Of a DNA stretch of 64,000 nt, positions 1-64,000 are shown piece after piece (the first letter of the stretch is position 1; each line of letters starts with the position of its first letter). The stretch spans positions 3,412,001-3,476,000 of the forward strand of contig CM052816.1 in assembly GCA_028534125.1 (NCBI GenBank), given 5' to 3'. Both the position numbers and the translations under genes were made by a program. The notes under the pieces are model-generated. The model was not told the DNA's origin and made no database searches. It was given only the letters and a program-made list of their open reading frames with translations. Source of the DNA: Lama glama. Its lineage: Eukaryota.

Positions 1-1096
1 TGACTGCATAGTTGATGATTAATTACTTTGAAATTTTAAGGCATGAAAATGGTGCTTTATCTTAAGAGTCCTCATTTTGCACAAAAACAGACTGAAATAA
101 TTATTGATAAAATAACGAAATGTGTGAGATTTGCTTTGTTATAATCCACGGGAGGGGCAGAAATAGGTAGAGGAAGAGATCACAAATGTTCGGTTGAGCT
201 GACAATCGAAGCTGGGTGGTGGGTAAGTTGGGGGTTTTTTATTCTAGTCTCCTTACATTGCTCTGTGTTCCAAAATTTTAATAAGTTTTTATAAATTTTG
301 GTAAGTTTTAAAATAAATTTTTAATAATTTTTTCAGTTAAGAAAAGAAAAAGGCCTGTCCATTTCAGTCTAATAACCAAAACTCCAAACATGTATTCAGT
401 TTAATGCTTTTCCTCAACCTAAGCAGAAGTCTGCTACAGGCTTTGAAGCATATTGCCTTTTCTACTACGTCCTAACTCCTTCTCCTTCCCCGCACACTCG
501 CCTTGCTCCAGACTCACCCCTTCAGGGGCAGGCTTGTGGGGGAGAAGGGAAAGAAGCACCGAATTCAATGAGGTTACAGCTGCCATCTGGGGTTGCTGCC
601 CTCTGAATGTGGTCGATACCCAGTTGCTTTTTCTTTCATGGGAAGGTGTTGTCGTGTGCATTGTTGTCATTATTTTCAGAACTCTGCCAGCAGTTTTCTT
701 GATGTGGGAGATGCCAGTCTGACTCCCAAAGAGCACAACCTTCAGCTCTTGGGCTTCTTCTGATCCACCTCCAGCATTCTCCTGTCCCTCCCAACTCTGC
801 TGGGACCCCTTTGCCCTATTGGTTATCCTCTTGGGTAAATTTCCCTTAAAGTGCCTGTCACTTGGTTTCTGGTGGATGCAAACACCTGCCCTCCTTCTCC
901 CTGTGTGACACATAGGGCCCCTAAAACTCTCTCTTTTGACTTTTCAAGCTGTTGTTTTCTAAAGACTGGAAGTGGGTGAACACTATTAACTGGCAAACTT
1001 GTTTTGCTTCTTACTGTCAAGCATGGATAATAGAGTATTCCGTTTTAGAATAGGATGGCACCGGTTCCTTGAATGGCATTACTTTAGACCCTTAAT

Positions 1097-1228
1097 GGGG
1101 AGGATACAGCTCAAGTGGTAGAGTGCATGCTTGGCGTACACAAGGTCCTGGGTTCAATCCCCAGTACCTCCTCTAAAAATAAATAAGTAAATAAACCTAA
1201 TTACCACCTTCCCCAACAACAACAAAAA
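1097..1228 (+). mobile_element. tRNA-derived SINE (camelid Vic-1-like)
   Basis: GGGGAGGATACAGCTCAAGTGGTAGAG (A box)...GGTTCAATCCCCAG (B box), then an A-rich tail. Confidence 0.88.
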
Positions 1229-4200
1229 GATCTTAACTGAATCTGAGCTTGATAAGCTCGCTTAACATCCTGTAACAAAGAAACAACCAATTCAGGCTGG
1301 CACTCCTGAATCCAGCTACTTGAATAGTGACATCCACAATTTTGATTTCTGTTTCTTAGTTTTGTGTCGGCTTCACCCTTAGGCAGGCTTTCCTAGGCAG
1401 GAGTCCTAGGCTGATCTTTTACCACTGAAACTGGATTTTTTTTCTGCTAATAGTTCCAGCCAAAGTGCCTGAACTGAGAATCATTGCCCTGGCTTGGTGA
1501 CATGCTAACATGTACGTCAGTTGTTACAACCAAGGCAGAATATTCCGCTGTCTGTTTCTAGGTCTTCACCCTCTCCTAGATTTGGGGATGGAGTCAGCCC
1601 TGCCCAGCCACATGGACTGGGAAGAGGAGGAGCGCACCCTCCGGAGGAACACCAGCGTGTTGTCTCTGGAGGAAGTGGGCTGGTTGCCGGCTCATCGATA
1701 AATGGTCTCACCCTTAGCCTAACCTCAAGCTCATTTTTGTTGCTCTATTGTTTGAGGCCCTGCATTTCCAATCCTCTTCTCTGGTCCAGAGAATAGCCAT
1801 TTGATAAAGGAAGACGCTTCTTACATTACCTCAGAGCCCCTCTGTGTCCAAGACAAAGATTCTTCAACTGTCCTCTTAGGATGTGGCTTCCAAGGCCTTT
1901 GTTGATTCTTGTGGTTCTCATCCAAACTTGATCAGGCTGGTTTGTATCTGTTTCAGAGTGATCCCCAGAACATTTTGGTAATTGCATAGCCTCTTCTTTC
2001 TGAAAATTAAAAAAAAATGAACAATGACAAACCCTTATTCCTTCTAGAACTATTAGTCCTAGAGGAAAAACATGGCATGAGCACATAGACATTTTTGCGT
2101 AGAGTGTTCACTGCAGTGTTGTTTGTAATGGAAACAGCTTATATGTGCATCAGTGAGGAACTAGTTAAATAATCTGTGATGTATCCATTCAGTGGAACAC
2201 TGTAAGGTGATGAAAATGAATCAAGTATATCTAGGATGTGTCACCCTAAAACAATCCAAGAGATATTGTTAAGATAGAAAAGGTACAGACCAATAGGTGT
2301 GGCATAATCCCATTTTTACATAAAGGTATTTTGTGTTTTTATTAATATATATGTATATGTGTACACTGTATAGGGCAATGTCAAAAAGTGTACATAATAG
2401 ACATCTAGCAAATGAAACTGGAAAAGTGGAGGGACGTTTTGCTTTTTAATTTATTAAAAAATATAAAATTATGGGAGAAGTTTTTACTTTCCAGTTAGTA
2501 ATTTAAAAAATATGTCCTTTGTCAAGAAATAGTTGGTTTGATTAGTAGAAGACAGTGATAACTAAGGTGGTCAGGAAGCTTAGACCTAATTTTTTGAAAT
2601 ATTTCTTTCTCATTTTCTTTTTTTGAAATATGTACTTACATATATATATTTTTTGTACATTTGTATATATATATATAAATTCTTGTAAAATATATAAAAT
2701 TTGTATATAAATAAATTCTTGCTGGAAAAAGCCAGCTATCAAATAGACAAAAATAATAATCACTTCTAGTCTCACCCCACGGAGAAAATCCATGTTAACA
2801 TCTATCTTACTTTCTTCTAGTATTTTTTTTCAGAGTTAAATGTAATATTTAATCATAGTAACCATCTTACCCAAGCTCCTGGATTATTTACTCCCCCAAC
2901 CTCTATACAGTTCCTAATCTTTACTTTTATCTTTAATGTTTTATATTTGTGTGTGTATTTAATTGCAAGCTTCTTCAATATAACATCAAAGAAATAAATA
3001 CACAGATTGAGATGGAACATCTCATGGCTTATAAATATAGGCAGATTGGAAGCCAAGAGACAGAAATCATTCTAAGACTGAAGAATAGGGCGGAAGTCTG
3101 CTCTGAGTGGGGCTAAAGATGGCTGAGGACAGAAACAAGCCGCGAGCAGAAAGTGGGGAGGAGGGGAAGAGAGGTGACAGTAGTTGGATTGTAGTGTTGA
3201 GAAATAACATTATTTAGATCACCCGTCTGGCTTCTTTCAAGTACTCCAGCTCGTCTTTGTAAACCTAAGGCGGAAGCAAACTGATTTGCATACTGGCCCT
3301 CAGGGAAAGAGTCTAGGTGACTGTGGTCTCTTTCTGACAGCCCGAAGTAAGGCAGAAATCAGGCTGGCTTCCTGAAGTCCTAGGTGCCTAAGGCTAACCG
3401 CAGCTCATCCCACGCCAGCTCGGTTTAGCAGTGTTGACATAAAAGCACTGTGCATTGTATTTTGGGCCGGGGGATTTACCCAGCAGAGACATGCTGCGTA
3501 CAGTATGGAAATCTCCCCACCCTCACATCCTGCCTCACTGACAGTGCCCTCTCCGGTGGCATACTCATCGAAAAGGCTATATATAGCTGCCTGCTGGCCT
3601 CGCTTCTCCAAGTGATAGATGGGGAGCAAAAGTTATTGACTTGAAACCTCTTCCCATGGTAAGTGTGCAGACTTCAGCCGTCTGTAGTCTTGCACGTCTA
3701 TATATACTCAGAACGTCACATACAAATATATGGAAAACTATCCTTAGAATTGTAGTTTTGGAGGTTTCTTCTTACAAAACATTGTTGGTTTTCAGTATCG
3801 AGGTAAGTGTTCTTAGGTCCATACACGCAACCCATTCACTGTTATGCCCTCATGTATTTAGTTGTGCCCCTGTATTGTCCCCCATCTCTTTGGTGGTGAC
3901 TTATACATGCTTCACTATAGTTCTTGTTAAGAACAACTACCAAAAAGTTGTAAGTAGAAAAAATTATAAAGCATGTAACATACACTTTCAATGTTGTGTT
4001 AAAGCATTGTTCATGTACCTGTCTGAGGATTATGTGATTATCAAAGAGAAGGAAAGAAGACAATGGGATTAGATTAATAAATCAAGTCCGAAGTATTGCT
4101 GTCTGTTTTTTTTAACAGCTTTATTGAGATGCACTTCCCACACCGAGACATTCGCCCATCGCGAGTGTACACTTTGGTGGTTTTTCATATATTCACAGAG

Positions 4201-5199
4201 TTGTGAGACTATCACAATGTGATTTTGGAGCACTTCCGGAACCCCAGGAAGGCTATCTGTTGTTGATTACAGTCTAGGCTTTGTGAAGTTCCGTAATAAC
4301 TTAGAGATTTTTATTCAGAAGAGATGCAAATGACTTCTGTTTAGTGAAAAAATAACCGGAAAGGTTATAATGTCATTGCCCTGTAGCCATTTAACCAGTT
4401 CTGCATCTAACCTGGCAATGTTCGCCCAACATCCTTTCTCCAGTGCCAAGACCTATTCCTCTAATTCTCCTTGAACCAGCTCTGCCATCACGTTGATGCC
4501 CTCATGGATGAGTTAATTAAATCTGCAACATGTTTTCATTGTATGTTTGTGTGAGAGTCACATTTAAAATGTTTTGAAACTTGTATTTTGTCAACCTGAA
4601 CGCTCTTAGCATAATGGTGGACATGTAGTGGGCAATCAGTAAGTGTGTCCTGATCTCCATTTTTTGGATAAGGAATGTATCAGACTTTTCAACTTTGGGA
4701 AGAGGGAATAAATTTTCAGGTCTTTAAGAAAAATCAGAAAATGAATTTTGAATGATATTTTGTGTTTTGGTTCTCAAATTCTAAAATTTTGTGCCAGGGA
4801 GAGTTAAATTTGAATGAAGCTAATTATCTACCTCTTTTCCATATCAAGGTTTGAATGAATGAGTATTCTAAGAATAGAATTTTACTGCCAGAACATTTTT
4901 ATAACTCTATAAACTTAAAGTATTATTTACTTTTGTGTAAGCAGTTTATGTAGTGGAATAAAATCTGAAAGATATAAAAGAAAATGCCCTGGAAAGCTAA
5001 GTCTCCATCCCACCATTTCCCTCAGCCAACAAGTTGCCCAAGATTGCTCCTACTACCAGCTTCCTGACATCTCTTCACACACGCACACATTAAAAATTTA
5101 TTAGAAAAAATATGGCTTACCATATATGCTGTTTTGCAACTTGCTTTTTTCACTTACTAATATCTATTGAAAATTGTCCAACATCCCTATACATAATAG

Positions 5200-5900
5200 T
5201 TGCCTCAGTCAAAACATGTCTGGTAGGTGATCACTTCTCACTACTTGCACTACTACCACAGGCATCTTAGCCTCATCATCTCTCATGGGAGCTACCCGTC
5301 TCCACCTCTGTGCCCATCACAACTCGACCATCTCTTTGCAACATGGTAGCCAGAATGGTCCTCCATATATGTAGATCAGATCATCTCCCATTCAGAGCAG
5401 AGCTAAAGACACACAGTGCCCTACAAGATCCATCCTACGTGATCTGTTTCCCTACCATCACCACCGATGCTTCTTGGTCTCATCCCCTACCACACTCATT
5501 CACTCCACTCTTGTCACTGTAGCCCCTTTGGTGTTCCTTTAACACACCAGGCACACTCCCACCTCAGGATCTTGCCCCTTGCTATTCCTTCTGACCGAGA
5601 TGCTACTCCCCAGATGTCTGCATGGCTTCCTCCCTGACCTCCTTAAGGTCTTTGCTCAAAGGTCACTTTTCCTTGATGCTCCTTGACTACCACCTCCAGC
5701 TCCCTCTCCCCTGCATAGACTTCCATCTGACTTTTTTACTTTACCTTTCTCCATAGCACTTATGAGCATTGGAGATACCGTATGTTTTACTCATTTACTG
5801 TCTATATACCAGCTCCATGAGAGTAAGGATATTTGTTTTGTCCACTGCTGCATTCCTAGCACCTAGAACAGAGCCTGGCACAAAGAAGGCACCTAATAGT
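5200..5900. mobile_element. L2 fragment
   Basis: Pyrimidine-rich L2 3' region ending TCCACTGCTGCATTCCTAGCACCTAGAACAGAGCCTGGCAC. Confidence 0.65.
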
Positions 5901-7056
5901 ATTAATTATCAACAGTAATTAACAGTACTTGTAATTTGTGTTCTATTTGTATGTCCCAGTGTAGTGTAGTTTAACCATTGCCCTATTTGGGGACTTCCAT
6001 ATGCTTCTGGTGCTGTGTGACCTTGATACAGTTGCTTAACTTCTCTGAGCCTTGATTTCCTCCTCTAAAGAATAGGAATAATAGTGGTAGCTACATTTTA
6101 TAGGGCTGTTTTGGGATTATATTGTATACATTTTAAGGTAAAGTATTTAGCACAATGCCTGGCTTATAGTAAGTTCTTAATAATATAATTATGATTTCTC
6201 TCATTAATCATTCATCAGAAATGGACTTATGGGAAGAATAGATGGTTGAGAATATAGAAACCTCTTATTTTAAAACCTAATCATGTTAACTTTTAGCCAT
6301 AATCTCCTTACAATTGAATATAAACCACTTCATACTTTTTTTTGGAGAAGTCATTTAACATCTCCAGAAAAAAAAAAATTAGCTCTTCAGAGGTGGGACC
6401 TTGATCTTTGCATCTCCATTATCTAGCTGCTCCTAAAAAATAGTGTTTGCTCAATAAATTTTGTTGACTAAACAACTAGAACGATGAATTTCAGGGAGCA
6501 TCAGCAAGGTTGTATTTATTGAAAAGCTGTAATGTGCCAGGTACTGCAGTAGGCACTGAGAAATATAAAAAAGACCATTTAGGGGATGAAGTTTATTTCA
6601 AGACCTTCACATAGTAATCACTGAGTTTGGGGGAATGTATTTTTATTTCAATAATAGTCTTCTAACTGGGGGAGGGGGAATTTGGATTCATCACCTTGTG
6701 CAAAGAACAAAAACTCCAGAAAGACGTCTTTGCCATAATTTCTCTGAAGAGCTTTTCAAAGAAACAAAACATCAGTGGTTTATCAGGTAGACATCAAGAG
6801 TGAAGCAGCAGGAAAACCAATGTGGGAAATCCTATGGTGATTCAAGACCTCAACGAATTCCTGGGGTCCCCACGCACATTGCTAACCGTGAACAATTCCA
6901 TATTTGGTGCAGAGTGAGAGTATGATGGTGAGCCGCCAGCTTGAGACAGAGACCAAGACTCTGAGTTGAAGACCTAGTACGGAATCCAGCCTTGCATCCT
7001 GAGCCTTGGTTCCTCACCATAAAATTGTGGTTTTAAAAATTAGCCTCCTTGAAATG

Positions 7057-7445
7057 TCATTCTAAGTGAAGTAAGCCAGAAAGAGAAAGAAAAATACCGT
7101 ATGAGATTGCTCTTATGTGGAATCTTAAAAAAAAATATGTATATAAAACAGAAACAGACTCACAGACACAGAATACAAACTTGTGTTTGCCAAGGGGGAG
7201 TGGTGGGAAGGGACAGACTGGGAGTTCAAAATTTGTAGGTACTGACAGGCATATGTAGAACAGATAAACAAGATTATACTGTATAGCACAGGGAAATATA
7301 AACAAGATCTTATGGTAGCTCACAGAGAAAAAAATGTGACAATGAATATATGTATGTTCATGTATAACTGAAAAATTGTGCTCTACACTGGAAATTGACA
7401 CGACATTTTAAAGTGACCATAACTCAATCAAAAAAATGGTTTAAA
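7057..7445 (+). mobile_element. 5'-truncated L1, 3' end, relatively young
   Basis: CTAAGTGAAGTAAGCCAGAAAGAGAAAGAAAAATACC (ORF2 end and 3'UTR), A-rich tail, and CTCCTTGAAATG repeated on both flanks. Confidence 0.85.
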
Positions 7446-7548
7446 AAATAATCTCCTTGAAATGCAAAAATGGGTGAGAAAACTCTCCATATATTGGAAA
7501 CCACTGTACAAATGGGACTCTGGTTCTGACGGGTGGCACTGCTTCTAA

Positions 7549-8955
<1,407 letters not shown>

Positions 8956-9339
8956 TGATGGTCCAGTCTCTTCCTGAACACATGCCCCAGCCCAGGTAGT
9001 CTCATCGGTTGTGGAACGTCCTTCATTCGGTCTCCCCAGGACTGCCACGTGCCATGTGCACACCTGCACATGCAGCTTGTTTCGGCAGTCACCAAAGTGT
9101 AGAATAGGTGCATCCCCTGACCCAGCAATCCCACTTCTAGACATCTGTCCTGCAGAGATAGGAGCACAAGTGTGTAAAATTAAAGCGTATGATGATGACG
9201 AATTGAATTGGTGCTTTCCCTGGCCCTTGGATTGTTCCAAGCAAAACAGTGACCTTTTGACAGGGGTGCTATAGGTGGGATCTTGCATCAAATGGGAGCT
9301 TAAGATATGAAGGATATTCTAATTATAAGCCCTTGGTCA

Positions 9340-9450
9340 GGGGACGGGGTGTAACTTAGTGGTAGAGTGCATGCTTAGCATCCACGAGGTCCTGGGTTCA
9401 ATCCCCAGTTCCTCCATTAAATATATATGTGTGAATGTATGTATATAAAA
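9340..9450 (+). mobile_element. tRNA-derived SINE in the GARIN3 intron
   Basis: Same head with A and B boxes, followed by an AT-rich tail. Confidence 0.85.
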
Positions 9451-9550
9451 GATCCTGAGTTGCTCAGCTCCAGAATGGGAGAGAAGCAGAGCGTTCTGAT
9501 CTCACTTTTTGTCACCACTATCTTACCCGTTTCTCCTCCCCTTGGCACAG

Positions 9551-10717
9551 AGCACAGAGCTCCACGGACAGAGGGATCAGGATGGGGTTGGGCCTCACGA
9601 GCTTAGTGATGTCTCTGGAGACACTTCTTGTGCTTACATCGGGGGAGAGGGAATCCATCACGCCCCCCAGGGCTCCGCTGCAGCCACGAAAACTGCCGGA
9701 ATTGCAGCAGCAGGGACAACGACAGGCCTGGCTGTGGCGGGGACAGTGACGAGCCCTGGGGGAGGAGTGGCAGTAGCAGGGGTAGGAAGAGGCTCTTCAG
9801 GAGGCGCAGTGAGCTTGGCAGCAACCAAGAGTGCGGGCACCGGCCAGGCAAGCGCGGCCCTGGCAGGAGCCATGGCCAAAGGTCCAAGGGAAGGCGGATC
9901 GGGCAAGGCCATTGCAGGGGCGGCCAGCCTATCCTTGGAGGGTACGAACATGGTCTTGGCGGGAGCTGCCAGCACATCCTCCACGGGGCCGGACACTCCA
10001 GACAGCAGCACGAGCGTGGTGTTCGCCGGCACAGCGACCACCGGCACGCCCGCGGCACGAAGGGCCGAAGGCCTGGTCACGGCCCCCCTGGTCTCCACCT
10101 TGCAGAGCGAAGGTTACATGTGTGAACGGGATGGAAGCCAGAAGGTCTCTCACATCAGCGCTGATGTCCAGAAGGAAAAAAAGGAAAGGAGGGAAAAGAA
10201 GGACAGGTCCTCGTCCAGGAGAAGCTCCCATCACCGCAGGGCAGGGGAAAGTCATCACCGGAAGGGAGGGGACAAGTCGATCAGGAAGTCATCCTCCCAC
10301 CGGTCCTTATCCGGCCGTGGAGACACGAGAGACGACAAGAAAGAAAAAGGGCACAGCAGCGCCAGGGGCAGAGGACACGGCCCTCCCAAGAGTGGGAGTG
10401 GCAGCCACAGCGCCTCTGTCAGGGAGGGCAGGGCGGCTCCCAAACTGGGGAAGAGCAGGTCCGCCACCAGCTCAGGCACTTTGAGCAAGAAATCCAGCAA
10501 GATCAGCCGTTTCTTCAGGAGCTTCAGGGTCATTCCTGGCTCAAAGACCATGGTCGCTGCCCACGACAGAGAGGTAGACATCGTGGCTAAGACGGTAGAA
10601 AAGCGCAACATAGAGGCCAAGGTGGAGAAGGCCCCTGCCGGCCAGGATCTGGGGGTCCGGGGCACCGTGACATCTGAGACGACGAAGACCATCATCATTG
10701 AAGCCAAATCTGCTTAA
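9551..10717 (+). CDS. GARIN3: GARIN3/FAM71B coding exon 2 (Ala/Gly/Thr-rich, then Lys/Arg/Ser/His-rich tail)
   Basis: Pyrimidine tract and CAG acceptor at 9548-9550. In frame STELHGQRDQ...STLQSEGYMCERDGSQKVS...HDREVDIVAK...EAKSA*. Spliced product about 595 aa. Confidence 0.93.
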   Translation, partial: STELHGQRDQDGVGPHELSDVSGDTSCAYIGGEGIHHAPQGSAAATKTAGIAAAGTTTGLAVAGTVTSPGGGVAVAGVGRGSSGGAVSLAATKSAGTGQASAALAGAMAKGPREGGSGKAIAGAASLSLEGTNMVLAGAASTSSTGPDTPDSSTSVVFAGTATTGTPAARRAEGLVTAPLVSTLQSEGYMCERDGSQKVSHISADVQKEKKERREKKDRSSSRRSSHHRRAGESHHRKGGDKSIRKSSSHRSLSGRGDTRDDKKEKGHSSARGRGHGPPKSGSGSHSASVREGRAAPKLGKSRSATSSGTLSKKSSKISRFFRSFRVIPGSKTMVAAHDREVDIVAKTVEKRNIEAKVEKAPAGQDLGVRGTVTSETTKTIIIEAKSA

Positions 10718-10795
10718 ACAGGAGGTAGGGCAGGAAGCCGCCTGGAGACCTGGCCTCAGGGCAGGGGCCCCCGAGAGTCAATCCCAGCATTCTTT

Positions 10796-10801
10796 AATAA
10801 A
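10796..10801 (+). terminator. GARIN3: GARIN3 polyadenylation signal
   Basis: AATAAA about 80 nt after the stop, followed by a GT/T-rich downstream element. Confidence 0.75.
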
Positions 10802-11250
10802 GGAAACTGTGCACCACCAAAAGGAATGCTGTCTTTTGTTTGAGTGTCTGTGTCCCCTCACCTGGTAGTGACATCACAGTGGCTTCTGTGATGTGAGCTA
10901 TGCCGCAGCCTGAGACTCCAGCCTCCAGCCAAGCAGAACCCCACCTCCCACCCATTCCCAGCAGAGCCGTATTAGTTCCCTCTGCCCTGCCTCAACCCCT
11001 TTCTGCCGTTGGTTTCCCCACGACTTTGGCTGCAAGTCACCACCTGCAGGCTGGGAAGCATCACCACCACCATGTCCCCATGCCCTTCCTCTTCTCCCTG
11101 CAGGTCCCTGGGCATGGACGTTCAATCCAGCCCGTAGACTAAGTGAAGGCAGGCCTCACATTTCCACTGAGAATAATCAGGGGAGGAAATGAGGGGGTGA
11201 GGGGAGCAGCGTTTGTAAGCCATCAGAATAGCGACGTTTGTCATCTAGGT

Positions 11251-11465
11251 CAGGAATTGGCAACCTGAGGGCCAAATCTTGCCCACTACTTGGTTTTATA
11301 AATAAAGTTTTATTGAGGCATAGCTACAGCCATTCACTTATAGATTGTCTAAGGCTGCTTTCGCGTTAAAATGACAGATTTGCGTAGTTGTGTCAGAGAT
11401 CACATGGCCTGCAAAGTCTACAACATTTACTTTCTGGCACTTTACAGAAAAGGTTTGCCCACCCA
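11251..11465. mobile_element. hAT-Charlie MITE (MER58A-like). Related copies near 31685-31985 and 47530-47730
   Basis: GTTTTATAAATAAAGTTTTATTG...GCCATTCA...ATTTACTTTCTGGCACTTTACAGAAAAGGTTTGCC. Confidence 0.75.
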
Positions 11466-13879
11466 GATCTAATCTTGACAATTCTCCTTCCTCCTGGGTA
11501 TATACTCTGGGGAAACTCTCAACATGCACTTACTGGGAGACAACTGAGAGAGGGTTTATAGTAAAACAGTTTGCAATAGCAAAACCTTGGAGATGTTCAT
11601 CAAACAGGAGAAATGATAAATCTACACCTACGGTGTGTGTTGGACAGCAGTGAAGACGGATGCAGCTGTACATCCATGTTAGCATGGATGCGTCTCACCT
11701 CATGTTGAATAATAAAAGCAAGTCAGAAAAATAACATACACTACAGTTTCACTGGTAGAAAAGTTCAGAAACAAGATCAAATGATATGTGTAGGGGGCAC
11801 ACATTTGCCAAAAGTGCGGAGAAAAACAAGGATACGGTAAACACAAGATCCACGGTAGTGGATATCTGCAGGGTGAAGAGGAGGCAAGGGGAGCTGGGAG
11901 GTACATCATGAAAAGCTTCAACAGGATGGGGATTGTTCTATTAAGCAAATTCCATGGGAATTTGTTATTGTATGTATTTTTTCTTAACATCTCTAACATC
12001 AGGATGGTTTTTAAATTGCTGTCAGCCAGGTGCCAGTTACTGCCTTAGAAATACCTTAATGAACTTACTTCACTTATGCTTTCCTTTTAATATAAGCACA
12101 AAAGAGACAGATGGCAAAATATCTAAGTCTGAAAGAGATCTTTCAACAAGTATAAAAAAATTCTAAGTGACATAAATATTTAGTATCCAGGAACATGGAA
12201 AATCATTAGAAAATAACAGAAGAATCCCAAATGCTGTGTACTAATGAACTATGTACATTATGCACGCATATGGAAAGTGATTCTAAAAATAAAAATCATA
12301 CTCCACTAGAAACGAGATATATTTTTAAATGTGCATTATAAAAAAAGAAATATTGTCTTTCCAATTTAAAGAAATTTGTAAATAAACTTCATGAGTCTAT
12401 GAAAACCATTAAATCGTTGAGAACAAATAATCAAAGTTGGATTTGAGAAAAATGATTTGGAGAACGAGGCGTTTGTATGAGTCTGGGAGTCGACCACCTC
12501 GTCTTGCAATACTTTGTTCATTCTCCTCTGTGACAACAGTGTCTACCAGGACGGAAGTTGGGTTTCCAGTAAAACTTAGGGACTTTCTTTGCAGAGCAAA
12601 TGCATGTGGTAGAGGTGGAGGAGGTGAGAAACAAGGTGTGTGCTCTGGGAGGAGTGGTGGCTTGGGAGCATGAGGGGAAGCCCTTCTCAGTTGCTCTGGT
12701 GGGCGGCTGGAAAATTCCCCCTTGGGGTTTCCGATACACGAAGACCAATAGATTCTGAGGATCAACATGTCCTTGGAGTTGACGCTTGAAGAAGTGGGTC
12801 CAAGGAGAAGGAGAGCAAGGGGCACGTTCTCTAAGACCTGAGAGCGGTTTGGGGGACGCCTTCTGGAAATGTGAGAGATTATGGTGTAGAGGAGAGAGAT
12901 GAAGGGAAACTCTTTCCAGTGCCTTTGACTCAGAGCCCCACATTTACACTTTGCCAGAGGCTGAGTCACTTTAGCTACCAATGGCTTCACCTCATGATTC
13001 TGGAGACCTTGACTTTACCTTTGTCCTTCTTATTTTATTTTATACTTTCCCACTCCCACACCCTACAAGGCTGCTTTAACTCAAACCTAGTTTGTCCACT
13101 ATTCAGGGTGTTAGCTGAGCAGACCCACAATTTACACAAATGCCACCAAAATAAAGTGGAGGTGGGGACTTGCCCACCACAACGTGCTCCGCCTGGCACT
13201 TTCTCTGCATTTCCTTTTCTATCTTGACAGTTCATCAAGAGACACATGCAGAGATACCTACGTATTTCAGAGCCACAGCATCTTCCTCCAGAGGGAGATA
13301 TCAATTAGGGCATCAAGTCAATACCCCTTATCAGATAAAGGCCAATATTTTGGACACAGTATTCATTACCATGGTAGCAATTCTGCTGCTGCAAGTGCAA
13401 TGAGGCAGTGGATGGTTGATTACTAACTCACCAGCACCCCAAACTTCACACGTACACACAAAAGATGAGAAAGAGATTTTTTTTTGCCTATAGCAAAGGA
13501 AAGTCATTCACCGAATTGTTACAATCAAGTGGAGTCTTTCAGACAAAAGAAAGATGCCTCAAAATACCGAAGGCAGTGTCGTGGCTGGCAGGGTGAGCCT
13601 GACGCGAGCGATGCTGGGGAACACAGCCGGGGCTGCGCTGGGAAAGGCTTTGAGGTTCACGTGAGGGATTTTGACTTCTGACTTCAGAGTGATGGAAAGC
13701 CACTGAGATGTCTTCAGTAGGGGAATGGCTCGACCAAATGTGCACCTTGTGGAGGGCACTGTGGTTTCTGTGAAAATAAATATTTGGCTAAGGCATTCTT
13801 AATATGTGACTTTATGTCACTTCCTGTCTTTCGCCGGAGAATCTATAAAATGAGGAGATTGGAGGGGATGTTTTGGAAG

Positions 13880-14275
13880 ACACCTTTCTACTGGAAATAT
13901 CCATACAGGGTGGACATTCCTTCAATGGGGGACTTGTGGCCTCAGCTGCTGGGAGTGCTGCCCACAGACGGCCTTCAGCTGGCAGTGAGTTTAGAAATTG
14001 CCTCGGCGCCTCACCCACTTCATTACTCCTCCCAGGGTGCACAGGGAGAACTGACTGATGTGGAGTGTGACCACGTTGTAGCCCAACACAGACCCACTCT
14101 AAAGGGTCATTGTAGTTCAAGAGCTCCCTGTGGGGTCTGCATCGCAGCTCAACTTCTCCCTCTGTGCGCTCCTGCTTCTGTCCCTTCCCTTCCAGAGGTG
14201 CTGGTCCTAAAAGCATCCTTGTCACAAAACTCTAGCTCAAAATCTGCTTATTGGGAAACACAGCCTGTGATACTG
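13880..14275. mobile_element. ERVL-type LTR relic (LTR16-like)
   Basis: CTCAGCTGCTGGGAGTGCTGCC...AGAGCTCCCTGTGGGGTC...AATCTGCTTATTGGGAAAC. Family assignment is from recall only. Confidence 0.5.
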
Positions 14276-14704
14276 TGTTAGTGCCATGTGCTGTCGTTCC
14301 GTGTCCTGACTCCACCAACCCTGTGAAAAGAGTTGGTGATAGCTGGGAAGGCTATTATGTACTGTGTATGGTTTTGAATTTAAACATATTTGGAAATAAA
14401 GGACATTTCCTTATTGCAAAACTGGGTCTATTTTAGACATTTTAGAACATGTGGGTGTGAAAAAGAGGGAAAATATCCCATTGATTGCCGTGATCAATGT
14501 CAAAGCTTAAGGAAACTTATGAGACCATATGATTCAGTGGCTTCCAAACTTTTGATACAGTTTGACCTTTAAAAAATGTTTTATATGAAATAAATCTTAA
14601 ATATAACCCAATAAACAAAGAGATGAAGTTGGAAGTGCTCTGGATGAAAGTTGGGGCAGGCTGAGCAGCCTAAAGCCCCATCAGATCGGCTCCCCTTGGC
14701 CTCA

Positions 14705-14804
14705 NNNNNNNNNNNNNNNNNNNNNNNNNNNNNNNNNNNNNNNNNNNNNNNNNNNNNNNNNNNNNNNNNNNNNNNNNNNNNNNNNNNNNNNNNNNNNNNN
14801 NNNN
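14705..14804. other. Assembly gap (100 N)
   Basis: Run of exactly 100 N. Confidence 1.
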
Positions 14805-15165
14805 CCAGGTTCTAAGATAGGTTCATTCTGGATGAAGTGAAGCAGGTGGAACCAAGTGGGTCAAGGCTTTCTCAGATAAACGCAGAGAAGCAGCGTCTGG
14901 GCTTGCAATGGGTTGGACCACTGTCACTGCAGCCCTTAGGACAGTAGCTCGCATTTAGCAGATGAGCAATAAAAAATGGATGAATGAACAAATGCATTAG
15001 AAAATGAATGCATCATTAAACTCTTAAAAACCTGTCTAAGAGTATATCGCCCCTCCCTCCATGTGTTCAGGAAAATAATGTCAGTCTTTGAATGACAAAA
15101 GTCCCTGGAAGGGCCTCTTCTCTTTAAATAGCATACGTGAACTGCAGATCCTGGCTTTACTTGTG

Positions 15166-15336
15166 TTTTTTTCTTTCTTTCTTTCTTTCTTTCTTTTTTT
15201 TTTTTTTTTTTTTGAGCGGGGGGGTGGTAATTAGTTTTATTTATTTATTTGTTTTTAGAGGAAGTACTGGGGATTGAACCCAGGACCTCATGCATGCTAA
15301 ACGTGTGCTCTACCACTTGAACTATACCCTCCCCCC
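15166..15336 (-). mobile_element. tRNA-derived SINE
   Basis: Reverse complement of the same SINE (GTACTGGGGATTGAACCCAGGACC...CTCTACCACTTGAACTATACCCTCCCC) with a T-rich tail. Confidence 0.88.
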
Positions 15337-16182
15337 ACTTTATTTCTAATTGTAATGTTTTGTCCCTCATTTTTTTTGCCTTAATTGTTGCCTTTAAACT
15401 ATTGCATAAAAATATTATTTATCTTGATTACTGAGTTCTTCCTCCTCCTCCTCAATTTTGCATGTGAGACAAGTGCCTCACGTACCTTACCTTGGTCCCA
15501 GCCCTGATGTGAAGTGATACCCAAAGCAGGCAGCGTGTATGTGTGCACACTTGCCATGCAGGAAAGGGCGTTTTCCTTCTTTCTTTTGCTTTTGTTCAAT
15601 ACTCATCTTTCAACAAAAATATATTCAGCACTGGCTGTGTGTGAGGCTGTGCTGGGAGCTGTCAGAGCTGATGCCCAGATAAGTTAGGAACTTAGCTATA
15701 GCCACAGAAATAAAGCAGGTGCATAATGACAACTTAAAGTACAGAAGTGCTGTAAGTGTAAAGTAGAGGCTATGAGTGGGTGTAGACGTCATTTTTATTT
15801 GGGTGAACTTGAAGAAACTTTCCGGAGAAGGTCGCATTGGAGATGGACTTTAAAAGGGTTGGATACAACCCAGATCCTTTTGGGAGTGTGTGGAAAAAAA
15901 ATCAAGCAACCAATAAAATAGATTTTGTGATGATTCAAAAACAAGTACGATAATGCCCAGCTACCTTTTCTTTGATGACATTCCACGTAACAAAGTAAAT
16001 ATAGACTTTAATCACAGTAACAGGTACAGCAGATAATTTAAAAGGGCTTACCTGCCTTTCTGTAGGATGCTAAATCCTTTTAAAGTTCTTCAGCCTGCAA
16101 GAGATAACTGACATCGTTTCTCAGGGGGACCTCGTATGTGGGACACGAATCTGTTACAAAACAACTGTAAACTCAGGGTTAC

Positions 16183-16198
16183 TGCTGCCCCCTGCTGC
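16183..16198 (-). promoter_or_regulatory. Candidate CTCF site
   Basis: Minus strand reads GCAGCAGGGGGCAGCA, close to the CCASYAGRKGGCRS consensus. Confidence 0.5.
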
Positions 16199-16639
16199 TA
16201 CAGAGCGGTGTAGCAAGCCAAGCAACCTGGACATCCTCCTGACCAATCTGTATAGCCCACACGAGTGGGTTGTTGAGATTGTTTAGTGATAAGGTCATTA
16301 GCACCATGAAACAACAGCATCAGCGAAAGTGATGATTAGGCGTGGAAACCAAATAGCAGACTGCAGAGAATGACGCATTTGCGATGACACTCACCCAAAG
16401 CGCTTTGTTTTAACAATATATATGAGCTCATAAACATCATACGACAGGAGAGAGCAGGAGCTGGAGATGAACAATCTGATTTGCTTCCATTTTTTTCTGC
16501 CTGGGCTTATTAATAAGCAGAGACACAGTGTAACTGACTAATAAGAGTTCGGAGATTATTATTTATGAACCTGTCTACCAATGACAAAAGGGAGTGAGAC
16601 CCACAAAATCAGTAGATTAAATGTGCTGGAACATTTGGA

Positions 16640-17760
16640 CTCCTACATGCTGGGGAAAAAATCTTTATGACCTTGCATTAGGCAAAGATTTATTGGATAG
16701 GAACAAAAAGTATGAGCCATAAAATAAAACAATTGATAAATAGGACTTCATCGAAACTAAAAACTTCTGCTCTTTGGAAGACACTGTTAAGAAAATGAAA
16801 AGATGAGCCACAGATTGGGAGAAAATAAATATAAATAAGAAAACACATATCTGACAAGGAACTTTCATCCTGTGTGTGTGTGTGTCTTGTGTGTGTGCTC
16901 TTAAAACTCAATAGTAAGAAAACAAACAAGCCAGTTAAAAATATGCAAAAAATTTGAACACACAGTTCACCAAAGAAAACATATATATGGCAAATAAGTA
17001 CACAAAATATACTCGATGCTAGGGAAATGCAAATTAAAACCACCATATAGCTACTAGAGTCTCAAAAAGGAAAAGACCAAGTGCAGAGGAGGATGGAGAG
17101 CAGTTGCAACTCTTCCAGTTTGCTGGTGGAAATGAAAAGTGACAGTCTCCTTAGAAAACTGCCTGACACTTTCTTATATAGTTAAACATGTAACTGCTGT
17201 AACGCCTTGCCATCCATTCCTGTGTGGTTACTAAGAAGACATGAAAACACTATGTCCATGTGTATGTGAATGTTCATAGGACTGAGAATAACCCAAATGT
17301 CCATCAACTGATGAATGAATAAATGAATTATGGTACATCCACACAATGCAATACTCTTTCCCTGTGGAAAGGAACAGATTATTAATACATGCAGCAACAC
17401 TGATGGACCTCAACAGTTTTACACTGATGGACCTCAACAGTTTTATGCTAAGTGAGAGAAGCCAGACACAAAAGTCTATATACTGCAAGATTCCACTTAC
17501 ATGATATTTTGGAAAAGGCAGAAGCATATGAACAGAAATCAGATCTGTGGTTACCAGGGGCTGGGAGTGAAGGAGGGGACTGAATACTAAGGAGGCACAA
17601 AAGGAATTGCTTGGGGATGATGCAAACATTCTATGTCTTAATTCTGGTGGTAGTGGTTATAGGACAGCATGTGTTAAGCAAAACTCATTGAACTGTTCAC
17701 TTGAAGTTAATTTTACTGTATGTAAATTATACCTCAATAAACCTAACCTTAAAAAAATCA
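16640..17760 (+). mobile_element. Old L1 (L1M-type) ORF2 end and 3'UTR
   Basis: TTCATCGAAACTAAAAACTTCTGCTCTT, AGGGAAATGCAAATTAAAACCAC, CCCAAATGTCCATCAACTGATGAATG, ending TATACCTCAATAAA. Confidence 0.82.
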
Positions 17761-19279
17761 ACAGGATGGAAAAAAAGTGTGAATATTTCTGTCTGCCACT
17801 TAGGATCAAATGATAAAAATTATATTCTTTATCATATTCCAAGCTCTTAAAACAGTAAGATGCTAGTTACCATGTACCCTGCCTGTTACTGCCCCCTTAT
17901 CTCCTTGTACCCTCCCTTTGTTTATTAGTCATGGAGCACACAGTCTCCCTTCCTGTCTCTAACTTAGGAGGATCATGGCAGCCTCTGGCTCCTTAACTGC
18001 TGTCTCCAAGATATTTGCACAGTTGATGCCTTCTTATCACTCATGTCTTAGCGCCCAAGTTATCTCCTAGCAGAGGCTACCCTGATCACCTTCTATAAGG
18101 TAGCTACCTCCCATTCTGTTGGATAAAGAGGTCTGAGTCAAAGGAGAGAGTGTTGCCAGAGCCTGGGTATCACCTGGATATTATGACCTGGATGACATCC
18201 TAGTAAGAACTGAGAACTGAGTCCCAGCACAATTCAAATGATCAAATGGGCTGGATGCTGCTGAGAGTAGAGTAAAATGAGGACTAAGCATGCCCATTGG
18301 AGGTCAAAGCGTAGGTCACACCGGTCTCAGTGAAGGGAGAAAAGCCTGATTGGGGTATGCTCAAAAGTGAAGAGGTTTCTTCAGGAAATAAACTGATGTC
18401 AGGGGGAAATTGAGATGGAGGAAGGAACCTATAGATTAAAAGGTGATTAGAAGATACACCAGCCAGTCACACAGGGGTGAACTTTATTGGATCCTCAGAC
18501 AATTGGTATCCAAATATGACTTGATTCTGATGATATTAAATAATTATTAATTGATTATTTTATTATTTGATTTTTAAATGAGACAATGGTTCTGTGGTTA
18601 TGTGGGGGGGGGGAAGAGGAGTCCTTATCTTTTAAAAATGCAAGCTGGACTGAAACAATGTCTATGGGTAGATAATTGTTAAAGTCAGGTGATGAATTCA
18701 CTGTTCTCTCTACTTTTGTATATGTTTGGAACTCTCCAATAGTAAATTTCAAAAAACGAAATCAAAGAATCTTATATTAAAGAGGTAAAGTTGAGAGCTT
18801 TCATCAGAATAACAACCTTATCTTTTTATGTGCAACATACTCTTGTAAGATTCTCACAAGTTTAGAAATGTGTGATACTTCTTATAAAAATAACCTCCAA
18901 AAGAAACCGTTAAGTTTGATTTAAAAAAAAAACTTGTTAATTTTTCGCCTGGAAGTAGAATAGAATCTCAATTCCTAAATAAAAATAAAAGTGAATGGAT
19001 GGTAAGTAATGCAAACTAATAATATATTACTGATTCCCAATCATGTTCATAAATATTTCCAGATTACAAAATACATAACCAGCATATAAAATCCAGTCTG
19101 ATTTTTTAAATGTTATTTTTACAGTGGCTAACAGTCGATATCATTTTTTTTAAACATCTTCTCTGTATTTTCTAACGTTTATGTAAGGCATATGGATGCC
19201 TTAATTTTAACCGTTAAAATTTTTTTTTTAATTTTAAAAAAAGGAACGCAGCTACCAGCTGCTACTTTTATTGACGGAA

Positions 19280-20000
19280 AGTACAGAGACCCTCCGCCAC
19301 TCCAAACCCCACGGCCACCGTCGAACTGCGGGGAGAAGGAGGCGAATATGCGCAGGCGCAATACCTAGCCATCAATCTGAGGCGGGACTTGAGCCTCGAG
19401 TAAAGGACAGCTCTTTCAGCCAATCAAGGGACAGTATCAGTGGTTTCTTCCTGGAGGTGGAGGCCGGAAGTTAGATTTCGGCTGCGGCAGCGAAGGCGGC
19501 TACCGGTGTAAAACCCCTAAGCTGAGGTGAGTGGGCGGCGACGGCTTGGGGCTCCGTTCCGCTCGCATTTCTCTTTCCGGACCCCGCGGCTTTCTCGGGG
19601 CGTGCTGGGAATAAGGGGGGGCCTGGCGTCGAGTGCTGTCGCCCGCCTTCCTCCCCGGCGTCCCTCAGAGAGCGCGGCCTCCTCGCCGCTCGCGGAGCCC
19701 CCAGGTGGGCCGCCCGGCGGAAGGTGCCCTCCGCGCGGCGGCTCGGGGCTTCCTCCGAGTGGGGCAGCCGAGCCCCGCAGGAGGTCGGGAGACCTCTGTT
19801 CCAGCCCCGCGCCGTTGGGTTGCTAAGCCGTGTGGCCTCGGCGAGTCGTTCGGCCTCTCCGGACTTTGTCATGTGGGATGTGCAGCCCCGCTGTTTCTCC
19901 TCGGGGAGCAGCCCTGAAGTCAGGTGAATTAACGGGAGGCGGGGAAGGAGGTAGATGCCACGCCCCATTCACAGTAGACGAGATGAGTCAGACGTCTCGG
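19280..20000 (+). promoter_or_regulatory. MED7: MED7 CpG-island promoter
   Basis: CpG-dense, GC-rich stretch. NRF1-type TGCGCAGGCGCA at 19349-19360, GC box near 19379-19387, CCAAT at 19420-19424, ETS/GABP CCGGAAGT at 19464-19471. Confidence 0.88.
19470..19526 (+). other. MED7: MED7 non-coding exon 1 (start approximate)
   Basis: Strong donor GAG|GTGAGT at 19527, just downstream of the ETS site. A second possible donor CAG|GTGAAT at 19924. Confidence 0.7.
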
Positions 20001-21589
20001 GATGGGACTCTGGAATTCCTTTCTTTGTTTCTTTTTCTTTTCTTTTCTTTTTTAAATTAAATCCTGCAGAACGGAACAAACAGTAGAAGGTCGATCTTGA
20101 GTCTAGTAAGCAGCAAAGATGCTCGGCGCTGGTTTTACTGAAAACCTCCTTCGTCTTTGACAAATTCAGTCTAGAGAAGTGATAGAGAAATAAACATGAT
20201 TTCTGCAATATGTCCGTTCCCTTTTGTACTGATAGACGCTTCATAGTTCATTGATTTCGGAGAGCTTGTACTGCGCAGTTACAAGGACCAAGGGTCAGAA
20301 TTCCTGCTGTGCCATTTACTAGCCTGTTGATCTGGTTGCAAACACTTACCCCCGGTGAGACTTGGGAATCCTCTGTTCTTAAATGAAACTGATAATAGTG
20401 CTTAACTCATAGGATTGTTATGAAGATTAAGTAAGAGGGGTTATAAAACAGTGGTACCTGTCACTTAGTTGGCCTTCGGTAAATGACAGCTTAAGTAGAG
20501 GAATACACATGGTGCTGAGAAACACAAAACAGGACTTTAATCTTAAAAGGCTTGAGTAGGGTGAAACCTGGGTTAAAATTTATTTAGAAGTACCAAATCA
20601 TGCTGATTCTATGATTTTTGGTAATTGTGTGGTTATAAGAGAACGTTCTTGTTTGGCAGATACCCATTAAAGCACTTGGGGATAAAAAGATGAGAGACCA
20701 ATAAGGCAAATGAGGGAAAATGTTAACATTTGGAGAATCTGGGTAAAGAACATGGAATATTCTTTGTACTATTCATACAACTTTTCTGTGAGTTTGAATT
20801 TACGTTTGAAAGTTTAAAAAAGTTCATTAAAACTCTTTGCAACTGTGGTAAATGTATTGTAAATAAATGAAATCGTGCACAGTGTTTATAACGCTCCGTC
20901 CTGTGCACTTTAACTCCTTTTTTCCTAATGGCTGTATTATATGGATGTATTTTCACCAGCCCTGGAATTGATGAAGTTATGGATTATTTCCAGCTTTTCC
21001 TGTTCTTTTCAAACAGTGCTGCATTAAACATACTTACACACATTGTTGTGTACTTGTACCAATATTTTTATAGGATAAATTTCTAGAAACAGAATTTTGG
21101 GGTCAAAGAATATCAGCATTTAAATTTTTGAGTCTGTCACATTAAATTCCAAATAAATGTATTTGTTTCTTTTCCTAAAAGTTGTGTTTGAGAATTCCTA
21201 GTATTGTCTTGGTGTTACCAGGCTACCGCCTGAGTGTGTTATGTGGTGGTTGTGATGGTGGCTTCTTTGAGAGCCAAGGTGAGTGGATGCTGTCCACCCT
21301 AGAAGGCTTCCTGCAGGGTCGGAATAGCTAAGAGCCTGCTTCGAAAATTGGGGTGACCATTCTGATTTAGGGACTGCCACACTGAAGATTTTCTAATATT
21401 TGTTGAGTGATGGAATGTTTGAAATCTTGATAGTCTGGTAGATGAAAAGTCCTTTTTAAAATTTACTTTTAACAGTGTGTAATTTGAATGTTTCCCTGCC
21501 TTTATCCAGCATTTGCGTTTTCATTGTCATCTTTTGCCTATTTTTCTGTTAATTTTTTAAAATGCAAGGCTCTTTAAGAAACTCATTCT

Positions 21590-21691
21590 GGGGGAGGGTA
21601 ATAATAGCTAAGTGGGAGAGCTCATGCTTAGCCTGCATGAGGTCCTGGGTTCAATCCCCAGTACCACCATTAAAAAACAAACAAACAAAAA
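21590..21691 (+). mobile_element. tRNA-derived SINE in the MED7 intron
   Basis: Same head and B box, with an (AAAC)n tail. Confidence 0.85.
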
Positions 21692-23112
21692 TCCTCCTTG
21701 AATGGACCTTTATTGAGATTCTGGCACCTTCTAGACATTGTTTGAAATGCTGGAGGTAGAGTTGTGAACAAGACAGGAAATTTCTTAAGTCGTAGTGCTT
21801 TTCTAATGGGGATGGAGTCAGAAAATATGTTTTTTAAAAATCAAAATAAAATTTCTAGTATTTGCCCTTTGTTAGCTTGCAAACATTCTTCCAGGGAAAT
21901 TGAGTTGTCTTTTAATTTTGCTTCTGATATATTTTTCTATATGGAATTTTTAGATTTATTTCTGGCAATCAGATCTGTTGGTCTTTTGTAGTACCCTTAA
22001 AATGTGTAGTTATTTCTTGTCTGTTTTCCTTGATTGTGTGCAACATGAGGATGGATGCAGTATTTCTTGTTTATCCTTGAAAGATAGTGTAGTGTTTGAG
22101 ATCTTTAGACTCTGGCTTCTTTCTTTCCTCTGTGACTTCATGCAAGTGGCGCAGGCTTTCTCAGCCACAGTGGTCTCTAAAATGGAAAGAGAACCTTTAT
22201 TTTCTCAGATTTCTCACAACCATGAGAAAAGTAGAACCGTGTCTGGCACGTAATATGCAGTCACATGGTATCTATCATCATAGTCATCATGCCTGGATAC
22301 TCAATTGTTACATATTAGAAAAATGGTAAATATTTGAAGGAGTGAATACACATTAAGGATGTTTGTACCTGCTTCCAAATTCCCATTGATTTAGAGCCCT
22401 CTTAAAATGAATGGAGCCATCAACAAATGTTTGAAACTTACGTGGACAGTTGTGGACATGGTGAGAACTGTGGTAGTCACAGTCTTTCCCCTCTTGGAGC
22501 TTACAGTCTGGTTGAGGGGACAAATCAGATACTAGCACAAAGCATAAAGGAGGGGAGGCAGCATCTGCTTTTGATGAATAATAAGAAAAGTTGTGTCTTT
22601 AGAGGTGAGATTTTAAGCTGGTGCTTGAAGCAGGAAGAAAAGCATATAGGAAGACCCAAAGGCAGGAAAGGTTGGTGTAAAGAATTGTGTAAGAATACTA
22701 GAAGACAATATTGCTAGGTTATGAGGGAGAAGAACAGTAGTGAAAACAAACAGATCCCTGGGGAGACTGTCGTATTCCAGGTAAGAGGGAATGGTGTCTT
22801 AGTTAGAACTGGTGAATTTGAGATTGTAAAGGTTTGGAATCAACAGGACTTGATAAATTTGGCAGTGATAGTGTGGAGAAGAGGTCAATAAAAGTGGAGG
22901 ATTAAGATAACCTTTAGGTTTCTGGCTTGAAACGCTAGATGGATAATGGGGACATTTTACTGAGACAGGGGAGATTCAAACTGAGAGGAAGTGGTTTAGA
23001 GTGTGTATGTATAGTAGATGGAATAAAAGAACTCCTTTTTTTTTGTTTTTTAAGTTTAAATGCCCTATGAGACATCCAGAAGGAGCCCAGAAGCAGTCTG
23101 GACTGGGATGTA

Positions 23113-23464
23113 AAGTCAAGTCAAGAGAAAAACAAATACTGTATGGTATCACTTAAATGTGGATCCAAGAACTATACAATTGAATCTATATACAAAACAA
23201 ACAGGCACGTAGATAACAAATTCACAATTACCAAAGGGGAGAGGGAGGGAGGGGCAAAATGGGAATATGGGATTAACACATACAAACTACTACACATAAA
23301 ATAGATAAGCAACAAGAATTTACTGTATAGTACAGGGAATTATATTCAATATCTTGTAGTAACCTATAATGGAATACTATCTGAAAAAAAAACTGAATCA
23401 CTTTGCTATACACTGGAAACTAACACAATATTGTAAATCAGCTATACTTCAATTAAAAAAAAAA
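23113..23464 (+). mobile_element. 5'-truncated L1, 3' end
   Basis: ACAAATACTGTATGGTATCACTTAAATGTGGA...TACTGTATAGTACAGGGAATTATATTCAATATCTTG...polyA, with flanking AAAGTCA repeat. Confidence 0.82.
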
Positions 23465-23486
23465 GTCAGGAGTCATAAACATAGAC

Positions 23487-23706
23487 CAGGTTTCTCCACT
23501 TTGCACAATATATTGACATTTGAGGCTGGTTAATTTTTTGTGGTGGGAGAGCAGTCCTGTGCCTTGTATGTTTACAGCATTCCCAGCCTCAACTCATTAG
23601 AAGCCAGTAGAGCCACCCACTCCCAGACTGTGACAACTAAAAAACATCTCCAGACCTTGCCATATGTCTTCTGGTGGGCAGAATTGCCCCTGGTTGAGAA
23701 CCACTG
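23487..23706. mobile_element. MER20-like hAT-Charlie element
   Basis: TATTGACATTTG...GTGACAACTAAAAAACATCTCCAGAC...CCCTGGTTGAGAACCACTG. Confidence 0.8.
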
Positions 23707-25039
23707 ACAGAAATGGTATTCAGAGCTGTGGAATTGACTGAGATCACCCAAGGGAGAACGTAAAACAGAGGTCTAAAACTAGTGGCCAGCAGGCCACAAA
23801 GATTGTTGCAGATAAGTTCTTTTTGACCTTGACATTTAGTGGAATTGATTACCAGTATTTTTTAAAATTGAGAGATTTCACATAAAAATCTGAAATTTTG
23901 TCCTATCTTGAAAAATCAGGAAACTGAGGAACAGTGACTCTTCATTCCCTCATGAATGCTAGAGGCTGTGGGCTGAGATCTGGCGTGCGTGCGTGGGCTC
24001 AGTTCACCCTGATCCCTGCCCCATGGTGCGTTGCTCTTCATGTTGCCTGCGTTTTCCCATTGGCATTTGAGTTTGTGATTCCCTAAATTAGGGCAGCCCT
24101 CTGAGTGATGCCACCATTAAAATTTGGGTAGAGAAGGGGGTGCACTGAAGGAGACGGAGTGGCCAGTGAGGTAGGAGGAAAACAAATGTAGGATCGCAGA
24201 GGCTGAGGGAGTAGGAATGTGCTGAAAAGGAAGAAAATGCTGGTGAGAGATGAAGATCATCTTAGAAAAATGTCGGCTGGATTTAGTGCTGTGGTGATTG
24301 TGGATGACCTTGATGAGCAGTTTTTGGGGAGGTGGGAGGTTGAAGCGAGGCTGGATAGTGACAAAAGTGGATATGCAGAAGGCTAGTAAAGCACTGTGTT
24401 GTGGGCTGGTGCAGTTACAGTAACTCAGGATGTGCCCATGGCCACTGCCTCAGTGACTCACGGCAGCATCCTGGTCCACCGCTGTGGCTTGGTGGAAACT
24501 CAGAGCTGTCCCACAGCTGTCCTTTGTACCTCACAAATTGCAAGTATAAAACTGCCTCTAGTATGTTACTTGTCATCTCTGATCTTCAATGTGTTATATC
24601 TTGAAAGTCTAGTAAGATCAGTCTAAATGAGCACTTGAATTCTTCTCATTTTGTGATGTACCTAAGTTGGAAATGGATTAATAGAGGTGGTTGTAGCTGT
24701 TGAAGATTGCACTTGGGTTTGAAATTTCTGTAGTAGATGTGGAAAAGTTAATGTGCCTATAAAAATTGTAGCATATATTACAGGAAAAAAGGATATAGAA
24801 TTGGATCATTTTATCAGATAAGCTTAAATGGTGAGAGGTGTCTGGAATATAGCAATATTAATTTTGTCAAAGAGTTTCTTAGCGTTATAAGGAGATCAAT
24901 CTATAATATAAAACAGAAGTGATTGTAACATGAGATGGGGTGACAGCATGTGTAGTTTGACTGCAGAGAGGAGTAGAGAAATGGAGCATAATTAGTGAGG
25001 GGTATGGAATCCAGAAGATTTCCTTTCTAGGTGAAAATA

Positions 25040-25180
25040 CAGTTGACCCCTGAACAACTAGGAAGTGAGGGGTGCCTGCCCTCTGTGCAGTTGGAAATCT
25101 GAGTGTAACTTATAATTGGCCCTTCGTGCCTGCAGTTCCTTCATATTTGCAGTTCTGCATCTGAGGATTCAATCAACCGT
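25040..25180. mobile_element. Tigger2/MER8-like TcMar fragment just upstream of the MED7 acceptor
   Basis: TA|CAGTTGACCCCTGAACAA terminus and TTCTGCATCTGAGGATTCAATCAACC. Confidence 0.68.
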
Positions 25181-25259
25181 AGTCACCAAGGTGACAGGTT
25201 TGTTTTGTAGCTCTGCTCTAAATCTTTGGTCTATTTCTTTAGATTCTTGATCTTCCACA

Positions 25260-25961
25260 ATGGGTGAGCCACAGCAAGTCAGTGCCCTTCCGCCACCTCC
25301 GATGCAGTACATCAAGGAGTATACAGATGAAAATATTCAGGAAGGCCTAGCTCCCAAGCCGCCTCCTCCAATAAAGGACAGTTACATGATGTTCGGCAAC
25401 CAGTTCCAATGCGACGATCTTATCATCCGTCCTTTAGAAAGTCAGGGTATCGAACGACTTCATCCTATGCAGTTTGATCACAAGAAAGAACTGAGAAAAC
25501 TCAATATGTCTATCCTTATTAATTTCTTAGATCTCTTAGATATCTTGATAAGGAGCCCTGGGAGTATAAAACGAGAAGAGAAGCTAGAAGATCTTAAGCT
25601 GCTTTTTGTACACGTGCATCATCTCATAAATGAATACCGACCCCACCAAGCAAGAGAGACCTTGAGAGTCATGATGGAGGTACAGAAACGTCAACGCCTT
25701 GAAACAGCCGAAAGGTTTCAGAAGCATCTGGAACGAGTCATCGAGATGATTCAGAATTGCTTGGCTTCTTTGCCTGATGACTTGCCCCATTCGGAAGCAG
25801 GGATGAGAGTAAAATCTGAACCAATGGATGCTGATGATAGCAACAATTGTACTGGACAGAATGAACAACAAAGAGAAAATTCAGGATCTAGGAGAGACCA
25901 GATTATAGAGAAAGATGCTGCCTTGTGTGTCCTAATTGATGAAATGAATGAAAGACCATGA
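25260..25961 (+). CDS. MED7: Mediator complex subunit 7, whole CDS in exon 2
   Basis: 233-aa [29 protein letters not shown]...[12 protein letters not shown]...DEMNERP, near-identical to MED7. Acceptor TTTCTTTAG ends at 25242, 17 nt before the ATG. Confidence 0.99.
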
Positions 25962-26317
25962 AGGATGTTTCTTTTTCTTCTCGCTTTTTTTTTTCCTTTC
26001 AGTAAATAGCATATATATTAGTTAATTCACTCTTAAGAGATGACTAAGAGAAATATAACTAGAAGTCATACAAACAGCTTGACTCTCCAGCATTATCAGT
26101 TATGAGACGTCACAGGCAATAATTTCAGCTTTTGGCAGGTTTAGGCAAATGAGTATGCCAGCATTAAGAGTCATCACCTAAAAAGCAAGAGTGTTCACTA
26201 CCCTTGTGTGGAACATTCCTGTGTTTGGAGTTGCCGTAAACTTTGAAGATATCCTCAGTAACAGCAAGCTTTCATCCTTGAAAAGTAGAATTGTTGTTTG
26301 CTTTAAGAATGGTAGAT

Positions 26318-26323
26318 AATAAA
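26318..26323 (+). terminator. MED7: MED7 polyadenylation signal
   Basis: AATAAA about 360 nt after the stop. Confidence 0.6.
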
Positions 26324-27169
26324 GGATATCAAACTGTGTACATGTGAAATTACGATCTTTAGATTTATTTCACTTAAAAATCTGCTGAATCTAAAAAAAT
26401 ACTGTAACGTGTTAAAAGTAAACATGTTAAACCATATAGAGTTAAAAAACAGCAATTTTATTTTTCCTGTTGACCATTCCTGTTAACGCTCTGTCTCAGC
26501 CTCTTGTCCCTTGGTGTGTCCTGTGACTATTTTCCAGTTCCTAAGAAGCCCTTTGACCACTCTTAGTTACAGACATTGATGTTAACTCAAAGGTCTATGT
26601 AATTACCTGTACATTTCCTAAACTCAGACTTGCTTAAGGCCAGAAGCCTGCGGTGGGAAGGGGCTTTTTGGCAGACTGCAGGATGTCCACTGGAGATTCC
26701 TGCTCCCCTGAGATCGGCTGCCCTGCCAGGGACTGCATTTCCCCATCCCCCTTGCCGCTCTGTGAGGCCATGTGACTGAGTTCTCAGCATTGGAATATGG
26801 TGTAAAAATCCTGGCCTGCCCCGTAAAAATGTCTTATGTCGCCCTCCATTCTCTTCTCATCTGCTGATTTGATGGTCACACCCAGGAAAACTTCAGAAGC
26901 CACTTGAAGATGGCAAAAGTTCAGTCAGTTCTGGTCCTTGAATGACTGAAGACTAGGCCCTCCTTTCATTAACTCTACCCTCCCCACAGCCCTTACCCCT
27001 GACCCTGCTCTTTTGACTTCAGATGAGCAAGAAGTCAACTTGTTTTCAACATGGAAGTTTCATTTCTGCATTTTCCGCTTTTCTGTCCTCCACCCTCTCC
27101 TCCACCAAAGTCTTGATGGGGAGTCTGCCTCGTATCAGGTTGTCTGCTGGCCTTTCCTTTAATGAGAAC

Positions 27170-27350
27170 CAGTGGTTCTCGGTGTCATCCTGGACCAGCA
27201 GTGCTAGCTTCACTTGGAGACTTGGTTAAAATTCAGATTCTCAGGCCCACCCCAGACCTGCTAAATCAAACTCTGGGGTTGGAGCCCAACAAGCTGTGGT
27301 TTAAAGAGCCCTTAGGTGATTTCCATGCAAGCTGAAGATTAAGAATCACT
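27170..27350. mobile_element. MER5A-like hAT-Charlie MITE
   Basis: TIRs CAGTGGTTCTC...AAGAATCACTG and internal CAGATTCTCAGGCCCACCCCAGACC. Confidence 0.82.
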
Positions 27351-29266
27351 GATAAAGGTAAAACCTTTTCCCAGATAAGCTGGCAAAGTTTGAAGTGGCC
27401 ACAGGCCAGTTCTATATGTGAAATATTCATGCTTCCTTTTCTTTAAAAATGTTGGGAGTCTGGGCTGTTCCCAAGTAGAAAACCTCTCTATTAGGCAGCT
27501 AGTTGGCAAGTCTCATTGTTTCTTCTGCTATGTGTTTGGTATAGATCTTTGGGCTCCAGAGACTCCAGGAGACAGCCCAGGCTCTGAAGCTTAAGGTGAA
27601 GTAGGAGGAGAACCCCCTCATCTCCCTGTGGCAGAGCAAGGAAGACGTCACTTAACACTTGAGCAGCTGTCCAAAGGAATGTTCTTTCACCACAGCCCTT
27701 TTACAGCCTTGAGGAGGGTGTTGGGCCAAGAGGTACAAAACCAGTTTGGGGCTGCTTTGCAAATCCTTGCAGGGGGAAGAACTGATTGAATCACATTATC
27801 ACATTGTTAAAAGAGTCATGGCATCGTTTGTATATGAATGTTTGCTGAAGAGGAGGGTTAAGGGCTATAAAATTTCGTGTGGAATTTAAATTCTGACCTT
27901 GGGAGGGTCTGCCCTTACAGGTCTGTGGGTGAGACCTGACATAAACTCTTAACGCCTTCTGGTGAGAATTCTATAATGGAAGGAAGGAGCACTGGTGATC
28001 TGATAATTGTTATTGCTGACAGATTTAAAAGTTTATATAAAGACAGCCTGTGGGGATTGAGATACATCTCCAAACACCTGATCACAGTGGCTATTCCTGC
28101 TCGGTGATTCCTCCAAGTGAAATACCTGAAAGTGTAACAGGGGAACTCTTGCAGAGCCTGGGTCCCAGGCCACAGGGATTCTGGTGTCACTGTGCTGGAG
28201 TGGGGACCTGGGGTTGGCTTTCAAAGACTGGTAGATGGCTTAAGTACTGTGCAGGGGGTTAAAGGAGTATTGTATTAGTCAGCACTCTACTTGAACTAGT
28301 TTAAGCAAAAAGATGAACTTTGAAAGGATACTGTGTTGTATGGTTGAAGGACAAGTTGAAAGTCCAGACCATGAAGAGGACTGGGAGGGTCTCCAGGACA
28401 GCTGAGACTCAAACTCCATCTAGAACCCTCTCCCTGTCTCTCCTTTCTGGCTTTTCTGTTAGCTTCGTTCTCTGCAAACCAGTTTCTTTCATGGGTGGAG
28501 AACATGGCTGCTGACAGTTCCCAAGTGTTAACTCTTTCTGTACTTACTGTCTGGGAGTTGTCTCTCAGAAGGGGGGGGGGGTGGAAAGTGGAAGGCTAAT
28601 TAACCAGCCCAGAGGAAGGGATTAGGGGTGGCATACCTGATTCCAACTGGGCCATTCGGTTGGGGCCTGAATCTGGTAAGAATCTGACAGACCCCAATGT
28701 GTCCACATATGGGAGGATGTTGTCCACCTCTCCTTTTAAGTCCATTCAGTCATTTATTCATTACACTCATTTGTGACTATTGTCCCTTCTATTCCTTAGT
28801 TGCTGAGGGTATGAGGAGTGGGGAGGAAAATGGAAGAAAGGTACACAAGAAAACAAATGAGTTACTTTTTGAAGATATAAGTTTCTGTTTTAACCATTCA
28901 GCCATTGTAACACTCAGAAGAATCTTGCTTCCAATGATATTACTGTTTCCTGCTCAGAATGCCTCATCCATATTATCTTTTCAAGTTGTTTCTATGTTTA
29001 CACCTGTTAAGGGCTTTGGAAGGCCATTTCAACTGTGCTGTGCTGTATTTCAAGGACAAGGCCTGTGTTGGGTCCTTAGATCATGGGAAAACAGCAAGTT
29101 CAAGTGTCTCATGAGAAAATTGAAAGTTGGCATGATTCAGGGGGGAAAGGCTATTATGGCCGCCCCGTGAGGGAGGAGGTTGGAGGCAGAGAAGCAGGTG
29201 GAGAGTAGGTTACAGGACTGAGAAGGTCAAGGCAGGGGTTTGTTACATCCTCAATCTAATGAGAAA

Positions 29267-30787
29267 TGTCAGGGAGGGGGGCATTTCCCCTTCCACTCCT
29301 TGAGTTCTTGTGACCAGACTAATAAAGTTGGCACAAGACAGATTAACAGGAGAAAAGACATTTTAATTCGTGTACGAGGAGATCTCGTAGAAATGGGACT
29401 TAAGAAGTAGCCAAAGCAGACAGCATTTATACTCTTTAGATGAACAATACATTTGTAAGGAATTGACAGGACAAAGAAACTTAGGTTTTGGGTGCTTAAT
29501 TGTTACCCAACAGAAGTTCGTGTGCCTGATGTACAGGGAGGCCAAACAAATCAAAATGTCGGAGGCTGGAGCAGAAAAAGGTTCATTGCAGGGCTGAGCA
29601 AGGAGAATGGGTGGCTCGTGCTCGAAAAACCTGAACTCCTTGATGGTTTTTGGGGGGGAAGTTTTTAAAGGCAAAATTTAGGGTGAGGGCTGCAGGGTAT
29701 GTGACTTCCTTCTGATTGGTTGGTGGGAGGTAACAGGGCGATGCTCCAGGAACAGCCTGAAGTTACCATCCTCCCCTGGGGTGGAGGCCTTAGTTCCTGC
29801 AGAATTCAAAGATACTGTTCCGTATATTCCTTGAGAAGGAACCAGGACCCTGCCCCAAAGCTGCACTATTGTTTCCTGACTGTTCCTCCCTTGTCTCTGC
29901 ACTCCCCTCCTTCCCTGGTTAGCAACTGCTGGGTCTGCCCTCTGGAGCACAGGGGAGGTCAAGGAGGCTGAATGATGCCTACTTCCTTTAAACTAGAAAT
30001 GGGGGACATTGAAAGGGTTTGTACCCGGGAGGGCCCCGCAGGGATCTGCTCTGTTTCACAATCAGTGAAGAATCTAAACAATTTGGGCTTGGGGTAATGA
30101 ATAAAAAAAGTAAAAGGTTTGTTTATATAAGGCTTTTTGGCCCAAATTCTTAACCTCTAGTGATAAGGGTGCTCTTACCTCCGGATAACAGGGAGTGCCC
30201 CTTTCTCAGGTGAGATTTATTTTCTGCTTTGGAGGCGACAGAAAGGAAAGTCAGAGTGTCCCTCTTGCATTGGCCATTTCTTAGTTCGAAATAAGCAATA
30301 TGTCACTGTCGACTGAAATAAAATGCACAACCTAAGAGCTGAGAGTTACGTTTTATTCAAATGGACATTTCTGAGGACTCAGCCCAGGATGACAGCCTCT
30401 CAGATCACTCTGAGGGACCGCTCTGAAGAGGTAGGGGAGGAGCCAGGATATATAGGAGTTTTACAACAGAGACCAGGTAGTCGGAACATTAAAAGATTAC
30501 TGTTAAAGAAAACCAGACATCTCAAGTTAAAGAATTTAGTGCTTTACTATGTATGGGAAAGAGCAAATGTCTGGGCTCATTGAAATCATTCGTTTGACAA
30601 GCACCTGGCTCTCTAAGGCCAGTGTCCTGTCCTTTCACATTCTGAGTTTTCTCAGAGTGACCCTTGTGGGTGGCTGCAGCGGCTGATGACTCAATGGCTT
30701 CAGCATTCTTTGTTTACTGATATGGCTTGTATTTTTCGGTCCCACCATTGCAACATATTTTGGGGCAACCTGCCCTAAGCCACAACA
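29267..30787 (-). mobile_element. Solo ERV1-type LTR interrupted by two nested solo LTRs (about 29501-30058 and 30307-30744)
   Basis: TG...CA termini for each element. Near-TSDs GAAA/GAAG (outer) and TAAT/CAAT (first inner). The second inner LTR begins TGTCGACTGAAATAAAATGCACA, close to the reverse complement of the provirus LTR end at 37915-37939. Confidence 0.72.
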
Positions 30788-33349
30788 GAAGAATAGCACA
30801 CATGCATACATATAGCACTGTGCTGGCACTGTTATAATTGCCTCACATACAAAAAGTCATTTTATCCTCAAAACAACCCAACGAAATCAGTATAATTTTC
30901 TTCTTTATGAATTCAATAAGGTTTTTTTATTCTATGGATTTACTATAGTTTGCTCAATCATTTTCCTTTTGAGAAACATTAATTTTTTTAAAACACCTTT
31001 ATTGTGGGATGGTTCCTGTACAGTAAACTATGCATATTTCAGATGTACAATTTGATGAATTTTGATAGATGTATACACCAATGAAACCACAGCCACAATC
31101 AAGATAGCTTACATTTCCATCACTCCCCAAGAGGTGCAATTTTCATATTCTCAATTTATCTCTCCCCACACCCTTTACCCCCTGGTAACCATAAGTTTGT
31201 TCTCTAGAAATCAGTATGATTTTTTACACCTATATTACAGATGAAACAGAGGCTCAGAGAGGTGTCATTTACCCAAGGGCCCCAAGCTAGTGAGTGGCAA
31301 AGCCAGGACTGAAACTTTACAGTTTTAAGCACTCAGCCTCTATACTTCATCACCTCTCTACTGCATCGTATAGTTAATAGATCATAGATAATAAGTTGTG
31401 GAGTCAAGAGTGGACTCTGATATTTTGACCCTAAAATCCATACTCTTACACACTACATGATGCTGGCCTGAGAGAGAAGCAGATTTGTAGATGGAAATTG
31501 TGAGATTCCTTTGAACATGATAAAGCATTAATGTCAGACTTCTGCTGGTATCTTAAGGAGATAACTGTGCTCATAGCACTGATCTACCTGAAAACCCCTC
31601 TTAGTAGATATCACCCCCATTTTGTGAAACTGAGATTCAGTTTTGTGGTTCGCTAAGGTGGTCATGCAGATTAGAGTCTAGGTTGGGAGTTGTCAAACTT
31701 TTCCTGTGAAGAGTCAGTTAATAAATATTTTAGGCATTGAAGGTCTCTGTCATAAATCCCTGTCTGCTCCAGTACAAAAGCAGCCATTGACAGTGTGTAG
31801 ACAAATGAGCATGGCTACGGTCCAACTTCAGATATAGACACTGAAAACTTGAATTTCAATAATTCTTATGTGTTGTGAAATACTATTCTTTTAAATTTTT
31901 TTCCAAACCATTTAAACATGTTAAAATAATTCTTAGCTTGTGATCTGTACAAAAGCAGGCAGCTGAGTTGATTTGGCCAGCAGGAAAGTTATAGGATTGT
32001 TCTAGGGCCTAAGTGAGATTATGGCTAAAAAGCACTCAGCACAATGTCTGGTACTTGGTAAGCTTTCAAAGATCAACTAGTTCCTTTCCTGCTAAATCTT
32101 TGGCATTTAGAATCAAAGATTTAGGGTCTGGTTTCAGACTGTAATGTGAGGAGTCTAACAGTAGGTGGCATTCTTATCTCAAGTTTAGAAGCTGCAGCCT
32201 AGTGTCAGAGGAGGGACCAGGATGGAGAAACTCCAAGGTGCTGCTTTGATACCGAGCTTTTTATTCCACAAGTGAAACTTGCCTGTGCCTGACTGTGGCC
32301 TACAAAATTTCTTCTCATGGAGAGAACAGGATGTGAATTTTGTAAAATAATCAGTATTATGTTGCAAATGAGTTTTTTGATTAGAGCCTTTCTCCTAGGG
32401 CTGCCTGGACAAAACCTGCGGAAGACCTCAGGCACTGTTGGTTAGTTCTGAGTGGATGATGACAGTAAGATGTGTCTCACATTTGCTTAACACATATGAC
32501 CACGTTCTGTGAAGCTGTCCCCTGCTCTAGATTTGGAGTAAGGGAAGACAGTCAAAGGATTGGGGTCAGCTGGGGAGGTGTGGCTGGCTAGGAATGCACT
32601 GTATCATAACTACGAGGAGATGCCTTTTGGGTCTTTACTGATTTTCACAATCATTCAGTTATTCAACAAACATGAAGGTCTGCTGTGAATGCCGTGCAAT
32701 CGCTAAGAGCCATTAAGAACGAGAGTACTGATGTGGGAAGATATTCTGTGCATAATAAGAGCAAGTTGCTGGGTATAGTCTGAGTCCATATTGTGTCTGT
32801 CTATCTCTCTCTCCATACTCAAATTGGAAGTACATATTAAAAACTATAATATAGTTTTGGATGAGGAGACTGAGACTCAAAAATGTAACTTGCCACACAC
32901 CAACGACACTTCAGCTAGTAAATGGCAGAATTAAAATTCAGGTTTAAAAAAAGAGAAGAGAAAAGACACAGAGAAAGAAAAAGAGCAAGGCATGGTAGAA
33001 TTTGGGCTCCACCACTGACTAGCTGTGTCGCCTTCGTTTGACATATTAATCCCCACGATGGTCAATTTCCTTAACTATGGTAATTATAGGCCCATCTCAT
33101 TGGTACATCTCATACGTACCACCTAATGTTGAGAGTGAAAGAGAAGACCTGCACTAACTCTTTCTGAAACTCATTTGTCCCCAAGCAGCATACTCAGGTC
33201 TCAGTCTTGCTAATCGTCTGTGCAGATGCATCTGATCTGGAAGGGCTGAGGCGGTGTCTGAAAGGCTTAAGTGGTACAGGAGCCTGGGGCTCTGACTCAT
33301 TGCTACTTACAGAGGAGAGTAATTAAAAAAAAAAAGAGAGAGAGAGAAA

Positions 33350-34769
33350 GGCACAAATAATCGATAGCAGAAATGAAAAAGGGACGTTACTATAAATTTT
33401 ATAGATAGTAAGAAATAAAAAAATATTATGGATAACTTTATACCAATGAATTTGAAAATTTGGTAAAAAATGGACTAATTCTTATAAAACTACCATTCGT
33501 TTAAGAATAGGAAACTTGTGAGCTTTTTAATGATTAAAAAAAAAAACAACAGTTGACAATATCTTCTCACAAAGAAAACTTCAAGTTCCAGTAGCTTTGC
33601 TGATAAATTCTACCAAATGTTGTTAGAAAAAAAAATCTTATACAGACTCAGGGAATAGAAAACAAGGAGCATTCCTCAGCTCTTTTAATGAGACTATAAT
33701 AAACAGGATATGTAAAAATAAAAAGATTATGGCCAATCTGTTTATTTTAGGAATGTAGAATAGAAAATTAATGTGGTCTGTCACAATAATAGATTAAAGG
33801 AGAGAAATCACTTGATGATCTCCACAGATGCACAAAAGGCATTTTATAAAATTTAGCATCCATTCATGAAAAATAAAAAGAAAAACTTAGAACATTTAGG
33901 AATAGATGAGAACTTCCTTAATCTGATAAATAGTAGCTTTATAAAACCTACAGCATGTATTATGCCGAAGGTGGAAAGCTGAAACCTTTCTTTTAAGACC
34001 TGGAATGAAGCAAGGATGTCTGCTGTCACAACTTCCATTAAATATGTACAGATTGCCTGACCACATGGTAAGAAAAAGAATGTAGGATTGAAGAAGAAAC
34101 TAAACTGTCACTATTTTTTCAGAAAATATGATATCTACATAGAACATTAAGTATAATCTACAGATAATTTATTGATAAGAGTTTACTGGTTGGAGGGGAA
34201 AAAAATCAACATTCAAAAATAAAGTGTATTTCAGAATACCAGTAACAAACAGAAAGTAAATATTAGAAATAAGATATTATATAAAATATCATCTATTGAT
34301 ATGAAGTACCCAGGGGAAAAAAGAGATCAAGGAGTAAGTTGAAGACTTCCATGGACAATATGTTCAATTTTTATTGAGGCATAAAGGAAATCTAAATATA
34401 TGTAGAGATAGAACATATTTATGGATTGGAACACTCAATATTATAAAGAGGTCAGATTCACTCCATCCACATTGATCTGCAGATTCAGTGCAAGTCAGTG
34501 AAACTTCTACCAGTTTTTTTTTTTTAATTTGATGAGAAGATTCTAAAATGCATAGGAGGTACAAAGGACTCAGGTAACCAAGATACCCTTGATAAAATGA
34601 CTAAGGGGAGGATTTGCCCTGCGTGACACCAACATCTACCTACAGCTGCAGTAATTAAAACAGTTGGCAGAAGGATAGGCAAATACACTACTGGAACAGG
34701 CTAGAAAGCCAAAAACACAGAACAATGCCTGTATGATTTCTGAAATACGACAGAGATGGCATTACAAAG
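33350..34769 (+). mobile_element. Old L1 ORF2 fragment running into the assembly gap
   Basis: Degenerate ORF2 hallmarks: ATCTCCACAGATGCACAAAAGGCATTTTATAAAATT, ATGGATTGGAACACTCAATATT. Confidence 0.78.
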
Positions 34770-35269
34770 NNNNNNNNNNNNNNNNNNNNNNNNNNNNNNN
34801 NNNNNNNNNNNNNNNNNNNNNNNNNNNNNNNNNNNNNNNNNNNNNNNNNNNNNNNNNNNNNNNNNNNNNNNNNNNNNNNNNNNNNNNNNNNNNNNNNNNN
34901 NNNNNNNNNNNNNNNNNNNNNNNNNNNNNNNNNNNNNNNNNNNNNNNNNNNNNNNNNNNNNNNNNNNNNNNNNNNNNNNNNNNNNNNNNNNNNNNNNNNN
35001 NNNNNNNNNNNNNNNNNNNNNNNNNNNNNNNNNNNNNNNNNNNNNNNNNNNNNNNNNNNNNNNNNNNNNNNNNNNNNNNNNNNNNNNNNNNNNNNNNNNN
35101 NNNNNNNNNNNNNNNNNNNNNNNNNNNNNNNNNNNNNNNNNNNNNNNNNNNNNNNNNNNNNNNNNNNNNNNNNNNNNNNNNNNNNNNNNNNNNNNNNNNN
35201 NNNNNNNNNNNNNNNNNNNNNNNNNNNNNNNNNNNNNNNNNNNNNNNNNNNNNNNNNNNNNNNNNNNNN
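34770..35269. other. Assembly gap (500 N)
   Basis: Run of exactly 500 N. The L1 on the left does not continue on the right. Confidence 1.
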
Positions 35270-35640
35270 TATCACTATATAAGAGGGAAGAGAGATGGTT
35301 CTCACACACACACATATACACACACCACAGGAAACAAGGTAGTAAATGCCATGTAGAGATTGGAAACAGACTGGTTGGTTACTTTACAGAGAAGGATCAG
35401 GAGAAGTTCTCAGAAGGTGATGTTTAAGAAGGATCCGAATGAGGACCAGAAATCTGAAACCGGTGGGGTGAAGGAATGGGGATCTAGGCAGAGATCACGG
35501 TGGGGAAAAGGTCCTAAAGTAGAGGTACATTTGAAGGAACCCCAGGTGGCTAGAGCCCTGAACAGGGAGACAGTGGTAGGAGAAATCTGAAAAGTAGGCA
35601 GGGGCCAGATCACTGAGGAAGTCTGGGAAAGAGGGTAGAA

Positions 35641-35846
35641 TTTTTCTTTTCTTTTCTTTTCTTTTCTTTTCTTTTCTTTTCTTTTCTTTTCTTTTCTTTT
35701 CTTTTCTCTTCTCTTCTCTTCTCTTCTCTTCTCTTCTCTTCTCTTTCCTTTCCTTTTCTTTTCTCTTTTTCTTTTCTTTTCTTTTCTTTTCTTTTCTTTT
35801 CTTTTCTTTTCTTTTCTTTTCTTTTCTTTTCCTTTCTTTTCTTTTC
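35641..35846. repeat. Compound pentanucleotide microsatellite (CTTTT)n(CTCTT)n(CTTTT)n
   Basis: About 205 bp of uninterrupted pyrimidines. Confidence 0.97.
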
Positions 35847-38800
35847 CTGAAAGAACCATGGGAGGGTTGTAAGTGGGGTAATGACACAGTCTGATTACAT
35901 ATTTACTATTTACATCATTCTGCCCAAGTTTATTAGTTGCTGGCCTGATTGCACAGTCCTAGATTCTTTGCATCCTTGGTGTGTTGAATCATACCTTGTT
36001 AGCCTCAATATATTAGTAATAAGTATGGTAGAATTGAACTGAATTAGAAAATTTTTATCACTGACCTACTGGGCTTTGACTGAGTCTCAGAATATAACAA
36101 AAGTAGCCATAAAATGTATCCCAGATAAATAAGGCATGACCTGCTTCTGTGTGAGGCATTTCAGAATTTGTCCCCCCACCTTCAGTGGTGATTGAAGCAC
36201 GGTCAGTAATATCCCCTGTATTAAGGCAGAGAACAAGAGGAAAGCAGGTACCCAGAAATGTGCTTATTCCTTGGTAGAACTCCTATTTCTACCTGGATGA
36301 ATTCAAGTGCTTAGCATCATAAAGCTGGGAGGGCTATTAAAGACATATGGTCCAACCTCTTCATTTTATGGACAAAGTGAATTTCAGCACACAGTTCAAG
36401 GGGACAGCCTGTGTGAAGGCCCAGTGACAGAAGGGAGCTTGTGTTCAAGTAGGTGGAGGGAGGTCTCAGGATGGGGCCTCCTCCCACCCAGGTCTTCTTC
36501 AGAGACTGAAGGCCTGCGGGCAGGGCTGGAGAGGGCACACTCTAAGGGGAAGGGGTAGTACAGGCCATGTGTTGCCATCTCACTTTATGTCACAGAAAAC
36601 TGAAAAGCTGAATTCTCACATGAGCTCTCTGGATTTTTTTTAACTTTTGGCCATTAATTAAGAGAGAAATTTTTAAACACTATGTACAAAGCACTTCTGT
36701 AAGCCAGATATACTATTTGGGCCACCAGTTTATAGCATCCAGCTTTAGATCTCTTTTGAGTTCAGAGGCCGCTGGAGTCAGGGGTTTAATTCCCAGACAG
36801 TGCAGAATGCGTCGTCACAGGATGCCAAGGCCACCGTCACCTTCTCCAGGAAACCTGTCATGGGCTGCAAGAAGCCTTGAAATGGAGCACGAGTGCCTCC
36901 CTGTGAGGAAGTTACTGAGTCTTTAGATCAGAAGAGGGGTTAATGAAATACAAGGAAGGCAGACACAGTTTGTATGATTTAATGATGAAGAGCAAAAGTG
37001 AGATGACCTCTTCTGGAATCTAGGCCCATTTAAGCTCTCCAAGCCACAGTGTCCTCCTCCAAAATCAGGTTAGTGACAGCACCAGCCTGAGGGGTTCTGT
37101 GACGATTAAGTACATGTGGGTGCTTGGCACAGAGCCTGCTACACAGTTCACTCTCCAAAAACCTTGACTAATATCAATGCATATTTAAGTTGGGTTTTCT
37201 AAGTTCTTCCACAGCCCTTCTGCTCACTGTCACAATCCTCTGAGGGAGCAAGTGTTTCTGGTGCTACTTTACAAATGAAGAAATCAAGGCCTGGGGGAGC
37301 TTGGTAACTTGCAGGGATACTCAGCTTTGCAAGTGGCAGAGCTGGGGTCTGAACCCAAGCCTGGTCCGGACTCTGCTTCCTGACATTGTCCTGGTCTCCT
37401 TCAGTGAGCTGTGGTCTGTGTCCTCGCTTCCTGCAGCAGGCATGGTGAGGCATCATGGTTTACATTTCTGTAATTCTTAATTCTTGTGTCATCTATAGAA
37501 TGTCCCTCCCCACCTTCTACAAGGATTGGGTCAGTGGCCACTGCCGTCCCTGACCTTCAACACACCCTGAAAGGAGCTCAGGGCAGAGCTCAAGAACGAG
37601 GCACTCTGTGCTCCGGGAAAACTGGTGAAGCAGACTTTCAAATAGTTATACATTTTTAGGAGAAAGTTTGATGAATCCAAATTTCTTTCATTTTCCCGTA
37701 CTCAGAAAAGCACTAAAATCATTTGCTGAGATACCTGTCCCTCATGACTAGCAGCATCCTTCTACCCAGATGTGTGCCTGAGGGTATGTCTCCAAAATTA
37801 CAAACATGCTGATGCCCCCTGTCCTCACCTCACTGGAGCCATTCCTCAGAACTGAGAGGCCGTCTCCTGATCCTCAGTAAGTCCCCAGATAAAACTGAAA
37901 CTCACAGTCTCACACTGTGCATTTTTATTTCAGCTGACAGTTCTGGGGGCCACAAAGGGTAGCAGGGCAGACTTCTCTCCTTTGCCTGAACTCTGTGAGG
38001 GTCCAGAGCCCTTGGTAACAGCGGAGCCCCTGTGTCTGTCTGCCTCCTCGTGAGTCCAGATGAATTTGGGTAGACCTCTCCTGGTTTTCAGGTCTCCTGA
38101 CTATTGGTTGGTGATCCTGAGTTTTATTTGGAGGTGTATAATGCATACCTGCTCCCCTGCCTCTGCCCCCAGCTAAAAGGTACTGGTGCAGTCTGGACTA
38201 GGTGGTGAGGTGGGAGGCTGGCTTAATGTCTTTCCTAAATGAGGGGCTTCAGAACATCAGCCTCCATCTTTTAAGAGTTCTAACCCTAGGTGAACAAGTC
38301 CTTCTAGGAGAAGCTTGCATTTCTTTCCCTGTGGCTCAAGAGGTGAATATTCCACCAGGGCTCTCAGGAACTGTTATCTCATCTAGAGCATGTCCAAGTC
38401 CTGAGGCTGAAAAAAAAAATTGGAGGTGGGGCGTGGAGGGGAAAGAGGTCATTTAAAGCTCAAGCAAGTAAACAACTTTTTTCAACTGTTATTTATTAAC
38501 TTTATATTTTATATAAAGGTTTATATTGGAATACCTAATTCATGACTAAGTTTTAAAAATGAAGCTATAAGATCTCCAGTTGTATCTGTCTATATGTTTG
38601 TGTACCTTATATATATGGTATGTCTCTACTTCTGGAGAGTATTACCAAAATTAATTTATAAATGGGCCCTATTTAATTGACTTAAAGGAAATTAAGTGCT
38701 TATATAAATTCTTAGAAATGTAAGAGACTAACCCAAAGGAATTTCAGGTTCACGTGAACTAGAAAATATTCAGTATTGAATTAATATTTGGTATTAAAGT

Positions 38801-41219
38801 TAGTTTGAGTTTGTTGCTTTAATTAATACAGACATGTCTTTAGAGCTATCAACATTAAGTATAATCCTTTTCTTGTAACTGAGTTTACTAGAAGTCAAAT
38901 AAGATCTTATAACTCTTAGTAAAAAGAGAAATAACTTGGTATGATGAAATATTTATGTTAAGTGTAAATGAAATAGCTTTTCGGGAAATTCTTTACAAAT
39001 AACTGTATTTTAGGACTATCTACTTAAAAATAGTCTTTCTAGATATTTGGTAACTTGAAACTTGAGAATTTTTCTGAATTAAATTAAATGATGGAAGTTT
39101 ATTAAATATCTAGGTCATCCCCAAATGAAATAAGGTAACTGGAATATTAATTACTGAACATAGGCTTCCTCTACAGAGAAATTACAGATATTTAGGACTA
39201 CTAATAAATACATTTGATGCCACACTGAGACTTTTTCTTTAAGAAAGCATGTTTTTTTTTAGAAGTTATAAATAGTATTTAAAGTTTGCCAATCTACATA
39301 ACACTAATGTAGAAGACAATTCGTTAAGTGCTTACTTCCTAGTTTTGACTGCAAACTAAGGGGTTTTTTTTTAACAGTTGAGAATTCTAATTAATATATG
39401 TAATTAAGACTACTATGTTAATATGCAAGAAAAAAGAAGGTTTAAGAATTACACGTGCATTTTGCTAAGGAAAAAGAAAAGAATTTTGTCCTAAAGCTAA
39501 TTATTTCTAAATGGGAAAGAAAATAAGGAACAGATTAATATGGATATAGAAAGTTGTATAAGATTTGTGAGAAGAAAAAGAAACTTTAAAAAGGAATTTT
39601 ATGTGTGGTCAGGACTGACTACTATTAGAATAAATTGAAGTTAAAAGGGCAAAATCTCCTTAGAATATTGATCTGTTTTTTAGAGCAGATTGTGCATTTT
39701 CTTTACATTTTAAGTAATCTGTGGTAACTTTCTATACTTGCCTTTGAAATCTCTTATTGTCACTCAGTTAAGTGAATAAGTATTGTTTCACATTACCTAT
39801 GATGCTATTTGATCAGGTGTTTTAAAACTTTTTGATGTTTTTTACAAACTTCCTGAAGCTCAAGTTCTAATTGAAGTTCATTTGACCTCCAGCTAACTTT
39901 GAGGTTTTCCAAAGGGCCCTGGAGCACCTCAAGAGAATTGTTTTCTCTCCTTATCAAAGAGAGAAATATTAAACTAATTAGGCTTATTTGGTATGTTAAA
40001 TTACATGGGAAGCATTGCAAATGAGTGGTGATAAATATTCTTAGGTTATTTTGCAGGGAGAAATGTTATTAAGTATTCTAGGAACTATTGGAATTCCTAA
40101 AAACCTGCTCTGTCTTGGTAGAATGTTATCAGTTGTAGCTCTGGTTATTATCTTAAAATGTTATATGTAACAGCAGTTAACAAGTTTCTTTGTCAACTGC
40201 ATTGTAATCAGATCTTTAACCATGAGTTTTTAAAGTCTTTGTTGTTCATAGAAAGTTATTGTTTGACTGTGATGCTTTTGCAAAAATGCTTTGTCTTCAA
40301 GAAGATTAACAGAAAGGACTTTGGACAAGCATAGGTTTCTGATAAAATTCAGGTCACACACTGAACTGGGTAAGAAATTTAAAAATTCCAATGGAAATCC
40401 TGATGGCTTCATAAAACTGTCAACAAAAGATCAAGAATTAGTTACATAGGACTGAGTGAATTGATAAATATGGTTATAGTTTTAATAATTTTTTTGTCTG
40501 AAATATTACTGGCTTTTAATCTGTTTTCCAGATATAAGGAAACCTTTCCCCTTAAGCTAATTATGACTTACAGCAATTTGGTAAATTATACCTTTGTAAG
40601 TAGAATTGAAACATTTATCTTTTCTCTCTACCTGATCCCTCTGAAATTGTAAACCCTTAGGTTACTAGCAGCCTTATCTGGTGAATAATGGAGGCTACCT
40701 CCTGACAGATGCAGGAATCTCAAGATATTTTTCAGACCTTGAGAAGAGAGGAATTCACCCTTACCGAAATCTACAGATACTGCTGGTGGAATCTGAGGGC
40801 AAGCCCTTGGGCTGCCTTTCCTGGCATTGAGAAATCTTAGAAATTCAATCTGAGATTCCTTATAAAAAGTTCCAGCAAAGCCAATTTTTTTAAGCATATA
40901 TGATTAATTAATTACACTTGTGTAAATAATCAGGCCAAGTATTGAAGCCAGACTTATTTTTGCAAAGAAATTTGTCTTAATTTGATAGGAATCAGGGTAA
41001 TTTCAGACAGAAAAATTATGTTTCAGTGGATATTAAATTCTAGTGTTGTTAATTGAGGTCTGTGTTTACTGCCTAAGACTCACTTCCCAGATAGCCCCCT
41101 GTTTTTATGTTACATTATTGTAAAGTTTAATTGGATTATTAAAAGGACACTCGAAGGTTTGTTCTGAAGCTTATCACAGTAATCTATCCTTGGGTGCAGG
41201 TCAGATGCCCCACGATCTA

Positions 41220-41380
41220 CAACCAGGAGATTATGCATATTGGAAAAGCCATCATTTAAAGGACTGTCTCCAACCTAAATTGAAGTGTCCTTATCTGGTG
41301 CTCTTAACTAGCTCATACACAAAAAAACCTGAAGGAAATTGACCTTTGGATTCATATTTTCTGCTTCAAAAGGGCCCCTG
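41220..41380 (+). pseudogene. ERV integrase C-terminal (GPY/F-type) remnant
   Basis: Translates QPGDYAYWKSHHLKDCLQPKLKCPYLVLLT, then after a frameshift LKEIDLWIHI. Resembles QPGDxV...LxPRWKGPYxVLLT...WIH. Confidence 0.75.
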
Positions 41381-41527
41381 CACTGGACTAGTCTATACAG
41401 AAAACTGCTAACTTCAAACTCACCTTAAAACAGAGGAGAAGCTACATTCACACCAGGACAAGAAGAAGATGACATCAGGCTATCTGAGGATGCTGGACCT
41501 GACCCATATGATTATTTGTAATGTTTT

Positions 41528-41700
41528 CAATATAATAATTATATTAGATAGTAATGCATTCTACAATTATAATTATATAAATATTTATTTATACATAATA
41601 CATTTAATATAAATATATATTTAATATATAAATAAATATATGTTATATATAATTGCATAATATGATTCTTTATAACATAATATAATTCTTTATAACAATT
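41528..41700. repeat. AT-rich low-complexity tract inside the ERV
   Basis: Degenerate (TA)n/(TAA)n between the pol and env remnants. Confidence 0.8.
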
Positions 41701-41739
41701 TCTTAGACTTTTGCCTAAATTTTCTATCATGGGCATAAA

Positions 41740-42430
41740 TCCTATGCTGAGTTTAAAAATTAATCCAGTTGTTGGGCTTATGGTTAATTACCCACATCCA
41801 GTACTTCTGGTTACCCTGGTAGAATTATCCTCTGCAAGGCTCTAACTGGATGGGCCTTAGGAAATTTATTCTAGAAGAGAGATGTCATCGTTCTGTTCAG
41901 GCCACTTGATATTACTACTCAACTTGGCCAATCAATGGTATTTCCTCTGACCATGGTTATAAATAAGAATTTTCTTTTAAAGTCACTCGAGCTCCATCAG
42001 AGCAACAAGCTAAATTTCAGTCAAATAATACAGATTCCTGATTACTAGAAGTAGGACCCTCCTTCAATTACAGGATGGAGTTATATGACTAACATCAGAC
42101 TGCGGTCGTTGAAGTTTAAAATCCCTGCTTACATTGGGAACAATTAGGCTGGGTACCTTATGAATAATACCAGTATATCATTACTTTTAAGATAGAGGTT
42201 GGTACAGAACAGACTGGGTCAGCTGAGCTGCGGATATACTGGGCTGCACCCGATGGAGCTCTTGGCTTAAATATTTACTTATGACCCTATGAGTAATGCT
42301 ACTAGCTGTATTATTTGTCTTCTGCCTATCTTTACAAGATTGTTGTTTCTTGCATTACCAGATGTGGGGCTGAGCCTCTGATAAAAATGATGGCTAGGCA
42401 ACTTGAAATCATTGACCAAATATATAGTTC
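41740..42430 (+). pseudogene. ERV env remnant, disrupted and internally deleted
   Basis: SSCWAYG*LPTSSTSG resembles the SU CWxC...LP...GLPW region. A hydrophobic TM-like remnant lies near 42300-42360. Many stops. Confidence 0.5.
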
Positions 42431-43653
42431 TTTATGACTTCAAGATTATAATAGTGTAACCCCAGATATGGGAAGAAGCAACAAGAAGCAACTCTCTATC
42501 TGGAACTTAACAGACCAGTAAGACAGGTGGTCCAGAGACTTTTGGCTGCTGTTTGCAGGGCACAGTCCAGTAATAGCACACTGAGTGGCCTATTGACGAA
42601 ATCCTGGCCTGACCTAGGAAAGAGCATTCTTAGCACCATGGGATAAAATGGTCAAGAACTCGTTGAATTTATAACCTTAAGGGGGCACTGCCAGATAAAG
42701 AGGGTCGCTCGCCACCTGGTTCTACAGGGATTAAGTCACCAGCCACTGTGGTGGCTGATGTTCAACACACCCTGAAGGGAGTTCAGGACAGAGCTCAGTC
42801 ATGAAGCAATCTGTGCTCTGGGAAAACTGGTAGAACAGGCCTTCAGACAGATGTTTTTAGGAGAACATTTTATCCAAATTTCTTTCATCTTCCCGTACTC
42901 AGAAAAGCACTAAAGTCATTAACGGAGATATCTGTTCCTCGTGACCAGCAGCAACCTTCTACCCAGATGTGTGCTTGATTGCCCTTCTCCAAAATCACAT
43001 ATATGCTCACCTCCCATACCTGCCTCTTAGGAGCAGTTCCTCAGAGCTATCTGAGAGGCAGTCTCCTGGGCCATAGATAGTCCTCAGTAAGTCCTCAGAT
43101 AAACTGAAACTCACAGCTCTCACGCTGTGCATTTTTTAATCTCAGGTGACACTTGCTAATGGAGGACTTGACGATAGTCAAGTTCCGAGGCTGGGGACCA
43201 GCCATCGTGTCCACAGAGCAGGAATTAGTACCCCGCCCTTACCTGAAGGCCAGCTGGCTCTCATCTTAGAGGCCAAGGATAAGTGCATCTTGCCTTGGGG
43301 TGACTGGTCTTCGCTCGGGGGTCTCCTGCTGAGCATGCCTCTGGTCTCCTTCCTGTTTACTCCCTTATCTCCTCTGTCAGCACCGGGAGTCCTCTAGGAG
43401 CTGGGAAAGAAGGGACTGCTCCGGAGGACAGCTTTGCCTGTCTGTTGGAAGCTGCCGAGCCCCCAGTCACCTGGAGCTAACAGAAACCTGAAGCCTTTGC
43501 GTGGTCTCCTTCTCAGCGGGCGGGGTTACGCGATCTGCCCTTTGGGGGTGAAGGAAGTTGCAGTCTGAGGATTAAGACTCGTTTTGACATATCAGGCTGG
43601 GCGGCACACCAACCACTCACTCTGCTTTCTCTTTCCTTCAGGCTGGTACCATC

Positions 43654-43699
43654 ATGCATCCTTGGGTAGCCATTCCAGGCCTCATCCTACTTCTGACAA
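43654..43699 (+). CDS. HAVCR1: HAVCR1/TIM-1-like coding exon 1 (signal peptide MHPWVAIPGLILLLT)
   Basis: Acceptor TTCCTTCAG ends at 43641, ATG at 43654, phase-1 donor A|GTAAGT at 43700. 46 nt, resembling the TIM-1 leader MHPQVVILSLILHLA. Confidence 0.88.
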
Positions 43700-44216
43700 G
43701 TAAGTAAATAGGTGGGCTGTGGTTTGGAAGCCCTGGGGATGGGGGAGCGTAGGGGTGTGTGGGTGTGGTGGAGGAGACAGATGTTCTTGGGCCTTGTTGG
43801 AAGATAATGGGGTTAACTAGTGAGCAAAGAACCATGCTGAAACCTTAAGCCAAAGAAATTGCTTACATGCTATGAGTTACAAGATCTATGGGTAGGTGAA
43901 CAAGGCACCATGTACAACAGAGGCTGTCATTTGTGTTGAAATCAAAAGGGAATAGATAGATGGTTGTGCATGCATGAACTACTCAAGTGTATGTAGAAAT
44001 CAGTCATGGTTGTTATCATGGCAGGGAGGGGACGGGGACAAGGAATGGGGATCTGGTGGGAAGCAGGTGAGCCCTGTATTGTACTATTGTGTGCCCTTTG
44101 AGTTTTTAAACCGTGTACAACTATTTCTTTTAAAAACAAAATATTTTTGTTCAAAATATTCTGTGAGATAGGAAGGATTAAGGAATGGACATATCCTAAA
44201 TTTTAAAAGCATTCTC

Positions 44217-44300
44217 GGGGAGGAGGGTGTAGTCCTGGGTTCAATTCCCAGTGCTGCCATTAAAAAATAAAGAAAGAAACCGAATTGCTCCCCCACCTCC
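44217..44300 (+). mobile_element. tRNA-derived SINE, internally deleted
   Basis: GGGGAGGAGGGTGTAG joined directly to TCCTGGGTTCAATTCCCAG, then an A-rich tail. Confidence 0.75.
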
Positions 44301-45596
44301 TAAATCATTCAATCAATCAATCAATAAGAAACTAGACTAGACTGTAAAGAAAAAAACACACCAATCTCTTGAGGTGGGACTATGAGGAAAAGTTTGGCTT
44401 TTATTACGCTCCTATACCTTAAGTTTTTATAATTAGCATGTATTACTTTTGTAATCCAAAAGTGATATTAAGCAAAATTAAATATAAGAATTCTAGTGAA
44501 AAAACTATTTTATGTAACAATGAATTACAAATAAGCTTGTAGCAATGAGTTGAGATATAACAATGAGTTCCAAATGACCCTTATTTTGCATAACAGTGAG
44601 CATTTTATTCCCAGAGCATTTCCCAAACTCACAGCAGTCAGCTATGATTAGCTGTTGTACCTCAGATTTCTTTTAGGGACTACCTGGTCTGCATTTGGCA
44701 ATACAAATTTTTAAAGCCACAGCCACAGGCGAGAGTTTTCCTGCCTCTGTTTGTTTTTAAGTGACAAAATTTAGTATTTGACTGACTATTCTCCAGTTCT
44801 TTGGTTTTCTCTGGGTAAGTGGACCTTGCTCCATTGCAGGACTGTCATCAACTCACCAGAAGGGATCCCTGCTTAAAATTTTTGAATTGACCCTAAAACC
44901 CGTAATAAGTCCCGGTTCCTGAAAGTATTGTTCACCTATTTTTCTAAAAACTGACTTCTAAAGCATTTACCAGGCCTTCTAGCCAGCAATGCTTTAAGCT
45001 AGACATTAGCTCTGCTTTTTTTAATGGCAGAGGCATTGTGAGGTGACTTCCTTTGCAAGAGCCATTTTAAAAATTGCAATAAAAATTGAAAATTAAAACT
45101 TTAAATGCAATAGAGTTTTTAAAACAGACAACTGAGAGTGATTCAATCTAGGGAAGGGGAAAAGCCATGTGTGTGGATTACCTATTCAGTAAGCAAGTGC
45201 CTGTCAAACACAGGGTGGAATACACACTCATGCATTCGTGGAATGTCATTTGTTTCATTCGGAAAGAAATTTGGTCATGTTTACCAAGAGACCGAAAATA
45301 TTTCGGCCCTATATCCTGGTAATTTCTCTCTTAGAAATCTATCCTATTAGGAAACAATCCTGAATACAGAAAATCGTTTCTATTACATTTCATCTATAAT
45401 ATATCTAATAAATAGTAATGCTGCTAAAGAATATGTAACAGAGAAAAACGCTTATCCTAAATTTTTAAAACTCAAGATATTGTCAGATGATTACAAACAA
45501 CAACAACAACAAAAACCTATATAAAGAAAAAAAAAGGAAAATAAAATTAAAGTTGAAATATTGAGGCCTCATGCTCCGGTTTCTTTTTGTTTACAG

Positions 45597-45929
45597 ATGG
45601 TGTCATGTCTTACGTAAAAGTGGTTGGGATGGTGGGTCAGCCTGTTGTACTGCCCTGCACCTATACTGGCAAAGTCACAACCACGTGCTGGGGCCATGGG
45701 CCATGTCCTTGGTCTCGCTGCACAGCTGAAATGATCTCGACTGATGGATATGGTGTCACCTATCAGCAGAGTCCGCGTTATTCACTAAAGGGAGATATTT
45801 GGAACGGGGACGTGTCTCTGACCATAGACAATCCAACCGTGCAGGACAGTGGCCTGTATTGTTGCCGTATTGAAAGGAAGGGCTGGTTCAACGATAGAAA
45901 ACTCACCATATCTTTGGAAATAAAGCCAG
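45597..45929 (+). CDS. HAVCR1: HAVCR1/TIM-1-like IgV exon
   Basis: 333 nt between TTTACAG| and G|GTGAG. Six Cys typical of TIM IgV, GDVSLTI...DSGLYCCR, and FG-loop GWFND (phosphatidylserine-binding MILIBS). Closer to TIM-1 than to TIM-3 (GIMND). Confidence 0.95.
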
Positions 45930-48714
45930 GTGAGCTTGTCTTCTTCTCCCTTTGATCACTTCCAGTGGGTTCACAGAGATAAGAGTTTTCTGTTTGGTAT
46001 TAACTTCTTCCTTTAATAAGGAAAGAGGAGGTTCCTACAATCCTGTTTTGCAGTAACTCTTGGGATAGGATAATTTTTATTTCTCTAGAATGAAGTGTTA
46101 AGACCAACCTTGATTCAAGACCATAGGCTAGAGGATTTTCCCAGTCAGCCAAAGATCTCCTGAAGCAGTGCTTCGAAAACACTAGTTGGTTCATGAAAAA
46201 GCATTCACTGTCCCACAGTGAAATACAGTGATTTTTATCAAGCTGGGTTTCCTCCACTTGAAGAACTGCCCTTTACTTTGAGATGATGTCTTAGAAGAAT
46301 TTTTTAAGGTCCTTTCTGAACACTTTAAGACTTACAGAGAATTCCATACATATAAAATAGGTAATATAAGGTACTGTCAAGTAGATGTGTCATTCAGCTT
46401 TGACAATTGTCAACTGAGTCTCATTGCAAACACATTGTATCAGCCTGTGTAGTTGTTTTTACCATCTCCCCCTACTGCCTCGCCCTGTGTTGGATTTTTT
46501 GAAGCATGTTTCACATCCTGTCACCAAGTTGCTTGCTTAAAAATGAAAATGACCTTATTGCAATATGAAAACATTTGCATCTCAATAACTGCTTTTAAGA
46601 ATTTCACCAATTGCTTTTAAGAATTTCACAAAACCCCCAAATCTGGGAAGTTTACATTTTTCCGTCTTGAAGTGGACATCCTAATTTTTCTTACCATTTA
46701 GTGAAAGGAGTAGGTTCTTCAGGATTTCCTGGTTTCTGGTGCTCTTTCCTAATGAATCTCCCCTCTCTAAGGTCTTATGTTGACAGTAGAACCCAATACC
46801 TATGGCCTTCGTAAGCTCTGTCTTTTTTAATTAAAATGAACCTCATATTGCAACCTCCCAACTTTTGTAATTGGCTTGTGTCCTTTATGAAGACACAACA
46901 AATAAGGTGAATTCTGACAGAGAGAATGGCTAACTCTGGGGAAACTATATCTAGGAGGCAATTTAAGGATGCCGAAAGAGGCTGGCGATATCGTGTGCTG
47001 TAGACAGGTGTGAGGAGGCAGTGTGGGCAGAAGAGATTACAATTACATTTTTGGAGTCATGAAATTATATTATTGGTCTGACTGAATATTTTTTTAAATG
47101 ACATAGAAGGAAATTAGTTGGGGACTTTTATAGTGCTTAGAAATTCTTTAATTGGTGGCTATTTATAAAGCCACCGCTCCATCCAGTGGGAAATGGCCCC
47201 ATAACCAAACCAAGGTGACTCTCGGCCTCCAAGCCAATTCTTTGCTTAAGTTTTCTTGCACTTTTCACAGAACGAGCTTACTTTTCAACCTCCTATTTTT
47301 CCTCACCAGCTCCTTCTACCCTTAGTTTCCTAGCTTCTTCCTCAGGATATATTTACCAGTAAGGAAGACATGTTAGTAAATCAAGCCAATTAGGTTTCCC
47401 TTTCTTTGTTTCCACTATCATCCTTTGATCAGATTTCTTGCTTGCTTGCTTTTTACCTCTAGATTCAGATTTTTAAACTGAAGGAAGGAGATTGGATTAC
47501 ACTCTTCTTAAAAGCCTCTGATTACACTGGTCAGCAAACGGTAGCCCCAGGGCCAGATAAGATTCTAAAATAGGCTCACCAAGAGTTCTGTAAATAAAGT
47601 TTTATTGGAACACAGCCACACCCATTCATTAATCTATTGTCCATGGCTGCTTCCTCTTCCTCCACAGTGACAGAGCTGAGCAATTACTACCAAGATTGCA
47701 GGACTGTGAAGCCTAAAACTTTTACTAATGCCTCATACATAATAGGCACCCACAAATATTTGTTGAAAAAAACATTTCTTTTCTTTAAGGCAAAAATTAG
47801 CTGTTTCCCAAATTAACTTCACTTGAATCCCTCAGGAGAGTTTTCAAACCAGTTGCCCCTATCCAAGAGACTTGAGTTTCTAGTTTCTAGTTAGTAGAGT
47901 TGAAATTTAAGGATACTTCTTGTGGGGGATAAAAAGGTGCCTGGTGAGGGAAAAGTACGCATTCTTTATTTGGTCCTTCAATGATCTGCTTGTGTGCCAG
48001 GCTTCATTCTCATTTCAGTTCTTTCTCTGGATGGCTCTGAGGATTTCAGTTAAGTGGTCTGGAACCCTCTACCACCTCTGACTCTGGAGAGTCAAAGTCA
48101 TTGCCTGTTGTTATTGTCAGCCCTTAGTTTGGAAGGGAATTTAAAGGGTCTAGTCCACCTTCTTACTAAATGTGTAAATCATCTGTGTTATCTAGCATAT
48201 GCTCATGGTGTGAGTTAGCCCTCATCTACAATGCAGGTCTGTTGGGAGGGTACCCTTCGGACTGACTGAACTGAATGCTGTTTATTTGGTAAATACTCTG
48301 GCTCTTGGGAACCACTACTTAACTCTTAGTCATACACCACTGACAGGACAAGGACAGCTTCAGGCTCTAGACATTTTCCTCTACCTCACAGATATGTATG
48401 AAGATACATCAATCTGATAGGCATGCCTAGTCTTTTCAAAATACTTCATTACAAATCCCAGGTACCATTTTTTAACCTGTAAACCTTCCCAAATATAATC
48501 CTTTCGATTCAGCTGTTTCTTTGTACTGAACACGTCTTCAAGCTCTCTTCAGTCACAGATTCTAGTTGACCAATGTCAAGAACTCAAGTTCATGGAAGAC
48601 AAGTGCCCAGTTCTGCCTGGGGGCAGTCTCCTTGGTGGTGTGGCTGTACAAGCCCAGCTCACGGCTCTTATTTCCTGCTGCTTGATTAATCCTTGTTTTC
48701 ATGTTGATTTCTAG

Positions 48715-49074
48715 CTCCTCCAAGGACAACTATCAAAACTATGACAACTTGGCCAACCACCACGACCAAGAGAACTTGGCCAACTGCCACCACCAAGAGA
48801 ACCAGGCCAACCACCACGACCAAGAGAACTAGGCCAACTGTCACCACCAAGAGAACTAGGCCAACTATCACCACCAAGAGAACTTGGCCAACCACCACGA
48901 CCAAGAGAACTTGGCCAACTGTCACCACCAAGAGAACCAGGCCAACCACCACGACCAAGAGAACTTGGCCAACTGTCACCACCAAGAGAACCAGGCCAAC
49001 TGTCACCACCAAGAGAACTAGGCCAACTATCACCGCTCATCCAAAGCCAGGACCCACAAAGAAACCCCAGCCAG
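48715..49074 (+). CDS. HAVCR1: HAVCR1/TIM-1-like mucin exon A (360 nt, minisatellite-encoded)
   Basis: Acceptor TTTCTAG ends at 48714, donor CCAG|GTAAAC at 49075. Phase 1-1, open frame, about 52 Thr in 120 codons. Confidence 0.9.
48747..49034 (+). repeat. 27-bp coding minisatellite, 10 full units plus 1 partial
   Basis: Unit AC[TC][TA]GGCCAAC...ACCAAGAGA encodes T[W/R]PT[T/A/V/I]TTKR. Confidence 0.97.
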
Positions 49075-49327
49075 GTAAACAGATATGTTTCTGAGTCTAG
49101 AGAGCTTTTACTGAGAGGGTGTAGACCATCCAGGGCCTTGTGTTAAGGCAGAGATACAATCTAGGGGAAGGGTTGTTATCTGGGTTCCAAATGTGGCTTC
49201 ATAGAATCTGTGAAGCCCTGTCCCCCATTGTATTCATCTTTTGTGCATACAAGCATTTTGAGAGCGAAGCCCAGCACAAGCTCTTGTTTCTTGCTGCTTG
49301 ACTCCTTGCTTTCCTGTTGATTTCTAG

Positions 49328-49417
49328 GTCCACCTACCAGGCCTCCAATGACAACTACAACTTGGGCCAACACCACCGCCCGTCCAAAGCCAAGACCCAC
49401 AAAGAAACCCCAGCCAG
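49328..49417 (+). CDS. HAVCR1: HAVCR1/TIM-1-like mucin exon B (90 nt, duplicate of exon A)
   Basis: Same acceptor (TTGATTTCTAG) and donor (CCAG|GTAAAC) as exon A. Phase 1-1 and open: GPPTRPPMTTTTWANTTARPKPRPTKKPQP. Inclusion in mRNA is inferred. Confidence 0.72.
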
Positions 49418-51203
49418 GTAAACAGACGTGCTTCTGAGCCCAGGGGGCTTTTACTGAGAGGGTGTAGACCATCCAGGGCCTTGTGTAAAGCAGAAGTAGA
49501 ATCGAGGGGAAGGGTTATTACCTGGGTTCCAAGTGTGGCTTCACAGAGACTGTGAAGCCCTGTCCCATATTATATTCATCTTTTGTACATGTAAGCATTT
49601 TTAGAGTGAGGGGGTAACAATAGCTTTTTGTCAGATTCTCAAAGGAATTCAATAGTAGCAAAAAGAAAAAAAAGTCCAGCTCATTGGCCTCAGCCATCTA
49701 AGCAGAATGGTGTGGATTTGGCCCACAGCATTATGAAGAAAAAATAGGGAATGCCAGAATACAGGGGCAGAGGAATGAGATTCTGTCCACACAAGGAGCT
49801 CTGAATAGCAGTCATTTAATCCCTTCTCAAGTCTAACCCAACACTTGAGGATGAGATTTCAGCAAGGTTAGTGTTTACTCTGTTTCCTGTGTCAGGAACC
49901 AAGTTAAGTGCTTTACAAGTATTATGTCACTTATTTCTTAGGACACCCATGTGCACTGTGGGTGTGATTCTTTGCTACTTTATACCTGTGCTGATCGAGG
50001 CACAGAGTCAAAGCTCAATGTTGACAGTCATACGAATAGAAAGTGGTTGAGTCTGGATTGTCTCCATTAATTTGAATTTTGGACCTGTGCTATCCTCTAT
50101 ACTGAACACAGAGCTTATGTTTGGATGAATTTGTCCTGTTCTGATCTCCTCGCTGGAGAAGCCTTCGTACAATTACCCTGACTTTTCAGGGTGTCAGTGA
50201 CTTACACAGTTTTGCTTCTAGCATCCTTTAATTTAGTAACGTAGCACAGAAACGTTATTTATACCAATGAAAAAGTAAATATCGAATTTAAGGACTTATG
50301 GGACTTCAAATACACACGTTTGTTTTTTTCAGTTCAGGCTATTCAGTTCATACTTCAAATTTCCGATAGATAAAAGTTTAGGTTTAACGCAAATGGAGAA
50401 TAATTGGACTTACAGATAGGAAAGTAGCTTTCCATTCTGAGGACAAGTTTGGGTTCAAATTTTCTATTTTTAAGGCTGAAAATAAAACTTTTTAGTGAAG
50501 ATTCTCAAAGACTCCAACGCCTTTGGAACTTTGAGGTGGCTCTGGATTCTGAGGAGCAACAGACATGTCACAACCTCTTAGCTAAAAAATATCTGATGGA
50601 ACATACTGATTTCCCTCGACTCCCACTGCACCATGTGTATATTTAACTAGGAGGGATCTGAAGGACTGGGCTATGAACTGAGTTTGGAAGAGAGGGCTGT
50701 AGGTTAAAAGTGGAATTTTGGAGCCATAAAAGTTTGTTAGGAAAACAGCTTTGTTCTAGAGAATCTGTTAACTTTCTTGTTACTGATTTAGCTTCTTCAT
50801 ACTTAGTCTGTGCCCGCAAAGGTGGATTAGAGCATGTGGTTTGGTGACCACGTCTAAGTTACTGACTTTGTTTAAAGCAGAGGTTCAGAAGGAAAGTGCT
50901 GGTCTCTGTGTCTGTGTGACCTCCTTGGGGATAGTATTCATTGATTCTGGTACTTACCCTGATAGTTTCCGAAAGAGTTTGTGTTTAGAGTTGAACTTTA
51001 CAGTATAAGAAGGAAGTGAACACTGGAGCAGATCCAGGGCAGGGATATTTATCGTTACCTCCACTCCCTCTCTGTGCTCTGTGTACCTTGTACACACTAG
51101 TTGCCTAAAATATTCATGGACGGATTGGATATAAAGTTGTGGGAGCACTGAACTCATGCCCAGCAGGTAACTTTAGTTTCTCTCCTGAACACCTAGGATC
51201 ATC

Positions 51204-51330
51204 GGGGGAGGGGATAGCTTAGTGGTAGAGTGCCATGCTTAGCATGCACGAGGTCCTGGGTTCAGTCCCCTGTACCTCCATTAAAATATATATACACCTA
51301 ATTACCTCAACAAAACAAAAACAAACAAAA
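51204..51330 (+). mobile_element. tRNA-derived SINE
   Basis: Same head, A and B boxes, CCTAATTACCTC body motif and (CAAAA)n tail. Confidence 0.88.
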
Positions 51331-51837
51331 ACTCTCATCATCACTGGCACCCTGTTAAGAGCATGCATTCTGGAATGAGATAGATCTGACTTCAGTGCTG
51401 GCCCTGACTACTCCGACGAGCTTTGTGACTTGAACAAATGTCTTATCCTCTCTGAATCTCTTTTTATCATTTGTAAAATGGATGGAATGTTGCCAATCTT
51501 GTAGGATTCTTGCCAGGATTAAATGAAATAAAGAGCTTGGGACACAGGTAAAAGGGGGTAAGTGATAGATACAGTGGCAAATAGGACTATTACTTAGAAT
51601 GTCCAGAAATACATACCCCTGGCTGGTGTGGGTAGCATGTACGATTTGGAAATGTCCATGTGCACATCCGCATTTTTCTCAATTAAATGAACTAGACTTG
51701 ACTTTAAACTTATTACTGGACTTGCTCCCTTGGGCCAGCACCTTATAACAATTAAATCCAAATTAAGCTGGTCTGAACCAAACTGATCACCTGTATTTAT
51801 GCTTCCTCTAAGCCCCAGACCCTAAATACACCCAGGA

Positions 51838-51862
51838 GGCGCCCCCTGGCTATCGTACTGAG
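51838..51862 (-). promoter_or_regulatory. Candidate CTCF site with upstream motif
   Basis: Minus strand reads CTCAGTACGATAGCCAGGGGGCGCC: core plus a CAGTAC upstream-like motif. Confidence 0.55.
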
Positions 51863-53172
51863 CTTTCATTTCACACGGACACTTTGAGCTGGGTTGAGGA
51901 TGCCAACCCAGGCTCCGAAGAGGCATGTCCCTCTGAGATTCTGCTTTTCCTCTCTGAAAAGTCTTCCCCGCTCTTCCCAGTCTAGGCAGGTCCCATATTC
52001 CTTTGAAATATAAGATTGGCCTGTCTTTCCTGTGGTGGAGACAGGTGATACTGAATCCTGTCATCTTTCCGAGATAACTCCATTACCCATGGTGGTAAAC
52101 TGGGGGAGCGACACACACTAAACCCCTTTTTAATGCTGAGCTGGCTTCTGTGTCCTTGTGCCTGTGCTGTATCCAAACAAAGTCACGTTTTGCAAGACTC
52201 CTCGTGGGTATGACTCATTGTACTCAGGAGCTGCCACTCTGTAGGGGACCCGCAGTATGGCGGACCTTCTGCCAGTCATTCCTGGAAGTTGGCTGATGTA
52301 AAATGGACCTGCAGTGAGACTCAGAGAGGGGCCGATTCAATTGGGATTAGTTAATGGGGACATTTGGTTTTGAAAGTGGAATCCTTAGTGGGAACTGTTT
52401 CCGGGCACAAAAACAAAGTGAAAGTGGATAAAAATACAAGGTAACAGCAGGAGGAGCAGCTGCAACCCACACTCTGAGGCTGTGAGGAGGAAGACAAGAG
52501 GAGTGGGCAATCGTTCCTTAAAATACGTCACTAAAACCTAGTCAAGGTAGAGCTTCCCAGAGCGGAACAGACGTTGGAGCAGCTGCGTCCCCACGGCTTA
52601 AGGGACTTCTGCCGTCTTGGCAGGGTCTCTGAGGCTCTCCGGCCAAATGCTTACTGTGCCCGAGCCAGACTTCAGTGAGCTAAAGCCTCCCAGAAGCAAA
52701 GAACATTAGTCTGGAAGGAATTTTGGTCGTCATCTTGCCTGCCACCCACCTTTTGACGGATAGATGTGCAGCAAACTCACACAGTATCTCATTTAATTAT
52801 TTTGGGGCGGGCCTTGTTTATTGCCATTGCCAGACTGTGGCGGGGGGTACCCTATAGTTCAGCTTTGGAGACAGACAGCTTCCAATTCAACTGCCAGTTA
52901 CTAGCTGCGTGCCTGTGGGCAAGTCGTGGTGTGTTCCTTACAGGATGTTTGTGAGGGATGAGGGCCATGATGTTTGCAAAGTGCATTGCACAGCGTCCCT
53001 CCCCCACTGCTCCCTCAAAGATTAGTAATAGCTCTGATATTTGTCTCATATGGTGCTAAGTGCTTTACCTGCACCATCTAATGTGACAACTTGATGAGAC
53101 GGGTGCTATCAACATCTTATAGTTCACGGTTGCCCCAGCTAGAAGTATAAATATATATATATTTTTATAAAT

Positions 53173-53204
<32 letters not shown>

Positions 53205-53393
53205 ATACATACATAAATGTGTATGCGAAGGACCTTGATCAAGGTCATATTGCCAAGGGACAAGATCAGCACTGAACTCAAATTTTGTGTGATTCAAGTC
53301 CATGCTGGTTTTACGTCACCCATTCAATACCCGAAGGACTTACTTAAGGTTATAACATAAATCATAAACAGAACCTAGACTGTAGATATTGTC

Positions 53394-53791
53394 TTTTGTT
53401 TTTAATTGGCAGTTACAATGTGTCCATTTCTGGTGTACAGCACAATGTCCCAGTCATGCATATATTCATTTTCATATTTTTTCATTAAAGGTTATTACAA
53501 GATATCGAATATAGTTCCCTGCACTATGCAGAATAAATTTGTTTTTTAAATCTATATTTATATATAAAGAGTAACATTTGCAAATCTCAAACTCCCAAAT
53601 TTATCCCTTCCCACCCCCTTTCCCTGGTAACCATACGATTGTTTACCATGTCTGTGAATCTGTTTCTGTTTTGTAGTTGAGTTCATAGTGTCCTTTTTTC
53701 ATTTTTTTTTTTTTTTAGATTCCACATATGAGTGATATCATATGGTATTTTTCTTTCTCTTTCTGGCTTACTTCACTTAGAATGACGATCT
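53394..53791 (-). mobile_element. 5'-truncated L1, 3' end, antisense in a TIM-1 intron
   Basis: TTCTGGCTTACTTCACTTAGAATGAC is the reverse L1 end. 15-bp TSD ACTGTAG[A/G]TATTGTC at 53379-53393 and 53792-53806. Confidence 0.88.
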
Positions 53792-54841
53792 ACTGTAGGT
53801 ATTGTCCATGGCTGTCTAGTGTCAGAATGAATAAAATGCAGGTGCGGTAATGTAAAGATTGGGGGGGATGGTTAGTGCACTTTCATTGCCCCTGAGGTTC
53901 TACAGTCAGTAGTCAGGGAGTTTCCCAGACCCGTAGTATCTTCCCGCGATGGGAGTGGAATGCGTGTGGGGCCCTGAGCTGAGATTCTTATCCTGTACTG
54001 GGGCTGGAAACTCGTTAAACCACTTCAGGTCTGTTTCCTCATCTATAAAATAGATTCAAAAAATTGTTGTAAGGATTTAGAGTGCTGTGCTAGATACTCA
54101 GCAAAAAGAGAGTCCCGTATTTGACCTATGGTTGCTTAGGTGGGCCAACAGTCTATGTTCTGTGTGACAAAAGAGATATTTAAAAGCCCTATTAAAATTT
54201 GGACATTCAAAACTTTCAGGCGTGATATCCATTTATAGCGGGGTTTTAGGTTGTGTAGGATATATTGGTCTTGGGGCTGATGTAACAGCTGTTTTACAAA
54301 GTACTTCTGGATCAATGTCTAGGCAGCTGGAGTATAATGTCGGGGTTGTAGGCCACCTTTTTGGATACCTTAGTACATTTTACTCACATTTGGAATGCAA
54401 AACCAACGTAATGTCCATTTCGAATAGGATGGTTCCGATCTTTGGATGTGCGTTTGGCATCTGAGCACTGATGGGCAGTTTCTTAACTGTCGTGAAAACG
54501 TTGATTACCTAACTTTAGATGGGAATTTTTATACTGGTCCTGAGAATGGGCCACTGTCACTCCTAAAATTGTAGGTAAACCTTTGTGTACATGTATTTTT
54601 CAATAAAGAAGAAAAAAGTGGTCTTGTTGTCAAAAGGTCTTTGACAAAATGGTTAAGAAACACAGCCTTACTGGTTAAGTTAATAAATGTTCATAATTTG
54701 GTGTAACTCTTGCAATGCCTCCAGCATTTGGCTGTAGTATTATTCAACTTTTCATTCATTACCAGAAAGCAATGTGAATCTATATAGTGTTTTCAGTGAA
54801 AAGTCAATATTTTTTGCTTAATTGTCCCTCTTGTTTTACAG

Positions 54842-54897
54842 ATGGGAATGACACTGTGACCAAGTCTTCAGGTGCCCTTCAGCCTAACAACCAAAGT
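54842..54897 (+). CDS. HAVCR1: HAVCR1/TIM-1-like juxtamembrane exon (DGNDTVTKSSGALQPNNQS)
   Basis: 56 nt between TTTTACAG| and |GTAAGC. Matches TIM-1 DGNDTVTESSDGLWNNNQT. Confidence 0.9.
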
Positions 54898-57724
54898 GTA
54901 AGCATATTCCTTGCATGTCTCCCTGGAGGCAAGTTACATTTAGAGATTATTACTGTTAAAACTACTCTACAGACAGATTCTTTCTAATTAAAAAAAATTG
55001 GGGGAGAAAAGAACTTGACTCTTAAATAAGGATGCTTTAGTTAATTTAAAAAATCTGTATAGATGCACCAGTTTATTAAAAATACCTAATAAGTGGTACT
55101 TTACTCTACACTCACGCACGCACACGTGTGCATGCACACACACTTCAGGCTTTCTCCCGGCCAAAAATTAGGAAAAAAAAGAATGCATTAATTCAAAGAG
55201 CACGAATTTACACACCAACGGTGACTTCAGTCATCATTAGGGAAATAACATGCTGCGAATTGATGTGGTGTAGTGGAGGCCCCCCCAGATAAAAATATTA
55301 CATAAATGAAAATGTGTTTGCTTAGACATAGGCCCCCTCACATCTTTTTTCTATATAAAAATTTTTAGGCCACTGCTATCTTTATAAGCATAAACCTCCC
55401 TCTATGAAGACTTACTAAGATCCTGATGTCTTGAACAACTTCGTCATTCTGTAAGATGTTCTCATGCTTTTCCCATAGTTTGCTTGAGAAAAATCTAAGG
55501 GGCCCAGTCTCATGATGTTCATCCAAGTCTCATCTTTGGAAATAAGTCAGAAAAATTCATCAGTGGAACCTTTTCTCTTGATTCCCTTTGGGAGGAAGAA
55601 CTTTCCTTTTACTATGTGCAACTCGCTCTTTGAAGTCACAAACAAAAAGAATTTAAAGTATGAGCGTAATCCTGATTGCAAGCGGTGAGAAATTACAGCA
55701 TGGTCACTGTAAGAGAAATTCAAGCTCAGGCAAAGCAGGGTTATCTAGTGTAAGGCCAAATGGCCTTAGGCCACATACCTTAGTGACAGTAACACCACAA
55801 CATGGGAATGATGTTAAAGATTTTAGCAACTCTCCTGGTACGGGCACTGGTTGATCCGATGGACATAGGCTGAGTTTGTATATGCCTGTTAAATCGCAGA
55901 ACTGCCACCATGATTATTCTATTATTCCAAATGATTATTCTATTGCTGTGCAGTCAGATTTATGCTAGACTGAAAAAAACCATTCTGAATGGTAAGATTG
56001 TTCTTGACCTCAGTCACCTGTAGGACAACTATGTTTAGCAACAAGCAGAAGCAATTTAGAAGCAAGTTCACCACAGTCGGTAGCAAAACTGTGGGCTTTC
56101 TGTGTCTTGACTCCGAAGATGCCAAGATGTCTCCCAGGTGCCTTGAAACCAAGCAGCATATATTCTGACCCAGTAGGTCAACTTTCTGAACTCCGTTTTA
56201 AGGAGAGAATTGAACAAATACGTGAAGAAATATGAGAAAAAAAATGTTCATCGCTGCTGTTTATAATCACGAAGATGTTGTGAACAACCTAAATGTTCAA
56301 TAATAAGGGATTAATTACTTAGCAAGGCATGCCCACTTATTACCATGAAGAAGGCCATCACTGCAGCGCATTTAGTGTTAAGTCAGCATCGATCGTCACG
56401 TGATAAACTAACTTGTCCAACGGTGTATATACTGTAGTCTATATATTGAATATAGTCATTGTTTCTGTTAAGAAAAACACTAGAAGGATAAAATTCTAGA
56501 AGAGTACGTAATGAAAAATGGTAATAGTGGCTGTTTCTGGATGTTAGGATTATGGTGGATTTTTGTTTTCCTTTCTTTATGCTTAGCTGCACATTCTAAA
56601 ATGAACATGCAGTTTTTATGTAACATAATATTTTTAAAAAGGAAGCAAAGCCTGCTTCCCTTTTTAACCCGATGTTCCATCTACTTTACTCCCCACAAGT
56701 AAGATAGTAAACAGCTTTTCCCCTCCGAAGACACTGGTCGTTCCCCCTTTACGCAAGGGCACCTCAGATGCTAAAATGCCTCTGTATCCTTGTAGTGTTT
56801 ATGAGGAAGTGCCTAAAAGCACCTTTGCCAAGAATTGTATTTAATCTGCATTTGATAGCCAGAAACAGAGAGGCTAAATAACTTGTCTAGGGTCACACAG
56901 CAACTAAGTAAAAGAGCTAGGATTCTGACTCCAGAGATTAAACTCTTATTCAGGAAGAGACTTGGGACTCGATCCTTTTCACTGCTCTTCTGCTTTCTTT
57001 CTGTTAAAATATCTGCCCTGTGGGACCTCTTAAGGATGAGAGGTAAACTATGTAGAGGGGTCGAGGGTATTTCAGGCTTATTCCAGGAGGGGGTGATCCC
57101 TTTTGAGCTGCACTAGGGGATTTAAACAAAATTCTGTACTTCTATCCAATTGCACAGCATTTTAATTGTTAATCAGAGTCATGTCTATGAGCAGCAACTT
57201 TCCAGTCCATTTATAAAGACATAAACTCTCGAATTCTAGCTAAAAAAAAAGTAAGTTTTGTAATCAAGGGCTAAATTCCATAATTGAGCACATTTAAGTA
57301 ACATCAGATAACACCACCACATCAACTTATATGTGAACAAAGATTGTTGTTTTCTTTTTTAATATCATAAGAAGATTACTTATGGAAATAGCTTATTAAT
57401 TTTAAAAACACATGTGTAATTTATATATAATAAAGCACACTCGTTTGAATCGCACAGTTGGCGTTTTGACAAAGGTATATACTTAGATAAATACCACCCC
57501 AAGCTATAATACATTTCTACCAACCCCAAAAACATTTTGAATTTTTAATTGTCTTAGAATTTCACCATATGGTTATAACCTCAGGTCATTGGGTCTTGTC
57601 CCTCATAATCTAGATGTAGCCAAAGGCCAATAAAGGTAAATGTGTCTGGGTACATTATTTTAGGAAATGTTTTCTGCCCATAATTCTAACAAGCTGTTTG
57701 TTTGATCTGCCGATGTTTCCTTAG

Positions 57725-57839
57725 CCTGCAGTGACGGTAGAAAGTCCATGGAGGACCAACAATAAGGGAATCTACATTGGACTCTGTATTGCCGCCATAG
57801 TGTTATTGGTCACGATTTTGACTGTCTTGCTTGTCAGAA
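57725..57839 (+). CDS. HAVCR1: HAVCR1/TIM-1-like transmembrane exon
   Basis: 115 nt between CCTTAG| and A|GTAAGT. Encodes KGIYIGLCIAAIVLLVTILTVLLVR, like TIM-1 KGIYAGVCIS. Confidence 0.92.
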
Positions 57840-58722
57840 GTAAGTCACTTAAGAATTGTGCCTCTGGGAGTATTCTTGAGCCAAACTGCCTGGAGCCCCC
57901 CGTGTGCCACGTGATTTTAATTTCACCTAACTTCGTTGTTTCTTAACCTTGCTCTTCTTTATTTGTCTTAAAATTGTTGTCCCATGGAGAGAAATAGAAT
58001 ATTTAAATTCTCCATAGGAGAAATTAAATACTGAGAAATAAGAGTTGGTTGGGTAGAGCTGGGATTTGGAAGGCAGCAGACCATTGTGATGTGCAAGCTT
58101 TGTTCACTCTTCCTCTCCCCCTCCCTCAAGAACCAATGTTTGTCCGTCTATGGGGCAAAGTTGTAGAGGGTGTTACAACACCCATTTAACAGAAGAAGCA
58201 AATGAGGCACTGGGAGGGATAACTGACTTCAGAGCTAGGACTAGAGCAAAGTTTCACCAAGGAGCCATCTGGGGCGTCCTGGTCTCCTTTCCACCAGTTG
58301 TGTGTGTGTGTGTGTGTGTGATCTTTTGCCTATGAAAGAAACACAATCACCCACTTTTACAATGAAATATAGTAATTATGTTAAAATAAGCCAGGACATG
58401 TGGGTTATTATTATTATTATTAATATTATTATTATACTAAACCATTAATAAATATGAGATACTTTACACTCAGGGGCTTGTTTGGATCCTGCAGATTCAA
58501 AAAAAGTTACCTGGAGTTATCAAGGAAGAGACTAGATTGGGCTTCTTCCCCCCCCCCTTTTTTTTAATCTTTCTTCTAAATAAATTTTTTCAGGCTCTGA
58601 GTTCTGTACAGATTTTGTTCATATTAAAGTCATAACAGAAATAATACACTTGTTTGAAAAGAAACCTCATGAACTCTTTGGCTGACATGTTTAATTTTGT
58701 CTTCGGTTCTTCCCCAATTCAG

Positions 58723-58759
58723 AATATTTGTGCCTGGGAGGCAAGGTGGAGCTTCTACG
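58723..58759 (+). CDS. HAVCR1: HAVCR1/TIM-1-like first cytoplasmic exon (KYLCLGGKVELLR)
   Basis: 37 nt between AATTCAG| and CG|GTAAGT. Phases 1 and 2 join the flanking exons in frame. Confidence 0.82.
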
Positions 58760-60223
58760 GTAAGTTTAAGATGGTTTGTGTTGATGATCTTTGATGTTCT
58801 TATTCTAGTAAAAATACGGAAAAATTTCTTTCTGTCCCTCTCCTCTTTTCCTTCTGAACCTTCCATTTTATAGTCCGGATCCTGAAAAATCTAGTATCAA
58901 GAGCACCTCCATTGCTGTCCAATCTTCCAGTGGTATTTTCAGTGTCCCTGCATTTCCCCGGAATTGTGCCAGGACTGCTACAGAAAGGGCGCCTCAACCC
59001 TAACCTCCTAGAGCAAGAGAACTAAACTGCAGATTCTGCTTGGTGGGACATTTGAATGGGCTGTGTGGTGTGTTATTTGACTTCATTCAGTGCTTCGTTT
59101 ATTGAATGTTGGTCGCATGCCTACTATATTCCAAAGAGATGATCAAACCAGAGAGAAAACATACACACAATAACCAGCGTACTTTTAGTACATCCAGAGA
59201 AACACCACGGGGAGCATAGAGCAGGGCAAAAGGCCATCTGAGTGAGCCCCAGAGGAGTAGAGAGCAGCTCTGCGAAGGTCTGGAGGAAGACAACTCCAGG
59301 CTGAAGAAGCACAGAGGCCCCGGGGTGAGGCAGGTACCTCGACGTCTCCACAGTTCCCATCGTCCCCTCATGTTCCACACCCAGCCTGCTCTGGTCATTT
59401 GCATTAGTTATCTGGCCCTTTTTTTCCTTTTTAAAAAATTTTACTTTTTTACTGACGTGTGGTTGATTTACAATATTAGTTTCAGGTGTACAGCAAAGCA
59501 ATTCAATTATATACATACATATGTATATATATATTATATATATACACACACTTTCAGATTCTTTTCCATTGTATCATAGGCACTTGAATTTACAATTTTT
59601 GAAAATTTTCTCCACTGCCCAATTAAAAGGTAAATTCTCTGTATATGTCTCCCTGGAGTCATTTGCCCAAACACCTGCAATGGTTAGGAAACCACTATTT
59701 CCAAATCAGAATAGCCTGCTTTATGGGGTCCAGCTTGGGCTTTAAGCAAGGTCTTTCTTTGATTCAAAATCCATTCTTCTTAAGCTGCCATCCATTATTC
59801 CTAGTTCTCTTGCGTTGGATGTTTGCACAGCATCTTTCCTATGTCTGAGTTAATCATGCGAGCCAGCCCACAGAACGGGCCTTGAACAACGCCCGACATG
59901 TCGCAAGTGTTCCGTGAACGCTGGCTTTTATTACTGCAGCCATGCCCTTCTCAGCAGCAAACCTGTGAGGTAGGCACTATTATTGTTCTCAGTTCACAGA
60001 TTGGAAAACAGGTTTAGAAATGTTAAGCCACATCCAAGGTCAGCAGACTCAATCTTAGGTCTTTTAAAGTCCAAAACCCATACTTACAGAAGTTTTTGAC
60101 TATCTGCTTCCAAGAATAGAAGAAAAAAACAAACTCTCTCCAGGCAGAAAATTGTGAAAGATAGCATCTTTTTAGTTGATGTCTGTCCTTTCACTGTTAA
60201 CTTTTTTTCAAGGTCCACTTTTA

Positions 60224-60363
60224 GGGGGGAGATTATAGCTCAAGCAGTAGAGTGCATGCTTAGCATGCATGAGGTCCTGGGTTCAATCCACAGTACGTCC
60301 TCTAAAAATAAATAAACAAATAAACCTAATTACCTCCCTCCACCAAAAAAATGGGGGAAAAAA
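60224..60363 (+). mobile_element. tRNA-derived SINE
   Basis: Same consensus, flanked by the TSD-like CCACTTTTA on both sides. Confidence 0.88.
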
Positions 60364-61303
60364 TCCCACTTTTAATCACTTAATTATAAAAGAAAATATG
60401 CATTGTAGCAAATGTTGCGTAAAATAGAAATGGAAAACAAAACAAAACAAAAACGAGCATTTCCTCATGACATTATTTTTTTGGGCAGCTCTACCACACT
60501 GACTCATTTTGAACTATTGACACCTGAACTGTTTCCACACATGGATGACTAATCTATTTAAAGATCAGAGCTGAATGAAGATCCAGTACATTTCCTATCA
60601 TTTCTGGGCAGGCTTAGGTAATAGTCACTGTAGTCATTAAATGCAAATTATAAAAATAGCAGCTGTCTCAAAACTGCACAAATGACCTTTTCCTACACTT
60701 GATGTGCAAGTGCGTGTGTTATAAAACTCATCTAACCCCTGGCTTTCTAATGTGGATCATTCAGACATGGTAAGATTTTTGGCTCCATGATCCGGTACAC
60801 ATTTAGGTGAAATGATGCTATTTTACTCCATCCATTATGCTCTGATATTTTGTATACTTATGTCTGTTTATCATAAATACAGGACATAGACCACTAAATA
60901 GATTGAATAACCCTCTCTAAAGGGTCACAGCCTACAGCTGGGAAAACACCAGCCAAACCACTTCTTAGCTGTCTTTGACAACATGCATCGCGATTTAGCA
61001 CTTCAATCTGATGTCTGCCTTCCTGGATTTTCAATTTTTGTATTCTAGTACATGAGGCCCTTGAAGGAGACCAGTTGGAGTTTTGTGAAACTATTGCTTA
61101 AGTTTTCTACCTACTTATTAAACAGAATTTCCTGCAACTTCATATTCACAAGCCTGGATGCTTCTGTTCATTCCCTAGGCTGTGTGAACAGGGTTCTGGG
61201 AATTGCAACGACGCAGACTTGCCTGACCTGAATGTTAACGTATGTGCTGCTTGTACTTTAGAAGTGGTCTGTTTTTCTCTTACTTGTGTTATTCTTTCTG
61301 CAG

Positions 61304-61406
61304 CGTGATATCATTTAAGGACAGTCACTTTGGAGCTTTGAAAAATGCAGCTGTAAAGCATGTCCGAGCAGAAGACAATGTCTACATTATTGAGGACAGT
61401 CAGTAA
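61304..61406 (+). CDS. HAVCR1: HAVCR1/TIM-1-like terminal coding exon (VISFKDSHFGALKNAAVKHVRAEDNVYIIEDSQ*)
   Basis: Acceptor TTTCTGCAG ends at 61303. Contains the TIM-1 RAEDN[I/V]YI tyrosine motif. TAA at 61404-61406. The 8 exons sum to 1140 nt (379 aa). Confidence 0.9.
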
Positions 61407-64000
61407 GTCGTGGATTAAGATCCGGTGGCCTTCTAAGGCGTTATGACCTTGACTGCAGAAGATAGTAACCAGACATCACCATTGACGTCTGGAGCAGGAC
61501 AATTTTTCGGTCAGTTTCACCTGGCATTCCAACAAGTCAGTAACATTACGTAGAGTGTCGCTAGCTCAATCTTTGTAGTCCTAATGTTTTGTTAACTAGC
61601 TCAGTCTTTCTAGTCTTTGCAGAGCCCTTGCCAAAACATGGAATGTACCCCTTAGAATTGTGTATCCTCTTTAGACCTATAAATCCTGTATCCATCAAGA
61701 ATTCTTACTGGGGAGACAGAAAAAGCATTGCTACCTTGGTCACTCAAGCTGTCAAGAAGAGTTGGATGTGACTTGAAATCAGTAAATATGATTTGGGACT
61801 TTAAGAGCTTCACTTGAAAGCATTTTATGGTTCTCTTTTATTTTTTATCTAGTAACTCCAAATGTTCTATTCCTTAAGGCCCCCAATGGTTTCAAATCAT
61901 GGGTTGCATAGGTTTTCATTTACCCAATGGGGAAATTGAAGTGAGTGTGATTTTACCATTAGAGGCAGATCTGGTTTCTCATGGCTCTGGAAATATAAGG
62001 TATTAAGTGCTTTCCCTGGGACCAGGATGGGTATTTTAGCAGTTCGGAGAAGCTAGGGTAGTGAGCGGACCATGTAGACACCAGGGGAAGAAAATCAATG
62101 GCCATGTGACTTGTGCTGTGTCTGTTACATTGTTCCATCTGTGCTGAAGTTCTAGGCACTTCCATAGACAACTATCAGGCTCTCTGGAGTAATTTTTAGA
62201 ATGAAGCAGGGCAGAAATAAATAAATGGAAAAAAAGAGAGGGACGGAGCAGGAAACAAAGATTTCTGCCTTAGGAAAGTTGGTTTGCAAATACAATCCTG
62301 TTGTTTGAGAGTGTTCCTAGTTTCAACTGAAATTCTAAATTGTCTTCAAACCACTTTGATTATTAAAATTGTTTTGGGAGGATGAAGGATCTTTTTCATA
62401 TTGAATTAATTTTTTTTGTTACTGCTTTTTAACAATTCAATTAAAGTTTTGGTTTTGCCAGCAGAGTTTGACAAAGGCTAATGGTAAGGATCTTTTTCAT
62501 CACCAGAAGCATTTCTACATGAATAGTTAACAAGCCTGGATTTTAATTTCAGTTTGAGTAAACCCTGAAACAACTCATGCTTGGTGTTCAGAGCTACTCA
62601 CACCAAAGTGGTCTAAGTGGGCTGGATGCTTGGTTTTGAGCAATATGTTTGACACTTCTGCATAGTTCTAGGAAACTTACAGGACTTCTGAAAAAAGGTT
62701 ATATGGGCAAAGGAGATTGCTGAATATTGAACACTGATTTTCACAGGTGGTACCAAACTGACCTGGGTTAAAAAATTATGCTCCAACTACAGTGATTTTC
62801 TTTTAAATTCAAGACAAGGTGCATAAACATGGAGGTTGCAAATTGAAGCCCAGATTGGTAGCTTCTCTGAAAAGACCAAGCAACACTGGACTGCATTCCT
62901 GTGCAGCCAGGGCCCCATTAGATGGCATCGCAGCCCTTATCCCCCAGCCCTTCCCTTGCCTGCGTGTTCATGCTTGTTACCTGCTTTGTGACTTGTGGGG
63001 TTTGAAATTCATGGTGCATGTTCTATTCTCCATACCCTTCCTGGAATTTGATGAGGGCATATTAAAGGTTCTGGGAACTTGGTTAACTTTGTTTAATCCA
63101 GCATTTCCAAAATTTGCTTGAAACCCACGAGTGCAATGACTACTGATATACCCAGTAGCATTCTGTGCAACAATACATGGAGCTTGCGGGGTAGCGGGTG
63201 GAACACAGAATTAGAAATAGGACCTGAGTTCTAATCCTAACTCTTACCAGTAACATTGGATGACATTAGGGCAAATCATTATGCCTAATTTTGTTTTACA
63301 TCTATTAGAATTATTTCCATACATACCTCGGTGTATAGTGGTAATTCCAATGGCATGTTACTTGTGAGAAGTCTTTGAAAAGTGAAAAACACTACACAAA
63401 TGAAAAGTCTGTGTGTGTGTTTGTGAGGACTTTGTAGGGATAAGACATCCAGCTTCAGTGCTCAGTAAATTTCAGTGGTGTCGCATTCATCGGTCTCTTG
63501 CTGTATGTGCCCCTTTAGTTTTTTGAATAATGTTTCTATTCTGGAAAAGTTGATATTGGGTAACTTGGCTATCATTTTATATTGTAGAAAAATTCATCAA
63601 TAACTGAAAGGGAGGATGGATTAGAGGGAGGGAAGGGGAGGTATTTAGTTAATATCAAAGTCTTTTCTGTAGATGTATCAATCTTATAGAATGGATCGCC
63701 TTTTGTTTTTGATCTTTTGAGACAACTGAGATTCCATTTTCTATAATCTGTCTTGGGACATTAGGACACTGATGTAATTAAAACCATACATTTAAATTTA
63801 GGGCATTTTGCACATCGTTAGGAAGTGGAGGAACCAACCTGTCACTGATGGCTGGGAAGATAATCTTGGGAGTACATGAAAGGGTAAGGGACTCTTCATC
63901 ATACGTTCTATTTGTAGGTCCACTCATTAATAAAAACGCACTTTTGTTTTCATCGTAGAAACTGACTTGTTTCCTTATTCTCATCGTTTAGTTGAGGCCA

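Follow-up and report, generated by a model that had tools for sequence, protein, structure and literature searches.

A basic, length-variable mucin stalk in the HAVCR1/TIM-1 gene of camelids

TIM-1 binds phosphatidylserine through its IgV head, and its mucin domain is needed for efferocytosis (PMC11164124). Stalk length is reported to govern TIM function, with ∼ 120 amino acids cited as a threshold, and glycosylation is said to give the human TIM mucin domains a negative charge (10.1101/2020.07.02.184580). A review credits the TIM-1 mucin domain with no known specific function (PMC8482821). In a 2024 report, the ectodomains of human, rhesus and mouse TIM-1, whose stalks are not basic, had no advantage over the isolated head in binding PS and PE; their mucin domains improved binding to apoptotic cells, by a route left unexplained (PMC11575270). 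HAVCR1 has been identified as a target of positive selection (PMC2483296), and it is already known that its mucin domain evolves fast, is polymorphic in length and has been rebuilt repeatedly.

We analysed a 64-kb stretch of llama DNA (the window) that contains a HAVCR1 gene with an unusual stalk. Among the closest described systems is human TIM-1 (KIM-1), which it resembles in the position of the stalk between the IgV domain and the membrane-proximal segment, in its richness in Thr (62 of 135 residues in human, 60 of 150 in the window), in the expansion of a repeat within an exon and in length polymorphism. The human stalk has 5 Lys/Arg, 3 Asp/Glu and no Trp (net charge +0.015 per residue) and keeps a second stalk exon, whereas the camelid stalk has 37 Lys/Arg, no Asp/Glu, 6 Trp, a nine-residue unit and a first exon present in two copies. 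Whale, hippo and ruminant TIM-1 shares with the camelid form a first stalk exon whose Thr tract is expanded, a homologous exon start and tail, and a closely similar transmembrane segment and cytoplasmic tail. It differs in lacking the nine-residue unit, in being near neutral (the top genus among the matches listed is Bos, +0.095) and in keeping the second stalk exon. Among ruminants, one Bos paralogue carries an Arg-rich patch, and in buffalo, goat and sheep-like models the first exon module is repeated as a whole. Strongly basic Thr/Pro-rich stalks also occur in the rodent TIM paralogues of Arvicanthis (XP_076793113.1; +0.17 over 218 aa) and Scotinomys (KAL6043384.1; +0.18 over 101 aa), but these are irregular and unlike in sequence and their heads lack the WFND motif, and we infer an independent origin.

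The HAVCR1 gene in the window

Eight predicted exons on the plus strand join into a single open frame of 379 amino acids, comprising an IgV domain, a mucin domain, one transmembrane segment and a cytoplasmic tail. The signal-peptide exon (43654..43699) encodes residues identical to those of the alpaca and Camelus models. It is followed by the IgV exon (45597..45929; Pfam V-set E 9.4e-13), with six Cys and a WFND loop motif, by mucin exons A (48715..49074) and B (49328..49417), and by a membrane-proximal stalk exon with N-glycan sequons (54842..54897), a homologue of the segment in which human TIM-1 is shed (PMC11164124). The transmembrane exon (57725..57839), a first cytoplasmic exon (58723..58759) and the last coding exon (61304..61406), which carries a TIM-1-type tail with a conserved Tyr and the stop codon, complete the gene.

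The best PDB matches of the IgV domain are mouse (E 1.1e-42) and human TIM-1 (E 1.1e-34); TIM-3 (E 2.1e-32) and TIM-4 (E 6.2e-31) are weaker. Its six Cys align to those of solved TIM-1 and are invariant across the IgV alignment, and its WFND aligns with the mouse and human TIM-1 chains. The WFND (W/L-F-N-D) residues form the metal/phosphatidylserine pocket of the FG loop, and binding by the window IgV is predicted. The cytoplasmic tail matches mammalian TIM-1 tails. Because the frame departs from RefSeq Vicugna pacos HAVCR1 (XP_031528567.1) at a single residue outside the repeat, and because the IgV domain is 90% identical to that of Camelus, we conclude from the sequence that this is an intact HAVCR1/TIM-1 of a South American camelid. 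The PDB ranking, the TIM-1-type tail and the near identity to alpaca thus bear out the assignment to TIM-1 made in a preliminary description of this DNA.

An IgV-only tree of 31 rows, from which the rhinoceros row is missing, recovered a camelid clade (100/99) and placed a TIM-4-type row on a long branch among the TIM-1 rows. The camelid stem was long (0.58). Between the window and Camelus, 11 of 110 IgV residues differ, against 3 of 119 in the non-mucin remainder for dromedary (p 0.025) and 4 of 119 for Bactrian (p 0.06), a hint that the camelid TIM-1 IgV head evolves fast.

Upstream, the same strand carries two ordinary neighbours: a GARIN-family gene, with a Rab2B-binding domain (7549-10714), and MED7 (25251-25958). 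The mammalian cluster order is MED7-HAVCR2-HAVCR1-TIMD4. Just one TIM IgV was found in the window, and no HAVCR2 (TIM-3) was seen between MED7 and HAVCR1 (25958-43654), an interval in which a 500-N gap (34770-35269) could hide the gene. Fused camelid models place TIMD4 downstream of HAVCR1, and in one fused model outside the window a TIM-3-type head precedes TIM-1. Current alpaca RefSeq models and one C. ferus model extend HAVCR1 into TIMD4 exons, the alpaca ones under the name TIMD4; such fusions would reflect either transcriptional read-through or misannotation by which camelid HAVCR1 has been hidden under a wrong name. Two direct repeats of ∼ 470 bp (37494-37942 and 42696-43154; 76% identical, 5.2 kb apart) resemble the two LTRs of an old element whose end lies ∼ 500 bp ahead of the HAVCR1 start codon, and this putative element might affect the HAVCR1 promoter.

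Structure and origin of the stalk

Exon A spans 360 nt between a canonical acceptor (...TTTCTAG) and a canonical donor (GTAAAC). In the reading phase that the IgV exon imposes, its 120 codons specify 14 Lys and 17 Arg, 5 Trp, 52 Thr and no Asp or Glu. The other two plus-strand frames contain stops inside the exon, and a stop-free minus-strand frame across it was rejected as an antisense shadow of the repeat. Most of the exon is a 27-bp coding VNTR (48747..49034, plus strand) of ten full units (48747-49016) and a partial one from 49017, which encode T[W/R]PT[T/A/V/I]TTKR throughout; five full units have Trp and five Arg at residue 2. Tandem Repeats Finder reports a period of 27, 10.7 copies, 85% matches and a score of 389, so the array is not a product of chance. 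Exon B adds 30 codons with 6 Lys/Arg and no Asp/Glu. Together the two exons encode a Pro-rich stalk of 150 amino acids with 60 Thr (40%), 37 Lys/Arg, 6 Trp and no acidic residue. The counts given in the preliminary description (10.5 units, 31 basic residues, 5 Trp and no acids in exon A, 6 further basic residues in exon B) were all confirmed.

An assembly artefact was considered as a source of the array and rejected, the units being heterogeneous and the repeat being present in five camelid assemblies. The window and alpaca RefSeq arrays differ in length (10 vs 16 units), and units 2 and 3 are of different types in the two; the window array therefore represents a distinct allele or species and not solely a collapsed assembly.

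The exon A module has been duplicated in tandem: exon B and its flanking sequence form a second copy, without the expanded array; the intron copy at 49075..49267 matches 49418-49609 at 166 of 192 aligned bases. Since exon B has no KR pair, the array probably grew in copy A after the exon duplication. Most placental TIM-1 models, among the matches listed, have two short stalk exons of ∼ 63 aa in total, and the ancestral second, Glu-bearing exon would be expected in the intron at 49418..54841. A tblastn search of this 5.4-kb intron with 55 peptides gave no match better than E 0.05. With a profile of the same exon, the window gave no match with an E value under 0.72, and a shorter control exon was found at E 1.4e-4. 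The intron possibly holds a decayed remnant. The exon does not define the family, and its apparent absence makes the camelid form a variant of TIM-1.

The basic composition extends beyond the repeat. Lys and Arg make up 2 of 10 residues in the non-repeated lead of exon A, 4 of 19 in its tail and 6 of 29 in exon B, compared with 2 of 9 in the unit. Because the non-repeated parts are equally basic, the density of charge was not made by the repeat. This, the exon duplication and the undetected second exon uphold the view that the stalk has been rebuilt. The sequence thus shows that the first stalk exon was duplicated and the ancestral second exon apparently disappeared, that Thr codons across the duplicated module changed to Lys or Arg, and that one 27-bp unit in copy A expanded into a VNTR that now sets stalk length at 5 to 23 units. 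As read from the gene models, exon duplication, exon loss, the shift to Lys/Arg and the VNTR all appear to predate the Old/New World camelid split, and the unit motif is retained in both camelid tribes. The split is dated to ∼ 16.3 million years ago (PMC12127551).

Stalks of camelids and other mammals

Protein searches, one list of which comprised the best 120 of 956 matches, yielded 140 distinct proteins. After exclusion of 16 non-mammalian or multi-Ig proteins, 124 and the window remained; 115 rows were cut to the stalk and 10 were dropped (boundary not found, or stalk < 20 aa). The sample covers whales, hippo, ruminants, carnivores, pangolins, rhinoceros and bats; pig, peccary and horse are absent. 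Among the matches listed, the T[W/R]PTxTTKR unit occurs in camelid proteins only: it is common to the window, alpaca and three Camelus species and was found in 0 of 112 non-camelid models (61 genera; pig, peccary and horse absent). A repeat shared by laurasiatherian TIM-1 proteins would have spoken against the preliminary description, and within this sample, which has neither pig nor horse, it is not such a shared feature. The models contain 5 units in dromedary, 10 in the window, 13 in Bactrian (a low-quality model), 16 in alpaca RefSeq and 23 in C. ferus, copy numbers that may be wrong, chiefly in the Bactrian and the fused C. ferus models.

The 112 non-camelid stalks among the matches listed have a median net charge per residue of +0.016 (range -0.091 to +0.12) and a median Lys + Arg fraction of 0.062 (maximum 0.14), and every one of them contains an acidic residue. 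The three camelid stalks have none, and their net charge per residue is +0.21 to +0.26. The preliminary description contrasted the camelid unit with PTTT-type repeats of primates; these are present in the human and bonobo models, but the stalks of lemur, loris and galago are 62-63 aa long and have no repeats.

The median of the longest stalk per genus is 65 aa (mammalian TIM-1 models among the matches listed), so the stalks of many mammals fall below the ∼ 120 aa cited for human TIM-1. Long stalks arose by duplication of whole exons, repeatedly, in tree shrew, rabbit, sloth, bats and buffalo, and by repeats within an exon in apes, whales, ruminants and camelids. The distance from IgV to transmembrane segment is 139-237 aa in camelids, 97 in dog and 168 in human. 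Among the 206 TIM-family proteins that have a 60-aa segment rich in Ser/Thr, a Bos paralogue (+0.28) and an Arvicanthis paralogue (+0.27) exceed dromedary TIM-1 (+0.23), and a TIM-4-like protein of the spadefoot Spea (+0.22) comes close to it. Buffalo TIM paralogues are acidic, and stalk charge varies widely in the family. Predicted basic stalks are thus not unique to camelids in the wider TIM family.

Possible roles of the basic residues

The camelid TIM-1 stalk most likely still works as a spacer. Our preferred reading, which we hold tentatively, is an O-glycosylated spacer of variable length that holds the IgV head off the cell surface and in which the basic residues are a selected modifier of charge. 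The Thr runs would carry sialylated O-glycans; the two or three basic residues of each unit would offset part of the glycan charge and may thin glycosylation. A long, near-neutral stalk, as opposed to a strongly anionic one, would meet less repulsion from the anionic surfaces that the IgV head must reach, and the VNTR would set its reach. That basic Thr repeats can be glycosylated is indicated by the PTTTK repeat of Drosophila Sgs3, also a basic Thr-rich tandem repeat, where charge steers the choice of O-glycosyltransferase and an isoform suited to positive substrates modifies it (PMC6115407). Sgs3 is an unrelated, secreted insect glue mucin, and the analogy is one of chemistry only.

For the window stalk, with 60 Thr and 37 Lys/Arg, we computed that the positive charge is fully offset by 0.62 sialic acid per Thr. 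With one sialic acid per occupied Thr the net charge is +22, +7 and -8 at 25%, 50% and 75% occupancy respectively, and with two at 50% occupancy it is -23. The term polycationic, used in the preliminary description, therefore holds for the bare peptide but not for a stalk sialylated to that level, and the glycosylated human TIM mucin is described as negative (10.1101/2020.07.02.184580).

The main alternative, also quite possible, is that the charge arose neutrally, from a small number of transversions, in a tract of Thr codons, that were copied by duplication and by the VNTR, in a stalk of which only the length matters. Unrelated mucin domains, if long enough, can substitute for the TIM-1 stalk, which counts for this alternative, as do the many lineages that expanded their mucin stalks independently. 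Single-step amino-acid changes from Thr codons lead to Lys/Arg in 8-17% of cases and to Asp/Glu in 0%, so selection is not needed to explain why the stalk lacks acidic residues. The 31 basic residues of exon A are not 31 independent events, a count that we rejected; they collapse to a handful of changes multiplied by copy number. The KR codons are invariant across the ten units, with all six variable sites elsewhere, but this is not significant as a sign of selection (p 0.18), and units ending in KT or NR are present in other camelid models. Basic stalks also recur elsewhere in the family, in the Bos, Arvicanthis and Spea proteins above, alongside the acidic buffalo paralogues.

Neutral drift accounts less well for a shift that reaches beyond the repeat, affects both exon copies and includes the loss of an exon with acidic residues, or for whale Thr tracts of similar length that are almost without Lys/Arg. 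A human-for-mouse stalk swap altered TIM-1 activity in one background, an effect that the paper does not reduce to length alone (PMC11575270). In the alignable 16-aa exon tail the two camelid copies have 3 and 5 Lys/Arg, and the other genera among the matches listed have 0-2 (50 of 50). Derived states in this tail are Lys/Arg in 5 of 12 camelid cases vs 6 of 59 elsewhere among the matches listed (Fisher p 0.016, a post hoc test chosen after the data were seen), and one of the five camelid tail Lys, also present in hippo and two whales, may be ancestral. The balance leans slightly to selection, neutral drift being nearly as likely; the basic shift was probably favoured as a modifier and would not provide a separate binding site.

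An under-glycosylated, polycationic stalk might instead bind PS membranes (through a Trp anchor) or heparan sulfate directly, as a second module behind the IgV head. We consider this unlikely. The regular K-R-x-[R/W] spacing and the lack of acids would suit such a role, and the computed charge stays positive as long as no more than half of the Thr carry one sialic acid each; it is negative at 75% occupancy, and at 50% with two sialic acids. Most units can do without Trp, as the 21 Arg and 2 Trp units of the C. ferus model show, and a polycationic stalk would stick to the anionic coat of its own cell. The title of a cited work reportedly names basic residues in the mucin-like region of HSV-1 gC. 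That region is O-glycosylated and contributes to glycosaminoglycan binding (PMC4382219), an analogy from an unrelated viral envelope protein, and the unexplained route by which the TIM-1 mucin domain aids apoptotic-cell binding (PMC11575270) could be of this kind. Equally improbable is the broader form of the idea, a ligand-binding module of Lys, Arg and Trp for anionic membranes or glycosaminoglycans that is tuned by copy number and to which the rodent and bovid paralogues would be convergent. If it were true, repeat number would set the strength of dead-cell clearance allele by allele.

The preliminary description also raised a ladder of protease sites at the KR pairs, gated by O-glycans and releasing the IgV head at variable lengths, which we regard as very unlikely. 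Ten KR pairs lack a following Pro and five of them have Arg at P8. The furin consensus is R-X-K/R-R, minimally R-X-X-R, and a basic residue at P4 or P6 is required. The 150-aa stalk contains no R-X-K/R-R, R-X-X-R or K/R-X-K/R-R motif, and each KR has neighbouring Thr residues that probably carry glycans. Pro-protein processing and shedding can be under the control of O-glycans (PMC4382219), but TIM-1 is shed near the membrane by ADAM17, ADAM10, MMP3 and MMP14 (PMC11164124), and camelids keep that segment. A convertase ladder is therefore not supported; the ten KR pairs are possible sites for trypsin-like proteases.

When short spliced products spanning the IgV-mucin joins were sought, 0 of 1516 candidates passed, which is uninformative either way; of 24 sequencing runs, 8 are recorded as RNA and contain a portion of the IgV-mucin stretch, with shares of 0.07-0.41, unaligned data that are no evidence on inclusion. 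That exon A is mostly skipped in mRNA, and hence free to drift, is very unlikely: a partial dromedary GenBank model (KAB1281196.1) joins IgV directly to the membrane-proximal exon and stalk-skipping isoforms (stalk < 20 aa) are modelled in other mammals, but the splice sites are canonical, the phase is symmetric and the frame is open in five camelid assemblies, the computed alpaca and dromedary RefSeq and Bactrian gene models contain both exons, and mice without the mucin domain lose efferocytosis (PMC11164124, PMC11575270).

The sequence of camelid TIM-1 is already in public gene models. A record-level literature search, covering few subscription papers, found no publication about the TIM-1 stalk in camelids, and HAVCR1 is not mentioned in the main text of an all-camelid comparative genome study, whose supplements could list it (PMC12127551). 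A stalk this basic, combined with exon duplication and apparent exon loss, appears to be a lineage variant for which we found no description. It is no new kind of system, rapid and repeated rebuilding of the stalk being known behaviour of HAVCR1. For work on these animals, KIM-1 assays or antibodies raised against the stalk of another species would be unlikely to succeed in camelids. For the family, camelids are a natural extreme, with a stalk more basic than that of any other mammalian TIM-1 model among the matches listed, and their series of 5 to 23 units on an otherwise near-identical protein would make length separable from charge.
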